Position numbers and translations under genes: made by a program | The notes under the pieces: model-generated | Told to the model about the DNA's origin: nothing | The model's input: the letters and a program-made list of their open reading frames with translations, nothing else | Databases searched by the model: none | Assembly (NCBI GenBank): GCA_017522765.1 | Contig: JAFWYG010000001.1 | Coordinates: 411,291-475,290 of the forward strand | Length of the DNA stretch: 64,000 bases | Direction: 5' to 3' | Source of the DNA: Clostridia bacterium | Lineage (GTDB): Bacteria; Bacillota; Clostridia; TANB77; UBA1234 | Shown here: positions 1 to 64,000 of the stretch, one piece after another | How positions within the stretch are numbered: the stretch's first letter is position 1 | Layout: every line of letters starts with the position of its first letter

Positions 1-484
1 GGTGAGGTTCATAAGAAGAAATTTTTGTTTCATCATTACAAACCGCACGAGGATTTTCAAAAATCTTCATCAGTGCATCAGGAGTAAGAGCTGCTTTGTC
101 AGGAGCATTCTGAATTGCATCGTAGATTTCATCGATAAGATCTTCAGCACGAACTACATATTTGCCGGCGTAATCGCCAACTGCAGAAGAGTGGATGATA
201 ATATCAATTTTGGTAGTTGCGAAAAGTTCGCGAAGCGCGTTCAGCAAATCGTCAGTAGAGTCGACAGTGATAAATTCAATTTTTCCACTTGTACTACGAG
301 GCTTGTAGGCCATTTTTGGAGAAATGTAATAAATGGTGTCAATAGCGTTGTAATACTGAGAGTGGGAAAGCAGAGTGTCTGCAATAACAGCGCCAAGAGC
401 GCCTGTAGACATATTGGTGATTTTCATGACTGCGTCGATTCTTTCGTTGGTAGGACCAGCGGTGATAACAATGTTCTTTTTCAT
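1..484 (-). CDS. coaB: phosphopantothenate--cysteine ligase (CoaB domain), 3' part runs off the window
   Basis: Reverse-strand translation begins MKKNIVITAGPTNERIDAVMKITNMSTGALG, which matches the CoaB N-terminal ITAGPT.E.ID.VR.I.N.SSG motif. SD GGAGGT lies 6 nt upstream of an ATG at 484-482. The ORF is open to the window edge. Confidence 0.6.
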   Translation of the reverse strand, partial: MKKNIVITAGPTNERIDAVMKITNMSTGALGAVIADTLLSHSQYYNAIDTIYYISPKMAYKPRSTSGKIEFITVDSTDDLLNALRELFATTKIDIIIHSSAVGDYAGKYVVRAEDLIDEIYDAIQNAPDKAALTPDALMKIFENPRAVCNDETKISSYEPH

Positions 485-498
485 TTTTCATACCTCCA

Positions 499-1347
499 TT
501 AATTTAAAATAGTGATGTCACGTGGATTGTTTAAGTATTTGTCACTTCTTCCAAAACGACTTAAAGATTCGTGAAATACAAATTTGCCATAAACAGTTTG
601 TGCGGTGCTTTTTTCAAGCGACAAGATGTGACATACGTTCTTTTTTGAATTTATGCCTTCGTCCACAAGCCAATCTTTTTCGTGAATAGAAATGGGACCG
701 TAAATATAGCTTTGACCATCACCATATGGGTGACCTTGATATGTGCTGATTGCATTCAAAACAAATGTGTAAATAGATTCGTTATGATTATGAATACATA
801 CGGTTTCTTCTTCAAAGACATGTGTGTTGGAATTAGAGCAGATTGCCAAGATGCCGAACAAATCTTTTTGTAATTCAGGATTGCGAGCGATGTAGTATGC
901 TGCATGGTAATATTCCATACAATTTAAGATGTAGATTTTTTTACCGTTAATCCAGAATTCATGTTCGCCAAGTTCATACGCGATAAATTCTTCTGGATTA
1001 ACAAATGTGATTTTTCTTGCCATAGGTTCTGCACCAGAGGCATATGCTTTAGGAATTTCGTACATTTTACCATCTTGGAAGACTACTGTGATATTGATAC
1101 CATTTTTATAGTGGCTACCGGCAACGATGATTCTGTTTTTCGAGAGTTCGATGTACTGTTGCTTGAACTTTTCTACATATGTCATTTCGGGGAAGAGTGC
1201 AATGTCAGGTTTGTGTGTGGAAATGAATGAAAAAGCCTTTTCGATTTGCGTTAAAACGTCTTCTGTTTCAATCAGATATTCGTTTTGACTATCGCAGTCA
1301 CACTGAATAGATAATTGAAACATGCATACGGATAAATAATTATTCAT
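499..1347 (-). CDS. carbon-nitrogen hydrolase (nitrilase/amidase superfamily) protein
   Basis: 282-aa ORF with a CN-hydrolase-like Glu (ALFPEM) ... Lys ... Cys (AICSNS) arrangement. It is directly upstream of and co-oriented with coaB. Confidence 0.6.
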   Translation of the reverse strand: MNNYLSVCMFQLSIQCDCDSQNEYLIETEDVLTQIEKAFSFISTHKPDIALFPEMTYVEKFKQQYIELSKNRIIVAGSHYKNGINITVVFQDGKMYEIPKAYASGAEPMARKITFVNPEEFIAYELGEHEFWINGKKIYILNCMEYYHAAYYIARNPELQKDLFGILAICSNSNTHVFEEETVCIHNHNESIYTFVLNAISTYQGHPYGDGQSYIYGPISIHEKDWLVDEGINSKKNVCHILSLEKSTAQTVYGKFVFHESLSRFGRSDKYLNNPRDITILN

Positions 1348-1450
1348 CAGTTTTACCTCCTTAAATTCTTTTTACAATTGCAGTATATGAGGTTTGATGA
1401 TATAATTCAAATACATAATATTCATATTTATTATAACTGGAGGTTATATA

Positions 1451-2349
1451 TGGAAATTAGCTATGAATCATATAAGATTTTTTATACTGTTGCTATACAT
1501 GGAAGTATAAGCAAAGCTGCGGAAGCTTTGTATATTTCTCAACCAGCAATTACTAAGTCAATAAAGAAACTCGAAAGTGAACTAGAAATAACTTTGTTTA
1601 ACAGAAGTCCAAAAGGTGTGACTCTAACTGAAAATGGCAAGGTGTTTTTTGAGTTTGTGAAAAATGGAATTGAAAGTTTTTTGAACGGAGAACACAAACT
1701 AACTTCTTTAAAAAACTTAGAGACGGGTACTATAAAAATAGGAGCGAGTACAACAGTAACAAAATACTTCTTACTTCCTTTTATTGAAGAGTTTCATAAA
1801 AAATATCCTAATATAGATATTTCAATTACAAATCATTTAACATCTACAATGATTTCAATGCTGAAAAAAGGTAGTTTGGATTTATTGATTGTAAATTTGC
1901 CAATGGAAGAAGATTCAGAACTAAAGGTTATACCTTGTAAAGAACTTCATGATTGCTTTGCGGGAAATAAAAAGTATAAAAAAGAAATTGATAAAAAAAT
2001 AAGTTTAAGAAAACTTGTTGAAGACTATCCAATAGTTACGCAGAAAGCGCCATCAAATACAAGAGCTTTCTTAAATCAACTTATGGAAAATCATGATATT
2101 AAGTTTCATCCAAAGTTTGATATTGTAAGTTATAGTCTTGTAAAAGACTTTGCTAAGATAGGGATGGGCGTATCATATATAACAAAGGAATTCACAGAAG
2201 AAGAGTTAAATAATGGGGAATTATTTGAGATTCCTATTAAAGAAAAAATTCCAGATAGAGGGTTAGGAATAGTTTTTCCTAAAAATATGATATCAAGCTT
2301 TGCTACTCAGGAATTTATAGATATAATATTAAGTGAAAAGAAAAAGTAA
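1451..2349 (+). CDS. LysR-family transcriptional regulator
   Basis: N-terminal HTH YKIFYTVAIHGSISKAAEALYISQPAITKSIKKLE. It is divergent from the CN-hydrolase gene. SD GGAGG precedes the ATG at 1451; the tracked ORF starts earlier at 1378. Confidence 0.85.
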
Positions 2350-2352
2350 GAG

Positions 2353-2793
2353 GTGATTGTTTTGTTGTATACAAGTTTAACTAAAAAGGCTATGAAAATA
2401 GCTTTTGAAGCACATAAAGAGCAAGTTGATAAAACGGGAATGCCGTACATTTATCATCCTATTCATTTAGCAGAACAAATGAAGGATGAAAATACAATTT
2501 GTGTTGCACTATTACACGATGTGGTAGAAGATACAGATATGACATTCGAAGATTTAGAAAGAGAAGGTTTTACAAAAGAAATAATTGATGCGTTAAAACT
2601 TTTAACTCATGATGAAGCAGTGCCATATTTAGACTATGTTAGAGAAATAAAAAACAATCCAATTGCAACTGCAGTAAAACTTGCAGATTTAAATCATAAC
2701 AGTGATTTGACTAGACTTGATGTGATTGATGAGAAAGCACAAGAACGTGTAGAAAAATATAAAAAATCAATCGCGATATTAACAGAAGGGTGA
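2353..2793 (+). CDS. small HD-domain (RelA/SpoT-type) hydrolase, putative small alarmone hydrolase
   Basis: HD motif region YIYHPIHLAEQM...ALLHDVVEDTD...KLADLNHN. The start codon is uncertain (GTG 2353 or TTG 2362). Confidence 0.65.
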   Translation: MIVLLYTSLTKKAMKIAFEAHKEQVDKTGMPYIYHPIHLAEQMKDENTICVALLHDVVEDTDMTFEDLEREGFTKEIIDALKLLTHDEAVPYLDYVREIKNNPIATAVKLADLNHNSDLTRLDVIDEKAQERVEKYKKSIAILTEG

Positions 2794-2801
2794 TGTAAGA
2801 A

Positions 2802-3332
2802 ATGAAAGTATTAATGGGAACTAAAAATCCTGGAAAAATAGAAGGAGCTAAACTTGCCTTTGAAAGATATTTTGATGATGTAGAAATCGTTGGAATACCT
2901 GTAAGTTCAGATGTAAGTGCACAACCACTTAATGATGAAATTTATAAAGGTGCTAGAAATAGAGTAGACAACTTAAAAAAATATGCTAAAGAGAATAATA
3001 TAGAAGCAGATTTTTATATTGCTAGTGAAGCTGGAATAATGAATTACTTTAAAGAATGGATAGATATAAATTTAGTTGTTGTAGAAAATAAAGATGGTCT
3101 TGAAAGTGTAGCAACAAGTCAAGGGTTCCCTATACCTGAAAAGTATATGGACGAGATAAAAGCAACAGAATTAAGTAATGTTATGGATAGATTATTTGAA
3201 GGGAAAAATTTAGGTCAAGGCAAAGGCGGTATTAGAGTTTTGACTAAGGACGAAGTAACAAGAGTAGATCTTACAAGAAGTGCGTTTGTAATGGCACTTA
3301 CAAAATATATAAATGGAGATGTATGGCAATAA
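2802..3332 (+). CDS. yjjX: inosine/xanthosine triphosphatase (YjjX/NTPase_I-T family)
   Basis: MKVLMGTKNPGKIEGAKLAF...GARNR...ASEAGI pattern typical of the YjjX family. SD GAAGGGTG. Confidence 0.7.
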   Translation: MKVLMGTKNPGKIEGAKLAFERYFDDVEIVGIPVSSDVSAQPLNDEIYKGARNRVDNLKKYAKENNIEADFYIASEAGIMNYFKEWIDINLVVVENKDGLESVATSQGFPIPEKYMDEIKATELSNVMDRLFEGKNLGQGKGGIRVLTKDEVTRVDLTRSAFVMALTKYINGDVWQ

Positions 3333-3357
3333 AACAATAAGATGAAAAGGTGATTTT

Positions 3358-4569
3358 ATGAGATTACTAACAATTCCAAAAGATAAATATGATGAGTACC
3401 GATTAAATTTAATTTTCGATTGCTACAAGTGGGATCCTCAATTTCAAGATAATAACACTGTAGCTAAACATGTTCTTGTAATTACGAAAGAAGAGCATGA
3501 AGAATTAAAAAAATTAACTGAGGCAATAGATAAAGAAACGATAGATGCGGAAAAATATTTAAATGAAAATCAAAAGTATGCGAAGCCTTTAAACTTACCA
3601 AAAGAAATAACTAAAGAATTAAAGTTGATGAAAAATTATGATGCTGAAAAACATGTTAGATTAATGCGTTATGATTTTCATCCTACTATTGATGGTTGGA
3701 ATATAAGTGAAGTTAATAGTGATGTTCCCGGAGGTTTTGCAGAAGCTTCTTTGATGCCACAAGTTGCTAAATATTTATTTAAAGATGAAGCATTATGGCA
3801 TATAAACTTTGGCGATATTTTAACTGGGGCTATTGCTAAAAAAGTTAGACCGGGTGGAAGAATCATGCTTGTACACTGCACATCATATAGTGATGACAGA
3901 CAAGTTATGGAATACTTAGGCGACAAACTTGAGACAATGGGATTTAAGGTTATATATGGCGCAGCAGAGCATGTATTATTTAAAGAGCAAAAAGCGTATT
4001 GCATTCTTTATGGAAATGAAGGTCCGTTGGATGGGATCTTTAGATTTACTCCTTTGGAGTGGTTAAAAGATATTAAGCCTAAATATTGGGATGGATATTT
4101 TGATACAATAACTCCTTCATGTAATCATCCTGTTGCAATCTTTGCTCAAACAAAAAGATTTCCATTAGTGTGGGATAGATTAGAGTTAGAAGGATTAACT
4201 TTAACAAATTGGAAGAGATTGTTGCCAAAAACAGTTGAAGTAAAAGATGCAAAAGGTCAAAAAGGATTTATATATAAGCCTGCATGTGGAAGAGTTGGGG
4301 AAAAGATTTCTATAAAAGAAGCTTGTGATGAAAAAGAGTATGAAGATATTTTGAGAGAAGTTAAGAAAAAACCAAAAGAATATCTTGCTCAAAAGAAATT
4401 TATTAGTAAGCCTTTAACAAGTGAAGAAGGCGAACAATTTCATGTGTGCTTAGGTTCATATACTGTTGATGGAAAGCACGCTGGGTATTATGCAAGAATA
4501 AGTGATAAACCACGTATAGATTCTAGAGCGGCCGACATTCCAGTATTAATTGAAGGGAGTGAAGAGTAA
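3358..4569 (+). CDS. glutathionylspermidine-synthase-family ATP-grasp ligase (GspS/YgiC-like)
   Basis: RYDFHPTIDGWNISEVNSDVPGG resembles YgiC [22 protein letters not shown]. 403 aa. Its stop TAA overlaps the ATG of the next ORF (TAATG). Confidence 0.65.
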   Translation: MRLLTIPKDKYDEYRLNLIFDCYKWDPQFQDNNTVAKHVLVITKEEHEELKKLTEAIDKETIDAEKYLNENQKYAKPLNLPKEITKELKLMKNYDAEKHVRLMRYDFHPTIDGWNISEVNSDVPGGFAEASLMPQVAKYLFKDEALWHINFGDILTGAIAKKVRPGGRIMLVHCTSYSDDRQVMEYLGDKLETMGFKVIYGAAEHVLFKEQKAYCILYGNEGPLDGIFRFTPLEWLKDIKPKYWDGYFDTITPSCNHPVAIFAQTKRFPLVWDRLELEGLTLTNWKRLLPKTVEVKDAKGQKGFIYKPACGRVGEKISIKEACDEKEYEDILREVKKKPKEYLAQKKFISKPLTSEEGEQFHVCLGSYTVDGKHAGYYARISDKPRIDSRAADIPVLIEGSEE

Positions 4570-5243
4570 TGCTTACGAATAGAGAAGTCTATAAAATATG
4601 GGCACCGGCTGGCGCTAAATGGGTAGATTGGGTACGACCAGTACCATTTGTAGAAATAAAAGATTATTCAAAATCGTATAAGTTTTCAAATCTTTCAATT
4701 CCTAAATTAATATATTTAAGCGAGTTGCCAGAAAATACAGCGATTTTTTTAGATCTACCAGGATATGATGCAATAAAAGAAGGTCTTGCATTAGCTAGAT
4801 TTGGAATGAGACCAATTCCTATATATAATGGAACAAATGAGCAAGTGGGCTCTAGAGCAACTGTAGATAATCATGCTGTAGAATTTGGATTATGGTGGGG
4901 AGCAAAAGAGCTACAAAAAATGCAAATAAAAGAAGATGCGCTACCAGTATTTTTATTAGATTCAAATCGTGTTGATCGATACAAAATGAGTGTTACTGTG
5001 TTCGATAATAGCTGGGATATATATCCGCAAGACGTACCTTCGGCTGAATATTTTTTAAACAACGGAATTAATAAAATTATCTTAAGAACAAAAGATGAAG
5101 CAAATGTTGATTTGAAAAAAATTCTATATAAGTATCAAGAAGCTGGTATAAAAATATATTATACAGATGGCTATATAGAACCTGTTGAAGCAGATGTATT
5201 AAAAATAAAAACATTAAAAAGAGCACCACATAAGGATGAGTAG
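4569..5243 (+). CDS. hypothetical protein (224 aa), translationally coupled between the ATP-grasp ligase and the HSS-like gene
   Basis: Uninterrupted ORF with host-like codon usage. Its start overlaps the upstream stop. No motif was recognised. Confidence 0.55.
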   Translation: MLTNREVYKIWAPAGAKWVDWVRPVPFVEIKDYSKSYKFSNLSIPKLIYLSELPENTAIFLDLPGYDAIKEGLALARFGMRPIPIYNGTNEQVGSRATVDNHAVEFGLWWGAKELQKMQIKEDALPVFLLDSNRVDRYKMSVTVFDNSWDIYPQDVPSAEYFLNNGINKIILRTKDEANVDLKKILYKYQEAGIKIYYTDGYIEPVEADVLKIKTLKRAPHKDE

Positions 5244-5258
5244 TAGAGAGGTAATCAA

Positions 5259-6731
5259 ATGATAAAATTTGAAGGAAACATTGTTCAATTCGGTTTTGGA
5301 GCAGTTGGAAAAAGTTTCTTTGAAAAGCTTCCAAAAGAAATAGATTATAACGAAAATAAATACTATGTTATTACTAGAGATAATTATGAGTTTCAAGCGT
5401 ATGTTAATTTGGGTGGAATAGTTGCTAATTTTATAACAGCCGATGTTAATAAAGAAAACTTTGCAGATATATTTAGCAAATATCTTAGTGAAGGAGATTT
5501 GTTGATAGATTTTGCAGATACAGTTGGCACAAGGGATATATGTAATTGGTGTGCTGAAAATAATATCATGTACCTAAATACAGGAGAAGCTGACTGGCCT
5601 GAAAATTGGTATAGTATTTTTAACGAAAATGAACTGAAAAAAGAGCTTAGAGAAAAGCATAAACAAACAACTAACACAAATAAATATCCTATAGTTTTAC
5701 AACATGGAAATAATCCTGGATTAGTTTCATACTTTGTAAAAGAGGGAATAGAGTATATTGCTAGAACACAATATAAGCATAATAAAGAATTAAAAAACTT
5801 TATAAAAAATAAACAATATAACGAAGCTGCAAGATTACTTGATATAAAACAAATTCACGTAAACGATATTGATTTACAAGAAGTTAAAGGCGAGAATAAC
5901 GATGACACATTGTTTAGTACTTGGTGTACAGATTCATTTTGGTTTGAAATGCTTAGTGAAGCAACAATGAATTTCGGTACACATGAGCAAATAGATTTTG
6001 AAGATGAATGTAATTTGGTGAATAAAGAAAAAGGTTACATTGAGTTTAAAAAATTAGCGGCAGATAGGAGATGTCGTACATATTATCCGAATGGACCTTT
6101 TGAAGGTTTTTTAGTTCCGCATGAAGAAACAATTACAATTGCTCAAAATTTAGAAGTAAAGGAAAATGGTAAGAGTGTATATAGACCATCTACAATGTTT
6201 ATATATCAACCTTGCAACTATGCTGTAAATTACTTTAATAAAGCTAAAGTAAATGAGTATCCAAATCCTGATCCAAATAAACCTCAAGATGTTGAGGACC
6301 CTAATGGTAAAACTATTATACGAGGATATGAATATCCAGCCAAAGCAGAAATTCTTTATCAAGAAAAAATATCTTCAGGAACTGAATATGTAGGAGTGCT
6401 TTTGATTGGCGAAAAATTTAAACCAGTTTGGGTAGGAAATAGGATTGAACAAAAGTTTTTATATAAAAATAAAAAAGATTCTTATTGGCAGACGCCAACA
6501 ATCACACCTGTTGCAATGTCAGCTTTAGCTGGAGTATGCTGGATGTTGAAAAATAAAGATAAGGGAGGGATATATTTCCCAGATGATATACCAGAGCATA
6601 AAGAAATATTAAAACTGGCGGAAAAATATATTTCAAAAACAATATATAAAACATTAAAAAAAGATGATTTGGAAGCTAGTATGAAAATAGATTTTTCAAA
6701 CTTACAAACAAAAGATATATTTGTAAAATAA
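5259..6731 (+). CDS. homospermidine synthase-like NAD-dependent enzyme (saccharopine-dehydrogenase fold)
   Basis: N-terminal Rossmann FGFGAVGKS. The internal VYRPSTMFIYQPCNYAV and GVLLIGEKFKPVWVGN segments resemble the bacterial HSS VYRPT..Y.YHPCNDAV and GVLLYG...W.G blocks. 490 aa. SD GAGAGGTAA. Confidence 0.5.
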   Translation: MIKFEGNIVQFGFGAVGKSFFEKLPKEIDYNENKYYVITRDNYEFQAYVNLGGIVANFITADVNKENFADIFSKYLSEGDLLIDFADTVGTRDICNWCAENNIMYLNTGEADWPENWYSIFNENELKKELREKHKQTTNTNKYPIVLQHGNNPGLVSYFVKEGIEYIARTQYKHNKELKNFIKNKQYNEAARLLDIKQIHVNDIDLQEVKGENNDDTLFSTWCTDSFWFEMLSEATMNFGTHEQIDFEDECNLVNKEKGYIEFKKLAADRRCRTYYPNGPFEGFLVPHEETITIAQNLEVKENGKSVYRPSTMFIYQPCNYAVNYFNKAKVNEYPNPDPNKPQDVEDPNGKTIIRGYEYPAKAEILYQEKISSGTEYVGVLLIGEKFKPVWVGNRIEQKFLYKNKKDSYWQTPTITPVAMSALAGVCWMLKNKDKGGIYFPDDIPEHKEILKLAEKYISKTIYKTLKKDDLEASMKIDFSNLQTKDIFVK

Positions 6732-6740
6732 TAAAAATAA

Positions 6741-6776
6741 AAGAGAAGATTTTTTGAATCTTCTCTTTTATTTTTG
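6741..6776. terminator. bidirectional intrinsic terminator between convergent genes
   Basis: AGAGAAGATT/AATCTTCTCT hairpin flanked by T/A runs. Confidence 0.7.
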
Positions 6777-6802
6777 TGGTTAAGTTTTGTGGAATCACTG
6801 TA

Positions 6803-9145
6803 TTAGTGACCGCCACCGCCACCGCCGCCTCCACGGCCACCGCCATAACCACCACTATATCCGCCTGAGCGTGCAGTGTGTGATGCTGAGCGAGTTGCTG
6901 ATCTAAATGATCTACTTGAAGAACGGAAACTTGAAGATCTGTAATATCCATTGCTTAATAATGGACTTTCAGAGATTTCAGGGCATCTTATTCTTAATGC
7001 TTTAACAACTTTTTCTGAAATACCAAATGCAGTAGCATAAATTAAGTATTTTTCCCATATAGGTAATTCGATAAGTGTACGTTCATTCATAAGTGTTTCA
7101 CTATTTAAGAAGTTGTATAATCCTCTCCATTTTTGGTATTCGTCTTCACCTTTTTGAGTAAGTAAAATATATTTTGCAGCTATTTTTTTGATGTGACGAC
7201 CACACAAAATAGAAACAATTATAAATATAAAGTATGATCCGTATGCTGTACCAACTCTTGTAGCTAAAGAACCCATTAAGAAGAAAAATGTTAAAATAGG
7301 GAACACATATGTATATGTCGCAGCCTTTGCATTAAGTTCATTTCTTGGTTCTTTATATTTTGCTTTTTGGAAGTATCCTTCATTAACACCAATTTCAACA
7401 ACAGTTTTATCAAATGCTTTTACAAATGAGTCTGTATGTTCATAGTCTCTTAGTACATTTGCTTGGAATACGCTCAAAGGTATTTCTCCAAAAGTAGAAT
7501 AACGAACAATTAAGTTGAAGTATAATTCTTCTGTAGGAGATAGAGCTTCAAACATTTCACCTGGAATAGGTTCTTCTGAAACGGGTTCTTCAGGAATAGT
7601 AGTAGCAGTTAAATCTGTAAAACTTGAATCTTCTGAAGATAAATCGGTGAATGGTTTTTCATCAACTGGAACGAATCCAGAAAAACTTGAAGAACTTGCT
7701 CCGAAAATTTCCATTTCATTAATAGCTGTATCAAATGAACGTTGAAGTGACGCTCTTGCTAATGCCATAGGATCATTTGGATCAATGTTTTCAAATGGAT
7801 TAGTTGGATTATCTGAATAAGTTGGTGGTGTTCTGTGAATAGTTGGATTGTATTTTATTACAATTTTTATATTCTTTTTAACCCAGTCAAGCATTGGATT
7901 TATACGTTCTAATTCTATATATTTTTTACGAACAAGGCTTAGCATTGCAGCTGAATATCCATCGCGTGGTTCAGCTGAATTTTCATCGCTAACATCTTTT
8001 TTATCTTTACAGAAAACTAAGTGAGTAGCGAAGTTTGGATCTAAGTCACTTGGTATATCTCTAAAGTATTGTATTTCTTGTTCTGGTGTATAGAATTGAT
8101 GCTTATCTCGAACTTTATTTTCAACATTCTTTGTTCTTTTTGCAATAAAGATAGTTAATGCAATCAAAGCAATAAAAGTAAATGTTTTTTGTACTTTACC
8201 ATCTTTATATTCTTGAACATATTCTTGGTATTCTTCATTTATTTCATCAAGAGCAATATCATCATAATAACGATTTCGTGGAGCGAAATCTGTGAATTTG
8301 TGTTTGTCTACACCATATGAAACTAATTCAAACTCAATAAATTCAGTGAAGTTATCAAACTTTAAATCAGAACCATCAAGTTCAATTAAGAAAGTGTGAT
8401 ATCCTGGATTTAAAGTATCAGACTCTGAATATTCAAATTCGTTTTTCTTAGTACCATAGGTATATACATTATAGAAACCTTCTGCAGGCATATCGTCATC
8501 CTCAATCAAGATTTGAGCTTTGAAAGAATCTAGATGGTTAATTGTTTCTTCAGAATACATGCACAAATATAAATCTGAACAGTCTGCATATCTAAATGCT
8601 GCATTCGTCATTTCGTATTGAAGCTCAAAAACTAATTCTTCACGATATGTACCTGGAATGTAGAAGAATACACATTCATATTGTCTACGATATTCGTTGT
8701 ATGGTCCGGGACTGTAAAACCATTTGTATGGTCCAGTACTAGCATATTGTCCTGTATAATCCCAATCTTCCCAATAAAGCTTTGAACTTTCTTTATAATT
8801 TTTAGTGGTTCCATCATCAAAAATTTGTTTAACGTAATTTACTTTGTAATCTGTTTTCAAACCATCTGTTGTAGACTCTGGCAAATCTCTCCATAGTTCC
8901 CAGAAAAGATTATCACGAGAAGCAGCGTGGATGTCATAAGTTAAACGTTCTGTTACAACAACTTTTGCTTCTGCTCCAGGTTCATCTACAAGAACAGCTG
9001 TATAATCAACATCTGTTATACGAGCGTAGTCATTAATTCCTGTACTTTCCTCACTATCAAATTCACTTACTATAGAAGAAAACATTCCCACAAACATAAT
9101 GAATATTATGAAGAAAATGTACATTTTTAAAAGGGTATTGTTCAT
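6803..9145 (-). CDS. DUF2207-family membrane protein with Gly-rich C-terminal tail
   Basis: 780 aa with an N-terminal signal/TM, a large extracytoplasmic region and a C-terminal TM cluster. The tail SSSFRSSSRSF...GGYSGGYGGGRGGGGGGGGH is typical of DUF2207 proteins. Confidence 0.55.
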   Translation of the reverse strand: MNNTLLKMYIFFIIFIMFVGMFSSIVSEFDSEESTGINDYARITDVDYTAVLVDEPGAEAKVVVTERLTYDIHAASRDNLFWELWRDLPESTTDGLKTDYKVNYVKQIFDDGTTKNYKESSKLYWEDWDYTGQYASTGPYKWFYSPGPYNEYRRQYECVFFYIPGTYREELVFELQYEMTNAAFRYADCSDLYLCMYSEETINHLDSFKAQILIEDDDMPAEGFYNVYTYGTKKNEFEYSESDTLNPGYHTFLIELDGSDLKFDNFTEFIEFELVSYGVDKHKFTDFAPRNRYYDDIALDEINEEYQEYVQEYKDGKVQKTFTFIALIALTIFIAKRTKNVENKVRDKHQFYTPEQEIQYFRDIPSDLDPNFATHLVFCKDKKDVSDENSAEPRDGYSAAMLSLVRKKYIELERINPMLDWVKKNIKIVIKYNPTIHRTPPTYSDNPTNPFENIDPNDPMALARASLQRSFDTAINEMEIFGASSSSFSGFVPVDEKPFTDLSSEDSSFTDLTATTIPEEPVSEEPIPGEMFEALSPTEELYFNLIVRYSTFGEIPLSVFQANVLRDYEHTDSFVKAFDKTVVEIGVNEGYFQKAKYKEPRNELNAKAATYTYVFPILTFFFLMGSLATRVGTAYGSYFIFIIVSILCGRHIKKIAAKYILLTQKGEDEYQKWRGLYNFLNSETLMNERTLIELPIWEKYLIYATAFGISEKVVKALRIRCPEISESPLLSNGYYRSSSFRSSSRSFRSATRSASHTARSGGYSGGYGGGRGGGGGGGGH

Positions 9146-9278
9146 GCGTTACCTCTCTTTCGTACTTTGTATTTAACTAACACATTTAGTATATATGAAA
9201 TGAAGAATAAAAGTAAATAGAGTGTGACTTTTATGTGAAAAAAGTTTGATGAAAAAAGTTTTTTGTAAGCTCAAATCA

Positions 9279-9308
9279 TTGACATAACTGGATTGGGGTG
9301 ATATATTG
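9279..9308 (+). promoter_or_regulatory. sigma-A-type promoter upstream of the radical SAM gene
   Basis: TTGACA, a 17-nt spacer, then TATATT. Confidence 0.4.
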
Positions 9309-9349
9309 AACGCGAAAAAACAATCTGTAGATAAGGAGGAAGACTTCTA

Positions 9350-10357
9350 ATGAAGAGATTCGGAACCGCTTGGCTTACAACCAATCGGAATTGCAACAAC
9401 AACTGCAGTTGGTGTTATGCAAAAAACACATTAGGGACCAAAGCTGTAATGGATTTGGAACAAACCAAAATTGCTGTGGATGAACTCAAACGTCGCGGTG
9501 TCAAAAAGATAGTTCTCATTGGCGGAGAACCTACGATATATCCTCATTTTTTCGAATTGTCAAAATATATTGCTGAATCAGGAATTCAGGTTTCTGTTGC
9601 AAGCAACGGTCGTAAATTTGCAAATATGGAATTTGTAACTAAGACAAAAGAGGCTGGAATTAGCGGAGTTGATATTTCTATTAAAGCAATTACCGAAGAG
9701 GAATATCATGCTAATACGCATTCGTTTGGCCTTAAAGAAATGTTGAAAGGTTATCACAATTTGAAATCTTCGGGAGTGCATGTATCTACTTCATATGTGA
9801 TTGTTGATGATGACAAGAAACATTTTGACGATTTTGTGAGTTTCTTGGAAAGAGAACAAATTGCATCTGTGTTTATTCAATTTGTGAAACCGACACTGAG
9901 TTTGGAAACAACGTACGAAATTATGCCTCTGGATAAGATGGGGAAATTTGTGACGTATGTATATGAGCGTCTTTCAAAAACAAATATCGATTATACATTG
10001 GAAATTTCTTTCCCAATTTGTCTTATTGATGAAGAAATTTGGGATAAGTTGCTTAAGGAAAATCGTATTTCGAATTGCTGCCACGTACCACGTGGAAGTG
10101 GAATAAATATCGATGAAAAGTTCAGAGTACTTCCGTGTAATCATTTTGCGGAATTTCCATTTGCAGAAACTCCGGTTGATTTTGCAGACCAAACCGCGTT
10201 AGACAAATTGTATGAAACTGCTGCGGTTAAAGAGTTTAGAGCGACTGCAAGAATGTATCCTGCTGAAAAATGTCAGACTTGCGATAAATGGAACATTTGC
10301 GGAGGCGGATGTTTTACCAGATGGCTGATGGAAGATCCTAATGCCTACATCAAGTGA
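9350..10357 (+). CDS. radical SAM/SPASM-domain peptide-modifying enzyme (compact, no RRE domain)
   Basis: CNNNCSWC (CX3CX2C) at residues 15-22. The C-terminal SPASM cysteines are CCHVPRGSG...LPCNH...CQTCDKWNICGGGC. 335 aa. GC content is clearly above the neighbouring genes. SD AAGGAGGAAGAC. Confidence 0.85.
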   Translation: MKRFGTAWLTTNRNCNNNCSWCYAKNTLGTKAVMDLEQTKIAVDELKRRGVKKIVLIGGEPTIYPHFFELSKYIAESGIQVSVASNGRKFANMEFVTKTKEAGISGVDISIKAITEEEYHANTHSFGLKEMLKGYHNLKSSGVHVSTSYVIVDDDKKHFDDFVSFLEREQIASVFIQFVKPTLSLETTYEIMPLDKMGKFVTYVYERLSKTNIDYTLEISFPICLIDEEIWDKLLKENRISNCCHVPRGSGINIDEKFRVLPCNHFAEFPFAETPVDFADQTALDKLYETAAVKEFRATARMYPAEKCQTCDKWNICGGGCFTRWLMEDPNAYIK

Positions 10358-10444
10358 TTTCTAAATCAACTTAAGCTTAATAAAAATGGTGTGTAAGAGC
10401 AAAGTTGATTTTTGAAATAAATACTGAGAAAGGAGGAAGACATC

Positions 10445-10627
10445 ATGAGTAAGCTTCAAATGTTGCTCGGTAGATATGCTGGTACCAGAAGTGCTGCTCC
10501 TGTGGCGCGTGGCGTGAGAGTTGCGTATAACATGGAATGCGGTGCGGCCGGTAACTTCGGCAAAGACTGTAGTGATCCTCGCGATTGCGACTGCGATTGC
10601 GTGTATGATGACGACGATAACTATTAA
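10445..10627 (+). CDS. putative RiPP precursor peptide (60 aa, Cys/Asp-rich C-terminus)
   Basis: MSKLQMLLGRYAGTRSAAPVARGVRVAYNMECGAAGNFGKDCSDPRDCDCDCVYDDDDNY. Strong SD AAAGGAGGAAGAC, nearly identical to that of the upstream rSAM gene. An intrinsic terminator follows immediately. Confidence 0.6.
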   Translation: MSKLQMLLGRYAGTRSAAPVARGVRVAYNMECGAAGNFGKDCSDPRDCDCDCVYDDDDNY

Positions 10628-10638
10628 CAAATAATGCG

Positions 10639-10668
10639 AACGGCTCGGGAATTTCCCGAGCCGTTTTG
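10639..10668 (+). terminator. intrinsic terminator after the precursor peptide
   Basis: AACGGCTCGGGA/TCCCGAGCCGTT hairpin followed by TTTG. Confidence 0.75.
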
Positions 10669-10762
10669 AATTGCATATTAAATTAACAAAAATAATATAC
10701 TTTTTTAGAAAAGTTGAATAAAATATAAGCGATAAAATTATTTTTTGAATAAGGAGGTAATC

Positions 10763-11290
10763 ATGAACGCGGTAGTTGTTTATAGATCAAAGTATGGATC
10801 TACAAAAGCTTATGCTGAATGGATTTCAGAAGAGTTGGGTTGTGATATTTTTGAGTATAAAGAAATAAAAATAGACGACCTACTAAAGTATGACACTATA
10901 ATTTATGGCGGAGGATTATATGCTGAAGTTATTAATGGTGTTTATTTGTTAACTAAAAATATGGATAAGTTAAAAGGTAAAAAGATAGCAGTTTATTCAA
11001 CGGGGATTACACCATTAGAGTATAGAGAATATTATGATAAGTTAGTTATCCAAAAGAATTTTACACCAGAGATGTTAGAACAAATTAAAGTGTTTAATTT
11101 TATGGGGAAAATGATTTTAGAAGAGTTATCATTACCACATAGAACTGCAATTAAAGCTTTAAAAGCCTTAATGAAAAATAAAGAAAATCCGACAGAAATG
11201 GAAAAGTTACTAATTACACTTTGTGATGCAAGCGGTGATTTTACAGATAGGACTGCGATAAAAGAATTAATAGACTATGTAAAAATGTAG
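10763..11290 (+). CDS. flavodoxin-domain protein
   Basis: MNAVVVYRSKYGSTKAYAEWISEEL flavodoxin-like N-terminus. SD AAGGAGG. The tracked TTG start at 10745 lies inside the SD. Confidence 0.65.
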   Translation: MNAVVVYRSKYGSTKAYAEWISEELGCDIFEYKEIKIDDLLKYDTIIYGGGLYAEVINGVYLLTKNMDKLKGKKIAVYSTGITPLEYREYYDKLVIQKNFTPEMLEQIKVFNFMGKMILEELSLPHRTAIKALKALMKNKENPTEMEKLLITLCDASGDFTDRTAIKELIDYVKM

Positions 11291-11301
11291 GAGGTTTAAA
11301 T

Positions 11302-12453
11302 ATGAGTATTGTAATGCCAAACTATGAACATGGAGTATTAAACACAACAGCATCTATTTTGAAATATTATGGTGTTGAGACTAAATATAATACGTTGAGT
11401 ACTTTAGATGAATATTTAGCTAGTGATAAAAAATATAAGAATATAATTTTATTAATCATGGATGGCATGGGTGAACATGTTTTAAATAATATTTCGCCAG
11501 AGGGTTTTTTAAATAAAAATAAAAAGACAGTAGGAACTGCGGTTTATCCTTCAACAACAACAGCTTCTCTTACTACATATTATGCGGGGAAACCACCTTA
11601 TGAAACAGGTTGGATTGCTTGGTCTCAATATTTTAAAGAACTTGGAAGAGCTGTGGATTTGTTAAAACATACAGAGTCTTATGAAGGGCAACCTTTAAAA
11701 GGAACTGGTTTAAAAAAGTTTAAAGAAGTAATTAAATATAAAACAATATTTGATCAAATTAAAGAATCTTCACCAGAAACAGAAGTGTTTGAAGTTATGC
11801 CAGAATATTCGGAGCGTCGTGCTTATAATACTTTGGATGCTGATAATATTGATGAAATTATTGATGATATAAACATATTATTGAAGTTGCCATCGAACAC
11901 TTTTATAATGGCATACTCAGATAACCCAGATGGAATCCTTCACAAATATGGTACAGATTCTGCTGAAGCGAAAGAATATTTGTTAGATGCAGAGAAGAAG
12001 ATAGAGAACTTTGCTAATAATTTACCAGCAGATACTTTATTAATTATTTCTGCAGATCATGGTCATAGAAATATTGACAAAGCATACACATTGTTAGATT
12101 ATCCTGATATCTGGGAATGCTTATTAATGCCACCAGCTTTAGAATCAAGAGTTGTAGGTTTCTATGTAAAAGAAAATATGAGAGAAACTTTTGTTGAAAG
12201 ATTTAACAGCAAATTTAAAGATGAGTTTTGGCTTATGACTAAAGAAGAATTTTTAGATAAAAAGTTTTTAGGAGACGGAGATAAGCATCCAAAGATAGAT
12301 GATTTTATTGGAAATTATGTGGCGGTATCAACGAGTGGAAGTATTATTAGACTAGAAACATTTTTGACTGAAGGAAAACCAATTAAAAAATCTACTCATG
12401 CAGGTTTAACAAAAGAAGAAATGGAAATTCCAATTATAATAATAGAAAAATAA
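11302..12453 (+). CDS. alkaline-phosphatase-superfamily protein (type I phosphodiesterase/nucleotide pyrophosphatase-like)
   Basis: LIMDGMG and ISADHGH metal-ligand motifs. SD AGGAGG. Confidence 0.65.
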   Translation: MSIVMPNYEHGVLNTTASILKYYGVETKYNTLSTLDEYLASDKKYKNIILLIMDGMGEHVLNNISPEGFLNKNKKTVGTAVYPSTTTASLTTYYAGKPPYETGWIAWSQYFKELGRAVDLLKHTESYEGQPLKGTGLKKFKEVIKYKTIFDQIKESSPETEVFEVMPEYSERRAYNTLDADNIDEIIDDINILLKLPSNTFIMAYSDNPDGILHKYGTDSAEAKEYLLDAEKKIENFANNLPADTLLIISADHGHRNIDKAYTLLDYPDIWECLLMPPALESRVVGFYVKENMRETFVERFNSKFKDEFWLMTKEEFLDKKFLGDGDKHPKIDDFIGNYVAVSTSGSIIRLETFLTEGKPIKKSTHAGLTKEEMEIPIIIIEK

Positions 12454-12456
12454 AAA

Positions 12457-12490
12457 GCGCCCCGCAAAATAGGTTTGCGGGGCATTTGTT
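12457..12490. terminator. bidirectional intrinsic terminator
   Basis: GCCCCGCAAA/TTTGCGGGGC hairpin with flanking A and T runs. Confidence 0.75.
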
Positions 12491-12496
12491 AGTTGT

Positions 12497-12961
12497 TTAA
12501 TTTTTCTTCTGAGCAGCCAAGAGGCAGGTGTCGATAAGAGCAATCATTTTGAAAGAATCAGAAAGACGTGCAGCGGTATCCATAAGAAAATACTTTGCGC
12601 AGAATTTGATTTTGGGATTGCTTACCGGAATATGTTTTTCAGGTTCCAACGTTCTCATCGTAAGATACATGCGATAAGTCTGCAGGAATGTGCAGTCGGA
12701 TTGCTTGATGCGCGTTGCGAGCTGGGCATAGATTTCTTTGTGAATCATGACCATTTCTGCAAATGTGCGGTCGGCGAAAGTGGGAATCCACTCCTGAACT
12801 TGTTCCGGGGTATAATTCTTATTTTCGATGTATTCGGTGAGATTTGTAAGTTCGTTGATGATTCGTGCTTCGTTCGGCTTACCGAAGATTACCTTGCTAA
12901 TAACCTGTTTGGCAATAGTTTGATTCTTTTTTCTCCGGGGATAACTTGATGTTTCACTCAT
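12497..12961 (-). CDS. hypothetical protein, GC-rich relative to the neighbourhood
   Basis: 154-aa ORF starting MSETSSYPRRKK with SD AAAGGA. No motif was recognised. Confidence 0.45.
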   Translation of the reverse strand: MSETSSYPRRKKNQTIAKQVISKVIFGKPNEARIINELTNLTEYIENKNYTPEQVQEWIPTFADRTFAEMVMIHKEIYAQLATRIKQSDCTFLQTYRMYLTMRTLEPEKHIPVSNPKIKFCAKYFLMDTAARLSDSFKMIALIDTCLLAAQKKN

Positions 12962-13138
12962 TAGAAGAATTTCCTTTCTACAGAAACGGAATTTGATTAG
13001 TGATATTTCTGCACGAATAGTATACCACAAAATTATGTAAAATGCAATGCTTAAGAGCTTAGGATTACCTGTTACAAATTTTGTGGCTTTTTATAAAATG
13101 TGATAAAATAAGGACAATATAATTTGGAGGATATGTAA

Positions 13139-13906
13139 ATGGATGAGTTAGTTTTTAAAATTGCAGATGCAGTAAAAAGATGCAGCAAGATAATGATTAA
13201 TATAAATGAAGATTTAGGAATAGAACCAAAAGAAGGAATCGGTAATTTTGTTACACGTTATGATAAAGAAGTTGAAAACAATTTAAGAGAAGAATTATTA
13301 TCAATTATTCCTAATGCTGGTTTCTTTGGTGAAGAGGGAGAAGAAAAATCAAGAATATTAGAAAACGGGTATACTTTTATTGTTGATCCAATAGATGGTA
13401 CTACTAATTTTGCAAGAGGTCTTGATATGAGTACAATTTCTGTTGGTTTGTTGAAAGATGCTAAACCTTTTATAGGCGTTTGTTATAATCCTTATAGAGA
13501 TGAAATGTTTATCGCACAAAAAGGAAAAGGCTCATATTTAAACGGAGAAAAATTACATGTGTCTAATAAAAAATTAACTGAAGGCTTAGTATATATGGGA
13601 AGCGCTGCTTACTATGAAGAGTTAAAAGACAAGACTATAGATATGGTGTCTAAATTAATCCGTGTAGCTAATGATTTTAGAAGATTTGGTTCTGCTTCAT
13701 ATGAATTGTGCTTAGTTGCTGCTGGACATGTAGAAGCTTTATATGAAATGAGATTACAACCTTGGGACATCGCTGCTGGAGTTTTAATGATTGAAGAAGC
13801 TGGGGGAAAAGTAACAACAATTGATGGTGGAGAAATTATTTATTCAGAACCAACATCTATAATAGCTTCAAACAATTGCGATGATTATTTAGGGTACTTA
13901 CAATAA
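13139..13906 (+). CDS. suhB: inositol monophosphatase family protein
   Basis: IVDPIDGTTNF and WDIAAG motifs. Confidence 0.85.
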   Translation: MDELVFKIADAVKRCSKIMININEDLGIEPKEGIGNFVTRYDKEVENNLREELLSIIPNAGFFGEEGEEKSRILENGYTFIVDPIDGTTNFARGLDMSTISVGLLKDAKPFIGVCYNPYRDEMFIAQKGKGSYLNGEKLHVSNKKLTEGLVYMGSAAYYEELKDKTIDMVSKLIRVANDFRRFGSASYELCLVAAGHVEALYEMRLQPWDIAAGVLMIEEAGGKVTTIDGGEIIYSEPTSIIASNNCDDYLGYLQ

Positions 13907-13943
13907 TATAAGTTGTATATTTTTTATATAAAGGGGGATTAAA

Positions 13944-14477
13944 ATGAATATAGAAATTGAAGAAAGAGTATTAGATGTTGATGTAGAAAAAATGATAGAA
14001 AAACTTGAAAGCTTAGGGGCAAGTAAGGTCGGCGAATGGCATCAGAAAAGATATGTATATGATTTTAATCCGGTAAGAGAAAATGAATGGATACGTTTAA
14101 GAACTAATGGAGAGAAAGTTACGCTTACATATAAAAATATTGAGGATGTAAGTTTAACTGGTACAAGAGAACTAGAAGTTGAAGTAGAAGATTTTGAAAA
14201 AACAAACGAGTTATTAAATATTCTTGGATATATGCCAAAAGCTTTTCAAGAAAATAAACGAATTAGATATTTATTAAATGGAGTAGAAGTAGATATTGAT
14301 TCATGGCCGCTTATTCCACCGTATATGGAAATTGAAGGTAAGGATAAATCTGAAGTTGAATCCATAGAAATTTTACTTGAAGTGGATAAAGAAAAAATAA
14401 CTTACTTAAATTGTAGTGATATTTATAAAACTATTTATGGAATAGATAGTTCAAAAATTAAAGAATTAAAATTTTAA
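13944..14477 (+). CDS. CYTH-domain protein (class IV adenylyl cyclase/triphosphatase family)
   Basis: N-terminal EIEERVLDV (the EIERKFLV-like motif). 177 aa with a beta-barrel-type pattern. SD AAGGGGGA. Confidence 0.65.
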   Translation: MNIEIEERVLDVDVEKMIEKLESLGASKVGEWHQKRYVYDFNPVRENEWIRLRTNGEKVTLTYKNIEDVSLTGTRELEVEVEDFEKTNELLNILGYMPKAFQENKRIRYLLNGVEVDIDSWPLIPPYMEIEGKDKSEVESIEILLEVDKEKITYLNCSDIYKTIYGIDSSKIKELKF

Positions 14478-14489
14478 AAACTAAAACGC

Positions 14490-14522
14490 CTGCTTGAATA
14501 AACAAGTAGGCGTTTACTATTT
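14490..14522. terminator. probable intrinsic terminator between convergent genes
   Basis: AACGCCTGCTTG/CAAGTAGGCGTT hairpin with one mismatch. Confidence 0.5.
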
Positions 14523-14527
14523 GGTAA

Positions 14528-14863
14528 TTATACCGGTTTGTCCTTTTCGATGAAGCGGTTAATCTGTCTTACAAAGAAATGATATTGCGAGAAATTTTTG
14601 AATGCGAAGGTGAAGATAAGCTCACCGTTTTCCATACGCGTTACAGATTTGATGGTCGCTTTGGAGTTTGCAATCTTGAAAAGTTTCCAGTACGCGATGT
14701 ATGTGCGAATCATATCGGGATCACTTTCATTGTTTTTAAGTTCTTTGAAGATAGCTACCCAAAGCGAAGTTTGCTTCTCAAGTTTGGGGTAAATGAAACT
14801 TTTGGGAATCCGAAGTGACAAAGTCACATCGTATGACTGTATACCTAAGTTATCACGAATCAT
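14528..14863 (-). CDS. hypothetical protein
   Basis: 111-aa ORF with no recognised motif. Composition differs from the flanks. Confidence 0.4.
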   Translation of the reverse strand: MIRDNLGIQSYDVTLSLRIPKSFIYPKLEKQTSLWVAIFKELKNNESDPDMIRTYIAYWKLFKIANSKATIKSVTRMENGELIFTFAFKNFSQYHFFVRQINRFIEKDKPV

Positions 14864-15027
14864 AAGACACCTCTTTCTTAAATTTTGCCAAGTGAAATAT
14901 CGTTTGACTAGGATGTGTTTTTTTTGACGGGTTGATTATAGCATGTGGTTTACAAAAAATCAAGAAAAGGGTGAAAAAAGGCAACCCCAATGTCTTATGA
15001 CAGAGGGGTTGTAAACAAATTTGTTAA

Positions 15028-16683
15028 TTAGGTGCGAAGGTAATTGTAAAGATTTACGAAGTACTCTTCGACCATTCTGCTAGTCGAATACTGATTCGAG
15101 GTAACAATGGAAGCATACATCATGTTCTTCCAAACAGGTTTGTTTTCGTATGTGGGGAGCACCTCATATTTCAGAAGGTGCATCAGAGCTTTAGCATCAT
15201 TTTCGTCCTGGAAAGCGGTGCCGTATTCGCCGTTACCGATGTTCCAACCGTTGATGCCGTGCTGAGCAGCTTCACGCCACCAGCCATCGAGGGTGCTTAC
15301 GTTCAGAGTGCCGTTCATTGCGGCCTTCATACCAGAAGTACCACAGGCTTCCAGAGGAACACGAGGATTGTTCAGCCAAATGTCAGCGCCGGCAACGAGT
15401 TTCTGGGCCAGAGCGATGTCGTAGCCTTCCAGGAATACCACGTTGTTGGGATACTGCTGAGAAAGGTGATAAATCTCGGAGATATAACGCTTACCATGCT
15501 GATCGTGTCTGTGTGCCTTACCTGCGAAGACAATCTGGATACCGTACTCTCTGATGAGATACTCGAAACGTTCTCTTTCACGGAAGATAAGGTTCCAACG
15601 CTTGTACTCAGTTGCGCGTCTTGCGAATGCAATGAGGAATTTATCCTCTTTGAATTTGACTCCGGTTTTCTGCTCAATCAAATCGATGAGCTCGCGCTTG
15701 CATGCCTGATGTGCTTCATGGATGCCGTCAACATCCTTATGCTCGAATGCTCGTGCAATGTCGGGATGCTGCCAGGTGGGTTTGTGAACGCCATTAGTGA
15801 TTGCGATGATGTTGGGAGCGCCGGATACCCAGTGCCACATATCGCGAGCTGCGATAACCTGGATACGAGAAACGCCGTTTGCCATGGAAGAAAGGCGAAG
15901 AGACGCAACGGTCATGCCGAAGGGGTTTCCACCGATTCTTTCCAGCTGCTGATAAGACAGGCCGACATTTGCGCCAACCTCAATCATCATGTCGATGGGG
16001 TGAGATTCGTTGCCGGCAGGGACGTTGGTGTGGGTGGTAAAAGCAGTACGTTCTTTGACATGACGCCAAGCACGTTCGAAAGCTTCATTGTCACCCAGAT
16101 TAGGATCTTGTTCTTTGTAGAGTCTCATACGCTGAGAGATGAGTTCGAGTCCGGCAAAAGCAGGGTGACCATCGTTGTAATGGTAGCCATCAATCTTGAG
16201 ACCAAGCGCAGCAATAGCGCGGATGCCGCCGACGCCGAGGACGATTTCCTGAGCAATACGCTCTTTCTCAGAATCATTCCAAGCACCGCCGTACAGGTTG
16301 TGAGAGATGTTTGCGAGGTCGCCGTTTACTTCGAGATCGGTGTCCAGATAGTAAACAGGGCCGTTCTTCAGTTTCCAGATCTTAACGTGAATTGTGCGAC
16401 CAAAAACAGTAACGGTCACTTCTTTGCCTGTGTCTTCAACGAAGTTTGTGTAATTTGCGTTGCTGGATTCTTCATCGCGAATTTCGCCGCGGTCATTCAG
16501 CCGCTGCAGGCCGTATCCTTTTTTCCAGAGAAGATGGAAGAAGGTCATCGGATAAACCGTGGGGTTATCGATTACTTCTTTGATCATGTCGCCGGCAAGG
16601 ATTTCGAGGCCGCCTCCGTAGGTCAGGAAGTCGTTGTATATTCCGGAACCCATGGAGAAGTAAGCGATCTTTTTAGAATACAT
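15028..16683 (-). CDS. glgP: alpha-glucan (glycogen/maltodextrin) phosphorylase, short GT35 form
   Basis: PLP-site motif EACGTSGMKAAMNG. 551 aa. About 55-58% GC in sampled stretches versus about 30% in the flanks. SD GGAAGGAG. Confidence 0.88.
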   Translation of the reverse strand: MYSKKIAYFSMGSGIYNDFLTYGGGLEILAGDMIKEVIDNPTVYPMTFFHLLWKKGYGLQRLNDRGEIRDEESSNANYTNFVEDTGKEVTVTVFGRTIHVKIWKLKNGPVYYLDTDLEVNGDLANISHNLYGGAWNDSEKERIAQEIVLGVGGIRAIAALGLKIDGYHYNDGHPAFAGLELISQRMRLYKEQDPNLGDNEAFERAWRHVKERTAFTTHTNVPAGNESHPIDMMIEVGANVGLSYQQLERIGGNPFGMTVASLRLSSMANGVSRIQVIAARDMWHWVSGAPNIIAITNGVHKPTWQHPDIARAFEHKDVDGIHEAHQACKRELIDLIEQKTGVKFKEDKFLIAFARRATEYKRWNLIFRERERFEYLIREYGIQIVFAGKAHRHDQHGKRYISEIYHLSQQYPNNVVFLEGYDIALAQKLVAGADIWLNNPRVPLEACGTSGMKAAMNGTLNVSTLDGWWREAAQHGINGWNIGNGEYGTAFQDENDAKALMHLLKYEVLPTYENKPVWKNMMYASIVTSNQYSTSRMVEEYFVNLYNYLRT

Positions 16684-16927
16684 AAAAGCTCCTTCCTTCT
16701 ACATTGATTGTTGTAGATACATATATGAAAATATTTACGGACAGACAAAATGTTACACTATTTGATTTTGTTTGACAAGCTAAAAAAAATTTACGCAGTA
16801 AGAATAAATCTGAAAGTCAACTGTGGCAAGCTTTATAAATTTTTTTGAAATTAAAAAGGTTGAAAATCAAACATTGGTTATGGTATAAATATTATGTAAC
16901 AAAGAAAAAAACAAAGGAGAGATATGT

Positions 16928-17506
16928 ATGAAATTGTTTTCATCAGTGAATAGAAAAATTAAATTCAGAGAACAAGATTACATTGAAAAAAATTACATAA
17001 GAGCTGATGGAAAAGCAGTAATACCAATCTATTTAAAAAGTGTTGATGATATTTATATGAAACATGATTTTAAAAGATTAGTACTATCAGACGCAATAGT
17101 TGATTATATTGAAGAGGTTGCTTCAATAATTCCATTTAAATATGACATTGTGTTAGAGTTCCATTGTCCAAAGATTGAAGAATGGGAACAAAATAAGATT
17201 AGAAAAGTTGTTAGAAATAATTTTGGTATGGATATTGATGATGTTGACTATGAAAATAGAATGAATAATTTTGTGGCAACAGCATTAACATTACTTGGAA
17301 TTTTACTTTTGGTATTGGCATATAGTGTAGAAGCTTTAGCTCAAAGTGTAATTCAAGAAATTATATTTATCATAGGCTGGGTTCTTGTGTGGGATATGCT
17401 TGAAACTATACTATTTGATAACAATAAAAGAAAAATAAAAAGATTAAATAAATTGCAATTATATGATAGCAGAATAGAATTTATCGAATATGAATCGAAA
17501 GATTAA
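16928..17506 (+). CDS. hypothetical membrane protein (2 predicted TM)
   Basis: Hydrophobic stretches ALTLLGILLLVLAY and IIFIIGWVLVW. Confidence 0.45.
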   Translation: MKLFSSVNRKIKFREQDYIEKNYIRADGKAVIPIYLKSVDDIYMKHDFKRLVLSDAIVDYIEEVASIIPFKYDIVLEFHCPKIEEWEQNKIRKVVRNNFGMDIDDVDYENRMNNFVATALTLLGILLLVLAYSVEALAQSVIQEIIFIIGWVLVWDMLETILFDNNKRKIKRLNKLQLYDSRIEFIEYESKD

Positions 17507-17562
17507 GAAAGAGTTATATGCGGAACGGAGTGACGCATATAGTATTTCTTTTTATAGAATGT

Positions 17563-17597
17563 AAAAAGGCTGAATTAAATTCAGCCTTTTTTGTTTG
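17563..17597. terminator. bidirectional intrinsic terminator
   Basis: AAAAAGGCTGAATT/AATTCAGCCTTTTT hairpin. Confidence 0.75.
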
Positions 17598-17600
17598 TTT

Positions 17601-18266
17601 TTACATTACATAGAATAATTCTCCAAAGAATTGTAACACGCTTCCGGCAAGTACAAATAGATGAAAGATAGAGTGAAAATATTTTTTCTTTTTACCAACA
17701 CCATATAATATTGCACCGATTGTATAGCAAATTCCTCCACTTAAAAAGAAAGTAAATCCACCCCAACCGATACCAGCAATTAATGGTTTTAAATAAAATA
17801 CTACACACCATCCCATAACTAAATAGCAGAACATAGAAAATTTCTTTGTGCTTTTTAAGTCAATAGAATTGAATGTGATTCCAAGTGCTGTTGTGGTCCA
17901 AATAATTCCAAACAGCCACCATCCAGCAGCTGTATTTTGTTCTCTAATTGTGCAAAGTGCTACAGGTGTATAACATCCTGCTATAAGCAAGAATATAGAA
18001 CAATGATCTAACACTTGAAATACTTTTTTTGCCATAAGTTTAGGACTAAGTCCGTGATAAATACTTGAGATTGTATATAAGATAATTAGTGTTGCTCCAT
18101 AAATCGAACCACTAACGATACCATAAACGTTGTCATGAATGGCTGCCATTATTATGCATAATACAGTAGCAGTTATACCAAAAGCGCCACCAACAATGTG
18201 CGAAACCATGTTAAATATTTCTTCTCCTCTTGTGTATGAAGGGAGTATGCGGTCTTTTAACTTTGT
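17601..18266 (-). CDS. hemolysin-III (PAQR/Hly-III) family membrane protein
   Basis: Seven-TM pattern with conserved His residues (HIVG, YH, HCSIF, HLFV). SD GGAGGT precedes the ATG at 18266; the tracked ORF extends to 18392 with no SD. Confidence 0.75.
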   Translation of the reverse strand, partial: TKLKDRILPSYTRGEEIFNMVSHIVGGAFGITATVLCIIMAAIHDNVYGIVSGSIYGATLIILYTISSIYHGLSPKLMAKKVFQVLDHCSIFLLIAGCYTPVALCTIREQNTAAGWWLFGIIWTTTALGITFNSIDLKSTKKFSMFCYLVMGWCVVFYLKPLIAGIGWGGFTFFLSGGICYTIGAILYGVGKKKKYFHSIFHLFVLAGSVLQFFGELFYVM

Positions 18267-18392
18267 TCTTTGCATAGCGACCTCCTTTTTACTGAAACTA
18301 ATTATAATTAGAAAAATAAATGATGTCAATTCCTTACGGCTTGAAGAATTCAAAGGTATATGATAGATTATATTCATTGGAGGAAAAGGCAA

Positions 18393-19751
18393 ATGAAACT
18401 TAAAGAATTATTAGAAATGTCAAAGGGTACATTAATTGGAAATGCTGATTTAGATATAGAGATAAAAAACTTTTCAATAGATAGTAGAAATGTGGGAGCG
18501 GCTTGCATATTTGTTCCACTGAAAGGTGAAAAAGCAGATGGTCATATTTATATAGATAGTGCTTTTTTAAATGGAGCTATTGGGTCTTTTATTTCTATTG
18601 ATATGGAACCTATTGAAGGGAAAATTTTAATAAAAGTGGATGATGTGTTAACTGCATTACAAGAAACATCTAAAAATCTTAGAACAAAACTTATAGATAT
18701 ACCAGTTGTTGCTTTAACAGGAAGTGTTGGAAAGACAACAACTAAAGACATGATACATGCTGTGTTATCTAAAAAATACAATACATTAAAAACACAAGGT
18801 AATTTTAACAATGGGATTGGTTTGCCATTAACACTTCTCTCATATAAAGATGAAGAGATGATGGTACTAGAAATGGGAATGAATAGTTTTGGCGAAATTT
18901 CTTTGTTGTCTAATATTGCAAGACCAAATTTAAGTGTGATTACTAATATAGGCCATTCGCATATCGGAAATTTAGGTAGTAGAGAAGGAATATTAAAAGC
19001 AAAATTAGAAATCTTAGAAGGAATGCAAGAAGGCGCACCAGTTATTTTTAACGGTGATGACGATATGCTTGCAACTGTTGAGGATATTGATCAAGAATGT
19101 GTAGAATTTAGTATAGAAAATGAAGCTGCTGATGTCTATGCATATGATATTGAAGTAGATGATTTTTCAACATCATTTTCTGTAAAAGAAGATGAAAAAG
19201 AATATAGAATAAAGATAAATTTATCTGGAACAAAATTTGTTTACAACGCTCTTGCTGCTTGGACAGTTGGAAAAATGTATGATGTTGAACCAGAAGATAG
19301 GGTAGCAGCTTTAGCTGAGTGTGAATATACAAAAATGAGAATGAATATTAAACAAACAGATAAATACACGATAATTAATGATTGCTACAATGCAAGCAGT
19401 GAATCTATGAGTGTTGCATTAGAAATGCTTGCAAGACAAAAAAATAGAAGAGTTGCTGTGCTAGGCGAAATTTGTGAACTTGGTGATTTTGCTGAAGAGA
19501 TTCACTTAGAAGTTGGTGGAAAAGTAGCATTAAGTAGAGTTGATGTTTTAGTCTTATCAGGTGAACATGCAGAAGCTATAAAAAATGGCGCGTTAAAGCA
19601 CAAAATGCCAGTTGAAAACATATATATTTTCAATGATGCAAATGATATTGTTCAAAATATATTTGGAATTGTAAAAGAGGGAGATGCCATTTTAGTAAAG
19701 GCATCTAGAGTTATGGAATATGAAAAAATTGTAAGTGCACTTGAAAAATAA
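18393..19751 (+). CDS. murF: UDP-N-acetylmuramoyl-tripeptide--D-alanyl-D-alanine ligase
   Basis: ALTGSVGKTTTKDM P-loop and Mur ligase architecture. SD GGAGG precedes ATG 18393. Confidence 0.88.
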   Translation: MKLKELLEMSKGTLIGNADLDIEIKNFSIDSRNVGAACIFVPLKGEKADGHIYIDSAFLNGAIGSFISIDMEPIEGKILIKVDDVLTALQETSKNLRTKLIDIPVVALTGSVGKTTTKDMIHAVLSKKYNTLKTQGNFNNGIGLPLTLLSYKDEEMMVLEMGMNSFGEISLLSNIARPNLSVITNIGHSHIGNLGSREGILKAKLEILEGMQEGAPVIFNGDDDMLATVEDIDQECVEFSIENEAADVYAYDIEVDDFSTSFSVKEDEKEYRIKINLSGTKFVYNALAAWTVGKMYDVEPEDRVAALAECEYTKMRMNIKQTDKYTIINDCYNASSESMSVALEMLARQKNRRVAVLGEICELGDFAEEIHLEVGGKVALSRVDVLVLSGEHAEAIKNGALKHKMPVENIYIFNDANDIVQNIFGIVKEGDAILVKASRVMEYEKIVSALEK

Positions 19752-19982
19752 TGCGGCAAAACTAGCTAGAAATAAGGATTCAGAAAAGTTTTGAAAAAAT
19801 ATTCAAATTAGTGTTGACTAAAAATGAACCGTGTGATAAAAATATACACAATTATTAAAAAACAATTTTCGATAAAACACGGAGCGTTAAGAAAATGAGA
19901 AATTTAGTTAAGACTAATGTAGAAAGAATCACAGAATATGTTATTTTAACTAAAGACGACTGCATAAGCAGCGCCATTATTT

Positions 19983-20027
19983 TGATGCGCGTTTAGACCA
20001 GGGAGATTCTCTCTGGTTTTTTTGTTG
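19983..20027 (+). terminator. intrinsic terminator following a 35-codon mini-ORF, upstream of the GC-rich HD gene
   Basis: GACCAGGGAGA/TCTCTCTGGT hairpin followed by T7. Confidence 0.5.
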
Positions 20028-20123
20028 TTAATAACCTGTCTTTTCAGGCTATTATAAATTTTGGAATCTCTGCCCATTCAACAAACAAGTTCACCACCAA
20101 AAAACTAGGAGGAGGTAAGTTCT

Positions 20124-20849
20124 ATGACAAAGTTAAGTGAAAAATACCAAGGATTGTTTTTAGACCAAAACCAAAGCCCTAGCCAGTTTTTGGAGAGACG
20201 GCTGGCTACGATTTACGGCATCAACTCCATGGCCATCCGTGCGTTGGATTTGATCCGTGAAGAGATGTGTGCTGCAAAGGGATTCAAGCGTGACAACGGT
20301 ACAGACTATTACAACCACTGCGTTGATGTGGCCAACACTTTGATTTCGTTTGGGATTACCGACGAAGATGTTATCTGTGCAGCTTTGCTTCACGATATCA
20401 TTGAAGATGTTGAAGGCTACAGACGCATCACAATTGAACGCATGTTTAACGAGAATATCGCTCGTCTGGTAATGCTTGTGACAAAGGAACATGGTGTTGA
20501 TTACAAGCAGCCGGAGGCAATCAATCGTTATATTGAGGGCATCTTGTCTGACATGAATGCAGCAGCTATCAAAACTGCTGATAGAATGCACAACATGATG
20601 ACTCTTGAAGAGAAGTCTTTCGAAGCTCGTTATAGAAAGGCGATGGAGACCAAGACTTACTATCTGCCGTTCTTTAAGCAGAGCAGATACATGTACCCTC
20701 GTTATGAGAATCTTTTCTATGCAGCAAGGGCGGAAATCGAACCTTTGATTTTCCACATCGAATCGTTTTACGAAGAAATCCTGAGGCTCAACAGCGAAAT
20801 CGAAACCCTTAGATCGGGTAAGAGTTCCGAAGAAAGCGGCGAATCTTAA
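20124..20849 (+). CDS. HD-domain (RelA/SpoT-type) hydrolase, putative small alarmone hydrolase; GC-rich
   Basis: HCVDVANTL...AALLHDIIEDV...TADRMHNM HD motifs. SD AGGAGGAGG. Confidence 0.65.
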   Translation: MTKLSEKYQGLFLDQNQSPSQFLERRLATIYGINSMAIRALDLIREEMCAAKGFKRDNGTDYYNHCVDVANTLISFGITDEDVICAALLHDIIEDVEGYRRITIERMFNENIARLVMLVTKEHGVDYKQPEAINRYIEGILSDMNAAAIKTADRMHNMMTLEEKSFEARYRKAMETKTYYLPFFKQSRYMYPRYENLFYAARAEIEPLIFHIESFYEEILRLNSEIETLRSGKSSEESGES

Positions 20850-20986
20850 TGGAACGTCGCTAGCAAAGTCAAACTTGCAACCAAATGATGATGGCACAAA
20901 TTAGCTAATTTTTATCACCTCGTGAAAATTAGAAGAAACTTCAAAGAAAGGAAGAAGAGGCAAGCATATTATGACAAAGTCTAAAT

Positions 20987-21030
20987 AAAAAGGCTCCAAC
21001 TTGTGAAAGTTGGAGCCTTGCTCTTTGTCT
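20987..21030. terminator. bidirectional intrinsic terminator
   Basis: AAAAAGGCTCCAACTT/AAGTTGGAGCCTT hairpin. Confidence 0.75.
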
Positions 21031-21068
21031 AGGCTAGAGCGGCCTCAGATTTGTTTTCTTGGGGTGCG

Positions 21069-21470
21069 TTACCAACGCAGTTCATAATATGACGATGCGG
21101 ACTCGGTGACGGATTGTGTATATTGCTTCACCTGGCTGTGACTTTTAACGGTCGGAGTAGTAGGCGCCAGAGAATATCCGTACTCGATTAGCCATGCTTT
21201 CACTTCATCGCGGAGGTCAATCGCGAATTTAAGTGTCGTGCTATATAAGGCACGATTTATGGCTTCGGCCATACGCTTCTTGCAGTAGATCTTTTGAAAT
21301 TCAACAAGCTCACTATCGGTCAGCGTGCTGACATCTTTTTGACGGTAAGCATTGTACTTTTCCCGCTCTGCGGCAAGAAGTTGCAGGCGCTTGAAGCTTC
21401 TACTACGCTCTTTCGCGCGATCACTCAGAATCCGAGCAATTTGGGAGTTAACCAACTTGACTTGAGACAT
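21069..21470 (-). CDS. hypothetical protein, GC-rich
   Basis: 133-aa ORF, basic and helical, no recognised motif. Confidence 0.4.
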   Translation of the reverse strand: MSQVKLVNSQIARILSDRAKERSRSFKRLQLLAAEREKYNAYRQKDVSTLTDSELVEFQKIYCKKRMAEAINRALYSTTLKFAIDLRDEVKAWLIEYGYSLAPTTPTVKSHSQVKQYTQSVTESASSYYELRW

Positions 21471-21645
21471 GATGAATCCCCTTTCTTATAGATTTTATAT
21501 GACCAACTAAAAGTATATCATATAAAATACAGATGTATCAAGGCTTTTATAGATATATGTTGTTTGAAAAATAGATGCGACAAGCTTTTTACGAAATGTA
21601 TGCTTGTAAATGCTTGTATACCAATGCTTTTTGAAGATTGATATT

Positions 21646-22608
21646 TTAACTAACAAACTCATAATCTAAAATTTTTATTTGATTAGAAATAAAATTTTCA
21701 TTATTATCTATGGCATCACTTAGTGTTGTAGAAAGATATTTTTTGTTATCATCTGCAAACACAGTAACAATAGGTTTTTGAACGTTTTCACTTTTTATAA
21801 TACTTGCAATTAAATTTGCACCCGAAGATATTCCAATGCCTATGCCTAATTGTAATGCTACTTTGCGGGCCATGTTTACAGCATCGTCATCATTTATAGT
21901 AATGACTTCATCAATTAAATTCTTGTCTACAATTTTAGGTATAAAGTCATCACCAATGCCTTCTATTTTATGATCACCCAGTATTTTTCCTTGGGAAAGA
22001 AGTGGCATTTTATCTGGTTCTAAAGCATATATTTTAATATTGGAATCAGATTCTTTTAATCTTTTTGCAATTCCAATTAAAGTTCCGCCAGTACCAATTC
22101 CTGAAACAAAACCACCAATATTATTTTGTAGTGAATCTAAAATTTCTTTGCCTGTTGTTTCATAATGGGCAAGGACGTTGTTTTCGTTTTCAAATTGATT
22201 TGTTAAGTATGAATTATTTGTTTTAGCGTATTCCTTAGCCATGCTTATAGCTTTTTGAAATCCGCCTTCTTCTTTTGATACAAGTGTTACTTTAGCGTTG
22301 TACATTTTCATAAGATTTAATCTTTCAACACTAACCCAATCTGGCATAAAAATGTGTACAGGATTACCAAAGTAAGAACCCATTGCGGCAAGTGCAATTC
22401 CGGTGTTTCCACTAGTTGCTTCAACAATTTCCATACCTTGTTTTAATTCGCCAGATTTATATGCTTCTTTTATCATGTAGTAGGCAACGCGATCTTTTAT
22501 GCTGCCTGTTAAATTATAAGATTCTAGTTTTGCATAAATGTAATTTTCTTTGTTGTTGTAGTTGTATTTTATTTTTATTAAAGGCGTATTTCCAACTTTT
22601 ATATTCAT
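21646..22608 (-). CDS. cysK: cysteine synthase (O-acetylserine sulfhydrylase)
   Basis: PLP lysine motif GSIKDR and glycine-rich loop GIGTGGT. SD GGAGGAAT. Confidence 0.9.
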   Translation of the reverse strand: MNIKVGNTPLIKIKYNYNNKENYIYAKLESYNLTGSIKDRVAYYMIKEAYKSGELKQGMEIVEATSGNTGIALAAMGSYFGNPVHIFMPDWVSVERLNLMKMYNAKVTLVSKEEGGFQKAISMAKEYAKTNNSYLTNQFENENNVLAHYETTGKEILDSLQNNIGGFVSGIGTGGTLIGIAKRLKESDSNIKIYALEPDKMPLLSQGKILGDHKIEGIGDDFIPKIVDKNLIDEVITINDDDAVNMARKVALQLGIGIGISSGANLIASIIKSENVQKPIVTVFADDNKKYLSTTLSDAIDNNENFISNQIKILDYEFVS

Positions 22609-22670
22609 ATTAATTCCTCCTGAAATTCAATCTTTATTATTGTATATTTATTCAGTGAGCCGAAAAACAG

Positions 22671-22706
22671 TTACAAAAAAAGAGCTATGCAGCCTGCATA
22701 ACTCTT
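22671..22706 (-). terminator. attenuator terminator in the cysK leader
   Basis: On the minus strand, AGAGUUAUGCAG-GC-UGCAUAGCUCU followed by U7. It lies about 65 nt upstream of the cysK start. Confidence 0.6.
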
Positions 22707-22786
22707 TTATATATAATAATCCACCAGTACTATTATATACATCGCTGCAGGCAGAAAAGACCTATGCCCACATGCGAGGCATAAGC

Positions 22787-22831
22787 TTATCTACAACAAC
22801 AACATACTGTATATAATACTGATTTTTTCAT
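22787..22831 (-). CDS. cysK leader peptide MKKSVLYTVCCCCR (candidate attenuation sensor)
   Basis: ATG AAA AAA TCA GTA TTA TAT ACA GTA TGT TGT TGT TGT AGA TAA on the minus strand. SD AAAGGA sits 8 nt upstream. Confidence 0.5.
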   Translation of the reverse strand: MKKSVLYTVCCCCR

Positions 22832-22947
22832 TAAATTCATCCTTTCTAGAAATGTTTATGATTACATAATAATTGCTTTAGCACTAGAAGTCAAGCAAAA
22901 TTCGTGGTATACTTACATCATCTAATAAGAGAATAGGAGAGAAGAAA

Positions 22948-23310
22948 ATGAAATTAACAATTAAATCTAAACAAGATTATGGTACTCATATAGATGAATT
23001 TAATGAAGAAATGGAATGTATAAAAACAGAACTTGAAAGTTCTACATTGCTAACATTTCAAGAGGGAAATATTGAAATTGAAGATGATAGGATTACATAT
23101 ATTCGTGGTGAAAATGTAATGGAAATTACTAGAGGCGAGATTACAGATTTTGAAATGATAACAAAAGATGGCTCTATTAACATGCAAATAGAGGGGTTGA
23201 TAGTGGAACGAATTAAACAAGATAAAGGGGTTTTGGCTAAAACAAAATATAAATTAATAATTAGTGAAGATTCTGCATATACAAATGAATTAGAACTATA
23301 TTATGAATAA
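22948..23310 (+). CDS. hypothetical small protein (possibly DUF1934-like beta-barrel)
   Basis: 120 aa, acidic. SD AGGAGAGAAG. A terminator hairpin ACGGAGAATA/TATTCTCCGT follows at 23321-23344. Confidence 0.35.
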   Translation: MKLTIKSKQDYGTHIDEFNEEMECIKTELESSTLLTFQEGNIEIEDDRITYIRGENVMEITRGEITDFEMITKDGSINMQIEGLIVERIKQDKGVLAKTKYKLIISEDSAYTNELELYYE

Positions 23311-23434
23311 ATTTTAACTGACGGAGAATAAGATATTCTCCGTTATTTTATACCCAAAAGCACAAAACTTGCATTTTGAGGCGTTTCATTATATAATGTG
23401 CAAAATTCTACACAACGAAATGGGGGATTTCAGA

Positions 23435-23701
23435 ATGAAAAAGCCGAAATGTATCATTAGCAAGCAAGACTACTCTGTGCTTACTGTGCTGTTCTGTGCG
23501 GTAGTTGGGTGTATTTTGTTGCTGTTGGTAGTCTGGACATCTGAGCAAGGCAGACTTTGGGAGCGGGTACTCTTTTCTTTGATTTTTGGTACCACCGCTT
23601 TGGGTGCAGGTTCGATGTTTGGTTGCTATATTACGTACCTTAAGCAATGCTTTAAGGAAGAGAATATGCAAAACCAAAATAGGCATGGTGATACGGAGTA
23701 G
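23435..23701 (+). CDS. small membrane protein (2 TM)
   Basis: MKKPKCIISKQDYSVLTVLFCAVVGCILLLLVVW... GC content is higher than the flanks. Confidence 0.4.
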   Translation: MKKPKCIISKQDYSVLTVLFCAVVGCILLLLVVWTSEQGRLWERVLFSLIFGTTALGAGSMFGCYITYLKQCFKEENMQNQNRHGDTE

Positions 23702-23898
23702 TTTCTGACAAATGAGGGAAATGTAATTACAAATTTGGAAAAGCGTTATTTAAGTGTTATCGGAAGAAGACATTTAGATAACGCTTTTTGAATTTGAGAA
23801 AGAAAAAATAGCGCCTTGTTTTATAAAGTGTAAAGCGATATAATTTTTAATGAGAATGTAGCGAAAGAGGGAGGAGTCGAATTTTCGACGATTAATAT

Positions 23899-25263
23899 AT
23901 GCTGAATAAAATTTTTAAATTGAAAGAAAATAATACAACTGTTTTTACAGAGTTTATAGCAGGCTTAACCACTTTTATGGCAATGTCGTATATAATTTTT
24001 ATAAATCCATCGATATTATCTCAAACAGGTATGGATTATAATTCTGTATATATGGCAACAATACTTGCATCAATTGTAGGTACATTGATTTTAGGGTTAT
24101 ATGCAAATGTTCCGTATGTGCAAAGTGCAGGTTTGGGAATAAACGCCTTATTTACTTATACTATTTGTGGAAGTTTAGGATTTACATGGCAACAAGCTTT
24201 AGCAATGGTGTTTATATGTGGATTAATAAGTTTTATTATTACACTTACGAGTGTTAGAAAGAAAATAATTAAAGCAATACCAACATTTATGCAAGAAGCA
24301 ATTACTGTTGGAATAGGTCTTTTTATAACATATATAGGACTTAAAAGTTCTGGAATAATAGAGTTTTCTGTTTCTAAGATTTCTGAATTTGGAATTGCAA
24401 ATGCAGCAGATGTTGTTCCTCAATTAGCACCATTTAGTACAGCACCAGTTATGCTTGCTGTAATAGGATTGATAATTACTGCCACTTTAGTAATAAAAAA
24501 AGTAAAAGGCGCATATTTACTTGGAATATTAATTACAACATTAATTGGTATTCCGATGGGAGTTACACCTTTACCTGATTTTTCAAACTATCAAGTGTTA
24601 CCTTCTATAGAACCAACATTTTTAAAGTTGGACTTTGAAGGTTTACTTACAGCCAAAACAGGATTTATTGTAGCTGCAATGACTATATTTACACTTTGCA
24701 TTTCAGATTTGTTTGACACAATTGGAACTTTTATAGGAACAGGGAAAAAATCTGGAATATTTAAAATTGATGAAAATGGAAATATGTCTAAAAATTTAGA
24801 ACGAGCAATGATATCAGATTCTTTGGCAACTACTGTAGGTGCTCTTTTAGGAACAAGTAATGTTACTACATATGTAGAAAGTAGTGCAGGAATTGAAGTT
24901 GGTGGAAGAACTGGACTTACAGCTGTTTTTGCAGCTTTGTGTTTTGCATTATCCTTGTTTTTATCACCACTTGTTGCGTGTGTACCGATGGCGGCGATTT
25001 CACCAGTTCTTATTTTGATTGGTGTTGCGATGATTGAAAATATAGGTGCAATTGATTGGAAGGACATTGTGATTGCGATACCAGCATTCTTTATAGTGAT
25101 TATGATGCCGTTATCATATTCAATAACAACAGGCATTCAATTTGGTTTTATATTTTATGCATTAGCCGGACTTGTTAATAAAAAAGGAAAAGAAATATCA
25201 CCGCTTATTTATATATTCTCGATATTATTTATAATTAGTTTTGTATATCAAGCGTTAGCATAG
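23899..25263 (+). CDS. NCS2-family nucleobase permease (AzgA/PbuG-like purine permease)
   Basis: N-terminal FKLKENNTTVFTEFIAGLTTFMAMSYI and multiple TM segments. 454 aa. Confidence 0.85.
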   Translation: MLNKIFKLKENNTTVFTEFIAGLTTFMAMSYIIFINPSILSQTGMDYNSVYMATILASIVGTLILGLYANVPYVQSAGLGINALFTYTICGSLGFTWQQALAMVFICGLISFIITLTSVRKKIIKAIPTFMQEAITVGIGLFITYIGLKSSGIIEFSVSKISEFGIANAADVVPQLAPFSTAPVMLAVIGLIITATLVIKKVKGAYLLGILITTLIGIPMGVTPLPDFSNYQVLPSIEPTFLKLDFEGLLTAKTGFIVAAMTIFTLCISDLFDTIGTFIGTGKKSGIFKIDENGNMSKNLERAMISDSLATTVGALLGTSNVTTYVESSAGIEVGGRTGLTAVFAALCFALSLFLSPLVACVPMAAISPVLILIGVAMIENIGAIDWKDIVIAIPAFFIVIMMPLSYSITTGIQFGFIFYALAGLVNKKGKEISPLIYIFSILFIISFVYQALA

Positions 25264-25272
25264 GAGGAGTTT

Positions 25273-26487
25273 ATGAAGAATAATAAAGGTATATCAATTT
25301 TAGCTTTAATAATAACTATAATTGTAATAATCATTATTACTTCTATAACAGTATATAATGGTATTGATTCTCTTGAGTCGGCGCGTCAAAAAAGCGCACA
25401 AGATACATTAAAAATAATTTGTAATTCATTAACTAAAGATGATTCGTTTTTAATGTTTGATGAAAGTGGAGATGCAGTTTTAAGTGAGCATGATTTTAAA
25501 TTTTTAGATTTAGAAAACTATTATGATGAAGAAGTTATATTTACAGTCAATAAAAAAGAAAAATTTGAAAATAATCAAAAATCAGTAACATATAAATTAA
25601 CATATAAAGAAATTCAAACGGAGAAAGAATATGAACATTCATATTCATATGATTTAAAAAATGAATTGACAAATTATAATGTTGTTTTTGATGCTGAGGC
25701 AGGGGTTAATATGCCGATTGTTTTAAGTGGAATGAAACCGCTTATGATGGATAAAGTAACACCTGTAGAAGATGTGTATTTAGATAATTGGTATTCATAT
25801 GAAAGAAAAACTGCTCAATTTGCAAGAGTTGAATATAATGGAAAAATTTATGTTTGGATACCTAGATTTGCATATAAAATACAAAACTTTTATCAAGATA
25901 AAACATATCCAGAAGTACCAAGCACAGCGATTGATATATTATTTATAAATGGTAATGCAAATTACATGACAAACGGAGAAAGAATACCGGTTGATTATAT
26001 AGTGCATCCTGCTTTTTCTGTCGGAACAAAAGAATTTGCTGGTTTATGGATTGAAGAAGAAGCATCACACCTGATTACAAATTTAAATAGTGCATCAATA
26101 ATTCAAACGGTAAAAGATACAGAAGGGAAAGTTAATTATAATTTACACATGATGACAAATATGGAAGCTGGTGCTGCAATATATTTAACATTTGCGTTTG
26201 AATGTCCTTATGAGATAGATTTAACTTCAAATGAATATGTTGCTGCTAATGTTGGAGGAGCAGGTCCATTCGATTCAGAATTTGTAACTTTATATGAAGC
26301 TAATGAAAAGGATAATATGCTACGTGGTGATGCTGTTAGAGAAACACCGTGGAAGAGAGTTTTAGGAGAATATCCAACAAGCAGTGAGTCATATATTATT
26401 AGAAGATTTGCTTCTAGTACATTTGATTTTATAAATACAAATGGCAATCAAGAAGCTACAAGTAGAAGTGTAATTGCAATAAATTAG
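25273..26487 (+). CDS. protein with prepilin-like N-terminal hydrophobic segment and a conserved unknown domain (paralog of 60744..63950)
   Basis: N-terminus MKNNKG|ISILALIITIIVIII. Shares the WIPRFAYKI, IVHPAF, GLWIEEEAS and HMMTNMEAGAAIYLTFAF blocks with the 1071-aa protein. SD AGGAGGAG. Confidence 0.5.
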   Translation: MKNNKGISILALIITIIVIIIITSITVYNGIDSLESARQKSAQDTLKIICNSLTKDDSFLMFDESGDAVLSEHDFKFLDLENYYDEEVIFTVNKKEKFENNQKSVTYKLTYKEIQTEKEYEHSYSYDLKNELTNYNVVFDAEAGVNMPIVLSGMKPLMMDKVTPVEDVYLDNWYSYERKTAQFARVEYNGKIYVWIPRFAYKIQNFYQDKTYPEVPSTAIDILFINGNANYMTNGERIPVDYIVHPAFSVGTKEFAGLWIEEEASHLITNLNSASIIQTVKDTEGKVNYNLHMMTNMEAGAAIYLTFAFECPYEIDLTSNEYVAANVGGAGPFDSEFVTLYEANEKDNMLRGDAVRETPWKRVLGEYPTSSESYIIRRFASSTFDFINTNGNQEATSRSVIAIN

Positions 26488-26508
26488 ATTTGAAAGAGAG
26501 ATGAGTGT

Positions 26509-27594
26509 ATGGAAATAACAAGACCTACATTTATGGAAATAAATTTAAATGATTTTGAACATAATGTTAAACAAATACAAAATAAAGTGGGCATAGGCGT
26601 AAAGCTTATGCCCGTTATAAAAGCAAATGGTTATGGCACATATATTAATCAACGTTTAGATGTTTTAAATATGTTTGATATTGTAGCTGTAGCGTGTGTA
26701 GACGAAGGCGTTTATTTAAGAAGCATAGGTTATGAAAAAGAAATTTTTGTACTTAATCAACCTTATGAATCTGAAATTGAAAAAATTATTGAAAATAAAA
26801 TCGTAGTTGGAATTAGTTCATATGGTTTTGCTGAAGCGTTAGCTAAAAATGGAGCAGATGTTTCTATTCATGTTGAAGTTGGAACTGGAATGGGAAGAAC
26901 GGGGATACATCCACATAAGATGAAGGAATATTTAGAAGCTTTAAGTTCGAACATAAAAGTTGAAGGTATTTATACACATTTATCTTCGCCAGACATAGAT
27001 GATGAATATACAAAGAAACAATTAAAATCGTTTAATATAGCTGTTGATACTGCAAAAGAAATTTTAGGAGAAATAAAATATATTCATGCAGGTGCTTCGA
27101 ATGCACTTTTAAATTATCCAGAATCACATTTTAACTTAGTTAGACCTGGACTTATTTTATATGGATATCCTTCAGAAGATAAAATTGAAAATAAGATTGA
27201 TTTGAGACCTATAGCAAAGTTAAAATCAAAAGTTACTTTTTTAAAGACGGTAGATGTTGGAACTAGTATAGGCTATAGCAGAAGTTTTGTTACTGATAAA
27301 GAAACAAAAGTTGCAACGATTCCGATAGGATACGCAGACGGATTTAGAAGAACTTTTTCGAATGGTTGGAAAGTTCTAATAAATGGAGTAAAGGTGCCTA
27401 TAATAGGTAAAGTGTGTATGGACAGTTTTATGGCAGATGTTTCGGAAATTGCTGATATTAAAGTTGGAGATGAAGTAATTATTTGGGATAACGAAAACAT
27501 CACATTAGAAGAACTTGCGGAAAAGTGTGATACGATAAACTACGAAATTTTGTGTACTATAGGAAATAGAGTTCCAAGAATGTTTATAAAATAA
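26509..27594 (+). CDS. alr: alanine racemase
   Basis: PVIKANGYG PLP-lysine motif and overall Alr length and pattern. Confidence 0.9.
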   Translation: MEITRPTFMEINLNDFEHNVKQIQNKVGIGVKLMPVIKANGYGTYINQRLDVLNMFDIVAVACVDEGVYLRSIGYEKEIFVLNQPYESEIEKIIENKIVVGISSYGFAEALAKNGADVSIHVEVGTGMGRTGIHPHKMKEYLEALSSNIKVEGIYTHLSSPDIDDEYTKKQLKSFNIAVDTAKEILGEIKYIHAGASNALLNYPESHFNLVRPGLILYGYPSEDKIENKIDLRPIAKLKSKVTFLKTVDVGTSIGYSRSFVTDKETKVATIPIGYADGFRRTFSNGWKVLINGVKVPIIGKVCMDSFMADVSEIADIKVGDEVIIWDNENITLEELAEKCDTINYEILCTIGNRVPRMFIK

Positions 27595-27606
27595 CGGGAG
27601 ACTAGC

Positions 27607-28179
27607 ATGGGAATAATAGAGATTGTTTTAATATCGATAGGACTTGCGATGGATGCTTTTGCGGTATCTATTTGCAAAGGTTTGGCGATGAAAAAGTTAG
27701 ACCTAAAAAAGACGCTAATTATTGGTTTGTATTTTGGAGTCTTTCAGGGATTGATGCCACTTATAGGTTATTTACTTGGAACAAATTTTGAAAGCTTTGT
27801 CACTAAGGTTGATCATTGGGTTGCTTTTATATTGCTTTCAATTATAGGTATAAATATGATAAAAGAAGCAATAAAAAGTAACGAAGAATGTGAATGTGAA
27901 TCGCACGATGATTCAGTAGCGTTTAAAACGATGGTGGTTTTAGCGATAGCAACGAGTATAGATGCTTTGGCAGTTGGAATTACATTGGCGTTTTTGAAAG
28001 CAAATTTATTAGCGGTTGTATTGTCAATTGGCTTAATAACGTTCGTGCTATCAATGACTGGTGTTTGGATAGGTAATAAATTTGGGTGTAAGTATGAGAA
28101 AAGAGCGCAAGTAACTGGTGGTTTAATTTTAGTAATTATGGGAATTAAGATTTTAATTGAACATCTTGGAGTGTTATAA
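27607..28179 (+). CDS. mntP: manganese efflux pump MntP
   Basis: LAMDAFAVS and DALAVG repeat halves typical of the MntP/DUF204 family. 13 nt after the alr stop. Confidence 0.85.
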   Translation: MGIIEIVLISIGLAMDAFAVSICKGLAMKKLDLKKTLIIGLYFGVFQGLMPLIGYLLGTNFESFVTKVDHWVAFILLSIIGINMIKEAIKSNEECECESHDDSVAFKTMVVLAIATSIDALAVGITLAFLKANLLAVVLSIGLITFVLSMTGVWIGNKFGCKYEKRAQVTGGLILVIMGIKILIEHLGVL

Positions 28180-28339
28180 AATTATGAGAACAGTGCTATA
28201 AAAGGTACTGTTCTTTTATAATTCTATAAATGTCGAATTTTGTCGAACGAATTATTTGGAAATTACACGGTTCGATTGATTTTTCACTTTTATGGTACTA
28301 AAATGAGGAAACAATAAACCCTAAACGGGAGTGATGCAT

Positions 28340-29092
28340 ATGTTTTTAAAAGGCCCATATATACAATTATTCATAGATGTGATGTTGTATGTGCTTTTTA
28401 TTTTCTTTATTATTAAAGATACAAGAAAATTGAGAAAATTAAGATTAGAACTCCAAACTGTTCAAATTAGAAATGAAGAATTAACAAATCAATATGATCA
28501 AATTAGAGAAGTTCGCCATAATTTTGGTAACTTCATTCAAGCTTTATGTGGTTATGTTGAAGTGAAAAATATAAAAGGTATAGAAGAGATGTGTAGTAGA
28601 GTTCAAAAGGAAACTTGTGCTACATATGAAGTTAAAGATTCAAACATATCTAGAATTTGTAATCCAGCATTAGAAAAGCTTATTGAAAATAAGGTGACTC
28701 TTGCTAGGCAGAAAAATATTGTTGTAAAGATTGAATCAAAAACAAATCTTAGAAACTTAAAAATAGATACATATGATTTGTGTAAGATAATAGGAATATT
28801 CTTAGATAATGCAATAGAGGCGTCTGGTGAAAGCAAAGAAAAGGAAATTATAATAAAAATATTTGAAAATAAAAGAGCTAAAAAGAAGAATATTCACATA
28901 GAAAATTCATATGAAGGTATGGTAGATCTTAATAAAATATTTACTAAAGGATATACCAGCAAGACGTATGAAAACGGTAGCCACGGTTTAGGCTTATGGA
29001 GCGTTAAGAAAATTGTACAAGCAAATGATAATATACACATAGTTACAAAGGCGAAAGATAGATTTTGCCAACACATAGAAATAAATTATTAA
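28340..29092 (+). CDS. sensor histidine kinase with AgrC/HPK10-type GHKL ATPase domain, single N-terminal TM, orphan
   Basis: H-box EVRHNFGNF. N-box/G-box ...FLDNAIEAS...GSHGLGLWSVKKIV. There is no adjacent response regulator. Confidence 0.7.
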   Translation: MFLKGPYIQLFIDVMLYVLFIFFIIKDTRKLRKLRLELQTVQIRNEELTNQYDQIREVRHNFGNFIQALCGYVEVKNIKGIEEMCSRVQKETCATYEVKDSNISRICNPALEKLIENKVTLARQKNIVVKIESKTNLRNLKIDTYDLCKIIGIFLDNAIEASGESKEKEIIIKIFENKRAKKKNIHIENSYEGMVDLNKIFTKGYTSKTYENGSHGLGLWSVKKIVQANDNIHIVTKAKDRFCQHIEINY

Positions 29093-29215
29093 CAAAAGGG
29101 AGATTTCAAAAATCGCTCTTATTTTTTTGCCCATTTTCTGGACTTTTTTATAGGGCCTATGATAATATGTTTTTGTGCAAATCAAGATATTTAGCACGTT
29201 TGGAAAGGATTAAAT

Positions 29216-30475
29216 ATGAAAGAAATTATTGTTATAGGCGGGGGACTTGCAGGCTGTGAAGCGGCATACCAAATCGCCAAAAGAGGAATACATGTAAAAC
29301 TATATGAAATGAAACCTATAAAATTTTCTCCTGCACATTCAAATGAGAATATGGCAGAAATTGTGTGTAGCAATTCTTTTAAATCAAATAATTTGACAAA
29401 TGCTTGTGGATTGTTGAAAGAAGAGTTAAGAAGATTAGATTCTTTGTTAATAAGATGCGCAGATGCAACAAAAGTTCCAGCCGGACAAGCTTTAGCTGTT
29501 GATAGAGAAAAATTTGCCGAAATGGTATCAGCAGAAATTAAAGCAAATCCTAATATAGAGGTTATAAATGAGGAAGTTTCTAAAATAGATGATGACAAAA
29601 TTACAATTATAGCTACTGGTCCTTTGACATCTGATGCTTTATCAGAAGAAATTGCAAGACTTACTGGAAGTGAAAAATTGTTTTTCTATGATGCGGCAGC
29701 TCCGATTGTTTCTAAAGAAAGTATCAACATGGAAAAAGCGTTTACTGCGGATAGATACGGTAAGGGTGAAAGCGACTATATAAATTGTCCGATGACAAAA
29801 GAAGAATATGAAGCTTTTTATAATGAACTTATAAATGCTGAAGTTGTTACACTTCATAATTTTGAAAAAGGTGGACTTTTTGAAGGTTGCATGCCAATTG
29901 AAGAAATGGCGAGAAGAGGTTCACAAACATTAACATATGGACCTTTAAAACCAGTTGGCTTTGATAAAAAGTATTATGCGGTAGTTCAATTAAGACAAGA
30001 TAATGCAGAAGATACTTTATATAACATGGTTGGTTTTCAAACAAATTTAAAATTTGGAGAACAGGCAAGAGTATTTAAAATGATACCAGCTTTAGAAAAT
30101 GCAGAGTTTATTAAATATGGAGTTATGCATAGAAATACATATATAAATTCTTCTGAGCTTTTAGATAATACATATAATTTGAAAGGTACAAATATTTACT
30201 TTGCGGGACAAATCTCTGGCGTAGAGGGGTATGTAGAGTCTATTGCTTCTGGTTTAGTTGCTGCGCTTAATGCGGTTCAAAAAATAAACGAAGAAGCCCC
30301 AATAACATTCCATGCAGAAACTGTTATTGGCGCATTAGCAAATTATATTTCAACACCAAATAAAGATTTTCAGCCAATGAATGCTAATTTTGGAATTTTA
30401 AATTGCGATAGAAAAATAAAAAACAAAATTGAAAAATATGAATATCTTGCAAATAGAAGTTTAAATCATTTTTAA
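29216..30475 (+). CDS. trmFO: methylenetetrahydrofolate--tRNA-(uracil54-C5)-methyltransferase
   Basis: MKEIIVIGGGLAGCEAAYQIAKRG FAD fold with the TrmFO/Gid pattern. Confidence 0.9.
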   Translation: MKEIIVIGGGLAGCEAAYQIAKRGIHVKLYEMKPIKFSPAHSNENMAEIVCSNSFKSNNLTNACGLLKEELRRLDSLLIRCADATKVPAGQALAVDREKFAEMVSAEIKANPNIEVINEEVSKIDDDKITIIATGPLTSDALSEEIARLTGSEKLFFYDAAAPIVSKESINMEKAFTADRYGKGESDYINCPMTKEEYEAFYNELINAEVVTLHNFEKGGLFEGCMPIEEMARRGSQTLTYGPLKPVGFDKKYYAVVQLRQDNAEDTLYNMVGFQTNLKFGEQARVFKMIPALENAEFIKYGVMHRNTYINSSELLDNTYNLKGTNIYFAGQISGVEGYVESIASGLVAALNAVQKINEEAPITFHAETVIGALANYISTPNKDFQPMNANFGILNCDRKIKNKIEKYEYLANRSLNHF

Positions 30476-30488
30476 GGAGTTGATAAAT

Positions 30489-31730
30489 TTGAAAAAATTT
30501 ATATTCACATTAATTGCTTTACTATCAATGTCAACATATGTGTTTGCAGGAGTTACTGTTGAATTAAATGGCGAAACACTTAATTTTACAGATGCAAATG
30601 GATATACTGTTAATCCGCAAATTATAAATAATAGAACGATGGTACCTCTTAGAAAAATCTTTGAAACTTTAGGTGCTGAAATTGAATGGTTTGGTGATAC
30701 TGAAACTGTTATTGCTACTAAGGGAGATACTAAAGTTAAGTTGCAAATAAACAATCCGATTGCAGAATTGACTAAAGACGGAGTTACTCAAAAAATAACT
30801 TTAGATTCAAAACCAGTGATTGTTAATGATAGAACTTTAGTACCATTAAGATTTATTTCGGAAAGTTTAGAAAAACAAGTTGCGTGGGATCAAGATACTC
30901 AAACTGCAATAATAATTGACTATGATTATTTTATAAATGTATTTAAAACAAAGGCTCCTGTTTTTTATAATTCGTTAGTAAAAAAATCTAGTGCTCAACC
31001 AGCTACTTTGAAAATATCGAAAGCATATTATGATTTGAAGAATGCCGCATACAACAATGTATCTAACGTTACTGCGCAAATTTATAACAATTCGGAGAAT
31101 AGTAAAAAAGTAATTGTTAGTATGGATGGAAATTCAGAGTTGTTTAATGAAATAAGAAATGAAGGCTGGTCAAATTTTGATATTACAATAAATACAAACG
31201 AGAAGGGAGTATCTTGTACTTCTACATCTGCAACGATAAATCAGATGATCGGTACAGGATATAAGTCAAATGATGAACTTAATCTTATAGGTTCTGTAAA
31301 GGATTCGTGGGGAACATTTTTTAAAAACATTTTTGGTAAAGAAGAAAAAGATGTAAATTTAGCGACGTTTTATAATATAAATTCTGATTATATTAAATTT
31401 ATAAATTTATTTAAATTTTCAAATACTGCAAATTCATCAACGATAACAGCAAGCGGAATTAATTACCTGAATGCAACTTTGAAAAACTTTGATTATACCA
31501 AGTTCGATAATGTCTTGCTTGAAAACGAAATAGTACAAGTATATAATATTTTAAACAAGTTAATATTTAACTATGATGTGACTATGGATGAGCTTCTTTA
31601 TAATGCTTCTAATATAAATGTTTCGATTACAACAACAGTGGAAGGAAATTTATATAGAACTAATTTCATAGTAGAACTACTTAATGAATATAACGAAAAA
31701 GTAGTATACACGGTTAATGTAACAAGATAA
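30489..31730 (+). CDS. secreted copper-amine-oxidase N-terminal (stalk-like) domain protein
   Basis: Two NG.TL.F...P.I.N.RTMVPLR.I.E.LGA.V.W repeats. Signal peptide MKKFIFTLIALLSMSTYVFA. The TTG start at 30489 follows SD AAGGAG; the tracked start 30480 abuts the SD. Confidence 0.65.
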   Translation: MKKFIFTLIALLSMSTYVFAGVTVELNGETLNFTDANGYTVNPQIINNRTMVPLRKIFETLGAEIEWFGDTETVIATKGDTKVKLQINNPIAELTKDGVTQKITLDSKPVIVNDRTLVPLRFISESLEKQVAWDQDTQTAIIIDYDYFINVFKTKAPVFYNSLVKKSSAQPATLKISKAYYDLKNAAYNNVSNVTAQIYNNSENSKKVIVSMDGNSELFNEIRNEGWSNFDITINTNEKGVSCTSTSATINQMIGTGYKSNDELNLIGSVKDSWGTFFKNIFGKEEKDVNLATFYNINSDYIKFINLFKFSNTANSSTITASGINYLNATLKNFDYTKFDNVLLENEIVQVYNILNKLIFNYDVTMDELLYNASNINVSITTTVEGNLYRTNFIVELLNEYNEKVVYTVNVTR

Positions 31731-31745
31731 TGAGGAGGATGAAAG

Positions 31746-33098
31746 ATGAAAAGATTTATTTCAATGTTGCTAGCACTTACTATGGTATTTTCAATTGCTA
31801 GTATTTCTTTTGCTACTGATATGGTAACAAGTGCTCCAATACTAATAAGCCCAAAACCAGTAGCAATAGCTGAAAGAGGAATTTCTGTAATTCTTAACGG
31901 AGAATATGTTGATTTTACAGATGAATTAGGAAATGTCGTTGAACCACAACTTATTAACGATAGAACAATGGTTCCAATGAGAAAAATATTTGAAGTTTTT
32001 GGCGCAGATGTACAATGGGACGGTGCAACAGAAACTGTTACAGCCGTAACGGAAGAGAAAACATTAAAATTACAAATTAATAATCCTGTTGCAAAAGTAA
32101 TTTCTTTACCTTCTGGTGAAGAAACTGAAATTGTACTTGATTCTGTTCCTGTAGTAGTAGAAGGAAGAACTTTGGTTCCAGTAAGATTTATTGCTGAATC
32201 ATTAGAATTAAAAGTTGGTTGGGATGGAGATACAAGTACAGTTGTTATCATTGATCCTCTAAAAATATTTGAAATAGTAAAAGAAAAAGCACCAACATTC
32301 TATGAATACTTAACAAATGAATATATTGTTCCAGAAGCAATGACAGCAGATGCTGATATGATTTTAAATATCAAATACACAAATGGAGATAATAAAGCAT
32401 TAAATACAAATGCTAAATTTGTTATCGATGCAATGGTAAAAGGTGCTGCTAATCTATATGAAATGAATATGGATTGCAAGGTAACTGGTAAAGGTTTAAT
32501 GTATGAAGAAATTAAATCTGCAGATATGACAAATATATCTTTAGATATGGTTCTAGATACAAATGATATGATTGGATATATTAGATCATCTTTATTAGAA
32601 GAAGACATCGGAAACAAATGGTTAATGGTTGCTGAAGCTGCAGAAGAATTTGAAGATGTAATTGCAAACCCACAAGAATATACAATGGATGATGTTGTAG
32701 ATATGTTCTTTGATTCAATAACTATGACAGAAGATACATATGATGCATTAGTTGCTGGGGTTGAACTATTTTGTAGATTCGCAAGTGATGAATTCTTCAC
32801 AGTATCTGGAAGAACAACAAAGACATATACATATGAAATTACATTAGATGAATTAAATTCTTTATTACAAGAATTAGGAATGAATGCTGATTTAAAAGAT
32901 TATGCTAAATCAGGTAAAATTAAATTTTCATCAAAATACGCAAAGGGAATAAACACAGCTAGTGCATTTGAAATAGCTGCAACAATTTATAATGGTAAAG
33001 AAGAAATTGCACTTTCTTTCACAGGTGATTCTACATTAAATACAACAAAAGCTGTAAATATTAAATTGCCTGCTAAAAATGACGTTGTTGAATATTAA
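31746..33098 (+). CDS. secreted copper-amine-oxidase N-terminal domain protein (tandem paralog)
   Basis: Same repeat architecture (LINDRTMVPMRKIFEVFGADVQWD ... VVEGRTLVPVRFIAESLELKVGWD). SD GAGGAGGATG. Confidence 0.65.
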   Translation: MKRFISMLLALTMVFSIASISFATDMVTSAPILISPKPVAIAERGISVILNGEYVDFTDELGNVVEPQLINDRTMVPMRKIFEVFGADVQWDGATETVTAVTEEKTLKLQINNPVAKVISLPSGEETEIVLDSVPVVVEGRTLVPVRFIAESLELKVGWDGDTSTVVIIDPLKIFEIVKEKAPTFYEYLTNEYIVPEAMTADADMILNIKYTNGDNKALNTNAKFVIDAMVKGAANLYEMNMDCKVTGKGLMYEEIKSADMTNISLDMVLDTNDMIGYIRSSLLEEDIGNKWLMVAEAAEEFEDVIANPQEYTMDDVVDMFFDSITMTEDTYDALVAGVELFCRFASDEFFTVSGRTTKTYTYEITLDELNSLLQELGMNADLKDYAKSGKIKFSSKYAKGINTASAFEIAATIYNGKEEIALSFTGDSTLNTTKAVNIKLPAKNDVVEY

Positions 33099-33157
33099 AA
33101 TTAAATAAAAGAAATAATTAAATGAGAAAGAACATACTATTTTGTGAGGTGGTAATC

Positions 33158-34369
33158 TTGTATAGATACATAAACAAAATAATGGTTCTTTCTCTTTTTT
33201 TACTTTTTTTTATAACACATACATTTGCATATGAAGATGATAGTGAAGTGCTAGATTTAACAGGTGAAGAGTGGTTGGCGACTTCAACGAGTTATGAAAA
33301 AGAACCACAAATTTTATCTAAAGTTGCATTGGCATATGACCGAACATATAAAAAGATTTTGTACGAAAAAAATATGTACGAAAAAGTTCCGAATGCTTCT
33401 ACAACTAAAATATTAACAGCTATAGTGGCATATGAAAATTCTACTTTAGAAGAAATTGTTGTTGTGAGCCGAAGGGCGGCGGCAATCGGTGGTTCGCGAA
33501 TAGGTTTAATATCTGGTGATAAAATATCGATGCAAGATTTACTAAAAGGATTATTACTGTCATCGGGAAATGATGCTGCCATAGCAATTGCGGAGCATGT
33601 TGGTGGAAGTGTAGAAAACTTTTGCGACATGATGAATGAAAAAGCAAAAACTTTAGGTGCTACATCGACACATTTTACATCGCCACATGGTTTAGATAAT
33701 GAAGAACACTATACCACGGCCAATGATTTATTAATTTTTACGGAGTATTTATTAAATATAGATTATTTAGCAAAGTTAGTTGATTTAAAAGAAGCAGCTA
33801 TAAAAATGGGAGAACGAACAAAAAATATTAGAAGTACAAATGAAATGCATTCAATATATGAAGAAGTTAACGGGGTTAAAACGGGTTTTACAAATAAGGC
33901 GGGGCGCTGTTTGGTGACTTCGATAAAAAGAAATAATAGAGAATTAATAATAATTGTGCTTGGTGCAGATACTAAAAAACAGAGAACTTTAGAAACCATT
34001 CAGTTAATTAATTATGGGATAAATAATTTTGAAGAGGTTGATTTATATGAAAAAATGAAAAAGCAATTTCCAGTTTTTGTGGAAAAATCTAAAGACAAAA
34101 GGTATGAAATTTTAATTTCTGGAGAAAAAATGACTCTTTTGAAAAAAGGTGATGCTGGAAAGGTAAGGTATGAGTATGATTTGGTTAATAGATTTGTAGC
34201 ACCTATTGAAAAAGGAGAAAACTTAGGAAAAATATCGATTTTTTTGGAAAAAGAATTGTTAAATATTGTAAATTTAGAAAATGATTGTCGAATTGAAAGA
34301 AAAAGGGTAGATGAATATCTAGAGGAAATAATAAAAAATAAGCTTAAATATATCGAGTTTGCACAATAA
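33158..34369 (+). CDS. dacB: D-alanyl-D-alanine carboxypeptidase (serine-type, PBP5 family)
   Basis: SxxK (ASTTKIL), SxN (SSGND) and KTG (KTGFT) motifs. The TTG at 33158 follows SD GAGGTGG and gives a signal peptide; the tracked ATG 33122 has no SD. Confidence 0.82.
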   Translation: MYRYINKIMVLSLFLLFFITHTFAYEDDSEVLDLTGEEWLATSTSYEKEPQILSKVALAYDRTYKKILYEKNMYEKVPNASTTKILTAIVAYENSTLEEIVVVSRRAAAIGGSRIGLISGDKISMQDLLKGLLLSSGNDAAIAIAEHVGGSVENFCDMMNEKAKTLGATSTHFTSPHGLDNEEHYTTANDLLIFTEYLLNIDYLAKLVDLKEAAIKMGERTKNIRSTNEMHSIYEEVNGVKTGFTNKAGRCLVTSIKRNNRELIIIVLGADTKKQRTLETIQLINYGINNFEEVDLYEKMKKQFPVFVEKSKDKRYEILISGEKMTLLKKGDAGKVRYEYDLVNRFVAPIEKGENLGKISIFLEKELLNIVNLENDCRIERKRVDEYLEEIIKNKLKYIEFAQ

Positions 34370-34507
34370 AATAAGGAAAAATATGGATGCTGAGAGCGTG
34401 AAATGATATAATGTTTGATATCTTAAATAAGTGTTGAAAAATATACTAAAATGTAGTATTATACTTTCTGGAATAGTGTCTCTATAGACCGAAAAGGAGG
34501 AAATATC

Positions 34508-35077
34508 GTGAAAAATAATTTGAAAAAATATGCACTTATGATATTAGCGTTATCGCTAGTTTTTGTTTTAGGAACAAATGCCTTTGGAACAGAATCTGTG
34601 GTAACTGATGGTTCAATAGATTTAGAATTAAATGCAACAAGAGAGGATTTTACAGAACCAGAAATACAAGAAACAGAAGAACCAAAACAAGAAGTTGTTA
34701 AAGATACAACTCCTGTAATTAAAGAAGATAAAGAAACAACATCAAATGAAAATGCAAGTGATGTTGAATTAAATGATGCAAGTGAAACAATTATTAATAG
34801 CAAAGATAAAAAAGCTAGAAGAATTGCTGAACTTACAGACAAGTATAATGATAAAGTATTAGGCAACGTTGCGTATTATTTAGAGTTAGCACAAAAATAT
34901 AGTTTCCCAGTATGTTTTATTGGTTTAGCTATGGGTGCTTTTAATTTCTTAATTATAGGTAACAAAAAACTTGATAAAAAAGAGCAAGGTTTTGCTTGGA
35001 TTGTAGGATTTACAATCGGATTAGTTGTTTTTAATGTAATACCTTTACTATTTGCATTAATCGTTGCGGGTAGATAA
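34508..35077 (+). CDS. hypothetical exported/membrane protein with acidic Thr/Glu-rich region
   Basis: Signal peptide and two C-terminal TM segments. GTG start after SD AAGGAGG. Confidence 0.45.
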   Translation: MKNNLKKYALMILALSLVFVLGTNAFGTESVVTDGSIDLELNATREDFTEPEIQETEEPKQEVVKDTTPVIKEDKETTSNENASDVELNDASETIINSKDKKARRIAELTDKYNDKVLGNVAYYLELAQKYSFPVCFIGLAMGAFNFLIIGNKKLDKKEQGFAWIVGFTIGLVVFNVIPLLFALIVAGR

Positions 35078-35121
35078 TCAAATTTTATAGCAAGCAGAAT
35101 AATTGGGAAGGTGATTAATAT

Positions 35122-38100
35122 ATGAAGGTGCTATTTGCAGTTGGATCTGAGCAAGTATCAAAGAATATAGCAGATAAGTATTACGAGAAATATGGGGAAG
35201 TACTGGAATATAAAAATGTGTTTTTCTTTAAGGCATTAATTGATGAAATAAAGAGAGACAAAACCTATGACAGAATAGTTGTTAGTGAAGAAATCGAAGA
35301 GTATGCTAGAACAGCTGATTTAGAACAAGTAGATAGAAGACTATTTAACTATATCGACCAAATAACTGATGAAACGCAAGATACAGATATTATTATCATT
35401 TGCGGAAATAGAAGAAATAAAGGCGATGCTTTTATTAATAAATTATTTAGCATAGGTATATATAACTTATTAATTGGTGATGACAGAAACGTAACACCAC
35501 TTTGCGATATCTTGAAAAAACCAAAAACAAAAAGAGAGGCAAAGCAATATTTGGGAATAGATACATCACTTATTTCAGACAGTTCTATGACGAGAGACGA
35601 TGAAGTTGATGAATACCAAATAAGAAGTATTTTAAGTTATTATGACGGAATTAAAAATCAACCTGAAAGATATGTTGAAACATTTGATAGAATTGCTGAA
35701 CAATACAGTAGATTGCAATTAATAATTATATTCAATTATTTGCCACCTGCTGTAAAAAAAGCAATTGCAGAGACTGATAGATATAGACATTTAGCGGCGC
35801 CTCCAGGGGAAGCTGCTAGAGGACCACAAGGTGCTGGTCCAGCGCAACCAAAGCAACCACAACAACCTGCGGCTCAAGCACCACAAAAAACTACTATTAC
35901 AAAACCGCAAAAAGAGAAGAAAGGATTATTTGGCAATTTTAAGAAAAATAAAAACAATCCAAATAAACCAACTTCAGAACAAGCAATGGAATCATTAGCA
36001 CAAACGGGAAGCATAGATTTAAGTACAAATACACCGCCTGCAGCACCTTCAAGCCAAGCAGCAGAGCAAGCTAAACTAGCTCAAGAAAAAGCTGAAGCAG
36101 ATAAAAGAGCTGCAGAAGAAGCTGCTAAATTAAGAGAAGAAGCAGCAAAACAACAACAACAAGAAGAATTAGCGAGAAAAGCTAGAGAAGAGCAAATGCA
36201 AAGAGAGCAACAAGCGAAAGCTCAAGCACAACAAAATCAACAAGCTCAAGTTGATTCTATACAACAAGCTAAAGAAGCTGAACAAAGACGTTTACAAGAA
36301 TTAGCTAAGCAACAACAAATGCAAAGAGAGCAAGCACAAGCTAAACAAGCGGAAGCGGATGAACAAAAACGTTTGCAAGAATTAGCTAAGCAACAACAAT
36401 TACAAAGAGATCAGGCGCAAGCTAAACAAGCGGAAGCGGACGAGCAAAAACGCTTACAAGAATTAGCTAAGCAACAACAATTACAAAGAGATCAAGCGCA
36501 AGCTAAGCAAGCGGAAGCGGACGAGCAAAAACGTTTACAAGAACTAGCTAAGCAACAACAAATGCAAAGAGATCAAGCACAAGCTAAACAAGCGGAAGCA
36601 GATGAACAAAAACGTTTGCAAGAATTAGCTAAGCAACAACAAATGCAAAGAGATCAAGCACAAGCTAAACAAGCGGAAGCGGACGAACAAAAACGTTTGC
36701 AAGAATTAGCTAAGCAACAACAGCTACAAAGAGAACAACCAACACCAAGTGGCATAAATATAAAACCAAATCCAAATGCTCCAAGAGCAGTACCGAATAA
36801 AGAGTTTGATATAGATGTGGAACCGATTGCAAAGACTCCGACAGAACCACCAAAACCTGTAGAGCCCGTTAAACCGGTTGAACCACCAAAACCAGCGGAA
36901 CCAGTTCGTCCAGTAGAGCCTCCAAAGCCTGCTGAGCCAGTAAAACCAATTGAACCGCAGGGGACTGTGGTTACTCCAGTTGTACCGGTTACACCAATAT
37001 CTAATGCAACTCCAAGTGAGCCTCAACAACCTAAATATGCACCACCATCACAACATGTTCCTACACCAGAACAATTGGCTGGAGCGAAAGTTGTTTCACC
37101 AGCGTTAAGTGCTGAAGAAGCAAGAATGAAAGAACAACAAGAAAATCTTGCTAAAGAACAACAAAAAATTAGAGAAGCTCAAGAAAAATTGGAAGAAGAA
37201 AAGAGAAAATTAAAAGAAGAACAAGAAAAATTGATGACTGCTCAAAATCAGTTAAGAGCAGATGGCATGTTGCCAAATATGCCACAATATACAACTACAG
37301 TAGGGGCTAATGGAAGACCACAAGTTCCAATGGGATCTTTTAAGAAAATGGTTGTATTTGTTGGTCCAAATAAAGCGGGAACCACTTTCGTAGTAAATGC
37401 AGTAGCACATGCAATGGCGAACGAAAAAATAATGACATCAGTTTTGGACATGACTAGAGATAAAGGTATGTGGTATATATACAGCCAACAATATAGCACA
37501 GCTATGCAAAAGAAAATGGCGAACTACATGCAAAGAATATCAGATGGAGAAGAGTTATTTATCGAAACTTCAAATCCATTTTTGAAAATTTATTCTGCGC
37601 CAGGTTCTATAAGTGATGTTAGAAGAGGATATAAACATAAAAACATTATGGATGTAGTAAGAAACAATGCAAATGTTGTTTTAGTTGATGCTGACTTTAC
37701 TACTCCGATAGATTATTTTGATCATGCGGATGAGGTATATGTAGTTCAAGACTTAGATATATTGAAAATGCCAGATACAACTTTATTCTTAAGAGAGTTG
37801 AAAAATAGAGGCATGAACATGAAAAAAATAAGAGTTATCTTAAACAAATATGTTAAGACGGCCACACTAAATTCTAAGAAACTTATTCAAGTAATGAGCA
37901 CATATTCAGACCCAGGAATGACATATATGGAATCAGAACTTTTACCATCAAAAGTAGATTTCTCTACAATACCATATAATATAAATAACTATACAAAATA
38001 TACAGAAGCACTATGTACAGGTCTTAACAACTATAAGGGTTACTCAAATGATTTCTTAGCGGTAATAAGTGAAATAGTGTCAAAGATATATCAAAATGGT

Positions 38101-38160
38101 GCACAATCAAAAATGCCACAAATGGGACAACCAAAAGGAATGAAGAAGTTTTTTGGATAA
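35122..38160 (+). CDS. large modular protein: receiver-like N-domain, coiled-coil tandem repeats, Pro-rich linker, degenerate MinD/ParA-like C-domain (TadZ/CpaE-like ends)
   Basis: 1012 aa. The C-terminus VVFVGPNKAGTTFVVN...VLDMTRD...VVLVDADFTTP has a MinD/ParA pattern but lacks the second Walker A lysine. The middle holds (KRLQELAKQQQ[LM]QR[DE]QAQAKQAEADEQ)n and (PKPxEPV)n. Confidence 0.6.
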   Translation: MKVLFAVGSEQVSKNIADKYYEKYGEVLEYKNVFFFKALIDEIKRDKTYDRIVVSEEIEEYARTADLEQVDRRLFNYIDQITDETQDTDIIIICGNRRNKGDAFINKLFSIGIYNLLIGDDRNVTPLCDILKKPKTKREAKQYLGIDTSLISDSSMTRDDEVDEYQIRSILSYYDGIKNQPERYVETFDRIAEQYSRLQLIIIFNYLPPAVKKAIAETDRYRHLAAPPGEAARGPQGAGPAQPKQPQQPAAQAPQKTTITKPQKEKKGLFGNFKKNKNNPNKPTSEQAMESLAQTGSIDLSTNTPPAAPSSQAAEQAKLAQEKAEADKRAAEEAAKLREEAAKQQQQEELARKAREEQMQREQQAKAQAQQNQQAQVDSIQQAKEAEQRRLQELAKQQQMQREQAQAKQAEADEQKRLQELAKQQQLQRDQAQAKQAEADEQKRLQELAKQQQLQRDQAQAKQAEADEQKRLQELAKQQQMQRDQAQAKQAEADEQKRLQELAKQQQMQRDQAQAKQAEADEQKRLQELAKQQQLQREQPTPSGINIKPNPNAPRAVPNKEFDIDVEPIAKTPTEPPKPVEPVKPVEPPKPAEPVRPVEPPKPAEPVKPIEPQGTVVTPVVPVTPISNATPSEPQQPKYAPPSQHVPTPEQLAGAKVVSPALSAEEARMKEQQENLAKEQQKIREAQEKLEEEKRKLKEEQEKLMTAQNQLRADGMLPNMPQYTTTVGANGRPQVPMGSFKKMVVFVGPNKAGTTFVVNAVAHAMANEKIMTSVLDMTRDKGMWYIYSQQYSTAMQKKMANYMQRISDGEELFIETSNPFLKIYSAPGSISDVRRGYKHKNIMDVVRNNANVVLVDADFTTPIDYFDHADEVYVVQDLDILKMPDTTLFLRELKNRGMNMKKIRVILNKYVKTATLNSKKLIQVMSTYSDPGMTYMESELLPSKVDFSTIPYNINNYTKYTEALCTGLNNYKGYSNDFLAVISEIVSKIYQNGAQSKMPQMGQPKGMKKFFG
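36283..36745 (+). repeat. in-frame 81-bp tandem repeat, about 5.5 copies
   Basis: The unit gaacaaaaacgtttgcaagaattagctaagcaacaacaa[at]t[gt]caaagaga[gt]caagc[ag]caagctaaacaagcggaagcgga[ct] is repeated with only synonymous or conservative changes. Confidence 0.8.
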
Positions 38161-38173
38161 GGAGGTTTAATTA

Positions 38174-38434
38174 ATGGATTCACAAAACACAATATTCTTT
38201 AAAGTTGAAAAAGAAAAGAAAAGCAATTCAAAACAAATTTTAAGACAAGTATATGAAGCTCTTGTAGAAAAAGGATATGATCCAATCAATCAAATTGTTG
38301 GTTATATACTTTCAGGAGATCCAACATATATCACAAGTCATAAAGATTCTAGAAGTCTTATCAGACAATTAGAAAGAGATGAATTGTTAGAAGAATTAGT
38401 AAAAGAATATATTGGAGTAAACGATGAAAAATAG
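38174..38434 (+). CDS. ireB: IreB-family regulatory phosphoprotein (UPF0297)
   Basis: [53 protein letters not shown] matches the UPF0297 consensus. Confidence 0.8.
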
Positions 38435-38843
38435 AATAATGGGTATTGATTATGGAGATGTGAGAACCGGTATCGCGATATCAGATCTTCTTGGAATAAC
38501 TGCACAAGGTTTAGAGTCAATCAATCACGGAGAAAGTGAAAAGAAACTTTTAAATCGAATTGCAGAAATAATAAAAGAATATCAAATAGAAAAAATCGTA
38601 ATAGGTTATCCTCTTAATATGAACAATACTAAAGGTCCTAGAGCAGAGAAAACAGACAAATTTATAGAAAAGTTAAAAAATAGATTTGGATTAGAAGTTA
38701 TAAAAATGGATGAACGTCTAACAACAGTTTCTGCACACAGGACAATGACAACACTTTCTGTTTCAAAAGACAGAAAGAAAAACATAGTAGATACTATATC
38801 TGCAGAATATATTTTGCAGATGTATCTAGATAGAAATGCTTAA
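38424..38843 (+). CDS. ruvX: Holliday junction resolvase-like YqgF/RuvX
   Basis: [16 protein letters not shown]-terminus and conserved gene order ireB-ruvX-DUF1292. Confidence 0.82.
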
Positions 38844-38875
38844 GTCAAAGACTTATCAAAGAAAGGAGATTAAAA

Positions 38876-39184
38876 ATGAGTGACGAGAATGTAAACTTAG
38901 AAGGACTAGAGGACTTCGATGAATTAGACAATAAAATCATCTTAAATGATGAAGATGGAAACGAAATTGAATTCGAATTCCTAGATGTTGTTGAACTAGA
39001 CGACAAAGAATATGTAGTACTATTACCTGTAGCAGAAGCTGAAAAAGGTGAAGTAGTAATCTTTAGAATTGAAGGAGAAGGCGATGAAGAAAGCTATGTA
39101 AGTCTTGATGACGAAGCAGAAGCTGAAAGAGTTTTCGAAGCATTCAAAGAAAAGACAAAAGACGAATTTGATTTCGCTGACTAG
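38876..39184 (+). CDS. DUF1292/UPF0473 acidic protein (YrzB-like)
   Basis: Acidic 102-aa protein with DEDGNEIEFEFLDVVELDDKEYVVLLP, in the conserved position after ruvX. Confidence 0.7.
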   Translation: MSDENVNLEGLEDFDELDNKIILNDEDGNEIEFEFLDVVELDDKEYVVLLPVAEAEKGEVVIFRIEGEGDEESYVSLDDEAEAERVFEAFKEKTKDEFDFAD

Positions 39185-39301
39185 TAATAAAAATGGGACA
39201 TCGTAAGATGTCTCTTTTTTTATCCAAAAACGTTGAAAAATCTGGAAGAGTATAATATAATTCACATTATGTAAAACGGGCAAAAAAGGAGATAATAACT
39301 A

Positions 39302-40525
39302 ATGAACAAAGAATTGATTGCAGAAGTTGAAAGAGACATTGAAGTAGAACTAAGAAAGCAAGAAGCTATTGAAGAAGTAACAACAACTAAAGTATTAAAT
39401 GCTTTCAAAAAATTTAAGGTAAATGAATCTCATTTAAATGGAACAACTGGATATGGATATAATGATTTTGGAAGAGATACTATAGAAGAAATGTATGCTG
39501 AAATTTTTCACACAGAAGATGCTTTAGTAAGAAACCAATTTATTTCCGGTACACATACAATTTCAACAACATTATTTGGGATTTTAAGACCAGGTGATAT
39601 TGTATTAAGTATAAATGGAAAACCATATGACACATTAGATGAAGTAATTGGAATAAGAGAAAATCCAAGTTCACTTGCTGCATATGGAATTAAATATGAG
39701 CAAATAGATTTATTAGAAGGCAACAAATTTGATATAGAAAAAATTAAAGAAAGAGTTTCAAAGAAAGATATCAAATTAGTTATTATGCAAAGATCAAGAG
39801 GATATGCATATAGAAACGCATTCTTGATAGAAGAAATGGAAGAAGCAATTAAAACTGTTAAAGAAGCATGTCCTACAACATATGTAATGGTTGATAATTG
39901 CTATGGAGAATTTACAGATATTAAAGAGCCAACAGACATTGGAGCTGATGTTGCAGTTGGTTCACTTATAAAAAATATTGGTGGAGGAATCGCTCCAACA
40001 GGTGGATATATAGTAGGTAAAAAGGAATTAATAGATTTAATTAGCGATAGATATAGTGCACCTGGACTTGGCAAAGAAGGTGGAGCTACATTTGACTTTA
40101 ATAGAAAAGTATTACAAGGATTATTTATGGCGCCACATATTGTAACAGAAGCTAAAAAAGTTGGAATCTTTGCAGCTAGATTATTAGAAAAGTTAGGATA
40201 CGAAGTTTCTCCTAAATATAATGAAAGAAGATCAGACATTGTTCAAATGGTTAAATTAAATGACCCAGATAAACTTATAAAATTCTGCCAAGGTATTCAA
40301 TCTAATTCAGCAATAGATTCTGCTGTTACACTAGAAGCTTGTGATATGCCTGGATATGAAAGCAAAATCGTAATGGCATCAGGTTCATTTACATCAGGTT
40401 CTTCAATCGAAATAAGCTGTGATGGTCCAGTTAGACCACCATATGTTGCATATTTACAAGGTGGACTTACATATACTTATGGAAAAATTGCGGTAATAGA
40501 TGCTGTTGAATTGTTAGAAAAATAA
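39302..40525 (+). CDS. methionine gamma-lyase-family PLP protein (YnbB/aluminium-resistance family)
   Basis: 407 aa with the Met_gamma_lyase family pattern (GSLIKNIGGGIAPTGGYIVG). Confidence 0.75.
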   Translation: MNKELIAEVERDIEVELRKQEAIEEVTTTKVLNAFKKFKVNESHLNGTTGYGYNDFGRDTIEEMYAEIFHTEDALVRNQFISGTHTISTTLFGILRPGDIVLSINGKPYDTLDEVIGIRENPSSLAAYGIKYEQIDLLEGNKFDIEKIKERVSKKDIKLVIMQRSRGYAYRNAFLIEEMEEAIKTVKEACPTTYVMVDNCYGEFTDIKEPTDIGADVAVGSLIKNIGGGIAPTGGYIVGKKELIDLISDRYSAPGLGKEGGATFDFNRKVLQGLFMAPHIVTEAKKVGIFAARLLEKLGYEVSPKYNERRSDIVQMVKLNDPDKLIKFCQGIQSNSAIDSAVTLEACDMPGYESKIVMASGSFTSGSSIEISCDGPVRPPYVAYLQGGLTYTYGKIAVIDAVELLEK

Positions 40526-40551
40526 ATTATAAAATTCCGTGAGGTGAAAAC

Positions 40552-41787
40552 ATGAATGTTATTGTAATAGGCGGTGGCGCTGCAGGGATGATGGCAGCAA
40601 TCATGTCTAGTAGAAATGGCAATCAAGTAACTATATTAGAAAAAATGCGTAGCATGGGAAGAAAACTTTCTATTACTGGAAAGGGCAGATGCAATATAAC
40701 TAATGCTACAGACATGGATAACTTCATAAAGAATGTACCTGGTAACGGTAAATTTTTGTTTAGTGCTTTTAGTAAATTTACAAACCAAGATGCTATAAAC
40801 TTTTTTAACGAAATTGGTGTTAAAACAAAAGTTGAAAGAGGAGATAGAGTTTTTCCAGTTTCAGATAGTGCCATGGAAGTTATTGATAAACTAAAAAAAG
40901 AACTAGATAAACAAAACGTTAAAGTAATAGTAGATAGTCCTGTTAAATGCTTAGTTGTAGAAGATGGCAGGGTAACTGGTGTGAAGACTGAAGCGGGAAA
41001 AACATATTCTTGTGATAAAGTAATTCTTGCAACTGGAGGAAAAAGCTATCCTACAACAGGTTCAACAGGTGATGGATATAAGATTGCTAAAATGGTTGGA
41101 CATACAATAGTAGAACCGAAACCTTCATTAGTTCCACTAGAGACATATGAGAAGAAAATAGAAAAACTACAAGGCCTTTCTTTAAAAAACGTCGGAATAA
41201 AAATTTTTGACGGAACAAAATTAGTGTATGAAGATTTTGGAGAAATGTTATTTGCTCATTATGGTGTAACTGGTCCAATTATACTAAGTGGAAGTGCACA
41301 TCTTTTAAGAGTAAAAAATATAGAAGAAAAATTAAAATCGCAAACAATCAAAATAAAAATAGATTTAAAACCAGCATTAACTACAGAAAAATTAGAAGCA
41401 AGAATACAAAGAGATTTAGAAAAGTACACAAAGAAACAATATAAGAATTCATTAGCTGATTTATTACCAGGCAAAATGATTCCTTATATTGTTGAAGAAT
41501 CAGGAATAGACGAAGAAAAACAAACAGATCAAATAACAAAAGAAGAACGTAAAAATCTAGCAGAATTATTAAAAAATTTAGAATTCACAATAAAAGGTTT
41601 TAGACCAATTGAAGAAGCGATTATTACAGCGGGAGGAATTAGCACAAAAGAGATTAATGCATCAACAATGGAGTCCAAAATTGTAAATGGATTATATTTT
41701 GCTGGAGAAATAATAGACGTAGATGCATACACTGGTGGATTTAACTTGCAAATAGCATATAGTACAGCATATGTAGCAGCGCAATAA
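40552..41787 (+). CDS. HI0933/BaiN-family FAD-dependent oxidoreductase
   Basis: MNVIVIGGGAAGMMAA...GKGRCNITN N-terminus typical of the HI0933 family. Confidence 0.82.
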   Translation: MNVIVIGGGAAGMMAAIMSSRNGNQVTILEKMRSMGRKLSITGKGRCNITNATDMDNFIKNVPGNGKFLFSAFSKFTNQDAINFFNEIGVKTKVERGDRVFPVSDSAMEVIDKLKKELDKQNVKVIVDSPVKCLVVEDGRVTGVKTEAGKTYSCDKVILATGGKSYPTTGSTGDGYKIAKMVGHTIVEPKPSLVPLETYEKKIEKLQGLSLKNVGIKIFDGTKLVYEDFGEMLFAHYGVTGPIILSGSAHLLRVKNIEEKLKSQTIKIKIDLKPALTTEKLEARIQRDLEKYTKKQYKNSLADLLPGKMIPYIVEESGIDEEKQTDQITKEERKNLAELLKNLEFTIKGFRPIEEAIITAGGISTKEINASTMESKIVNGLYFAGEIIDVDAYTGGFNLQIAYSTAYVAAQ

Positions 41788-41873
41788 ATGTCGAAAAAAG
41801 GCAATAAAAAACACTTGATAAAGCACTTTTGATGGTAATAAAATGTCTTTTGGTGCCGATAGAAAGGGATATT

Positions 41874-42491
41874 ATGGAGAATACTTTTGTAACAATAAAA
41901 GAAAAAGAATATTGTGCGGAAATTGTAGAGAAAAGATCGAAATTTATCGCAAAAGTTATAAAGGTTCAATCAGAAGAAGAGGCTACTAACGAATTAAAGA
42001 AAATACGAAAAGAACATAGAGATGCAAGACATAACGTCTTTGCATATCGAATAATGAACGTTGGAGAGCGAATGAGTGACGATGGAGAACCTAGTGGAAC
42101 TGCGGGTGCTCCAATACTGGAATTATTACGTGGAGAAAATTTGCAAAATGTAATGGTTGTGGTAACGCGTTACTTCGGTGGAATTTTATTGGGAACAGGA
42201 GGGCTTGTAAGAGCATATAGTTCTGCAGCCAAAGATGCGGTAACTGCCGCTGAAAAAGTTACAATGAAATTGTGTAATGAATATAAAATAGATACGAACT
42301 ATAACTATCTTAACATTTTGAATCATTACTTCAAAAAGCAATCAATAAATGTAAGGGACACAGATTTTTCAGATAATATAATTTTTACAATTACAGTAGA
42401 AGCTGATAGAGCAGAACAAGTTTTAAAAGATATAGAAGAGAAGACTGCTAGAACAGCGATTGTAACATTAAAAGAAACATATTATCAATAG
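41874..42491 (+). CDS. yigZ: YigZ/IMPACT-family protein
   Basis: DDGEPSGTAGAPILELL core motif. SD AAAGGGA precedes ATG 41874; the tracked TTG start is at 41829. Confidence 0.78.
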   Translation: MENTFVTIKEKEYCAEIVEKRSKFIAKVIKVQSEEEATNELKKIRKEHRDARHNVFAYRIMNVGERMSDDGEPSGTAGAPILELLRGENLQNVMVVVTRYFGGILLGTGGLVRAYSSAAKDAVTAAEKVTMKLCNEYKIDTNYNYLNILNHYFKKQSINVRDTDFSDNIIFTITVEADRAEQVLKDIEEKTARTAIVTLKETYYQ

Positions 42492-42619
42492 CTGTAAAAA
42501 ATTTACAATTTAATATTGCTTTTACCATATTTTGGTAGTATACTTTGAGAGTAATCAAAATTTATTGCTGAATGTTGTTATAAAATAACTAAATCATACG
42601 GCAATGTTAGGAGGTTTTT

Positions 42620-43423
42620 ATGCAAGAAAAGATTAAAGTTGTTATCGCAGATGACAATCTTGAGTTTGCAGAAATAGTACGTGAATTTCTAAATAACAAA
42701 CCTGATATCGAAGTATTAGAAATAGCAAAAGATGGAGAAGAAGCACTAGAGGTTCTAAACAGATTAGAACCAGATGTAGCGCTATTAGATATAGTAATGC
42801 CTAAGCTAGATGGAATAGGCGTGTTAGAAAAATTAAATGCAGCACCTAAAAAATTAAAAACGAAATATATTGTATTATCAGCAATCGGTCAAGATGCAAT
42901 CACTCAAAAAACAATTATGTTGGGTGCCGAGTATTACATGATTAAACCATTCGAATTAGAGATGTTACTAAAACGAATTCGAGAAGTAAAAGCGGGACTT
43001 ATAGATTTAAGAAGTCCTAATCAAATTGGTGTAGCACAAATGAAAGCACCATACATAACAGAAAATCCAAATTCGTTAGAAACTTCGGTAACTAATATAA
43101 TTCATGAAGTTGGAGTGCCAGCGCATATTAAAGGATATCAATATATAAGAGAAGCAATAACATTGGCCGTACAAGATATGGAAGTAATAAATTCAATTAC
43201 TAAAGAATTATATCCAACATTAGCAAAGAAATTTAAAACTACACCATCGCGTGTAGAAAGAGCAATAAGACATGCGATAGAAGTTGCTTGGTCAAGAGGT
43301 TCGCTTGAGACAAACAGAATGATGTTTGGTAACACAGTGTCACCACTAAAATGCAAGCCAACGAATAGTGAGTTTATAGCGATCATTGCAGATAAGTTAA
43401 GAATAGAAATGAAAATTGCGTAG
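42620..43423 (+). CDS. spo0A: sporulation master regulator Spo0A
   Basis: Receiver domain plus Spo0A_C signature [21 protein letters not shown]...[34 protein letters not shown]. Confidence 0.92.
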
Positions 43424-43431
43424 AGTATATA

Positions 43432-43467
43432 AAAAAGATTAACAATTTATTTGTTAATCTTTTTTTA
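43432..43467 (+). terminator. intrinsic terminator after spo0A
   Basis: AAAGATTAACAA/TTGTTAATCTTT hairpin followed by T6. Confidence 0.75.
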
Positions 43468-43510
43468 TGCTATAATGATTGTAGATAATGAGATACAAAG
43501 GAGAAAATCT

Positions 43511-44209
43511 ATGTACGAACAAGAATATAAAGAATTAAAAAGTCAAAGAGTACCAGGATATATAATGATTGGAATTGCAATTTTTGTATTAGTGTTTTTT
43601 GGTTCTTTTTGTTTTGGTGGAATGATAAGAAAAATAGGTAAAAATGAAACTGTAGAAGCTGATAGAGTGACTATAGAGATTAGTTACGGAGATGAAGATT
43701 CTTCAGATACATATAAACCAACGTATTATTATACTGTTGGTCGAAAAAAATACACATATACTCCATGGTATTATACCAATATCGGTGTAGAAGATATGAA
43801 AGACACAACTTTATATTATAATTCTTCAGATCCAAGTAAAGTAGTACCTGAATATCAAACTAAATTTTATTGGTCTTCTGGCTTTGTAATTGTTTTTGCA
43901 GGTATATTTGCATGTATTGGTTTAGGAATTTTGATAGGAACAATAAAAAAAGAAAGAAAATTAAAACATTTACAAGAACACGGAACTCTTTTTAGAAACT
44001 TACCTTGTAGAGTGGTCCAAACTAATACATATGTAAATGAAGAACCTGTTATAAAAATCGAAATAGATTATGTGGGGCCTGATGGAGAACTTATAGTTTT
44101 TAGTCAAAAGAAAATTGGAGATTATGACGAAGAGGTGCAAACAGCTGATTTATTAGTAGATCAAAATGATTTAAGTATGTATTACATAGACTTTAATATA
44201 GAACAATAA
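43511..44209 (+). CDS. DUF3592-like membrane protein with extra C-terminal domain
   Basis: TM, then a Tyr-rich beta region (KPTYYYTVGRKKYTYTPWYY), then a TM and a roughly 90-aa tail. SD AAAGGAGAAAAT. Confidence 0.45.
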   Translation: MYEQEYKELKSQRVPGYIMIGIAIFVLVFFGSFCFGGMIRKIGKNETVEADRVTIEISYGDEDSSDTYKPTYYYTVGRKKYTYTPWYYTNIGVEDMKDTTLYYNSSDPSKVVPEYQTKFYWSSGFVIVFAGIFACIGLGILIGTIKKERKLKHLQEHGTLFRNLPCRVVQTNTYVNEEPVIKIEIDYVGPDGELIVFSQKKIGDYDEEVQTADLLVDQNDLSMYYIDFNIEQ

Positions 44210-44250
44210 AAAAATCCCTCTTGATATTAGTTCAAGAGGGATTTAATTTT
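44210..44250. terminator. bidirectional terminator shared by convergent paralogs
   Basis: AAATCCCTCTTGA/TCAAGAGGGATTT hairpin. Confidence 0.75.
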
Positions 44251-44941
44251 ACCAATTTAAATCTACTATATATATTGATGGATTTTCAGAATCAAATAAT
44301 ACATCTGCATATAGCGTGCCTCGTTCTTCAGGATAATCATATACAAGTTTGCTAAATGTAATTGATTCGCCCGTTGGTGAAATATATTCTATTTCTGCTT
44401 TCATTATTGGTTTATCGTCAAAAAATTTATTAGTTGGCATCAAAATACAAGGTTGATCTTTTAATAAAGTACCGTTAGTTTCTAAATGCTTTAATTTTTT
44501 CTTTATGTTTTTTCCATAAGCAACACAAATATTTGACGCGGTAATAATCAGAGCAAAAAAGAAAAGTATTCCCCAGTGTTCGGTACGAAAAATAGTTTCG
44601 TATTCAGCTACCACATTAGTAGGATTACTAGGATTATAGTATAACTTTTTTGTCATAATTTCTTCGCTAAAAACCGTTGTTGGAAAAAGAGGTGTGTATT
44701 CATAGTTCATGCCATCTATTTCATAGTAATATGTAGGATGATAAGTTGGATAACCATTAATATCATATTTAGTATTAAGATCTATTTTTGTTGCTATTAT
44801 AATCTCGTTTTTTCCGTATTTTCTAAATAATCCGTTACTGAAAATAAAACCGTATACAACTACTAATAATATTGCGGTTATGCTTAAACCATAACCGACA
44901 ATTATAAATCTTTCCGCTTTAGAACGTTCTATATTTTCCAT
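44249..44941 (-). CDS. DUF3592-like membrane protein, paralog of 43511..44209
   Basis: Same architecture (YPTYHPTYYYEIDGMNYEYTP ... second TM ... C-terminal domain). The KLKHL-ETNGTLLKDQPC versus KLKHLQEHGTLFRNLPC blocks align. Confidence 0.45.
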   Translation of the reverse strand: MENIERSKAERFIIVGYGLSITAILLVVVYGFIFSNGLFRKYGKNEIIIATKIDLNTKYDINGYPTYHPTYYYEIDGMNYEYTPLFPTTVFSEEIMTKKLYYNPSNPTNVVAEYETIFRTEHWGILFFFALIITASNICVAYGKNIKKKLKHLETNGTLLKDQPCILMPTNKFFDDKPIMKAEIEYISPTGESITFSKLVYDYPEERGTLYADVLFDSENPSIYIVDLNW

Positions 44942-45065
44942 GTATGAACTCCTTATATAAATTATATATCTTAGAACTATTGTAACATTAATTTTTATAA
45001 TATAAAACGTAGAATTTTTAATAAAAAATTAGCCCCCTTGAACATGTGTCTCAAGGGGGCTATAT

Positions 45066-46844
45066 TTACGCTGCGATGAAGGATTTCAGATTGTCCGTGC
45101 GGAGGCTCTTAATTCTTTCGGGCGTACGATTTTTTGCACCGCAAGGAATATTTCCTTCGATGATGTAACAGTAAAGGGCGATAAGCAACCCGTTGCTTTG
45201 CATCTGTTTTTCAGAAGCACGAGAGCGTTTGAGACTGAGCAGCTTTTCTTGTACCTTTGAGATATCGATGTCCTTAAGGTTAAAGTATGCACTGCCAAAA
45301 TCAGAGTCAAATCCGATTGCTTTTTTGAAAGCGGTCTCATCGTCGTTTTCACTGTATTCAGCGATAGCATCGCCGAAGTAAGGAATCCAGAATCCCTGAA
45401 TCATTTCAGCTGTTTGCTGAGAGTTCTCAATTTTGATACCGTTATTAGTAGCAAACTTGAGAATGGTTTCTTCAGGAGAAAGTTTGTGTTCGATGCCGAA
45501 ATATTCTTTTTCGAATGCAGCATCAATGCCCATGACGTTTGCAAGATTTGCAGCATCCTCATCGGACTTTTCAGAGAACCAGTAAACAGCAATCATTGAT
45601 CTAATACTTTGTCTGAGAGCATCGTCGTCATAACTGTAAAACTCGGCCAGAGTATCGATTGTTTCAAAGCACTGCTTGAGGGGCATATTTGCATTGATGT
45701 AACCGCGCTGAATTGCGAAGAGTGTCAATGCATAGTATGTCTGCCATTCAAATTCATGCTCGGGAATCTGCTCGCCGGTTTCGATGTTATATGCCATTCC
45801 TTTGAAAACAAGATTCTCATCGGCCATATATTTGAAGAGTTCGAAATAGCAGTCACGTTCTCTTTCGCCGGAGATTTGGAATGTTCCCAGGATCTCGTCC
45901 GTGAGTTCGTAGTGCTTTACATTTCTGCTTGCGAGAAGGCCGTTTTCAAAAGTTCTGACAAAATGAGCTCTTTCATCGAATTCGGAAAGCGGATGAAGCA
46001 ACATCATAAGCATTGCAATCATAAAGTTTTGGAATTTGCTTTCCGTGAATGCTTCTTTAACTGCAAATGTCGTATATGACGTGTAGTAGTGGTCTGCATG
46101 AATTTGTGTCTTTATGGCACGGTAGTCACGGAACTTGTAGTTGCTCTTGTATGTGATAGGATATTCAACATGATTGAGCTCAGAAAGTTCAATGACTTTT
46201 TTGCGAAGCTTAGGTTCAAGCTGTTCCAGTGCAAATTGGATTGCGCCATAACGCACATGTACAGTCTTTCCCATAAGGGTATAGAGCAAAAATGTTTCCT
46301 CGGGGAAGAGATAATGCTTATGCAGATTGTCCCATTTTGTGTAGTTGATGGTGAGCTGACCATTGTTTAACCAAAGCTCTTCTACGAAAAATTCTCCAGC
46401 AGAGAAAAATGTGAAGAAGGACCGGATGTATTTTGCTTTAGTCAGGTCGTCCATATCCTCGGGAGCATCACACAGATGAGTTGCCATCATAGAGATGAGG
46501 TGTTTGAAACCGTGCAAATAATACTGTGCGTTTTCAAGTGTGCGAAGACATGCGAGATCATTTTCGAGAATCTTGGGATTCAGAGGGCGAGCAAATTTTA
46601 CACCATAACCGCAGTGCCGCAGAATGGCTTGAAGTCTTTTTTCGCCGATAACATTTGTGAATACGGGCAGGGCTTCATTGTGAAGCAGGGGCAGATCGAT
46701 ACAGTAGATGTGCGAAAAACCAGGCATTTGAGTGCTGGGTAAAATGAATTCCTCGTAGTCCGGTACGAGAAGCTTCCAAAATTTGATGAGTGCCTTGGTA
46801 TCGCTGTTGCCTAGTGTGGGATCCTTGATGATTGTAAGTTCCAT
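45066..46844 (-). CDS. large hypothetical cytoplasmic protein (592 aa), GC-rich island
   Basis: Long uninterrupted ORF. SD AAGGAAAGGA precedes ATG 46844. No recognised motif. About 45-50% GC versus AT-rich flanks. Confidence 0.5.
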   Translation of the reverse strand: MELTIIKDPTLGNSDTKALIKFWKLLVPDYEEFILPSTQMPGFSHIYCIDLPLLHNEALPVFTNVIGEKRLQAILRHCGYGVKFARPLNPKILENDLACLRTLENAQYYLHGFKHLISMMATHLCDAPEDMDDLTKAKYIRSFFTFFSAGEFFVEELWLNNGQLTINYTKWDNLHKHYLFPEETFLLYTLMGKTVHVRYGAIQFALEQLEPKLRKKVIELSELNHVEYPITYKSNYKFRDYRAIKTQIHADHYYTSYTTFAVKEAFTESKFQNFMIAMLMMLLHPLSEFDERAHFVRTFENGLLASRNVKHYELTDEILGTFQISGERERDCYFELFKYMADENLVFKGMAYNIETGEQIPEHEFEWQTYYALTLFAIQRGYINANMPLKQCFETIDTLAEFYSYDDDALRQSIRSMIAVYWFSEKSDEDAANLANVMGIDAAFEKEYFGIEHKLSPEETILKFATNNGIKIENSQQTAEMIQGFWIPYFGDAIAEYSENDDETAFKKAIGFDSDFGSAYFNLKDIDISKVQEKLLSLKRSRASEKQMQSNGLLIALYCYIIEGNIPCGAKNRTPERIKSLRTDNLKSFIAA

Positions 46845-47009
46845 AGCGTTCCTTTCCTTAAAATAGTATATGTGGTCTAAGCCTCGTAATTTTATCATAT
46901 TATGTCTACTTTTTCAATAAAATTGGTAAAAAATGTGAGCTTTTAGCCGTTTTTATTGTAAAAAACGGGGATATAATATACAATATTTTCGAGAAAAGGA
47001 GGACGGACT

Positions 47010-47954
47010 ATGAAAAAAACATTAAGCATAGTAGTAATTATTTTGATTGTATGTGCAATTATTGGTGGATGTGTATGGAGTTATTTTTATTTCACCGATG
47101 ATTCAAGGATAAATCCATCTAGAGACAATTCAGGTGATGATGTAGTAATTTCGAATGAAGCTCTTTGGTCTGGAGAAGATTATCCAAAAGTAGACGCTTC
47201 ACTTGCAACACAACCATTAACAGACGCGTTTATGGCAAATTTTACAGCTACACCTGTAGAAGAAATTGTGACAGATTATACTAACACTCATCCCGCATAC
47301 GTAAGACTTATTGATGGTGAAGTTGATTTGATTGTTGTAACTCAACCATCAGCTGAAGAACTTGCGCTTGCGAAAGAAAAAGGTGTTGAATTAGAAGTTA
47401 TACCAGTTGTTAATGAGGCATTTGTATTTTTAGCAAATGTTCAAAATAAAGTTGATAATTTATCTTTAGAAGAAATTCAAAAAATATATTCAGGAGATAT
47501 AACTAACTGGAATGAAGTTGGTGGAGAAGATTCAAAAATTATTCCTTACCAAAGACCAACAAACTCAGGAAGCCAAACTGGAATGTTAGCTTTAGTAATG
47601 AAAGGCGTTAAAATGTTAGAACCTGTTACAGAGACATTTGAAGAAACAATGGCGGGACTAATAACGGCAATTGCAGACTACGATAATTCTAAGGATGCAT
47701 TAGGATATTCTTACTATTACTATGCAACAACAATGTATTCAAAAGAAAATGTAAAACTATTAAGTGTAAATGGTGTGGAACCAAACTTTAACACAATTCA
47801 AAAAGGTGAATATCCAATAGGAACATATTATAACATTGTTATAAATGCAAATGAACCAGAAGGAAGTCCTGTAAGACAACTTGTTGAAGCTATGCTTTCG
47901 CCAAGAGGTCAAGCAGTAGCTAAAGAAGCAGGATATGTGCCAGTAACTAAATAA
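47010..47954 (+). CDS. PstS-like (PBP_like_2) substrate-binding lipoprotein/anchored protein, orphan
   Basis: ASLATQPL...LIDGEVDL...IYSGDITNWNEVGG...RPTNSGSQTG pattern of phosphate-binding-protein-family SBPs. No ABC permease or ATPase genes nearby. Confidence 0.6.
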   Translation: MKKTLSIVVIILIVCAIIGGCVWSYFYFTDDSRINPSRDNSGDDVVISNEALWSGEDYPKVDASLATQPLTDAFMANFTATPVEEIVTDYTNTHPAYVRLIDGEVDLIVVTQPSAEELALAKEKGVELEVIPVVNEAFVFLANVQNKVDNLSLEEIQKIYSGDITNWNEVGGEDSKIIPYQRPTNSGSQTGMLALVMKGVKMLEPVTETFEETMAGLITAIADYDNSKDALGYSYYYYATTMYSKENVKLLSVNGVEPNFNTIQKGEYPIGTYYNIVINANEPEGSPVRQLVEAMLSPRGQAVAKEAGYVPVTK

Positions 47955-47966
47955 GGGGAAATGTGA

Positions 47967-49460
47967 ATGAATAAGAAACCTTTTATAATAATTGTTATTT
48001 CGTTGGTTGTTTTTGCAATAGTATCAGGATTGATAACATATGGAATGATACAAAATACAATCGACAAAAAAATAAATGAAAGTCAAAGTGGTGAAATTTT
48101 GGTTTCATCAGGAGAAAAAGAGGAAGTTTCTAAAAGTTATTTAGGTATAGATGTAAACGGAACTTTTGATGAAAATTCAATAACTTGGATCGAGCAAGCA
48201 TATCAAGAAGGCGATACAGAAATTAAATATTATAAAATTAGTGGACTTATTAACAAAGAAGTTGAAAAGAGTGTAAATGATAAATTAAAAGATGCAGCGT
48301 TTTCAAGTTTTAACGCAAATAAAATTAATGATATAAGATATACTGCATATCAAAATATACATTCTAGTTTTTCTAATGTAATAAGTGTACGAACAAGTAT
48401 CACAACCTCTAAGCTTTCAGGACAAGCTGATTATAAATATGAAACGAAAGATATAAATTTAGAACTTATTAGTGGCGAAGAAATTAGTTTTAGTGATTTG
48501 TTTGTAGATAAAAATTCCATGGCGCAAATAATGGCTGCAGAGTTTTACGAAGATGAAGCCTGGCAGAAACAATGGGATAAAGAAACAGATATGTGGGATG
48601 GCGGATATGAATTTGATCAAGAACTATGGGATGCACCAATTTTAAATGTTGATGAAGATGAAGTCGTAAAGAAAGTAAATAGAATTAGAAAACTAAACAC
48701 AAATTCGTTTGTCTTTTCAACTCAATATGTTTCTGCTGAAATGGAATTAGGTAGTGGAGATTCTGAATATGTATATTTACAATTCGGTAGCATGCCATCT
48801 GCGATAGCAATTTATGATAAGTACTTAACTGAGGAAAAAATCTATGAAGATGAATCTTTAGGTCGTAAAAATGTTATAAATTTATCATATCTTAATATGG
48901 ATCCAATTGTGGTTTATAGTGCTTATGAAAATGATAAAACAACAAATTATTTTGCGGATATTCAAGTTTATTCAGATATGTATGACGAACCATATGAAAA
49001 TGAAGAAAGAGCAAAAGAACATATAATTAAATTGGCTAAAAAAGAAGTTGTTGAACTAGAAAGAAAAGCTCAATCAGAGCCAGACAAATTCTTTGTATAT
49101 ACAAAGGTTTATAGAATTTATGATTCACCAGGAGAAGTGTTCGCTGTCTCTGAAAACTTTAGTGAATATTTTACTGATATATCAAATAAAGAAAAATTAT
49201 ATCAAGAAGTTGTTAATGCATATACATATGAAAATTTTGAAATGTATGGAATAGGTAATATATACATTGATTTAGAAAACGAGGAAAATGCATATATATC
49301 AGGTGAAAGAAATTTTGTAGATAGAAATTACAGTTTCAAAACAATGAAAGAAATAAAAACTCTAGAAGATTTATTCGTTGAAGGTTTTGATTATAAACCA
49401 GCTTTAAAAGATGCATTTTATAGTAAGGTTTGGATACATAAAAGACGGAGACTTGCTTGA
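47967..49460 (+). CDS. hypothetical membrane-anchored protein, probably frameshifted near its 3' end (continues in another frame to 49665)
   Basis: N-terminal TM and a large acidic extracytoplasmic region. ORF 49411..49665 is open from 49405 in the +1 frame across an A4 run (cataaaagacgg). Confidence 0.45.
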   Translation: MNKKPFIIIVISLVVFAIVSGLITYGMIQNTIDKKINESQSGEILVSSGEKEEVSKSYLGIDVNGTFDENSITWIEQAYQEGDTEIKYYKISGLINKEVEKSVNDKLKDAAFSSFNANKINDIRYTAYQNIHSSFSNVISVRTSITTSKLSGQADYKYETKDINLELISGEEISFSDLFVDKNSMAQIMAAEFYEDEAWQKQWDKETDMWDGGYEFDQELWDAPILNVDEDEVVKKVNRIRKLNTNSFVFSTQYVSAEMELGSGDSEYVYLQFGSMPSAIAIYDKYLTEEKIYEDESLGRKNVINLSYLNMDPIVVYSAYENDKTTNYFADIQVYSDMYDEPYENEERAKEHIIKLAKKEVVELERKAQSEPDKFFVYTKVYRIYDSPGEVFAVSENFSEYFTDISNKEKLYQEVVNAYTYENFEMYGIGNIYIDLENEENAYISGERNFVDRNYSFKTMKEIKTLEDLFVEGFDYKPALKDAFYSKVWIHKRRRLA

Positions 49461-49665
49461 TGAAGAAGAGTTAGAGCAAGAGTTTCAGGCAACAGAATTT
49501 GAATATACAACAAGATGGGTTGGAGCAGAAGAAGGGACTGTTATTGTCATAGAAGTATACAATGAAACCATAGGCTATTATAAATCACCATATAACGATA
49601 ATTATAGAAATTCGGATGCGTATATACCAATAACAGTATTTGATCCGGAAAATTTGAATGTATAA

Positions 49666-49704
49666 CAAAAAAGAGAACTATTTTCGAATAGTTCTCTTTT
49701 TTGT
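49666..49704. terminator. bidirectional intrinsic terminator
   Basis: AAAAGAGAACTATT/AATAGTTCTCTTTT hairpin. Confidence 0.75.
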
Positions 49705-49710
49705 GAACTT

Positions 49711-50985
49711 TTATTGACCTTTATATTCTTCTAAAACAGCTGTTACTGTTTTGGTTCTAGAATCTCTAATTAAACCAATTTCAACTTCATCACCAACATT
49801 ATAGTTAGAAATTTCTGTTGTTGCCTCAGCTGCTGTAGAGATAACTTTTCCGCCGATTGAAACGATGATATCACCAGCTTCGATTCCTGCTTTTTCAGCT
49901 GGAGAATCTTTTGAAACTTCTACGACTGATGCTCCGTATTGAATTTGTTGATAAAACATACCAAAGAAACTATCAAATCCACCAAAAGGATCATTGTTAC
50001 TTGCATAAGCACCATTATCTAAAGATACACCAAGGAATGGTCTGTTAGTTGCATAACCGTGAGTTAATATATCATCAATAACTTGTTGTACATCATTTAC
50101 AGGTATAGCAAATCCAAGACCCTCAACATCATAACCAGTAGATTTAGCAGACACTATACCAATTAATTCACCTTTTATATTGAATAACGCACCACCAGAA
50201 TTACCAGGATTAACAGCAGCATCAAATTGCATTAAATTCATAGTAGAACCATCAATAGTAATCTCTCTTTCTAAAGCACTAACAAAACCGTATGTTACAG
50301 TGCCACCAAGTTCTCCTAAAGGATTACCAATTGCCATTACGAAATCACCAACTAGAGTAGAGGTAGAATCGCCAAAGTAGGCAGCTTTTAATCCGGTAGC
50401 TTCAACTTTAATAATAGCCATATCTGTTTTTGCGTCTTTTCCGACTAATGTTGCATCATACTCTGTTCCATTTCTCAATCTAACTTTTATTTTTTCAGCA
50501 CCAGCAATAACATGGTTGTTTGTAAGGATATAACCGTCTTCAGATATTATTACGCCACTTCCGTTTCCTTCTGCAAAACCGGTTTTTGAATAGTAAATTG
50601 ACTGGGTTGCTGTATATTGAGTGATTTCTACAACAGAATCAGCGACACTTTCAACTACGGCTGATAAGGATGTAGCAGGTAATACTGCAAAATTATTTCC
50701 TGATGATATTTGTGTTGTGTTAGGTAATATTGTTTGAGCTCCATCTGTACTTGTTTGTGTTATTAGATTTGCGTTATGAAAAGTAGAATAGATGCTACCA
50801 CTTGCAAAACCAATTGAAAGTAAAAGTACGATGCTTAATAATTTTGAAAAAATTCCACCTTTAGATTTACCTGAAGATTCGTCCATTTCAGCATAAATTC
50901 TATCGCGTTCGAAACCATTCATAAAAGACATAAAATTCATCCTTTCGTAAAAACATTCTTTAAGTAACTTTTCTTGAATATTCAT
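49711..50985 (-). CDS. htrA: HtrA/DegP-family serine protease (trypsin domain + PDZ)
   Basis: GSGVIISEDGYILTNNHV, GNSGGAL and a C-terminal PDZ (DSPAEKAGIEAGDIIVSIGG). The start may be the internal ATG near 50931, which has a better SD. Confidence 0.88.
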   Translation of the reverse strand: MNIQEKLLKECFYERMNFMSFMNGFERDRIYAEMDESSGKSKGGIFSKLLSIVLLLSIGFASGSIYSTFHNANLITQTSTDGAQTILPNTTQISSGNNFAVLPATSLSAVVESVADSVVEITQYTATQSIYYSKTGFAEGNGSGVIISEDGYILTNNHVIAGAEKIKVRLRNGTEYDATLVGKDAKTDMAIIKVEATGLKAAYFGDSTSTLVGDFVMAIGNPLGELGGTVTYGFVSALEREITIDGSTMNLMQFDAAVNPGNSGGALFNIKGELIGIVSAKSTGYDVEGLGFAIPVNDVQQVIDDILTHGYATNRPFLGVSLDNGAYASNNDPFGGFDSFFGMFYQQIQYGASVVEVSKDSPAEKAGIEAGDIIVSIGGKVISTAAEATTEISNYNVGDEVEIGLIRDSRTKTVTAVLEEYKGQ

Positions 50986-51091
50986 AATTGTTAGGTTATA
51001 CTACATATGTATGATAGTATAAGTATATGTTACATTTATGTATTATATATGAAAAAAACATGAAATTCAATATAACGAAAGGTTGAAAAGA

Positions 51092-51895
51092 ATGGTAAAT
51101 TCAATAGAAGATATAGTTGAATTACACAAAAATCACGGCATGATAGAAGACGCATATATAAAACTTCATTTAGATGAAAAAATATTAAATCTAAATCTTT
51201 TTACTATGCAAGTAAATACTATTCATGCTGAAAAAAGCGACCTTGATATTTGGCAAGATAGAATAAATGAAGAAATAAAAAAAGATAGACAATTAGAAAA
51301 AGAAATAAATGAATTTATAACAGTATTTGAATATCTTCAAAAATTCAAAATAAAGCATGGAGAGATTTCAAAATCAGAGTGTCCAGACTTTATAATAAAG
51401 AGAAATGGAAAAACAACAGGAATAGAGATAACAAAGATTTATGTTGGTTATGATTGGTTATACGAAAAGCTTTCAAATGAAATTGCAAAATACAAAATAA
51501 AAAAAGAAGAAATTGCAGGGTATATAGAATACAGAAAAGCTTCAGATAAAGTTGAAACATATAAATTAAAACATGGTAAGTTTATAATATCACCGAAGAT
51601 ATCTCCAAAAATGAGCGAAGAATATCAGGTGAATATAAAAAATAAAATTTTCGAAAAAATTAGAAAATTATTAGATGATTATTGTAAGTGTGATATAAAT
51701 GTTATATATGCCAATATAACAAGTCCGGAATATTTAGAAGACATAACAGATATAGATGAATTTATAAAAGATATTAAGTATTATATGGCACATTTGGATG
51801 CGGATTTAACAGATAGAGAATATAAATTGGTTTTAAAAATGAATCAAAAGTGGATAGAGATAAGCCTAAACGATGGTTCGTATAAGGTTATATAA
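51092..51895 (+). CDS. hypothetical protein with possible PD-(D/E)xK nuclease-like motif
   Basis: ECPDFIIKRNGKTTGIEITKIY resembles a (P)D...E-x-K core. No other support. Confidence 0.35.
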   Translation: MVNSIEDIVELHKNHGMIEDAYIKLHLDEKILNLNLFTMQVNTIHAEKSDLDIWQDRINEEIKKDRQLEKEINEFITVFEYLQKFKIKHGEISKSECPDFIIKRNGKTTGIEITKIYVGYDWLYEKLSNEIAKYKIKKEEIAGYIEYRKASDKVETYKLKHGKFIISPKISPKMSEEYQVNIKNKIFEKIRKLLDDYCKCDINVIYANITSPEYLEDITDIDEFIKDIKYYMAHLDADLTDREYKLVLKMNQKWIEISLNDGSYKVI

Positions 51896-51908
51896 TCGGG
51901 AGGTACAA

Positions 51909-52850
51909 ATGAAGAAAAGGTTTATGGAGATGGATGTCTTAGGTGCAAACAGAATAAATGAAGCTGATCTTTTAAATGAAATAAACTTGGAAATATCAGT
52001 TCTTAAAGGATTAGACATATTCACAAATGCACACGTTTTAGGTGTAGTAAAAGTTACTATGGCAATGTGCAAAAAAATGAAAATGAAATATGAAGATGTA
52101 AAAAGATGCGTACTTGCTGCATATCTTCATGATGTTGGAAAAATAAGAATACCTCCAGAAATATTACAAAAAACATCGAAATTAACTGATGAAGAATACC
52201 ATATCATGAAAAAACATACAGTATATGGTTATGAAGTTTGTATGGAATATCCTAACTTTAGAGATTTAGCTCCTATTGTAAGAGGTCATCACGAAAATTT
52301 AGATGGAACTGGATATCCAGATGGATTAAAAGAAGAAGACATTCCTGAAGAGGCAAGTCTTATAAAAGTAGCTGATGTGTATGATGCATTAACACAAAGA
52401 AGACAATACAAGGATGGTTACAAACAAAGTGAAGCCTTTAAGATAATGATTGGTGATGTTCAAAAGGGAAAAATGTCTGCACTTTACTTGAAAGTTTTAT
52501 TAAGTGTAGTTGTTGATGATTTAACTGAAAAATATGAAACTCATTATAACAATGTTTTAACCTTGCATCAAAATCTAGAAATATTACACGAGTTAGAAAA
52601 ATTATATAAAGATATTTATGATAGAGGGCTTACTCCAAAAATTGAAAAGAAACTAAGACAATATGAATTAGCGCCAGGATATGATATGAGTACTAATGCG
52701 AATTTACTTATCATAAAGCAAAAAGCATTAGAAAAAGAAGCTGAGTGGAGAGATTTTTGTGAAGACGAATTAAAAGTAATCACAAAGATGTTAAAAGAAG
52801 TTACAAAAATTTCTGATAAAATTCAAAGAGAAAATAGATACAAAGATTAA
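51909..52850 (+). CDS. HD-GYP domain phosphodiesterase
   Basis: LAAYLHDVGKIRIP...HHENLDGTGYPDGL. SD GGGAGG precedes ATG 51909. Confidence 0.82.
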   Translation: MKKRFMEMDVLGANRINEADLLNEINLEISVLKGLDIFTNAHVLGVVKVTMAMCKKMKMKYEDVKRCVLAAYLHDVGKIRIPPEILQKTSKLTDEEYHIMKKHTVYGYEVCMEYPNFRDLAPIVRGHHENLDGTGYPDGLKEEDIPEEASLIKVADVYDALTQRRQYKDGYKQSEAFKIMIGDVQKGKMSALYLKVLLSVVVDDLTEKYETHYNNVLTLHQNLEILHELEKLYKDIYDRGLTPKIEKKLRQYELAPGYDMSTNANLLIIKQKALEKEAEWRDFCEDELKVITKMLKEVTKISDKIQRENRYKD

Positions 52851-52890
52851 AATAAAAGCTAATTGAGAATCTACTCAATTAGCTTTTTAT

Positions 52891-53808
52891 TTATATTCCG
52901 TTTAAGTTAAAAGTTGGTACATATTCTTCTTCATGAGAACCTAGCTCTTGAATATAACCGTTTTCTAATTCGCAAACCATGTTAAGAATAAATTCATATT
53001 CTCTTCTAGTCAACTTTCTACCTAATTCTGAAAATTCGTTTGCTTTATATGTAGGAAAGTATTGTGCCATTATACTAACAAAAATATCTTGTGGTAGATT
53101 TTGTTTTATCCAATTAATTATTTTTCTGGTTTCGGTAAGATGAGTTGGTAGAACTAAATGTCTTATTATAACGCCGCTTTTAATAATTCCGTTTTCATCA
53201 AACTTAGGTGTACCAACTTGTGAAATCATTTCTTTTATAGCTTCAGTCGCCACATTAAAATAATTTGGGATTTTTGAATATTTCATACCTAATTCATTAT
53301 CAAAATATTTTAAATCTGGTAGATAAATATCAACATATCCCTTTAACATCTTAATAGTTTCAACATTTTCGTAAGAGTTTGTGTTATATACTACTGGGAT
53401 TGTGAGACCATTTTGTTTTGCAATATCTAATGCTTTTATAATATTGTGTACATATGGAGTGGGCGATACTAAATTTATATTGTGTACATTTTTCGCTTGT
53501 AATTCTAAAAAGATTTCAGCTAATCGTTCTATGGTAATTTCTTTGCCAAATTGTTCGTGAGATATTTGATGGTTTTGACAAAACACACAATTAAAATTAC
53601 ATCCAGAAAAGAATACCGTACCAGAACCGTTCGTACCACTAATGCAAGGTTCTTCCCACATGTGGATGGAAGAGAGTGCAAGTTTTGGCGAAGCACCACA
53701 TTTGCAACGTCCTAAACATTCATCTCTATTAACATTACAATTAAAAGCACATAGCTTACAATTTTCCAATTTAAATCCTCCAATATAAAAGCTGATGTGA
53801 TGAGACAT
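52891..53808 (-). CDS. radical SAM protein, PflX/COG1313 family (PFL-activase-like)
   Basis: FFSGCNFNCVFCQN CX3CX2C motif plus an N-terminal extra Cys cluster CKLCAFNC. 305 aa. Confidence 0.75.
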   Translation of the reverse strand: MSHHISFYIGGFKLENCKLCAFNCNVNRDECLGRCKCGASPKLALSSIHMWEEPCISGTNGSGTVFFSGCNFNCVFCQNHQISHEQFGKEITIERLAEIFLELQAKNVHNINLVSPTPYVHNIIKALDIAKQNGLTIPVVYNTNSYENVETIKMLKGYVDIYLPDLKYFDNELGMKYSKIPNYFNVATEAIKEMISQVGTPKFDENGIIKSGVIIRHLVLPTHLTETRKIINWIKQNLPQDIFVSIMAQYFPTYKANEFSELGRKLTRREYEFILNMVCELENGYIQELGSHEEEYVPTFNLNGI

Positions 53809-53820
53809 CAGCTTAAATTC

Positions 53821-55488
53821 TTAAAATATACCAGTTAATGTTCCATCTGGTAACACGTCCACTTTTTCAGCAGCTGGAACTTTAGGTAATCCAGGCATTG
53901 TCATTATTGTGCCAGTTATAACAACTATAAATCCTGCACCGTTAGAAACTTTTACTTCTTTAACTGTGATTGTAAAATCTTCAGGTCTTCCAAGAAGTTT
54001 TGCATTATCAGATAATGAGTATTGAGTTTTTGCAACACAAATTGGTTTTTTATCTAATCCGATTGATTCTATTTGCGAGATTTGCTCTAATGCTTGCTCT
54101 GAATATTCAACACCTTTTGCACCGTAAATTTCACGTGCAAGAGTTTCTATTTTTTCTTTGATAGATAGTTTTTCATCATAAATAGGGTGGAAGTTTGATT
54201 TTTCGTTTTCTAAAACTTTGATAAGTTCATTCGCAAGATCTAATCCACCTTCACCGCCTTTGGCAAATACTTCGGATACTGTGCATTCGGCTCCATTTTC
54301 ACCACACAACTTTTTAAGTAATGATACTTCGTTTAGTGTATCTGATTCGAATTTATTAATAGTAACAAGAACAGGAACTCCATATTTTTTCATATTCTCG
54401 ATATGTTTTTGAAGATTGCAAAATCCTTTTTCTAACGCTTCTAAATTTTCTTCCTTTAAATTAGCAAGTTCAACGCCACCGTTATATTTTAATGAACGAA
54501 TAGTAGCTACAATGACAATAGCATCTGGTTTTAATCCTGCCATTCTACATTTTATATCTAAGAATTTTTCGGCTCCTAAATCTGCCCCAAAACCAGCTTC
54601 AGTTACTACTATGTCTGCAAGTTTTAATGCAGTCTTTGTAGCAACTACACTATTGCATCCGTGAGCGATATTAGCGAAAGGTCCACCGTGAATAATACAA
54701 GGCGTATTTTCTAAAGTTTGAACTAAATTTGGTTTCATAGCATCTTTTAAAAGTGCTGTTAATGCACCTTCAGCTTTTATATCAGATGCAAAGACAGGTT
54801 TTTTATCAAAAGTATATCCAATTAAAATGTTGGAAATACGTTTCTTTAAATCTGTTAAATCTTCAGCAAGACAAAGAATCGCCATCATTTCAGAAGCTGT
54901 TGTGATAGAAAAACCATCGTTTCTTTCTGGACCGTTTTTGGTTCCATGTCCAATAGTTATATTTCTAAGAGTTCTATCATTTACATCAAGAGCACGTTTC
55001 CAAGTAATATTATTAGGATCAATACCTAATTCATTTCCTTGATAAATGTGATTATCTATCATTGCTGAAAGAAGGTTATTGGCTGCTGTTAATGCGTGAA
55101 TATCACCTGTAAAGTGTAGATTTATATCATCCATTGGAACTACTTGGCTATAACCACCACCAGTTGCACCGCCTTTTAATCCCATAACAGGACCAAGAGA
55201 TGGTTCACGAAGTGCAAGTAATGCTTTTTTTTCTAATCTGCATAACGCTTGACCAAGGCCTATACTAACAGTAGTTTTGCCTTCTCCGGCAGGAGTAGGG
55301 TTAATAGCTGTTACTAATACAAGCTTTCCATCTTTGTTAGATTGAACCTTATTGATCAGCTCCGCAGAAAGTTTTGCTTTATATTTGCCGTATAATTCCA
55401 AGTCATCTTCATTAATATTTATTTTTTTTGCTATCTCTTGAATAGGAAGCATTTTAGAATTTTTTGAAATTTCGATATCACTTAGCAA
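53821..55488 (-). CDS. fhs: formate--tetrahydrofolate ligase
   Basis: [15 protein letters not shown] and a full-length FTHFS pattern. The likely TTG start at 55488 is 8 nt after SD AAAGGAG; the tracked GTG at 55497 overlaps the SD. Confidence 0.9.
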
Positions 55489-55561
55489 AATAATCACTCC
55501 TTTACATGTTTCTCAAGTAATGATAATACATCAAAAAGGCGGTTTTGTCCACCTTAAAGCA

Positions 55562-55590
55562 TTGACAATCTTTGTAAAAGGGATTATAAT
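55562..55590 (+). promoter_or_regulatory. consensus sigma-A promoter driving the aspS T-box leader
   Basis: TTGACA, 17 nt, then TATAAT, both perfect hexamers. Confidence 0.65.
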
Positions 55591-55597
55591 TCACCTT

Positions 55598-55840
55598 GTA
55601 ATGTGATGAAGAAGAGGAGTACGATTACAGCGCTTTTAGAAGAGAAAGATACCTTGGCTGAAAGTATCTAAAGTAAACTAATCAGAAGACACTTTGGAGC
55701 AGGCTTATGAAGAAAAAGTAAGTCCGTAATATATGCGTTAAATTTCTAATGAGTATAAAATTGGGTGGTACCACGTACAAAGACTATACGTCCCATGAGT
55801 TCTAGATTGAGCTCATGGGACTTTTTGTTGTTTTAAGATA
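55598..55840 (+). ncRNA. T-box riboswitch leader (probable Asp GAC specifier) of aspS
   Basis: AGAGA-like stem I region. T-box sequence AAATTGGGTGGTACCACG at 55768-55785. Terminator ACGTCCCATGAGTTC...GAGCTCATGGGAC followed by T5. Confidence 0.75.
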
Positions 55841-55899
55841 ATCTTCTTAGCACGAAATATTTTACGTCCCAATACATTAATTTATTAGGAGGAATAAAA

Positions 55900-57657
55900 A
55901 TGAACGAGTACAGAACACACTATTGCCACGAACTAAGATTAGAAAACGTTGGCGAAGAAGTAAGACTTGCAGGATGGGTACAAACAGTTAGAGACTTAGG
56001 GTCTATGATGTTTGTTGACTTAAGAGACCACTATGGTGTTACACAACTTGCAATTCAAGAAGAAGCTCACTTAGAACAAATGAGAAAAGTAACAACAGAA
56101 AGTACAATTTCTATTACAGGTAAAGTTTGCGAAAGAAGTAACAAAAATCCTAACATCGCAACAGGAGATATTGAAGTTATTCCAAGCGAAATTAGAGTTA
56201 CGGGAAAAGCTAAAAACGTATTACCTTTCGAAATTAATATCGGACAAGATGTAAGAGAAGATTTAAGATTAGAATATAGATTTTTAGATTTAAGAAATGA
56301 AAAAATTCATAACAACATAGTATTTAGAGCACAAGTTATGAAAACAATTAGAGAAATTATGGATGGAATGAGATTCGTAGAAATTCAAACTCCAATCCTA
56401 ACAAGTTCATCACCAGAGGGTGCTAGAGACTTCTTAGTTCCAAGTAGATTGCATCCAGGGGAGTTTTACGCATTACCACAAGCACCACAACAATTTAAAC
56501 AATTGTTAATGATGTCTGGTTTTGATAGATATTATCAAATAGCTCCATGTTTTAGAGATGAAGACCCAAGAGCCGATAGATCACCAGGTGAGTTCTATCA
56601 ATTAGACCTTGAAATGTCTTTTGCTACACAAGAAGATGTTTTAGGTGTTGTTGAAAATGTTGTATTAAACACATTTAGAAGACATACAAAATGGAAAGTT
56701 AGTGAAGATGGAATTTTAAGAATCCCATATAGAGAAGCTATGAAAAAATATGGTAGCGACAAACCTGACCTTAGAAACCCATTAGTTCTTCAAGAAGTAA
56801 CTAAATTATTTGAAGGCACAGAATTTAAGGCGTTCCAAGATAAACATATAATCGCAATCGTAGTTCCAGGTGCTGCAAAAGAAACAAGAAAATTCTTTGA
56901 TAGCATGGGAGAGTTTGCTCAAGTTGAAGGTGGAGCAAAAGGTTTAGCATATGTAAAAGTAGAAGAAGGAAATACACTTGCTGGTGGTATTGCAAAATTC
57001 TTTACACCAGAAATGACAGAAGAATTCTTAAAAACTTATGCTAAAGAAAATGATGCTGTATTCTTCATCGCAGAAGAAGAGGAAGAAAGAGCTCAAAAAC
57101 TTGCTGGCTTAATTAGAATTGAACTTGGTAAGAGATTAGATTTACTAGAAAAAGATTGCTATAAATTCTGTTGGATAGTAGACTTCCCAATGTATGAAAA
57201 AGATGATGAAGGTAAAGTAGAATTTAACCATAACCCATTCTCAATGCCACAAGGTGGTTTAGAAGCATTAAATACAAAAGATCCTTTAGATATTTATGCT
57301 TATCAATATGACATGGTATGTAATGGTTATGAACTTGCATCTGGTGCTGTTAGAAATCATGATGTAGAAATCATGGAAAGAGCATTTGAAATTGCGGGTT
57401 ATACAAGAGAACATGTTGAAGCTAAGTTCCCAGCATTATTTAATGCATTCCAATATGGAGCTCCTCCACATGCTGGATGTGCACCAGGACTTGATAGAAT
57501 CGTTATGCTTCTTGCACAAGAAGACAGCATAAGAGAAGTAATTGCATTCCCTAAAAACAGTAAAGCAAGAGATTTGTTAATGGGAGCACCTTCTCCTGTA
57601 TATCCAAATCAATTAAAAGATGTACATATAAAATTAGATATTGAAGAGAAAAAATAA
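55900..57657 (+). CDS. aspS: aspartate--tRNA ligase
   Basis: 585 aa with class II aaRS motifs (FRDEDPRADRSP, GLDRIVMLL). SD AGGAGGAAT. Confidence 0.95.
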   Translation: MNEYRTHYCHELRLENVGEEVRLAGWVQTVRDLGSMMFVDLRDHYGVTQLAIQEEAHLEQMRKVTTESTISITGKVCERSNKNPNIATGDIEVIPSEIRVTGKAKNVLPFEINIGQDVREDLRLEYRFLDLRNEKIHNNIVFRAQVMKTIREIMDGMRFVEIQTPILTSSSPEGARDFLVPSRLHPGEFYALPQAPQQFKQLLMMSGFDRYYQIAPCFRDEDPRADRSPGEFYQLDLEMSFATQEDVLGVVENVVLNTFRRHTKWKVSEDGILRIPYREAMKKYGSDKPDLRNPLVLQEVTKLFEGTEFKAFQDKHIIAIVVPGAAKETRKFFDSMGEFAQVEGGAKGLAYVKVEEGNTLAGGIAKFFTPEMTEEFLKTYAKENDAVFFIAEEEEERAQKLAGLIRIELGKRLDLLEKDCYKFCWIVDFPMYEKDDEGKVEFNHNPFSMPQGGLEALNTKDPLDIYAYQYDMVCNGYELASGAVRNHDVEIMERAFEIAGYTREHVEAKFPALFNAFQYGAPPHAGCAPGLDRIVMLLAQEDSIREVIAFPKNSKARDLLMGAPSPVYPNQLKDVHIKLDIEEKK

Positions 57658-57663
57658 ATAATA

Positions 57664-57696
57664 AAAAAAAGACGCCGAAAAAAGGCGTCTTTTTTA
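57664..57696 (+). terminator. intrinsic terminator after aspS
   Basis: AAAGACGCC/GGCGTCTTT hairpin followed by T6. Confidence 0.8.
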
Positions 57697-57769
57697 CGTG
57701 AATATTATGAAAAATATTTTTGCTTTTTATATTGAATATTGTATAATGTTTGTTGAGGAAGGTGTTATT

Positions 57770-59014
57770 ATGAATTTTGACGAATTTAAAGCGCTATTAG
57801 AAAAGTACGGTCAAAGTCATATTGCCAAATCATATGAGAGATTAAATGATGAAGGCAAAGAAAATTTAATGCAACAAGTTGCAAGAATTGACTTTGAAAA
57901 AATGAAAGATCTATATGCGCTATCTCAAACAAAAGTTGAGATGAAAGATGCCATAATCGAACCAATGGCATATCAAGATTCTGCTAAATTATCAGCAGAA
58001 GAAAAAGCAGAAATAATCGAGCTAGGAGAGGCTGCGATTAGAGCGGGTAAACTTGCTATAGTAACTATGGCTGGTGGTCAAGGAACAAGACTTGGACATG
58101 ATGGTCCAAAAGGAACATATGACTTAGGTCTTGAATCACACAAAAGCTTATTTGAAATTCAATGCGACATTTTAAAAGCCGCACAAGAAAAGTACGGAGT
58201 TACAGTACCTTGGTACATTATGACGAGTAGAGAAAATAACGACGATACTGTTGCTTTCTTTGAAAAAAATAATTATTTTGGTTATCCAAAAGAAGCAACA
58301 AATTATTTCTTTAAACAAGGTGAACTTCCAATGATGGACGAAGCTGGAAGACTTGTTATTGAAGAAAACGGATTAGTAAAAGAAGCTGCGGACGGACATG
58401 GCGGAGTATTTGAAGCCTTAGGTAGAAATGGAATTCTAGCTGATATGAAAGCTAGAGGTATTGAGTGGATATTTATAGCTGGTATAGACAATGTTCTTGT
58501 ACAACTAGTTGATCCATTATTGATGGGATATGCTATTAAAAACAATTTTAGAATTGTTTCTAAAACAGTTCCAAAATCAAATCCAGATGAAAAAGTTGGT
58601 GTATTCTGCAAGAAAGATGGAAAACCATATGTTATAGAATATAGTGAAATTTCTACAGAACATGCTCATATGAGAGATGAGAATGGTGAATTAGTTTATG
58701 GTGAAGGACATGTTCTTCTAAACTTGTTTAACGTATCAGCATTAGAAGAAATTGAAAAATTTAAATTACCATATCATGTTGCACACAAGAAAACAGCATA
58801 CATGAATGAAGAGGGAGAATTTATAACTCCAGAATCTCCAAATGCATACAAATTTGAATCTTTCTTATTTGATGCTTTTTCTCAAATACCAGAGTTTGGT
58901 CTATTAAGAGGAAAAAGAGAAGAAGATTTCTCACCAGTAAAAAATGCTACTGGTGTAGATTCTCCAGAAACAGCTAGAAGAGATTATTTGAAATATCATG
59001 GGTTAGAAAAATAG
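57770..59014 (+). CDS. UDPGP-family nucleotide-sugar pyrophosphorylase (UAP/UGP eukaryotic-type family)
   Basis: IVTMAGGQGTRLGHDGPKG signature. SD GAGGAAGGTG precedes ATG 57770. Confidence 0.72.
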   Translation: MNFDEFKALLEKYGQSHIAKSYERLNDEGKENLMQQVARIDFEKMKDLYALSQTKVEMKDAIIEPMAYQDSAKLSAEEKAEIIELGEAAIRAGKLAIVTMAGGQGTRLGHDGPKGTYDLGLESHKSLFEIQCDILKAAQEKYGVTVPWYIMTSRENNDDTVAFFEKNNYFGYPKEATNYFFKQGELPMMDEAGRLVIEENGLVKEAADGHGGVFEALGRNGILADMKARGIEWIFIAGIDNVLVQLVDPLLMGYAIKNNFRIVSKTVPKSNPDEKVGVFCKKDGKPYVIEYSEISTEHAHMRDENGELVYGEGHVLLNLFNVSALEEIEKFKLPYHVAHKKTAYMNEEGEFITPESPNAYKFESFLFDAFSQIPEFGLLRGKREEDFSPVKNATGVDSPETARRDYLKYHGLEK

Positions 59015-59039
59015 TAGTTAATATTAAGGAGGGCTTTAA

Positions 59040-59654
59040 ATGGGCACATATATAATTACAGCAATAACATATATATTAATAATTACAAATTGGATATTAG
59101 GAGAGCGTTTATATAAAGAGCCTAATAATAGAGCTTTCTTTAACAACGTAACTACAATGAATCTTGCTAGAGAAAGATATATTACAGCAAATCCAAAATA
59201 CATATTAAGATTATCACTTTGCACAGGTATATTTATGGGATTCTATTTGGGTCTTGCAAATCTTGAAGGTATAGATCATACAATTACAGTACCAACATTA
59301 GTGACTCTTTTTGGCGTATACTTAATGGAACTTACAAGAACAATTAGTTTAAAAGAAGGTAAGCTTAAATTCTCAAGATTTTTATATATTCCAAAAGAAT
59401 TTGATGTTATGAGAATAACAGGAATGTATATTTATAGTTATAATAAAAAGTTCTTGAAAAATCATGCTTATACAACAAAACTAGTTGTGGTTGAAGACAA
59501 TGGTAAAAAACACAAATTTTCTTTATCGAGCTTAGACAACAAAGCGGTACTTAATCTAATGAAAGATACATTTGGTGTAACAAACAACAAAATGTATATT
59601 GCAAAGACAAGAGATTTACCAGCTAAGCAAGTATATAAAGATGTAAATGGATAA
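59040..59654 (+). CDS. hypothetical membrane protein
   Basis: Three hydrophobic segments. SD AAGGAGGG. Confidence 0.4.
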   Translation: MGTYIITAITYILIITNWILGERLYKEPNNRAFFNNVTTMNLARERYITANPKYILRLSLCTGIFMGFYLGLANLEGIDHTITVPTLVTLFGVYLMELTRTISLKEGKLKFSRFLYIPKEFDVMRITGMYIYSYNKKFLKNHAYTTKLVVVEDNGKKHKFSLSSLDNKAVLNLMKDTFGVTNNKMYIAKTRDLPAKQVYKDVNG

Positions 59655-59769
59655 GAATAGAGATGTCGCGTTAGCGGCATCTTTTTTTATTTACTTTAAA
59701 TTGAAACGTGTATATTTTTCACATACTTGGTAAAAATTACTTATGAGAAAATGGAAGAGGAGTGATTTG

Positions 59770-60054
59770 ATGACAAGTAACACAAATAAAAACGTTATAT
59801 GCGTGAAAGATATTCCGTCAAATATTATTGAAGAGGCAATTTTTATTTTAAAAGAAGATATTGATGAAGATACTGTTGATATAAGAAAAGAAATTGCTCG
59901 TGATGAAGCGGAAGAGTTTTTGAGTGAATATGTAATTGATTTAGAAAACATACATCGAAAAAACATTAAGGAAAAGAAAATAAATTTAAAACAAATTCTA
60001 TCTGGAGTTATACTTGTTATAGTAGGAATGATAGGAATATTATTGTTAAAATAA
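59770..60054 (+). CDS. small acidic tail-anchored membrane protein
   Basis: 95 aa with an acidic N-terminal domain and a single C-terminal TM (ILSGVILVIVGMIGILLL). SD GGAAGAGGAG precedes ATG 59770. Confidence 0.4.
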   Translation: MTSNTNKNVICVKDIPSNIIEEAIFILKEDIDEDTVDIRKEIARDEAEEFLSEYVIDLENIHRKNIKEKKINLKQILSGVILVIVGMIGILLLK

Positions 60055-60137
60055 TTCTAAGTTTAAAAGTTGAACATATATTTCTAGTGGGTGATAATTG
60101 TGATTTATGTGAAAATCAAACTAAGGAATATAAGAAA

Positions 60138-60725
60138 ATGGTGATAAAGATACATATATACGTATTTTTAATGATGGCATATATGTATGCATGTGGAATG
60201 TTAGATGTATTTTTTGTTTATTATGTGTTTGTAATTATGCATGAATTAGCACATATTTTAGTGGCGCTTTCGTGCAAAGTTGATGTACCAGAAATTACTT
60301 TATTACCAATCGGAATAAATGCAAAATACGAAGGAAAAATTTCGACGCAAAAAGAATTTTTAATATCACTGGCAGGCCCTCTTGCCAGTTTTTTATTTTT
60401 TAGAATAATAAAAAATCCACTTTATTCTACATTTAACTTAATAATTTGTTTAATAAATTTGATGCCCGTTCTTCCTTTTGATGGCGGAAAAATTTTGAAT
60501 TCTTTTTTAAAAAAAGAAAATAAATTTAAAATAAATAATTTTGTAAGTAAAATTTTTGCTTTAGGTTTATTTTACTTGGGGATATATCAAATGCTTATTT
60601 ACAAAAATTATTATTTTATAATTTTTGCTGGATATGTATATAGTATTTCAAAAGAGGAGTTAAAAAAAGAAAAGCTGTGTAGGGTAATTGACTATTTACA
60701 AACAAAGCAAGAAACAGTAAACTAA
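60138..60725 (+). CDS. M50-family (site-2 protease, SpoIVFB-like) membrane metalloprotease lacking a CBS domain
   Basis: HELAHIL (HExxH), LLPIG, AGPL and NLMPVLPFDGGKIL (NxxPxxxxDG) motifs. The start is ambiguous (GTG 60087 has no SD; ATG 60138). Confidence 0.65.
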   Translation: MVIKIHIYVFLMMAYMYACGMLDVFFVYYVFVIMHELAHILVALSCKVDVPEITLLPIGINAKYEGKISTQKEFLISLAGPLASFLFFRIIKNPLYSTFNLIICLINLMPVLPFDGGKILNSFLKKENKFKINNFVSKIFALGLFYLGIYQMLIYKNYYFIIFAGYVYSISKEELKKEKLCRVIDYLQTKQETVN

Positions 60726-60743
60726 ATAATAGAGGTGAAGTGG

Positions 60744-63700
60744 ATGTTTACGAACGAAAAAGGTTATTCACTAAGTGTATTAGTTATAACAATTGCTGTT
60801 ATGTTGATACTTACAATGACAGCCGTTGTTACACTTAGAAATGTGACTGCAGATAGAGAAGTTACTAACTTTATGAGTGATTTGCAAGAAGTTGAACAAT
60901 TCGCAAAAGAATACTATGCAAAGAAAGGTGTTATTCCTGCTTTATATGGTGAAAATGGTCTTGCGGTAGAATATACAATGGACCCTGAAGCACAGATTCA
61001 AGCAAGTGATACAGATACGGGAAAATATTATAGAGTTGACCTTTCAAAACTAGGAAGTTTAAATCTTGTAGATTCTCAAAGAGGATATGTAATCAATGAA
61101 GGTTCGTTAAAAATATATGTTACAACCCCTTTAACGTATCAAGGAATTAAATATTTTACATTAACAGATGAAATGTTAGGTATAAATAGAGTTTATGGAG
61201 CAGACGAATCTTTTGAAATAAAAGTGACGGGTAATCCACTAGCGTGGACAACGGGATGCAAACTTATAGTATCTGTTCCAGATGAACCTAATGTAAATGA
61301 TTTGTGGACGTTTAAATATTTTAAAGGTGGTCCTATTAATGCTGATCAATTTAAAACTATGGGAAACTTTTTTGAGTATGGTGACACGATAGAAGTTACA
61401 GAAAATGATATCTATAGTATATATGTAGAAAATGCAGAAGGATTTGCAAAAGTTACAAATGTAATTGTAAATAAAGTGGATGATATAGAACCGTATATTT
61501 ATACAACGGCTGACAACAATATTGTAATTAGAGACGATGAAACTGGTATTTCTAGAGTAATGTACAAAATAGTAAATTATGCAATTCCAGAAAATAAAAG
61601 AGCGGAAAACGACAAAACAGTAGAAGCATATTTCCAAGGTACACAAAGTCATTTGCCAGAAGCTGCACAAGAAGGACGTTGGTCATATGTGGAAGCATAT
61701 ACAGGTGAAAAAGTAGAGGGTGTTACAGCAAGTGTTGGAAAAAGCATAACAACATATAAGTCAGAATATGAAGAATACCTAAGAGTATATAATGAGCATG
61801 AAGCTGCAGGAAATGATTTAAGAGCTTTAGATGCTGAATATCCACAATTTCAATATAGTGGAGAACCGTACGGTGATGATGTACAAAACATAGTATTATA
61901 TGTAGAAGATTTTGCTGGAAATAGAAGTGTAACAGATAGAAACAATGTGATGTATAAAGTTTCTAGAAAAATGTTATTAGATAGTAATTTCGTTGATACA
62001 ATTCTTAAACCACTAAACGGGGCAAAAGTTGTTATTAATGAAGATGCGGTATATACAAATAATAGACATGTATCTTTAACATTAAAAGCACAAGGTTCAA
62101 GCTTAATGTATTTTTCTTATGCTGGAGACGAAGATGTGGCAGATATTACTTGGATGCCACACTCAGGTTTTGTATCAGATTATGAATTGAAAGATGAAAA
62201 TGGTGAAATAGAGCTATTTGCATATTTTACAGCAAATCAAACTGATGAAGATGGCGATTTAATATATGCAGTAGCATCAGACAAGATATTCTTGGATACA
62301 AAGAAGCCAACAACAACTGCACCGACAGTTGATGAAATAGGTTATGATATGAAACTTACAGTTCATAATAAACAAGAAGACAAGGAAAGTGGAATTGATA
62401 AAGTTGTTTATGGTTATAAAAAAGCAGATGATTTGCAATACACTTGGGTTGAAAAATTAAAAGATGTAATATTAGAACCTCAAACAATTTATCATGTTAG
62501 AACAAGAGCAACAGATAAAGCTGGAAACGTAAGCGAGTCTGATGTAACAGAAATAAGAACACCTGCAGCTCACGCGAGAACATTACCTAATGAACCTGCG
62601 ATGGCAACAGGTATGAAAGCTATTATTTGGGATGGTACATTACAAAGACCGGAAGATGAAATAGAGATAAATCCAAATACTTGGATGACAGCAAATGGTG
62701 AAAAAGTAACATGGTACAACTATTCTTTAGGAAATGGAATGACTGATTCAAAAGAAAGCATCTGGGCAAATGCAAAAACGATGGACGGAAGTTACTGGGT
62801 ATGGATACCACGTTATGCATACAAAATAATCTATTACTCTAACAGTTCAAAAACAGAGGTAAAAGGTTATTATCAAAACTCAACAACTGATGGAATAAAT
62901 TATTTTGAAGCAGATGGAAAAACAGTTGCTGCAAATCCAGATGATGTAAGATCAATTTATGCATCTGTAGATATAATGTTCTTAAGTGGAACATCAAATA
63001 CACAATATAGAGAAGAAAACTTAATAAATAATGAAATTACAGTTAAGAATCTTTCTAATGAATATATCGTGCATCCAGCATTCCAAAGAATAGAAGATTC
63101 TATAGTACACAATGCAGATGGTAATTGGTCAAATGATTTAACTGGTATATGGGTTGCAAAATTTGAAGCTTCAAGAAGCGATGCAACCATTGAAGATCCT
63201 GGTGAGTCAAATACAATAAAGTCAGTGCCAAGTGTTAAGAGTTTCACAAATATAAAAATTGGCGATGCATATGATTATTCTTCTGTAATGTATCCTGCTT
63301 TATCGTCACATATGATGAAGAGTAGTGAATGGGGAGCAACAGCATATCTTGCGTTTAGTGCGTATGGTAGAAATGGTTATGAAATGTCTGCTAATAGATG
63401 TTCCGGTTATATAACTGGTGGCGGTGGTGCTGGAACTGGAACGTATTCACCATCAGTAAATCAATTTAACAACAACTATGCGTATGATGCTACTGGAACA
63501 GATTCGAGAGCTGGTATGCACGCATCAACAACAGGAAATATATATGGTGTATATGATTTAGCCGGTGGAGCTGGAGAATATGTAGCCACATACCTGTTAA
63601 ATATGGAAGATAATATATCTGAAAATGGAACATCATTAACAGATACAGTAATGCCATACATGAGAGAAGCGTATAATGTAGGCGATCCTGATGGCCCATT

Positions 63701-63950
63701 AAATAACTATAAGAAAAATGGTGTAACAGAAAATGTTCATGGAAATGCAATATATGAAACTTCAACTCATTATGTTGGAAATAATGCTATTTTTGGAGAT
63801 ACTTCTAAGTATCCAAGTGGCAATAACCCATTCTTTATAAGAGGTGGAGAAGCCAAAGATGGTGCTGGAGCTGGTATATTTAGTTTTGAAGAAGCTGACG
63901 GAGCGGCAAACGAAACTACCGGATTTAGACCTGTATTAGCATTTAGATAA
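60744..63950 (+). CDS. giant protein with prepilin-like N-terminus, repetitive beta-rich middle and a conserved C-terminal unknown domain with Gly-rich loops (paralog of 25273..26487)
   Basis: N-terminus MFTNEKG|YSLSVLVITIAVMLIL. Shares WVWIPRYAYKI, IVHPAF, GIWVAKFEASRS and HMMKSSEWGATAYLAFSAY with the 404-aa protein. Gly-rich segments GGGGAGTG and GGAGE. SD GAGGTGAAG. Confidence 0.55.
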   Translation: MFTNEKGYSLSVLVITIAVMLILTMTAVVTLRNVTADREVTNFMSDLQEVEQFAKEYYAKKGVIPALYGENGLAVEYTMDPEAQIQASDTDTGKYYRVDLSKLGSLNLVDSQRGYVINEGSLKIYVTTPLTYQGIKYFTLTDEMLGINRVYGADESFEIKVTGNPLAWTTGCKLIVSVPDEPNVNDLWTFKYFKGGPINADQFKTMGNFFEYGDTIEVTENDIYSIYVENAEGFAKVTNVIVNKVDDIEPYIYTTADNNIVIRDDETGISRVMYKIVNYAIPENKRAENDKTVEAYFQGTQSHLPEAAQEGRWSYVEAYTGEKVEGVTASVGKSITTYKSEYEEYLRVYNEHEAAGNDLRALDAEYPQFQYSGEPYGDDVQNIVLYVEDFAGNRSVTDRNNVMYKVSRKMLLDSNFVDTILKPLNGAKVVINEDAVYTNNRHVSLTLKAQGSSLMYFSYAGDEDVADITWMPHSGFVSDYELKDENGEIELFAYFTANQTDEDGDLIYAVASDKIFLDTKKPTTTAPTVDEIGYDMKLTVHNKQEDKESGIDKVVYGYKKADDLQYTWVEKLKDVILEPQTIYHVRTRATDKAGNVSESDVTEIRTPAAHARTLPNEPAMATGMKAIIWDGTLQRPEDEIEINPNTWMTANGEKVTWYNYSLGNGMTDSKESIWANAKTMDGSYWVWIPRYAYKIIYYSNSSKTEVKGYYQNSTTDGINYFEADGKTVAANPDDVRSIYASVDIMFLSGTSNTQYREENLINNEITVKNLSNEYIVHPAFQRIEDSIVHNADGNWSNDLTGIWVAKFEASRSDATIEDPGESNTIKSVPSVKSFTNIKIGDAYDYSSVMYPALSSHMMKSSEWGATAYLAFSAYGRNGYEMSANRCSGYITGGGGAGTGTYSPSVNQFNNNYAYDATGTDSRAGMHASTTGNIYGVYDLAGGAGEYVATYLLNMEDNISENGTSLTDTVMPYMREAYNVGDPDGPLNNYKKNGVTENVHGNAIYETSTHYVGNNAIFGDTSKYPSGNNPFFIRGGEAKDGAGAGIFSFEEADGAANETTGFRPVLAFR

Positions 63951-63957
63951 TAGTTAA

Positions 63958-63988
63958 AAGCAATCGGATTTTCCGGTTGCTTTTTTTA
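63958..63988 (+). terminator. intrinsic terminator
   Basis: GCAAUCGG/CCGGUUGC hairpin (one G-U pair) followed by T7. Confidence 0.65.
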
Positions 63989-64000
63989 TAAATGGGACAC

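Follow-up and report, generated by a model that had tools for sequence, protein, structure and literature searches.

The window, the whole 64,000-nt stretch of Clostridia DNA analysed here, carries a module that recurs in gut Clostridia and consists of an ATP-grasp ligase (g1), its obligate partner (g2), an optional enzyme resembling homospermidine synthase (HSS; g3) and a DUF2207 membrane protein (Table 1). We read the locus, at roughly even odds (about 0.5), as a membrane-associated carboxylate–polyamine ligase module, and the likeliest function that we infer for it is the ATP-dependent attachment of a polyamine to the C-terminus of a peptide or protein. The invariant core of the module is g1 plus g2, to which g3 is an accessory, and the acyl group may come from the tail of a protein instead of a small free molecule.

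Table 1 Features of the ligase locus, in window positions
Feature	Position	Strand	Description
g1	3358-4569	+	403 aa; predicted YgiC/YjfC-type ATP-grasp carboxylate-amine ligase of the glutathionylspermidine-synthetase family; Pfam GSP_synth
g2	4569-5243	+	224 aa; partner of g1; large unnamed alpha/beta-domain family, tail-less Lachnospiraceae-type subfamily
g3	5259-6731	+	490 aa; putative divergent homospermidine-synthase-like NAD enzyme; optional accessory
Bidirectional intrinsic terminator hairpin	6731-6777	both	stem of 19-20 bp, T-runs on each strand; shared by the operon of g1-g3 and the DUF2207 gene convergent to it
DUF2207 membrane protein	6803-9145	-	780 aa; Pfam DUF2207 + DUF2207_C
Codons of the DUF2207 Gly-rich C-terminal tail (…SGGYSGGYGGGRGGGGGGGGH)	6806-6868	-	

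Locus layout and conservation of the module

The three open reading frames are tightly linked, as a preliminary description of this DNA had recognised. The g1 stop overlaps the g2 start within TAATG at 4567–4571, and g1, which has its Shine–Dalgarno sequence (AAAGGTGA) at 3346–3353, lies immediately 5′ of g2 in 74 of 79 informative close loci, a linkage far above chance. The separate Shine–Dalgarno sequence that had been assigned to g3 is present (AGAGAGG); the distance from the g2 stop to the g3 start is 15 nt, not the 13 nt first given. The two core genes are also neighbours in 9/9 distant loci (Defluviitaleaceae, Oscillospiraceae, Haploplasma, Kiritimatiellota and others), and at least four g1–g2 fusions were found (L097, L098, P0242, P0250); whether adjacent, translationally coupled or fused, g2 is an obligate partner of g1. 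The earlier view of the trio as a unit therefore stands for g1 and g2 only, since g3 is present in 35 of 63 loci and has undergone at least 11 gain or loss events. Its absence from about 40% of loci implies that the module does not require a dedicated polyamine. The polyamine enzyme is moreover interchangeable, a double spermine-synthase-like gene taking the g3 position at one locus (L094).

A DUF2207 gene lies 3′ of g2 or g3 in 46 of 49 informative loci, and LemA is often also present; the convergent DUF2207 gene and the frequent LemA were both missing from the preliminary account of the locus. In the window the DUF2207 gene is convergent to the operon and so is not co-transcribed with g1–g3. 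The block itself is conserved, whereas its flanks vary between related loci: the LysR, HD and yjjX genes and a supposed CN-hydrolase gene, which had been offered as possible members of the locus, recur in near-identical loci only and do not belong to the module. The CN-hydrolase assignment, made for an upstream 282-aa gene (499–1347), gains no support from profiles or sequence matches, with no Pfam or NCBIfam match (E up to 0.01), no PHROG and no relevant PDB match (E up to 10). By eye, the same protein may have a Glu/Lys/Cys pattern.

The ligase, its partner and the HSS-like enzyme

By sequence, g1 belongs to the glutathionylspermidine-synthetase ATP-grasp family as a distant member of the YgiC/YjfC type; this fold had been proposed for it at the outset. 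Its sole Pfam match is GSP_synth (PF03738; E 2.4e-19; 70.2 bits, cut-off 29.3; covering profile positions 22–368 of 371), and the PHROG 'glutathionylspermidine synthase' is matched with E 4e-12. A profile made solely from g1-family sequences matches YgiC (7UK8; E 1.4e-7), GspS (3.6e-6) and YjfC (7.8e-3). Identity to YgiC and YjfC is 16–17%, and R104, D106, E118, N120, D122, E129, K307, R312, G314 and R380 are invariant in the g1 family, YgiC, YjfC and the gss-like protein of Achromobacter phage Motura; from GspS structures we take these residues to bind Mg/ATP. A bifunctional GspSA was considered for g1 and ruled out, as the N-terminal CHAP amidase domain is absent; NCBIfam PRK10507 reaches 36 bits against a cut-off of 882, in its C-terminal part only.

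The middle protein, said from the start to have no recognisable motif, has no match in Pfam, NCBIfam, PHROGs, PADLOC or PDB sequences. It has 1,657 homologs and belongs to a family (1,046 clusters at 50% identity) with many invariant Asp and Trp residues. A Foldseek search with its AF2 model (pLDDT 82) returned no significant match and thus no functional clue from the fold. Membership of DUF1190 (YgiB/YjfM) or DUF2491 (YjfK) was tried and rejected, with hhalign probabilities of 0.1% and 0.3%.

On sequence comparison, g3 groups with the bacterial homospermidine synthases as a divergent member rather than an orthodox HSS. All 14 of its phmmer matches in the PDB are HSS, and the best (2PH5, E 7.5e-38) aligns over nearly the full length, so that the resemblance, correctly noticed before, extends well beyond the two internal blocks to which it had been confined. 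In Foldseek, ranks 1–21 are HSS (TM 0.67–0.75), followed by CASDH (TM about 0.52) and then by saccharopine dehydrogenases (TM about 0.46), the E-values of the fold matches to carboxyspermidine/saccharopine dehydrogenases being some ten orders of magnitude poorer. No saccharopine or carboxy(nor)spermidine dehydrogenase occurs among the PDB sequence matches (E up to 1). Both sequence and fold ranking thus speak against a place among those dehydrogenases, in agreement with the original assignment. The only Pfam match of g3 is Sacchrp_dh_NADP, at its N-terminus.

The catalytic residues of HSS are kept in g3 as N152, W222, E230, H288, E290, Y316 and T414, and the first five of these (BvHSS N162, W229, E237, H296, E298, a list taken from PMC4725965 and PMC8489232) are invariant in 40/40 family members and in phage HSS proteins. 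The substrate pocket is another matter: D203, D225, F229, F314 and E376 stand in place of BvHSS E210, E232, S236, Y323 and D361 in 40/40 family members, and at the positions that mark a putrescine pocket (BvHSS E210, the inner amino site, with D361, Y323 and E232) g3 departs from the canonical residues, with charge kept and geometry altered. The biochemically validated phiRSL1 HSS, by comparison, retains E, D, Y and E at the E210/D361/Y323/E232 sites. The ionic-slide D94 of HSS is Thr in the g3 family, and the structure model of g3 is weak in the substrate domain (pLDDT 41–59, residues 210–290). Because the five pocket substitutions are fixed in the family, homospermidine is only a candidate product. 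Of the initial proposal that a symmetrical triamine is made and then conjugated with ATP, the conjugation step fits the reports on YgiC/YjfC, whereas the homospermidine step does not sit well with the changed pocket.

Glycine-rich tails and the DUF2207 neighbour

Outside the lineage of the window, g2 carries a C-terminal RGG[FY]G…G-COOH tail. Among g2-family proteins with a length of 235 aa or more, 76/91, 17/19 and 98/100 have Gly as the last residue, against a background of 7.9%, and these tails are predicted to be cytoplasmic. The g2 of the window has no tail, and terminal Gly occurs in 0/120 of its close homologs. The same element ends YjfM, YgiB, Motura gp274, phiRSL1 ORF051, 44RR2.8t ORF096c and ZZ1 p0010, and its owners in E. 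coli (YgiB, YjfM) and in four phages are unrelated neighbours of YgiC/YjfC-type ligases. When 388 ORFs were searched with the tail pattern, 15 of the 16 matches were ligase neighbours, and a neighbour ending RGG[FY]G…G(G)-COOH was found in 15/15 non-Lachnospiraceae loci examined, a regularity that comes from the present analysis and not from published work. Lipoprotein-like N-termini are seen in E. coli YgiB and YjfM and in Motura gp274, so their tails would be periplasmic unless modified before export.

The DUF2207 protein of the window (PF20990, E 3e-26; PF09972, E 2e-6) is predicted from hydropathy and the positive-inside rule to cross the membrane four times, with its N-domain outside the cell and its C-terminal region in the cytoplasm. 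Its tail, likewise predicted to be cytoplasmic, reads GGYG…GGGGH (…GGYGGGRGGGGGGGGH) and ends in His, not Gly. Among related DUF2207 proteins, 37/45 end in GGGGH and 35/45 have GG[FY]G within their last 40 residues; Gly-rich tails are general to DUF2207 proteins, including those without a g1–g2 neighbour. DUF2207 accompanies tail-less g2 in 46/49 cases and tail-bearing g2 in 0/9 (Fisher p = 2e-8), and its tail may stand in, in trans, for the RGG[FY]G…G tail found on g2 elsewhere.

Proposed mechanism, alternatives and known relatives

In the proposed mechanism, g1 together with g2 would convert a C-terminal carboxylate, at the expense of ATP, into an activated acyl phosphate, which would then form an amide with a primary amine of a polyamine. 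Reports of the same chemistry exist for YgiC/YjfC acting on peptides and for GspS acting at the glycine carboxylate of glutathione. Where present, g3 would turn a diamine into an imine by NAD+-dependent oxidation and pass the aminoalkyl group to an amine, thereby supplying a homospermidine-type triamine or lengthening an amine already attached; since its pocket is remodelled, the exact amine is not fixed by homology. In most of the g2 family, g2 itself would supply the RGG[FY]G…G-COOH tail, whereas in the subfamily of the window, where g2 would have lost it, a similar cytoplasmic tail would be offered by the adjacent DUF2207 protein. A Gly-rich protein tail is the likeliest candidate for the acyl substrate, although the odds are below even for the g2 family as a whole and lower still for the window's own locus.

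It is possible, though we lean against it, that, as in the preliminary account, g3 makes free sym-homospermidine and g1 couples it to a free small acid, an amino acid or a short peptide, giving a soluble N-acyl- or glutathionyl-homospermidine-type metabolite; g2 would then be an accessory or specificity factor and the adjacency of DUF2207 mechanistically meaningless. Small-molecule conjugates are indeed what the g1 homologs GspS and trypanothione synthetase make, glutathionylhomospermidine has been proposed for hss-gss clusters (Li et al., PMC9992855), and both the tail-less g2 of the window and the generic Gly-rich tails of DUF2207 proteins would be accommodated. Such a pathway fits poorly, however, with a g3 that is optional and differs from validated HSS at five pocket positions, and YgiC, which is closer to g1 than GspS is, lacks glutathionylspermidine synthetase activity according to papers citing Sui et al. 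2012. It also leaves unexplained the conservation of DUF2207 only beside tail-less g2 and the terminal-Gly tails on ligase neighbours of unrelated families. Those tails, and the g2 domain, might instead be localisation or regulatory elements rather than substrates, with g2 and its tail, or DUF2207, tethering or regulating the ligase at the inner membrane face and a lipid head group, cell-wall precursor or other peptide as the target. We regard this as improbable: a membrane partner is present everywhere (DUF350, fused TM segments or DUF2207/LemA), operons of this kind have been tied to membrane-stress systems (Ravi et al., PMC11237479) and the invariant Asp/Trp residues of g2 would fit binding of a cationic ligand, but a last residue that is Gly in 98/100 would be expected sooner of a C-terminus that takes part in chemistry than of an anchor, and the characterised relatives, as secondary sources describe them, act on peptide C-termini.

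A role without polyamines, in which g1 would add amino acids in the manner of RimK or cyanophycin synthetase and g3 would be a lysine/saccharopine-like dehydrogenase, seems very unlikely. The chemical versatility of ATP-grasp enzymes and the generic nature of Sacchrp_dh_NADP would allow for it, yet g3 falls among the HSS, far ahead of carboxyspermidine, saccharopine and lysine dehydrogenases, retains the HSS-specific Trp together with the Glu-His-Glu triad and has its position filled elsewhere by a spermine-synthase-like gene, and all the nearest relatives of g1 use polyamines. Hardly credible, finally, is a gene order that is inherited but functionally uncoupled, an explanation strongly disfavoured for g1–g2; although the close loci come mostly from one clade (Lachnospiraceae and related Clostridia) and DUF2207 lies on the opposite strand, the block is conserved where its flanking genes are not, g1–g2 adjacency spans phyla and the two genes are repeatedly fused.

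For the preferred reading, in which the C-terminus of a peptide or protein receives a polyamine, the nearest named enzymes are E. coli YgiC and YjfC, both called 'peptide--spermidine ligase' in RefSeq. As cited in PMC11762307 and PMC12568646, Pederick et al. 2023 reported peptide–spermidine ligation by both, with the physiological substrate unknown. Their operons (tolC-ygiB-ygiC; yjfI-J-K-L-M-C) resemble the module in having a ligase of the same Pfam family that shares the invariant residues of g1, and in placing its gene beside a membrane protein (distant g2 loci likewise contain DUF350/YjfL) and beside a protein ending RGG[FY]G…GG, a tail that the window's g2 lacks. They differ in that the partner here is of the g2 family, which shows no homology to DUF1190 or DUF2491, DUF2207/LemA takes the place of DUF350/PspA at the membrane, and an HSS-like gene is attached. 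Relatives of the module suggest possible targets for these orphan E. coli enzymes.

Clusters that link hss with gss-like genes are already known from phage Motura and from beta-Proteobacteria (Li et al. 2023, PMC9992855), so the concept of coupling is not new; the lineage and the partners of the window's module are new relative to those clusters. Motura, like the module, combines an HSS homolog, a small protein and a GSP-synthetase homolog in one cluster, and its small protein ends RGGFG…GG. It has another gene order and no DUF2207, the small protein shows no relationship to g2, identity between its gss-like protein and g1 is 19%, and its HSS, unlike g3, keeps the canonical E210, Y323 and D361. 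Bacterial HSS (B. viridis, P. aeruginosa, L. pneumophila; EC 2.5.1.44) share with g3 full-length homology, the fold, the NAD-binding GxGxxG, the catalytic Asn, the cation-pi Trp and the Glu-His-Glu triad, but at 22–27% identity and with E210D, E232D, S236F, Y323F and D361E fixed in the g3 family; the g3 gene, moreover, is an accessory of a ligase module and does not lie beside putrescine biosynthesis genes.

GspS and trypanothione synthetase, whose ATP-grasp synthetase domain is homologous to g1, join a C-terminal Gly carboxylate to a polyamine amine; GspS has in addition the CHAP amidase domain that g1 lacks. RimK and tubulin tyrosine ligase extend a protein C-terminal carboxylate with ATP, and deoxyhypusine synthase carries out NAD-dependent aminobutyl transfer to a protein-bound amine. 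The first two belong to ATP-grasp subfamilies other than that of g1 and resemble it in working only, and deoxyhypusine synthase shares no homology with HSS (PMC13625781). Operons that combine a GSP-synthetase-like ATP-grasp gene with polyamine genes and DUF350 have also been described (Ravi et al. 2024, PMC11237479). PspA, CesT/Tir, DUF1190 and DUF2491 of these PspA-associated operons are absent from the window's module, as are the g2 family, DUF2207/LemA and the HSS-like enzyme from the operons described there; what the two have in common is the repeated coupling of an ATP-grasp enzyme to polyamine enzymes (there AdoMetDC, polyamine oxidase and spermine-synthase-like enzymes) and to membrane proteins.

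Conservation of the ligase and its partner

The gene neighbourhood of the operon, in which g1 encodes a GSP_synth ATP-grasp ligase, g2 its partner and g3 a homospermidine synthase (HSS)-like enzyme, was characterized across 84 non-redundant loci anchored on g2 (48–91% identity), for the most part recovered from gut metagenomes of termites and ruminants and from metagenome-assembled genomes (MAGs) of Clostridia or Lachnospiraceae; a scan of genome contigs with a single-sequence query gave 5 loci and was supplemented by a metagenome scan. Directly upstream of g2, g1 was found in 74 of 79 informative loci, with an insertion between them in two more. Directly downstream lay g3 (35 loci), a convergent gene for a DUF2207 membrane protein (25 loci) or another gene (3 loci), and after g3 the DUF2207 gene followed in 21/22 informative loci. 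Unbiased clustering of all neighbouring ORFs added a single recurrent gene to this list, LemA, which was seen at 22 loci and is absent from the window. Presence of g3 mapped on the g2 sequence tree with at least 11 gains or losses. These neighbour counts and the gains and losses of g3 define a unit of g1 and g2, accompanied by a convergent DUF2207 gene, often by LemA, and optionally by g3; of the trio envisaged in the preliminary description, the g1–g2 pair stood and g3 did not hold as a constant member. The LysR regulator, HD protein, yjjX and 282-aa gene upstream, which that description had tentatively included, recur in near-identical loci only and were set aside, and the same distribution was seen for a downstream radical-SAM gene.

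Insertions were also observed at individual loci. Between g1 and g2, L004:3158-7817 carries an S8 subtilase of 1,242 aa that has three CBM_2 domains, together with a 305-aa protein lacking a Pfam match, and at L005:1797-2714 the 305-aa protein is inserted alone. In one MAG (L002:4760-6774), a transglutaminase-core protein of 560 aa lies with a 96-aa ORF directly upstream of g1.

Within the window (see table), the stop of g1 overlaps the start of g2 (TAATG) and g3 is preceded by its own Shine-Dalgarno sequence (AGAGAGG), both as first described; the spacing from g2 stop to g3 start is 15 nt rather than 13 nt. As the yjjX–g1 gap spans only 25 nt and holds no terminator, the trio may be transcribed in this genome by read-through from upstream genes. 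The window is chromosomal; it is matched by a 626-kb metagenomic scaffold, and among named relatives an uncultured Eubacteriales MAG comes closest. It encodes Spo0A, and its source is therefore a spore-forming member of the Clostridia. No further polyamine genes were found in the 64-kb window. A defence role for the module was rejected, as no module protein matched PADLOC.

Features of the operon in the window and of tail-bearing ligase neighbours in comparison loci (L handles)
Feature	Location	Strand	Description
g1	3358-4569	+	403 aa ORF
g2	4569-5243	+	224 aa ORF
g3	5259-6731	+	490 aa ORF
Bidirectional hairpin terminator	6731-6777		20-bp; between g3 and the convergent gene
DUF2207 gene	6803-9145	-	780 aa, convergent to the operon
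E. coli YjfM	L100:7388-8026		C-terminus …VSRGGYGRSSSARGHWGG
E. coli YgiB	L101:2745-3416		C-terminus …VTRGGFGESVAKQ…SRSMGG
Motura gp274, between hss and gss	L090:6300-6683		C-terminus …IVRGGFGSTGSSFSAGG
phiRSL1 ORF051	L107:1038-1442		C-terminus …ARGGFGATAAGHASAGG
Aeromonas phage 44RR2.8t ORF096c	L108:390-998		C-terminus …KGGFGKSGSFGSSGG
Acinetobacter phage ZZ1 p0010	L109:601-1122		C-terminus …SRGGFGGAVSSGG

The preliminary description had noted no recognisable motif in g2, and nothing in the profile libraries or among solved structures matches it. Its AF2 model is confident (pLDDT 82) and shows an alpha/beta domain of five strands, for which fold comparison gave no significant neighbour; homology to DUF1190 or DUF2491 was ruled out by hhalign. 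The family is large: a word search returned 1,657 homologs and an exhaustive profile search 1,046 clusters at 50% identity, with none found in viral contigs or phage records. Nine distant loci (from Defluviitaleaceae, Oscillospiraceae, Haploplasma, Kiritimatiellota and others) extended the comparison. A GSP_synth gene lies immediately upstream of the g2-family gene in 9/9, usually with overlapping stop and start, and no DUF2207 gene occurs within 7 kb in any of the nine. Five or six of them have, directly upstream, a DUF350-like membrane protein; in E. coli this family is represented by YjfL, encoded ahead of yjfM and yjfC. Three of the nine carry g2 as a fusion with four transmembrane helices, and in the Oscillospiraceae locus L094 a GSP_synth gene and a g2-helix-tail fusion are followed, in the position that g3 occupies in the window, by a gene (L094:8299-10065) for a 588-aa protein with two tandem spermine/spermidine-synthase-like modules. 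Single-protein fusions of g1 and g2 (L097, L098, P0242, P0250) have differing linkers. Directly upstream of two of these fusions (L097:2528-4030; L098:2760-4019) is a 419–500-aa protein without a Pfam match, the two having no detectable similarity to each other.

The role of g2 as an obligate partner of g1 is well supported, and this large unnamed family thus accompanies one branch of the YgiC/YjfC-type ligases. Equally well supported are the membrane association of the module and its recruitment of interchangeable polyamine-building enzymes. Systems of this kind are already known: association of GSP-synthetase-like ATP-grasp proteins with polyamine enzymes and membrane proteins is a general theme in PMC11237479, hss-gss clusters (gss, GSP-synthetase-like gene) have been described in phage Motura and beta-Proteobacteria (PMC9992855), and orphan operons of GSP-synthetase-like ligases with such enzymes and membrane proteins are on record. 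New here are the g2 family as obligate partner, the DUF2207/LemA association and an HSS-like subfamily whose pocket is remodelled; the content of Pederick et al. 2023 aside, a terminal-Gly tail shared across families beside the ligases may be new as well.

The putative ligase and the HSS-like enzyme

The assignment of g1 to the GspS-type ATP-grasp family was borne out. Its only convincing match in Pfam and NCBIfam is GSP_synth (E 2.4e-19), and a profile built from g1-family sequences only, with YgiC and YjfC kept out, retrieved from the PDB YgiC of E. coli (7UK8; E 1.4e-7, over almost the whole length), along with GspS (3.6e-6) and YjfC (7.8e-3). Alignment of the g1 family with YgiC, YjfC and one phage homolog revealed 10 common invariant residues, among them R-x-D and E-x-N-x-D motifs; g1 has no amidase domain. 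It is well supported as a YgiC/YjfC-type carboxylate–amine ligase. Ligases of this type are common across bacteria, and at least 133 phage records carry a YjfC-like homolog, mostly T4-like Acinetobacter and Aeromonas phages but including Delftia phage PhiW-14. RefSeq names YgiC and YjfC "peptide--spermidine ligase", an activity that two citing papers credit to Pederick et al. 2023; a 2025 review describes the physiological substrate of YgiC as still unknown.

Among PDB sequences, g3 aligned near full length to solved bacterial HSS and to nothing else. In fold comparisons of its AF2 model (pLDDT 73), HSS chains held ranks 1–21 (TM 0.67–0.75), followed at lower ranks by carboxyspermidine dehydrogenases (TM ~0.52) and saccharopine/lysine dehydrogenases (~0.46). 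With HSS foremost in both sequence and fold, g3 therefore does not group with saccharopine or carboxynorspermidine dehydrogenases, and the HSS-like identity originally proposed holds. Functional residues of B. viridis HSS (BvHSS; PMC4725965, PMC8489232) were then mapped onto g3, with numbering checked on 17/17 reference residues. Retained were the Asn, the cation-pi Trp, the Glu-His-Glu triad, Y325 and T396 (BvHSS numbering). In 40 of 40 family members the sequence departs from BvHSS by E210D, E232D, S236F, Y323F and D361E. At the ionic-slide position, Thr stands in place of D94. In phiRSL1 HSS, an enzyme validated biochemically, the canonical pocket residues are kept. E210 of BvHSS forms the inner amino site, where a negative charge is required (PMC4725965/PMC8489232), and the Asp of g3 preserves this charge; E232D and D361E are substitutions engineered into HSS to shift it toward spermidine synthesis. 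The five fixed pocket substitutions and D94T point to an HSS-type enzyme with altered amine specificity, and the g3 family, with E232D and D361E, represents a distinct subfamily with a remodelled substrate pocket. The role of g3 could be to provide triamine in free form or, alternatively, to lengthen a diamine already attached; its partly de-charged and more aromatic entrance (D94T, S236F, Y323F) would be compatible with an acylated acceptor.

A glycine-rich tail as candidate substrate

Outside the lineage of the window, g2-family proteins bear a C-terminal extension, "…GLRRN(S/A)AGGFGG(V/I)IP…G", whose last residue is Gly in 76/91 mid-length and 17/19 long representatives and in 98/100 of a second set, against a background Gly frequency of 7.9%. 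This tail is absent from close homologs of the g2 in the window, of which 0/120 end in Gly. The same element (R/K-GG[FY]G, 7–25 residues, GG) ends otherwise unrelated proteins encoded beside YgiC/YjfC-type ligases (see table). Applied to 388 six-frame ORFs from the window and those loci, the pattern gave 16 matches, 15 of them ligase neighbours, one per locus. DUF2207 genes are adjacent in 46/49 loci of the tail-less g2 subfamily compared to 0/9 tail-bearing loci (Fisher p = 2e-8), and the DUF2207 tail itself contains GG[FY]G in 35/45 and ends in GGGGH in 37/45. Six DUF2207 homologs (L002, L003, L013, L017, L020, L024) lack this ending and run into Arg/Trp-rich sequence; these losses look like frameshifts in the poly-Gly (GGN-repeat) codon tract, and either errors of assembly or genuine sites of slippage could account for them.

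We propose, with a probability of roughly 0.3, that YgiC/YjfC-type ligases polyaminate protein C-termini on the tails of their neighbours. The natural substrate would be the terminal glycine of an RGG[FY]G…GG tail on a protein encoded beside the ligase. In Proteobacteria the bearers of the tail would be DUF1190 proteins, in T4-like and jumbo phages small proteins resembling lipoproteins, and in Firmicutes, Mollicutes and Kiritimatiellota members of the g2 family. Within the lineage of the window, the tail would have moved in trans to the DUF2207 membrane protein, and g3 would build or extend the polyamine attached to it. Should this hold, the g3 step on a protein-bound polyamine would give bacteria a counterpart of deoxyhypusine formation, analogous and not homologous to it, and protein-tail polyamination would be a post-translational modification new to bacteria and linked to membrane proteins of abundant gut Clostridia. 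Candidate ligase substrates are the tail peptides GGYGGGRGGGGGGGGH (terminal His), RNSAGGFGGVIPDAYSGGRTFYGGG and VSRGGYGRSSSARGHWGG, and the RGG[FY]G…G-COOH element offers a concrete candidate substrate for YgiC/YjfC, one amenable to testing in E. coli strains already available.

For the g2 family in general, the tail data are explained most simply if the terminal carboxylate serves as the acyl substrate of the ligase, a view we hold tentatively. By the positive-inside rule, the four helices of the g2 fusions (eight in a duplicated form) place the tail in the cytoplasm, but lipoprotein-type N-termini on YgiB, YjfM and Motura gp274 would leave their tails periplasmic unless modified before export. 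Nor is the rule universal, since the protein downstream of the gss-like gene in Bacillus phage WH1 lacks a tail. Supply of this carboxylate in trans by DUF2207 in the window appears unlikely: four helices and a cytoplasmic C-terminus are predicted for this protein, but its tail ends in His, its gene is convergent to the operon, and Gly-rich tails are general to DUF2207 proteins, including those without g1–g2. With similar tails on such proteins in Fusobacterium, the DUF2207 tail was downgraded as a specific marker of the module. Fusobacterium animalis plasmid pSB029A (L099:2439-7382) carries two DUF2207 paralogs in tandem whose tails are Gly-rich (…GGGGSRGGGGGF); genes for a GNAT acetyltransferase and LemA come next, and g1–g2 are absent from the locus.

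Other genes in the window

The 282-aa gene at 499-1347 (-) had been read as a CN-hydrolase, an identity left unsupported by searches of Pfam, NCBIfam, PHROGs and the PDB, which returned no match; in the parent scaffold (L006) it adjoins a DFP-family gene. For three large ORFs, at 35122-38160 (1,012 aa), 45066-46898 (610 aa) and 47967-49460 (497 aa), Pfam gave no match with E up to 1e-5. The region 2353-3332 encodes a small stand-alone HD_4 protein (143–146 aa) resembling the N-terminus of the RelA/SpoT hydrolase; its gene lies directly before that of an inosine/xanthosine triphosphatase (NTPase_I-T, yjjX) with a gap of 8 nt, and the LysR regulator precedes both. At 30480-33098, two tandem paralogs (416 and 450 aa), each with a copper-amine-oxidase N-terminal-like domain, are followed by a D-Ala-D-Ala carboxypeptidase gene.

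Follow-up and report, generated by a model that had tools for sequence, protein, structure and literature searches.

A candidate cysteine-codon leader-peptide attenuator ahead of cysK and cysS in uncultured gut Clostridia

What is the role of four consecutive cysteine codons that end a very short open reading frame in front of a clostridial cysteine synthase gene? The cys genes of Firmicutes are described as being under the control of T-boxes, S-boxes or CymR/CysR, and amino-acid leader peptides are rare in this phylum. To our knowledge, textbook lists of the amino acids whose genes are attenuated by leader peptides usually omit cysteine. The arrangement lies on the minus strand of a 64,000-nucleotide stretch of clostridial DNA, which we analysed as a whole and refer to as the window. 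An earlier note on this DNA had read it as a trpL/hisL-type attenuator keyed to cysteine, and our analysis strengthens this reading, as mini-ORF, Shine-Dalgarno sequence (SD) and Cys run are conserved in about 26 leaders. We consider it very probable that the leader is a ribosome-mediated transcription attenuator of the trpL/hisL type, which reads the supply of cysteinyl-tRNA(Cys).

The SD, the 14-codon ORF, the post-stop hairpin, the GCCUGCA segment and the terminator with its U7 tract, which had all been proposed in the earlier note, are present on the minus strand (Table 1). The terminator had been placed about 65 nt before the cysK SD; its presence was confirmed, but not this distance, as the T tract ends 53 nt before the SD and 66 nt before the cysK ATG. 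The downstream gene encodes a cysteine-synthase-family enzyme that scores slightly under both curated NCBIfam cutoffs (TIGR01136 cysKM, 318.9 bits, cutoff 344; TIGR01139 cysK, 303.9 bits, cutoff 351). An in-frame ATG at 22840 was considered as an alternative leader start and is unlikely, because the SD abuts that ATG. Upstream of the ORF lies a near-consensus promoter (10 of 12 matches in the promoter scan), which the earlier note did not include and whose -10 element ends 35 nt from the leader ATG. Equivalents of the form TTGACA-17-TATAAT are found just 5' of the mini-ORF at the related loci L010, L015, L019, L021, L035, L042, L048 and L049 and in the cysS leaders described below. No second promoter was detected between terminator and cysK at the scan threshold.

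Table 1. Features of the cysK leader and of the gene that follows it, in window coordinates
Feature	Position	Strand	Details
Promoter of the leader transcript, sigma-70-type	22866..22894	-	-35 TTGACT (22894-22889), 17-nt spacer, -10 TATTAT (22871-22866)
SD of the leader ORF, GAAAGGA	22840..22846	-	8 nt 5' of the ATG at 22831
Leader ORF, 14 codons + stop, MKKSVLYTVCCCCR*	22787..22831	-	ATG AAA AAA TCA GTA TTA TAT ACA GTA TGT TGT TGT TGT AGA TAA
Cys codons, TGT x4 consecutive (proposed regulatory codons)	22793..22804	-	a single codon separates the run from the stop
Region 1, 5' arm of the long 1:2 hairpin, inside the ORF	22790..22821	-	
Post-stop (inner) hairpin, GCUUAUGCCU/GGGCAUAGGU	22760..22786	-	directly 3' of the stop; nested at the 1:2 tip; -12.0 kcal/mol
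Region 2, pairs with region 1 or region 3	22725..22754	-	contains the box GCCUGCA (22752-22746) and UAUAUAAUA (22739-22731)
Antiterminator (2:3)	22692..22754	-	GCCUGCA (22752-22746):UGCAGGC (22698-22692); UAUAUAAUA (22739-22731):UAUUAUAUA (22718-22710)
Intrinsic terminator (3:4)	22675..22705	-	stem AGAGUUAUGCAG/CUGCAUAGCUCU (22705-22681), then U7 (22681-22675); as DNA-strand element AGAGTTATGCAG/CTGCATAGCTCT (22705-22681), T7 at 22681-22675
Cysteine-synthase-family ORF, 320 aa	21646..22621	-	SD AGGAGG (22621-16), ATG at 22608

Folding of the leader, as suggested in the earlier note, yielded mutually exclusive 1:2, 2:3 and 3:4 helices. In the 1:2 fold (-41.2 kcal/mol, z -6.0, reached by 0 of 300 shuffles) the ORF, including its Cys codons, pairs with the segment that bears the box: GUAUGUUGUUGU (22807-22796), which comprises Cys codons 1-3, with GCAGCGAUGUAU (22748-22737), and CAGUAUUAU (22821-22813) with AUAGUACUG (22733-22725). 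The exclusive antiterminator between GCCUGCA and UGCAGGC, likewise postulated before, does exist: the 63-nt 2:3 structure folds with -20.6 kcal/mol (z -3.8, 0 of 300 shuffles), and the terminator 3:4 with -13.3 kcal/mol (z -3.95, 0 of 300 shuffles). The loop and 3' arm of the post-stop hairpin (UGUGGGCA, 22771-22764) offer the box an alternative partner (A':box), and this pairing is weak in the window's copy (-9.2 kcal/mol, z -1.8, 17 of 300 shuffles). A simple consensus terminator scan flagged the post-stop hairpin and not the main terminator, which was placed by folding; the scan probably missed it because pairing of the flanking AAAA with TTTT lengthens the stem at the expense of the T tail.

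Known RNA families do not match this leader. Against Rfam 15, no T-box, S-box or other family is assigned to it even at E <= 10, and the riboswitch models gave only sub-threshold chance matches on it (best 24 bits, with a gathering score of 90). The lack of a T-box, which had been concluded from a search for the T-box element, holds for the region 22300-23200 even at E <= 10, and the same model (RF00230) does find the aspS T-box at 55597-55798 of the window. Upstream of cysK at the related loci L001-L040, a skipping-rope RNA in L026 is the one Rfam family that reaches gathering thresholds, and T-boxes are absent there as well.

Is the arrangement more than a coincidence? A run of Cys codons alone is not rare, as about 22 runs of at least three TGY codons occur in the 64 kb of the window, and locus L003 has a window-like terminator and no mini-ORF; a random short ORF in AT-rich intergenic DNA beside an ordinary terminator could look similar. 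What is non-random is the context of the run, rather than the run alone. In the upstream regions of related cysK genes, where the earlier note had proposed to look, 16 of 80 loci, from different species, have three to five TGY codons in a row at -320..-60 on the cysK strand, compared with an expectation of 1.14 (Poisson P = 1.3e-13), and the opposite strand of the same zone in the same 80 loci contains none. Furthermore, a covariance model from other genomes (R2, based on 18 leaders among which neither the window's nor that of L001 was included) recovers the window's leader at 22678-22845 (-) with 62.5 bits (E about 3e-9; 2.8e-9), over the full length of the model (positions 1-172), and the unit that is conserved comprises promoter, SD, ORF, box and terminator. 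The strand-specific enrichment and the model match effectively refute a chance arrangement, to which we assign practically no weight.

A metagenome scan combined with covariance models extended the family to about 26 leaders from different species-level MAGs and metagenomes, the hosts of the roughly 25 related copies being uncultured gut Clostridia. All 26 covariance-model matches above 60 bits possess an SD, an ATG and a Cys-containing mini-ORF, and no strong match is devoid of Cys codons. Of 74 metagenome pattern matches, 58 were chance matches in unrelated contigs. Two further candidates were judged doubtful or decayed and not counted: L059 has MCLCCCNLIIIQ at -78 and no terminator, and L060, which scores 30-33 bits, lacks an in-frame start. 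The family precedes cysK at the genome loci and in L094, L095 and L136, and it precedes cysS in L085, L087, L091, L100, L102, L109, L119, L135, L144, L146, L148 and L154, where the identity of the synthetase gene is clear (TIGR00435, 527-532 bits, cutoff 340). These two targets, cysK or cysS, match the target set of the Cys-specific T-box. The closest cysK relatives of the window (L002-L009, 70-76% identical) have no leader, and the distribution of the family is thus patchy.

The coding signature of the mini-ORF is pronounced. Every family member has an SD (GAAAGGA, GGAAGGA, GAAGGGA or AAAGGAG) 7-10 nt before the ATG, and 23 distinct leaders contain intact mini-ORFs of 12-16 codons with a stop 1-3 codons past the Cys run. 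This run comprises three codons in 15 leaders, four in 6 and five in 2, and is written with 65 TGT and 14 TGC codons, which means that it varies synonymously and by whole codons; one of the approximately 26 leaders has Cys-Tyr-Cys in place of consecutive cysteines. The earlier note had stated that an unconserved Cys run or the lack of a stable alternative structure would refute attenuation; the run is conserved in the relatives, and the antiterminator is stable.

Such a peptide might also be translated for a signal other than Cys-tRNA charging: the nascent chain could arrest the ribosome or sense redox state, a metal or a sulfur compound, or the peptide could act in trans. A string of cysteines is chemically reactive, there is fair conservation of the Asn-Cys-Cys-Cys motif and of the Met or Arg that follows the run, and trans-acting leader peptides exist, with peTrpL as an example (PMC7298713). 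However, the peptides of the window (MKKSVLYTV-CCCC-R), of the core family (M..KNII.N-CCC-M/R) and of L054 (MTK-CCCCC-SFCFFLQY) are unrelated outside the run, so that only the Cys codons are common to them. As the peptides have 12-16 residues and carry the run at the C-terminus, most of its cysteines would not yet have moved away from the peptidyl-transferase centre when translation terminates. The targets argue in the same direction, as cysK and cysS are genes whose demand tracks tRNA(Cys) charging and are T-box(Cys) targets elsewhere in Firmicutes. We therefore regard a signal carried by the peptide itself as quite improbable, and favour the codons as the sensing element of an attenuator.

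Covariation supports the helices to different degrees. The termination-state fold is 90.9-92.5% paired, compared with 28-54% in slid controls; 18-20 pairs are changed on both sides, and 0 of 500 shuffles reach its covariation score, although these sequences are related and shuffle controls therefore overstate significance. Within this fold, 8 of 13 pairs of the outer 1:2 helix are changed on both sides, and an equivalent of the post-stop hairpin is conserved with one covarying A-U/G-C pair (10 vs 11 sequences). Among the non-coding blocks of the family, the box, in the form GCCTRCA, shows the strongest conservation, and its A':box pairing is 92.6% paired across the family. For the antiterminator, pairing is likewise high (86.6-86.8% in the family vs 20-52% in slid controls) and covariation modest: two-sided changes amount to 3 pairs and 5 cells, and this number of pairs is reached by 48-52 of 500 shuffles, which again overstate significance among related sequences. 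The GCCUGCA:UGCAGGC pairing itself is kept through such two-sided changes, with A-U in most relatives, G-C in the window and a C-G to U-A exchange in L010.

A leader this structured (z -5.2 for the whole 261 nt), with helices that covary, could in principle be a translation-independent RNA, such as a sulfur-metabolite riboswitch or a target bound by a protein or by tRNA, in which the mini-ORF would be an accident of an AT-rich helix. Riboswitches and T-boxes, too, use terminator/antiterminator pairs as expression platforms, and the conservation of the peptide (NIIxN) could partly reflect the outer helix AAAUAUAAUCU. Yet an accidental ORF would hardly combine synonymous TGT/TGC exchange and whole-codon changes in its run with an SD, an ATG and a near-run stop that are conserved in 23 leaders. 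The window type and the L054/L062 type share with the core almost nothing except the layout of SD, ORF, Cys run and terminator, and there is no conserved unpaired pocket; the Cys run itself is the conserved unpaired block. Neither the T-box nor the SAM riboswitches nor any other Rfam family matches, and strong model matches always include Cys codons. A translation-independent RNA of this kind thus appears highly unlikely to us.

Every family member has the terminator: a GC-containing stem is followed directly by a T tract of 4-8, which is T5-T8 except in L079 and L091. Over 22 leaders its helix reaches 98.5% pairing, and two-sided changes affect 4 of its 9 pairs; the terminators of the window, L021, L048 and L079 were assigned by direct pattern matching, where automatic picking gave alternative helices. 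These data bear on the possibility that the mini-ORF acts mainly on the translation of cysK or on mRNA stability, in the mycobacterial style, and that hairpin and U tract form no working terminator. The only experimentally studied Cys sORF attenuator works via SD sequestration (10.1101/834739), and the window's terminator is of moderate stability. But a non-functional stem and T tract would not be expected in every member with covarying pairs, and the partner of the Cys tract is region 2, not the cysK SD. Across the cysK-linked members, moreover, the distance from terminator to gene start varies from 24 to 117 nt, which does not fit SD occlusion. An action chiefly on translation or stability is hence hardly probable, and premature termination remains our preferred output of the attenuator.

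Can a ribosome on the Cys codons switch this structure? In silico, in transcripts of the window's leader that end before the 3' arm of the terminator, the box:arm antiterminator forms only when the ORF is masked by a ribosome footprint, and in such truncated transcripts a footprint mask on the Cys codons produces the antiterminator in 12 of 13 main-family leaders. With the ribosome left out, 1:2 sequesters the box in the window, L001, L015 and L070, and does so incompletely in some other leaders. The box:arm pairing is absent from the minimum-free-energy folds of L022 and L094, though the complementary sequences are present, and the L054/L062 class shows a start-region/post-stop helix and a terminator with no convincing antiterminator. 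We also calculated the equilibrium probability of the terminator with a 28-nt ribosome footprint masked at Cys1 or Cys2. It drops from about 1.0 to 0.00-0.06 in L019, L021, L035, L042 and L048 and to about 0.5 in L010, and amounts to 0.94-1.0 in the same relatives with no ribosome or with a ribosome at the stop codon. The window's own leader does not flip at equilibrium, its terminator probability being 0.96-0.97 under every ribosome mask; in this copy, the switch must therefore operate kinetically, like that of the classical trp attenuator. With the footprint placed on the stop codon, truncated transcripts of the window's copy adopt the antiterminator too, and simple folding thus fails to separate a stalled from a finished ribosome for this copy.

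Region 1 overlaps the proposed regulatory codons, and a ribosome stalled there would free region 2 for the antiterminator. We infer that the ORF is translated, that ribosomes stall at its Cys codons in kinetic coupling with RNA polymerase, and that the outcome responds to cysteine. Transcription would start from the promoter at 22894-22866, and a ribosome would load on the leader SD and translate MKKSVLYTVCCCCR. When Cys-tRNA(Cys) is plentiful, the ribosome would pass the four Cys codons and terminate; after its clearance, region 1 could pair with region 2, the GCCUGCA box would be held, and 3:4 would form, which would stop RNA polymerase at the U7 tract before cysK. With Cys-tRNA(Cys) in short supply, the ribosome would stall on the TGT run, and its footprint would keep region 1 single-stranded. 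Region 2 might then pair with the emerging 5' arm of the terminator (2:3), so that no terminator forms and transcription continues into cysK. Most relatives have a further option, in which part of the post-stop hairpin (CUAUUGUAG) may capture the box (CUACAAUAG) once the ribosome is at the stop codon; this pairing is weak in the window's copy.

In the literature covered, which was free of subscription, no Cys leader peptide is described for clostridial cysK or cysS, though such a leader may have been described elsewhere. We incline to the view that these leaders are an undescribed, sizeable family of Cys leader-peptide attenuators in uncultured gut Clostridia, which occupies the role of the Cys T-box on cysK and cysS, and whose GCCURCA box serves three ways, with the Cys-codon tract, a post-stop decoy and the terminator arm as partners that separate untranslated, stop-reached and Cys-stalled states. 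If this three-way reading is true, the unrelated Cys-run leader MTKCCCCCSFCFFLQY in Bacilli MAGs would indicate repeated independent invention. As attenuators, these leaders would show that T-box and leader peptide are exchangeable within one phylum on cysK and cysS alike, one target being biosynthetic and the other a tRNA synthetase gene. The family comprises approximately 26 natural variants, whose runs have 3 to 5 Cys codons or, in one case, the order C-Y-C, and these could provide material on the number of rare codons that an attenuator needs. As the mini-ORFs are unannotated in the MAGs, an R1-like covariance model would permit annotation of the cysteine regulon in uncultured gut Clostridia.

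With the trpL, hisL, leu, thr, ilv and pheA attenuators, the clostridial leader shares an SD-led short ORF with a run of cognate codons, the 1:2/2:3/3:4 helices with these codons in region 1, a U-tract terminator favoured at equilibrium and a kinetic decision (summarised in 10.1101/834739). Unlike these classical systems, it is keyed to cysteine, resides in Firmicutes, has its codon run at the very 3' end of the ORF, carries a stable hairpin directly after the stop and, in most members, a third partner for the box, and has no similarity to Rfam leaders. Within the Firmicutes, a His leader in bacilli has been presented as the first of its kind (PMC2965389). Cys T-box leaders precede cysK-cysE, cysP1, cysP2 and ubiG in Clostridium perfringens and cysS and cysES in other Firmicutes, and several clostridia have no T-box on cysK, where other mechanisms may exist (PMC2940859); the Cys leader family would be one such mechanism. 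Both systems act on cysK and cysS, sense tRNA(Cys) charging and put out premature termination or antitermination (PMC2940859), but the clostridial leader has no T-box sequence, specifier hairpin or tRNA-binding fold and would read charging via the translating ribosome. The mycobacterial polycysteine sORFs (Ms5788A and relatives) and the predictions for Actinobacteria share with it a short uORF with consecutive Cys codons near the stop, a position ahead of cysteine biosynthesis genes and, as proposed here, relief on cysteine limitation (10.1101/834739; PMC1262725). Those sORFs are leaderless and have no SD, whereas the clostridial leader has an SD and a promoter about 35 nt 5' of the ATG, its Cys tract finds its partner in region 2 (22748-22737), and it possesses a conserved terminator with U7. 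The predicted uORFC-8-2 ahead of cysS in Rhodobacterales has tandem Cys codons in a first stem, a terminator stem and a U run, and attenuation has been proposed for it as well (PMC8632094). It belongs to alpha-proteobacteria, its two Cys codons occupy positions 14-15, and it is linked to cysS only (PMC8632094), in contrast to the clostridial family with its 3-5 Cys codons, its other sequence and fold and its association with both cysK and cysS; both are predictions from sequence. Cys leader attenuation is thus already known or predicted in mycobacteria and Rhodobacterales, and the clostridial leaders are a new family beside these.

We find that the minus-strand leader of the cysteine synthase gene in the window (table) has the architecture expected of classical leader-peptide attenuation. 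Conservation, coding signature, covariation, a link to cysK and cysS and an in-silico switch together support the reading of an earlier note, which had taken it for a candidate cysteine attenuator. All elements listed in that note were found on the minus strand with minor corrections, and its observation therefore holds. The 320-aa product belongs to the cysteine synthase family, its top NCBIfam matches (cysKM, 318.9 bits, cutoff 344; cysK, 303.9 bits, cutoff 351) lying slightly below the curated thresholds. We infer that the mini-ORF is translated, that ribosomes stall on its Cys codons, that the leader ribosome is coupled to RNA polymerase, and that the leader responds to cysteine.

Coordinates of the leader elements and of other features in the window and related loci (L numbers)
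Feature	Location	Strand	Details
sigma-70 promoter	22894-22866	minus	near-consensus TTGACT-17-TATTAT; first element of cysK upstream region
Leader SD	22846-22840	minus	GAAAGGA, 8 nt 5' of ORF ATG
Full-length R2 match	22678-22845	minus	62.5 bits, E about 3e-9
Leader ORF	22831-22787	minus	ATG AAA AAA TCA GTA TTA TAT ACA GTA TGT TGT TGT TGT AGA TAA = MKKSVLYTVCCCCR
1:2 helix, MFE fold	22821-22813 : 22733-22725	minus	CAGUAUUAU : AUAGUACUG
1:2 helix, MFE fold	22807-22796 : 22748-22737	minus	GUAUGUUGUUGU (holds Cys codons 1-3) : GCAGCGAUGUAU
Post-stop hairpin	22786-22760	minus	begins with base immediately 3' of stop
2:3 antiterminator	22754-22692	minus	
Heptamer (box)	22752-22746	minus	GCCTGCA, then AT-rich segment
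Terminator hairpin	22705-22681	minus	AGAGTTATGCAG/CTGCATAGCTCT
T7	22681-22675	minus	
Conserved block	22655-22616	minus	GAATAAAT(T)AAAA(T/C)AAGGAGG, immediately 5' of cysK start
cysK SD		minus	AGGAGG, 53 nt 3' of T7
cysK start	22608	minus	ATG of 320-aa ORF
81-nt tandem repeat	36280-36738		5.7 copies, 92% matches
T-box leader	55597-55798	plus	RF00230, 104.7 bits
Aspartate--tRNA ligase ORF	55900-57657	plus	NF001750, 778.8 bits
L003 terminator	2674-2778		AGAGTTATGCAGG...CATAACTTTTTTT
L061 leader	2792-2962		129 bits
L070, L095 leaders	2644-2886; 3624-3859		other terminator, CUAGUAGGAAAUGCGGAUUUUCUACUAG + U run
L054, L062 second-class leaders	2790-2913; 726-848		ORF MTKCCCCCSFCFFL(Q/P)Y; five Cys codons = codons 4-8
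L026, L014 skipping-rope RNA	2745-2821; 4099-4178		RF02924; 45.7 and 68.6 bits

The whole leader (261 nt) folds with a minimum free energy (MFE) of -73.7 kcal/mol, where dinucleotide shuffles give -52.1 +/- 4.2 (z -5.2). In this fold a long hairpin (1:2) has the leader ORF as its 5' arm, the post-stop hairpin sits nested in its tip, and the terminator (3:4) stands separate. None of 300 shuffles folded as well as the 1:2 element (-41.2 kcal/mol, z -6.0), the terminator (-13.3 kcal/mol, z -3.95) or the alternative 2:3 antiterminator (-20.6 kcal/mol, z -3.8). The last contains the GCCUGCA:UGCAGGC pairing previously proposed, lengthened by UAUAUAAUA:UAUUAUAUA.

A bare Cys-codon run is nothing unusual in this AT-rich window, which holds about 22 (TGY)>=3 runs, mainly within other reading frames; context is what counts. 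The 81-nt repeat, which would encode 27-residue Gln/Ala/Lys-rich units on the plus strand, itself yields several antisense Cys-codon runs. Among 80 loci with relatives of the window cysK, drawn from one-genome-per-species collections and coming throughout from MAGs of uncultured gut Clostridia or Bacilli, 16 carry such a run at -320 to -60 on the gene's strand, compared with 1.14 expected from the background rate in these loci (Poisson P = 1.3e-13); on the other strand this zone is free of such runs. Fourteen of the 16 form the 3' end of an SD-preceded mini-ORF of 12-16 codons (for example MKIRNMFVNCCCCMK, MKYRNIIFNCCCM, MILINIISNCCCMN and MNKNIIMNCCCCK). Across 23 distinct leader ORFs, Cys is encoded by 65 TGT and 14 TGC codons, in runs of three (15 leaders), four (6) or five (2), so that length varies by whole codons. 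The stop follows 1-3 codons past the run in the main family, and the Cys run is the sole part that the window peptide has in common with the core peptides.

Covariation was examined for three structures. The termination state (outer 1:2, mid 1:2, inner hairpin and terminator) is paired in 90.9% of cells in a MAFFT alignment of 19 leaders (slid controls 30-54%), with 18 pairs (63 cells) changed on both sides, and in 92.5% in a model-based alignment of 22 leaders (28-54%), with 20 such pairs (76 cells); no shuffle of 500 reached either score, shuffles being generous controls because the leaders are related by descent, and slid controls the fairer comparison. The antiterminator, in which the box (GCCURCA in the family) pairs with the terminator 5' arm, is paired in 86.6-86.8% of cells in both alignments (slid controls 20-52%), and three pairs (5 cells) changed on both sides, a score reached by 0/500 shuffles and a pair number reached by 48-52/500. 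The informative changes are A-U replaced by G-C (window and L001) and C-G replaced by U-A (L010), and the alignments point to real but modest covariation support for this helix. Pairing of part of the post-stop hairpin with the box (A':box, CUAUUGUAG:CUACAAUAG) is found in 92.6% of cells in the MAFFT alignment (slid controls 22-49%), with three pairs (8 cells) changed on both sides and 6/500 shuffles reaching the score.

A ribosome was modelled as a 28-nt mask, -15 to +12 nt around the first base of the A-site codon. For full leaders at equilibrium, P(terminator) was 0.94-1.0 without a ribosome or with one at the stop codon in L010, L019, L021, L035, L042 and L048; with the mask at Cys1/Cys2 it fell from about 1.0 to 0.00-0.06 in the last five and to about 0.5 in L010. 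The window, L001, L015, L022, L049, L070 and L079 showed no terminator flip at equilibrium in any ribosome state. When transcripts were 3'-truncated ahead of the terminator 3' arm, the box:arm helix did not form in the window, L001, L015 and L070 without a ribosome but did with a Cys codon occupied, and in L010, L019 and L049 it was partial without a ribosome and longer under the mask. A stop-codon ribosome allowed A':box and outer 1:2 to re-form in L015, L035, L049, L070 and L079, leaving the terminator arm free, and partly in L010 and L019. Because the antiterminator still forms in this state in truncated transcripts of the window copy, and its A':box is weak (-9.2 kcal/mol, z -1.8), discrimination between stalled and finished ribosomes would there have to rest on ribosome release and kinetics. 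In classical attenuators the terminator is likewise the more stable structure, and kinetic discrimination is normal.

Core members of the family share a post-stop hairpin (AAUACUCURUCUA/UAGAYAUGAGUAUU), the box CAUGCCUACA(A/G)UAG, a complement of ORF codons 3-8, and a terminator of the form AACUAUGUGGG...CACAUAGUUUUUU. A metagenome scan in which the Asn-Cys run, UUGUAGA and CCURCA were the sole fixed elements gave 74 matches, 16 of them true leaders. Three of these are followed by a cysK homologue (63-65% identity to the window cysK) and 12 by a cysS of ~490 aa (NCBIfam equivalog TIGR00435, 527-532 bits, cutoff 340); one leader is truncated by the contig end. Judging from these next genes, one leader family controls either cysK or cysteinyl-tRNA synthetase, depending on the genome. 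Cultured Firmicutes have Cys-specific T-boxes on these two targets (PMC2940859), and this target set is the strongest functional argument for the predicted sensing of cysteine or tRNA(Cys).

When searched across 93 sequence sources, R1, a covariance model built on the termination-state fold, yielded 26 matches above 60 bits, all with a mini-ORF, and zero copies of the structure without Cys codons. L061, which the Cys-run scan had not caught, encodes MILKNIIVNCYCR with its middle Cys codon changed from TGT to TAT, and is a natural weakened variant; L030, a second cysK paralogue in its MAG (CALYAA01), lacks a leader. Weak R1 matches include a decayed copy without in-frame start (L060) and L003, whose terminator, near-identical to the window's and lacking a mini-ORF, looks like a remnant. 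The nearest cysK relatives (L002-L009) are without leader, L003 having the terminator only, and this patchiness matches the attenuator gain, loss and hopping set out in PMC2965389. The block immediately 5' of the cysK start is conserved between the window and several close relatives without leader (it occurs in L002, L005, L007 and L044). L070 and L095 carry ~100 nt of extra AT-rich sequence at the original terminator position and another terminator further on, whose 5' arm again complements the box (CCUAC:GUAGG): box pairing was kept through a change of terminator. Two contigs with typical leaders are titled 'uncultured Rickettsiales' (L021) and 'uncultured Muribaculaceae' (L079); as their leader segments have about 23-24% G+C and cysK in both is similar to that of the Clostridia MAGs, these bins are probably mislabelled or contaminated.

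Since the primary sequence of the window leader is unlike the family core, the model was rebuilt from 18 leaders (R2) with the window and L001, a relative 91% identical to it, left out; R2 matches the window leader full-length and L001 at 59.5 bits. Neither R1 nor R2 detects the leaders of L054 and L062 (Bacilli MAGs), where MTKCCCCCSFCFFLQY and a different terminator (GGUACCUAU...AUAGGAGGUCC, then a U run) lie upstream of cysK. Their start region pairs with a post-stop segment (AUGACUAAAU:AUUUAGUCAU), and a convincing antiterminator was not found in these two leaders. They form a separate class, which perhaps evolved independently.

The earlier statement that the leader lacks a T-box agrees with Rfam 15, which gave no family match there, though its T-box model finds the one preceding aspS in the window. 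The genome thus uses T-boxes for at least one synthetase, and a putative leader peptide for cysK. Skipping-rope RNA lies directly 5' of cysK in L026 and shortly 3' of it in L014, and this orphan motif may be linked to cysteine synthase loci.

In the searchable literature, whose coverage is incomplete, we came across no account of a Cys leader preceding cysK or cysS in clostridia; the authors who reported a His leader peptide in bacilli described it as the first for an amino acid in Firmicutes (PMC2965389). The Cys leader peptides predicted in Actinobacteria are without terminators (PMC1262725), whereas the window leader has a terminator and T7. Polycysteine sORFs of mycobacteria, shown to be cysteine-responsive translational attenuators of a uORF-mediated type that their authors call previously undescribed (10.1101/834739), are leaderless, whereas the window ORF is SD-led and lies 5' of an intrinsic terminator. 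In Rhodobacterales, a predicted uORF with two Cys codons and a terminator precedes cysS, the only target named (PMC8632094), whereas the present family has 3-5 Cys codons and both cysK and cysS as targets. The leader is a new family within a known kind of attenuator, what is new being the amino acid (cysteine), the phylum, a regulon with both cysK and cysS and, possibly, the three-partner box.

Follow-up and report, generated by a model that had tools for sequence, protein, structure and literature searches.

The gene at 35122..38160 of the window, by which we mean the whole 64,000-nucleotide stretch analysed, encodes a 1012-aa protein that is probably a membrane-associated, non-hydrolysing positional scaffold. 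All features described here lie on the + strand of the window. The protein is a genuine member of an unnamed, lineage-restricted family in uncultured gut Clostridia. We propose, with slightly less than even confidence, that it is built on the TadZ/CpaE plan, with its ends split by a long interchangeable spacer, and that it acts as a static scaffold at the membrane. A spacer or scaffold with a localisation module, as the initial annotation suggested, is still the most economical reading, and it now has fold-level support and a long spacer in the middle. The architecture, which the initial annotation could not match to any known one, is that of a conserved though unnamed family and no one-off.

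Prokaryotic cells rely on ParA/MinD ATPases as their general means of positioning, and further cargos continue to come to light with new subfamilies. The present family adds a MinD-like tail to the TadZ plan and does so away from any pilus locus. In place of both Walker lysines it has an invariant lysine that sits elsewhere, which is a natural test of what a P-loop needs, and the swapping of its spacers (AT-hooks, charged helix or proline rod) between constant ends is a clean case in which to study selection on linker physics. The gene belongs to the conserved core of a large group of uncultured Clostridia from the human and animal gut and is currently unannotated, so that naming it would aid hundreds of MAGs. 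A bolder reading, which we regard as unlikely, is that of a molecular ruler in a lineage of uncultured, spore-forming gut Clostridia, a MinD/TadZ-type ATPase made nucleotide-independent. Its pseudo-receiver would dock a landmark or cargo, its dimerised pseudo-ATPase end would be membrane-anchored beside a dedicated small protein with two transmembrane helices (2-TM), and its spacer, which can be exchanged between an AT-hook chain, an ER/K helix and a Pro rod, would set the distance and, in most species, capture the chromosome. If true, this would be an undescribed positioning or chromosome-anchoring system, transcribed with ireB-ruvX.

A conserved family without a name

The open reading frame, read from the sequence, encodes 1012 aa and agrees exactly with the earlier quotation. 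An assembly artefact, or a region of collapsed repeats, was rejected because the identical 1012-aa protein is found on four public contigs, two of which are 0.2-1 Mb. Short homologues with the C-domain only were considered as a separate architecture and rejected as well, their genes being interrupted by scaffold N-gaps within the repeats. The family comprises 718 clusters at 90 % identity and 447 at 50 %, in up to ~390 species genomes. Pfam and NCBIfam gave nothing significant for the whole protein or its separated ends, and HMMER profiles of both domains found nothing among all PDB sequences. Across the family, both ends stay conserved while the linker turns over.

The C-terminal domain and its P-loop

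Residues 742-993 (37345..38100) form a ParA/MinD-fold domain in an AF2 model with pLDDT 86.8 and pTM 0.86. When compared with the PDB by Foldseek, its best 50 matches were all of the ParA/MinD/FlhG/FleN/Soj/McdA/BcsQ/CooC/HypB/NifH type, with probability 1.0, TM 0.55-0.75 and an identity of 11-18 %. They include the MinD structures 1hyq (TM 0.75), 4v03 and 3q9l. The matched BcsQ, FlhG/FleN and McdA position envelope machines or have non-canonical lysine arrangements, but none has this architecture, an AT-hook/SAH spacer or this P-loop. The MinD/ParA fold originally assigned to this end is upheld by predicted-structure comparison but not by profile searches: the CbiA, AAA_31, ParA and MipZ profiles had no match to the window protein, whole or split, and divergent family members reached sub-threshold Pfam CbiA/MipZ scores (E~1e-3; CbiA E 0.43 in L026).

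The motifs VVFVGPNKAGTTF, LDMTRD and VVLVDADFTTP, singled out from the start, all occur in the protein and are kept throughout the family. The P-loop, G748-P-N-K751-A-G753-T754-T755-F (37363..37389), is non-canonical, and its consensus G-x-x-K-x-G-T-[ST]-F is invariant or near-invariant in alignments of 39 and 129 sequences. Numbered along the C-domain, the family consensus reads G14-x-x-K17-x-G19-T20-[ST]21, D42-x-T44 and D122-x-D124. It departs from the deviant Walker A motif KGGxxGK[ST] by having P15 at the signature-lysine position and T20 at the P-loop-lysine position. A degenerate Walker A lacking the second lysine had been noted; that lysine is indeed absent, but the statement was too narrow, as both MinD-type lysines are gone. 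The register against MinD was set by hhalign, whose score is not significant, and by the distance to the switch-I Asp, which is 22 residues in both. In this register K11, K16 and the catalytic D40 of MinD are all replaced, by P, T and T respectively, while T17, the switch-I Asp (D38) and the Walker B Asp (D120) appear to have retained equivalents. The invariant D42 and D124 align with D38 and D120 (at that same insignificant hhalign score), and the invariant Thr T778 occupies the site of D40.

With both MinD-type lysines and the catalytic Asp lost, the C-domain would therefore be a static or ligand-gated interaction module, probably without an ATP-hydrolysis cycle. Judging from the alignment, we argue that the conserved K751 (K17), T754/T755, D776 and D858 mark a pocket that may still bind something, and the strict conservation of the pocket residues makes a nucleotide-dependent cycle conceivable. 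It is improbable in our judgement that the protein is instead an active ATPase of the ParA/MinD type whose P-loop has been re-wired, so that the invariant K751 (K17), three residues upstream, replaces the lost lysine and the protein cycles dynamically on the membrane or nucleoid to position a cargo. In favour of this, K17, G19, T20/[ST]21, D42 and D124 vary little or not at all across 129 sequences, which would be unexpected for a dead pocket, and helix 1 of the AF2 model starts at K17, the usual site of the Walker lysine. The McdA structures 6non and 6nop are among the fold matches, and the signature lysine of McdA is supplied from outside its Walker A motif, which would be a precedent for a relocated lysine. 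However, G-x-x-K is three residues too short for the canonical phosphate-wrapping loop, the catalytic Asp has become an invariant Thr, the signature lysine required by the ATP-sandwich dimer is missing, and no MinE-, ParB- or McdB-type partner is evident among the conserved neighbours. The 1012-aa protein further differs from MinD in having no minC/minE neighbours and in carrying a pseudo-receiver, joined on by a giant spacer.

Genomic context and the small upstream protein

The initial annotation placed the gene directly before the ireB-ruvX-DUF1292 block, and this is confirmed with strong Pfam matches for all three genes. The ireB gene (38174..38434; IreB, E 8e-39) begins after a gap of 13 nt, and is followed by ruvX (38424..38843; RuvX, E 1.6e-44) and the DUF1292 gene (38876..39184; DUF1292, E 3.7e-17). 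The accompanying remark on alaS is without functional weight; no alaS was seen among the annotated genes of the window. On the 5' side, a gap of 44 nt separates the gene from that of a small protein of 189 aa (34508..35077). The same order was found in every locus surveyed, with a homologue of the small gene directly 5' of the big gene, often only 4 nt away, and ireB-ruvX-DUF1292 on the 3' side.

The small protein has a signal-peptide-like N-terminus, a variable acidic segment and a conserved hairpin, in which two hydrophobic helices are linked by a G-x-r-K-L-D-x-x-x-k-G loop (consensus of 81 sequences). It had no significant Pfam match (LptF_LptG, E 2.9e-4, fell below the cutoff). Tested as a T4SS pilin of the VirB2/TrbC-like kind, it reached E 0.15 and 12.6 bits with PF18895, against a cutoff of 26.6, and the likeness is one of topology alone (signal peptide and two hydrophobic helices). 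A mobile element or conjugation module, an idea taken from this pilin-like topology, was rejected on the grounds of a core-genome locus and stable synteny.

A promoter-like site, TTGAAA-17-TATTAT (34434..34462; 10/12 matches in a consensus scan), lies 5' of the small membrane-protein gene. As a candidate operon start it is suggestive only, because the region has no more of these sites than shuffles do. An intrinsic-terminator-like hairpin (39195..39224; an 8-bp stem with 4 GC pairs, then TTTTTTT) is a candidate end of the five-gene unit. The five genes are bracketed by this one promoter-like site and this one terminator, both calls being consensus matches only. The locus context is core genome, and is neither a mobile element nor a defence island. 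A PADLOC search had no match for the 1012-aa protein, which is thus not a known defence system. An Rfam scan showed no RNA element near the gene, its sole match being a T-box at 55.6 kb. Coupling to a c-di-GMP riboswitch or GGDEF protein was rejected for the window, as a degenerate GGDEF-like neighbour occurs only in the wider clade.

Some of the flanking genes invite a reading as a sporulation-specific morphogenetic scaffold, which would have the small membrane protein as its partner, as SpoIVA has SpoVM, and would serve the forespore or the polar septum rather than vegetative positioning. In the window, spo0A lies 4.5 kb downstream; an S11 D,D-carboxypeptidase is encoded directly upstream in the window's clade, L026 carries DpaA together with a SpoIIAB-like anti-sigma factor and a sigma factor, and CotJA/B/C are found in L008. 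We consider this reading quite unlikely, since sporulation genes lie only loosely nearby and not in the same way in every clade, whereas the strictly conserved neighbours, ireB-ruvX-DUF1292, are housekeeping genes.

An exchangeable spacer

The inter-domain insert measures 215-630 aa across the family. In the static scaffold that we favour, the spacer would set reach and distance, here through a charged helix of ~215 aa and, after it, a rod rich in Pro. The first of these parts is a Q/A/E/K/R-rich helical region at aa 331-545 (36112..36756). It contains the 27-aa repeats reported at first, as five near-identical units starting at aa 414, 441, 468, 495 and 522, encoded by an 81-bp tandem array (36280..36738; TRF, 5.7 copies, 92 % matches). 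The repeat unit differs in L010, a 98 %-identical relative. Calling this Q/A-rich repeat a coiled coil was wrong, because the heptad signal is absent: the region is 11 % hydrophobic and 83 % E/K/R/Q/A/D, has no 3.5- or 7-residue periodicity, and shows a period-7 power of 0.03 against 0.10 in shuffles. By its composition it is likely a rigid spacer of the single-alpha-helix type; it resembles ER/K-type single alpha-helices in composition and in having no hydrophobic seam, which is an analogy only. The second part is a Pro-rich segment at aa 553-665 (36778..37116; 27 % Pro), which includes the (PKPxEPV)n stretch of the earlier description at aa ~575-612 (TRF period 18 at 36843-36893). TonB-type (EP/KP)n spacers are an example of a Pro-rich rod, to which the periodic P-x-P-x-E-P-V is comparable, again by analogy only.

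Heptads are found nearer to the C-domain, in a leucine-heptad helix at aa 662-711 (37105..37254) that is kept in L011-L015. Its eight heptads are marked by L662, M669, L676, I683, L690, L697, L704 and L711, and its heptad power is 1.20 against 0.15 in shuffles, with 0 of 5000 shuffles as high. In the window clade, this zipper directly 5' of the C-domain may provide constitutive self-association, replacing the ATP-sandwich dimer; it may be weak, as the second heptad core position is mostly Gln.

In most species the linker instead carries two AT-hooks and acidic LPGF motifs. AT-hook cores are present in 59/65 wider-clade linkers, usually as two copies (KRGRGRPRKN-type), and in most relatives the acidic, disordered spacer would gain a hold on AT-rich chromosomal DNA as well. 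These canonical pairs of hooks would be accounted for by a tether between nucleoid and membrane that resembles Noc or RacA in function, with AT-hooks on the chromosome and the MinD-like tail on the membrane. Such a tether is also in keeping with the conserved C-terminal tail and the low G+C of the genome. We give it little credence, as neither the window protein nor any of its seven closest clade-mates has the RGRP motif, and the window protein would be left unexplained. Tethering is therefore no more than an accessory trait that some of the family may have and, with no AT-hook in the window protein, DNA tethering is not the conserved core function.

The N-terminal end and the TadZ/CpaE plan

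Residues 1-120 (35122..35481) form a CheY-like pseudo-receiver domain according to the AF2 model and Foldseek. The model has pLDDT 86.8 and b-a-b order, with strands E2-6, E29-32, E51-55, E89-93 and E115-117. Among its best compact matches are the CpaE/TadZ ARDs 4myr, 4n0p, 4dad and 4dn6 (TM ~0.7, rmsd 3.8 A), together with the receivers of DesR, ComE and RcsB. The receiver-like alpha/beta domain of ~120 aa that had been proposed thus stands by predicted-structure comparison but not by profile search: Pfam Response_reg had no match for the 1012-aa protein, and hhalign gave no alignment of the N-domain with CheY. Although the (beta-alpha)5 fold is present in the model, the REC sites, as mapped from model strand ends and alignments (secondary structure), are not. 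V7-G/S8 follows beta1 without the acidic pair, an invariant Glu56 rather than the phospho-acceptor Asp follows beta3, C94 follows beta4 where the REC Thr/Ser is absent, and the Lys after beta5 is absent. A conserved helical subdomain comes next at aa 124-228 (35491..35805; AF2 helices 124-132, 137-144 and 164-225, and alignments), with the invariant basic motif P134-x-x-K137-x-x-A140-K141-x-Y143. Pseudo-receiver and helical subdomain together would be the cargo- or landmark-binding end, analogous to the role proposed for the TadZ ARD.

TadZ/CpaE, like the 1012-aa protein, combine an atypical receiver with a ParA/MinD-fold domain that has a degenerate Walker A, and they are a proposed localisation hub, not a motor, similar to the role proposed here. 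The "TadZ/CpaE-like ends" of the initial annotation are therefore right at the fold level, for both domains, and do not extend to family membership. A true TadZ/CpaE orthologue positioning a Tad/Flp pilus shares the plan of an ARD with a ParA/MinD-like domain and the absent second Walker lysine, but it is extremely improbable and already contradicted by context, as neither the annotated parts of the window nor the flanks annotated around related loci contain tad genes (tadA/cpaF, tadB/C or flp), profiles of both domains found no TadZ/CpaE chain among all PDB sequences at E<=10, the TadZ structure 3FKQ is not among the best 50 fold matches, and the family P-loop G-x-x-K-x-G-T-[ST] (here G-P-N-K-A-G-T-T) does not fit the TadZ Walker-A-like consensus K/RGGXGXS/T (bioRxiv 10.64898/2026.07.08.737194). 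The 1012-aa protein also differs from TadZ/CpaE by the helical subdomain and long spacer between its domains and by its added MinD-like C-terminal tail.

Putative membrane-targeting motifs

The C-terminal basic/aromatic tail PKGMKKFFG (38131..38157) is similar to the membrane-targeting sequence (MTS) of MinD, which is KGMMAKIKSFFG in B. subtilis and KGFLKRLFGG in E. coli (PMC5471200, PMC13537761). Clade-mates end in RRFFG, RKFFG, GGFFG or RGLFG, and the tail is kept in divergent members despite their variable spacers. A second, internal basic/aromatic motif with a MinD-MTS-like sequence, KEKKGLFGNFKKNK, lies at aa 264-277 (35911..35952); its equivalents in clade-mates are KKKGFFASFRKAK (L006) and GGIFGVFRRHK (L001). 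The PKGMKKFFG tail and the internal KKGLFGNFKK motif would direct the proposed scaffold to the cytoplasmic membrane, probably beside the small 2-TM protein, whose gene would share its transcript. In the wider clade the terminal helix, FSxxMNxTLNxMKxxY, is only modestly amphipathic, with a muH of 0.39, a weakly discriminating value that is reached by 4 % of shuffles, and its ligand could be protein rather than lipid.

The Gene, Its Repeats and Its Family

The open reading frame at 35122-38160 (+) is present and translates to the 1012-aa protein quoted in the initial annotation. The tandem repeat claimed for it is also there, as 5.7 copies of an 81-bp unit at 36280-36738 with 92 % matches, and Tandem Repeats Finder further detects a period-18 array within the proline-rich part of the gene and a K/E-rich periodicity at 37129-37233. 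Most public assemblies break or have N-gaps at the repeat array. The identical protein lies on four public contigs, of which two span 0.2-1 Mb, which argues against the one-off repeat artefact that the initial annotation had considered. A first homologue search returned only 16 relatives of the C-domain (aa 742-993), all seemingly short. Such short, C-domain-only homologues are artefacts: in the related loci L001, L003 and L006 the gene is split by an N-run in its repeats, and the fragment on the 5' side starts MKVLFAVG..., the same N-domain (aa 1-120) as that of the window protein. An intact 997-aa orthologue is present in a Logan assembly. In a 98 %-identical relative (L010), whose contig breaks within the array, the repeat unit at 11000-11306 is RLAEMAKQQQLQRDQQQAKQIEADEQK, as against RLQELAKQQQMQRDQAQAKQAEADEQK at 36280-36738 of the window; the units are homogenised within each genome and differ between near-identical strains, which points to concerted evolution or to a recent expansion within the gene.

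The protein belongs to a real, conserved family without annotation. The N-domain alignment finds at least 390 matching stretches in a one-genome-per-species collection, a count that two patterns per gene may inflate, and the best 80 of these loci are all in metagenome-assembled genomes of uncultured gut Clostridia, including Candidatus Scatovivens and Candidatus Merdicola, the latter placed by NCBI in Clostridia incertae sedis. A scripted locus survey found both domains together in 72 open reading frames of 717-1150 aa. The C-domain profile yields 718 clusters at 90 % identity, among which there is no Pfam domain and no name besides "hypothetical". When 1.84 billion representatives were scanned exhaustively with HMMER, only 447 matched, and all of the 150 matches listed are family members, so the family is isolated in sequence from the very large ParA/MinD superfamily. 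In the literature searched, no paper reports AT-hooks in a ParA/MinD-like protein or the architecture of the 1012-aa protein.

Familiar Folds with Altered Active Sites

Neither the whole protein nor either end alone has a significant match in Pfam or NCBIfam, PADLOC has no match at the locus, and HMMER profiles from the family alignments of either end find zero matches among 177,635 distinct PDB sequences, even at E<=10. The MinD/ParA likeness on profile search, the lack of which the initial annotation had named as refuting its reading, is thus, taken literally, absent at the sequence level. A few divergent family members match CbiA or MipZ at E~1e-3, a tenuous link in line with the structural prediction. 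AlphaFold2 models of both ends, built from deepened family alignments, reach pLDDT 86.8 each, with pTM 0.86 for the C-domain. The top 50 Foldseek matches of the C-domain in the PDB are exclusively of ParA/MinD type (probability 1.0, TM 0.55-0.75, identity 11-18 %), and include Chlorobium ParA (3ea0), MinD (1hyq, 4v03, 3q9l), FlhG (4rz3), FleN, Soj, McdA, BcsQ, CooC, HypB and NifH-type proteins. The N-domain has a CheY-like receiver fold, and the atypical receiver domains (ARDs) of CpaE/TadZ (4myr, 4n0p, 4dad, 4dn6; TM ~0.7, rmsd 3.8 A) are among its most compact matches, beside the receivers of DesR, ComE and RcsB. It is followed by an extra conserved helical subdomain at aa 124-228. The proposal of TadZ/CpaE-like ends therefore holds for the folds, but not for the sequence profiles, the P-loop or a tad gene context. 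In T7SSf loci, an AAA+ ATPase carrying a fused TadZ-like ARD has been noted (PMC11217815), which makes the ARD a reusable module.

Conservation in the C-domain was counted over 39 and 129 sequences (C-domain number plus 734 gives the protein number), and the invariant or near-invariant residues are G14, K17, G19, T20, [ST]21, F22, N25, D42, T44, D122, D124, T127, Q142, D145 and N174. The 22 residues from T20 to D42 equal the K16-D38 spacing of E. coli MinD; an hhalign register agrees with this motif spacing, its score being not significant. In this register P15 aligns with the signature lysine K11, T20 with the P-loop lysine K16, T21 with T17, D42 with D38, T44 with the catalytic D40, and D124 with the Walker B residue D120. 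The degenerate Walker A of the initial annotation is therefore correct as to the missing second lysine, but the signature lysine is gone as well. The invariant K17 occupies the position of MinD G13, and helix 1 of the model already begins there. No register of the P-loop matches GxxxxGK[ST], KGGxxGK[ST] or K/RGGXGXS/T, the last being the TadZ consensus, from which the family thus differs. Canonical ATP hydrolysis has probably been lost, and the pocket may still bind a ligand, because its residues are strictly conserved. The rival reading of these residues is a re-wired yet active ATPase.

In the N-domain model the invariant E56 follows strand beta3 and C94 follows beta4; by strand ends and alignments, beta1 is not followed by an acidic pair, nor beta5 by a lysine, and hhalign against CheY gave no alignment. 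With E56 after beta3 and the receiver residues missing elsewhere, the N-domain is probably a pseudo-receiver, its residues being mapped from secondary structure alone.

A Conserved Gene Neighborhood

As claimed, ireB, ruvX and DUF1292 directly follow the gene (Pfam), while an S11 D,D-carboxypeptidase gene and a 189-aa open reading frame (34508..35077, +) precede it. A homologue of this small protein lies immediately upstream of each of the 72 two-domain frames, often with a gap of 4 nt, and ireB-ruvX-DUF1292 lies downstream of each, directly so in the window's clade of closest relatives. In the wider clade, a gene absent from the window's clade stands between the two-domain gene and ireB; in locus L026 (12276-13400; ~1.1-kb equivalents in L019-L089) it encodes an N-terminal TM helix and a degenerate GGDEF domain, with RYMGPKF replacing GGDEF (Pfam GGDEF E 1e-9). 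The small protein begins with a signal-peptide-like stretch; next come a variable, acidic part and a conserved hairpin of two helices, whose charged loop reads G-x-r-K-L-D-x-x-x-k-G; its Pfam matches are sub-threshold (T4SS_pilin E 0.15). By consensus matching, the best promoter-like site of the interval lies just 5' of the small gene and the sole strong + strand terminator comes after DUF1292, so that the five genes, from the small one to DUF1292, may form one transcription unit.

The annotated window genes include no tad, min or alaS gene, and neither does the Ca. Merdicola locus, which carries housekeeping and sporulation genes (BacA, DpaA, valS, a SpoIIAB-like protein and a sigma factor). 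With spo0A 4.5 kb downstream of the gene, the organism is a spore-forming member of the Clostridia, and a scaffold specific to sporulation is a second rival reading.

Two tandem paralogues of 416 and 450 aa at 30480-33098 (+), both of which carry a Cu_amine_oxidN1 ("copper amine oxidase-like") domain at the N-terminus, lie directly 5' of the carboxypeptidase gene. In one subclade this carboxypeptidase is split into overlapping frames of 148 and 257 aa (L003 4802-5990; also L004, L005, L014 and L015), the gene either carrying a conserved frameshift or being a pseudogene.

A Replaceable Spacer between Conserved Ends

Across the family both ends are conserved and the spacer is variable. Linkers of the window's clade are rich in A, E, K, Q and R, and that of its member L017 has a textbook ER/K composition (E29 K15 A15 R12 %). 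The long repeat had been described as a coiled coil; this does not hold, since aa 331-545 of the window protein are 11 % hydrophobic and show neither 3.5- nor 7-residue periodicity. With 83 % E/K/R/Q/A/D, the segment fits a rod of the single-alpha-helix type. A proline-rich segment (27 % Pro) follows the helical region. Immediately upstream of the C-domain stand eight exact leucine heptads (L662, M669, L676, I683, L690, L697, L704, L711), with a heptad power of 1.20 against 0.15 in shuffles, none of 5000 being as high. This helix is kept in L011-L015, and it could be a self-association element that replaces the lost ATP-sandwich dimerization.

Wider-clade linkers are acidic and of low complexity, with repeated LPGF/LPGL-acidic motifs, and 59 of 65 carry the canonical AT-hook core RGRP, usually twice and typically as KRGRGRPRKN. 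The spacer would thus set the reach of the scaffold and, in most species, may add DNA binding. A third rival, a tether between nucleoid and membrane, would draw on these AT-hooks, but it does not apply to the window protein itself, as the linkers of its clade have none.

Putative Membrane Motifs and the Proposed Scaffold

The window protein ends in PKGMKKFFG and its clade-mates in RRFFG, RKFFG, GGFFG or RGLFG; the membrane-targeting sequence of MinD is KGFLKRLFGG in E. coli (PMC5471200) and KGMMAKIKSFFG in B. subtilis (PMC13537761). At aa 264-277, past the N-domain, comes a further motif like it, KEKKGLFGNFKKNK. In the wider clade the proteins have a conserved C-terminal helix, FSxxMNxTLNxMKxxY, kept even where an N/Q-rich spacer of up to ~200 residues lies between it and the domain, as is typical of a helix on a tether that binds a membrane or a partner. 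The hydrophobic moment of the terminal helix is 0.39, a moderate value reached by 4 % of shuffles, and the measure separated true MinD sequences poorly, so that membrane binding is at most plausible.

The family's folds, its lost motif residues, its conservation and gene order, and the turnover of its linkers are solid. The best-supported reading is that of a membrane-associated, probably non-hydrolysing positional scaffold on the TadZ plan, partnered with the small two-TM protein; its membrane binding, zipper dimerization, partnership and cellular process are what we infer. The protein is a predicted organizer of ParA/MinD/TadZ type that falls outside both MinD and TadZ by membership tests, and a true TadZ is contradicted by gene context and motifs. 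To a ParA/MinD specialist the notable points would be the P-loop, the exchangeable spacer and the way the domains are fused.

Other Features of the Window

Several further frames have no Pfam match: 25273-26487 (404 aa), 47967-49460 (497 aa), and three consecutive ones just past spo0A at 43451-46898, of 252 aa (+), 230 aa (-) and 610 aa (-). A second very long frame at 60735-63950 (+; 1071 aa) has none at E<=1e-5. Overlapping opposite-strand frames of 551 aa (-) and 509 aa (+) occupy 15028-16707, the former with a partial glycogen-phosphorylase match. A T-box leader at 55597-55798 (+; Rfam RF00230, 104.7 bits) lies 5' of an aspartyl-tRNA-synthetase-like gene at 55900-57657.
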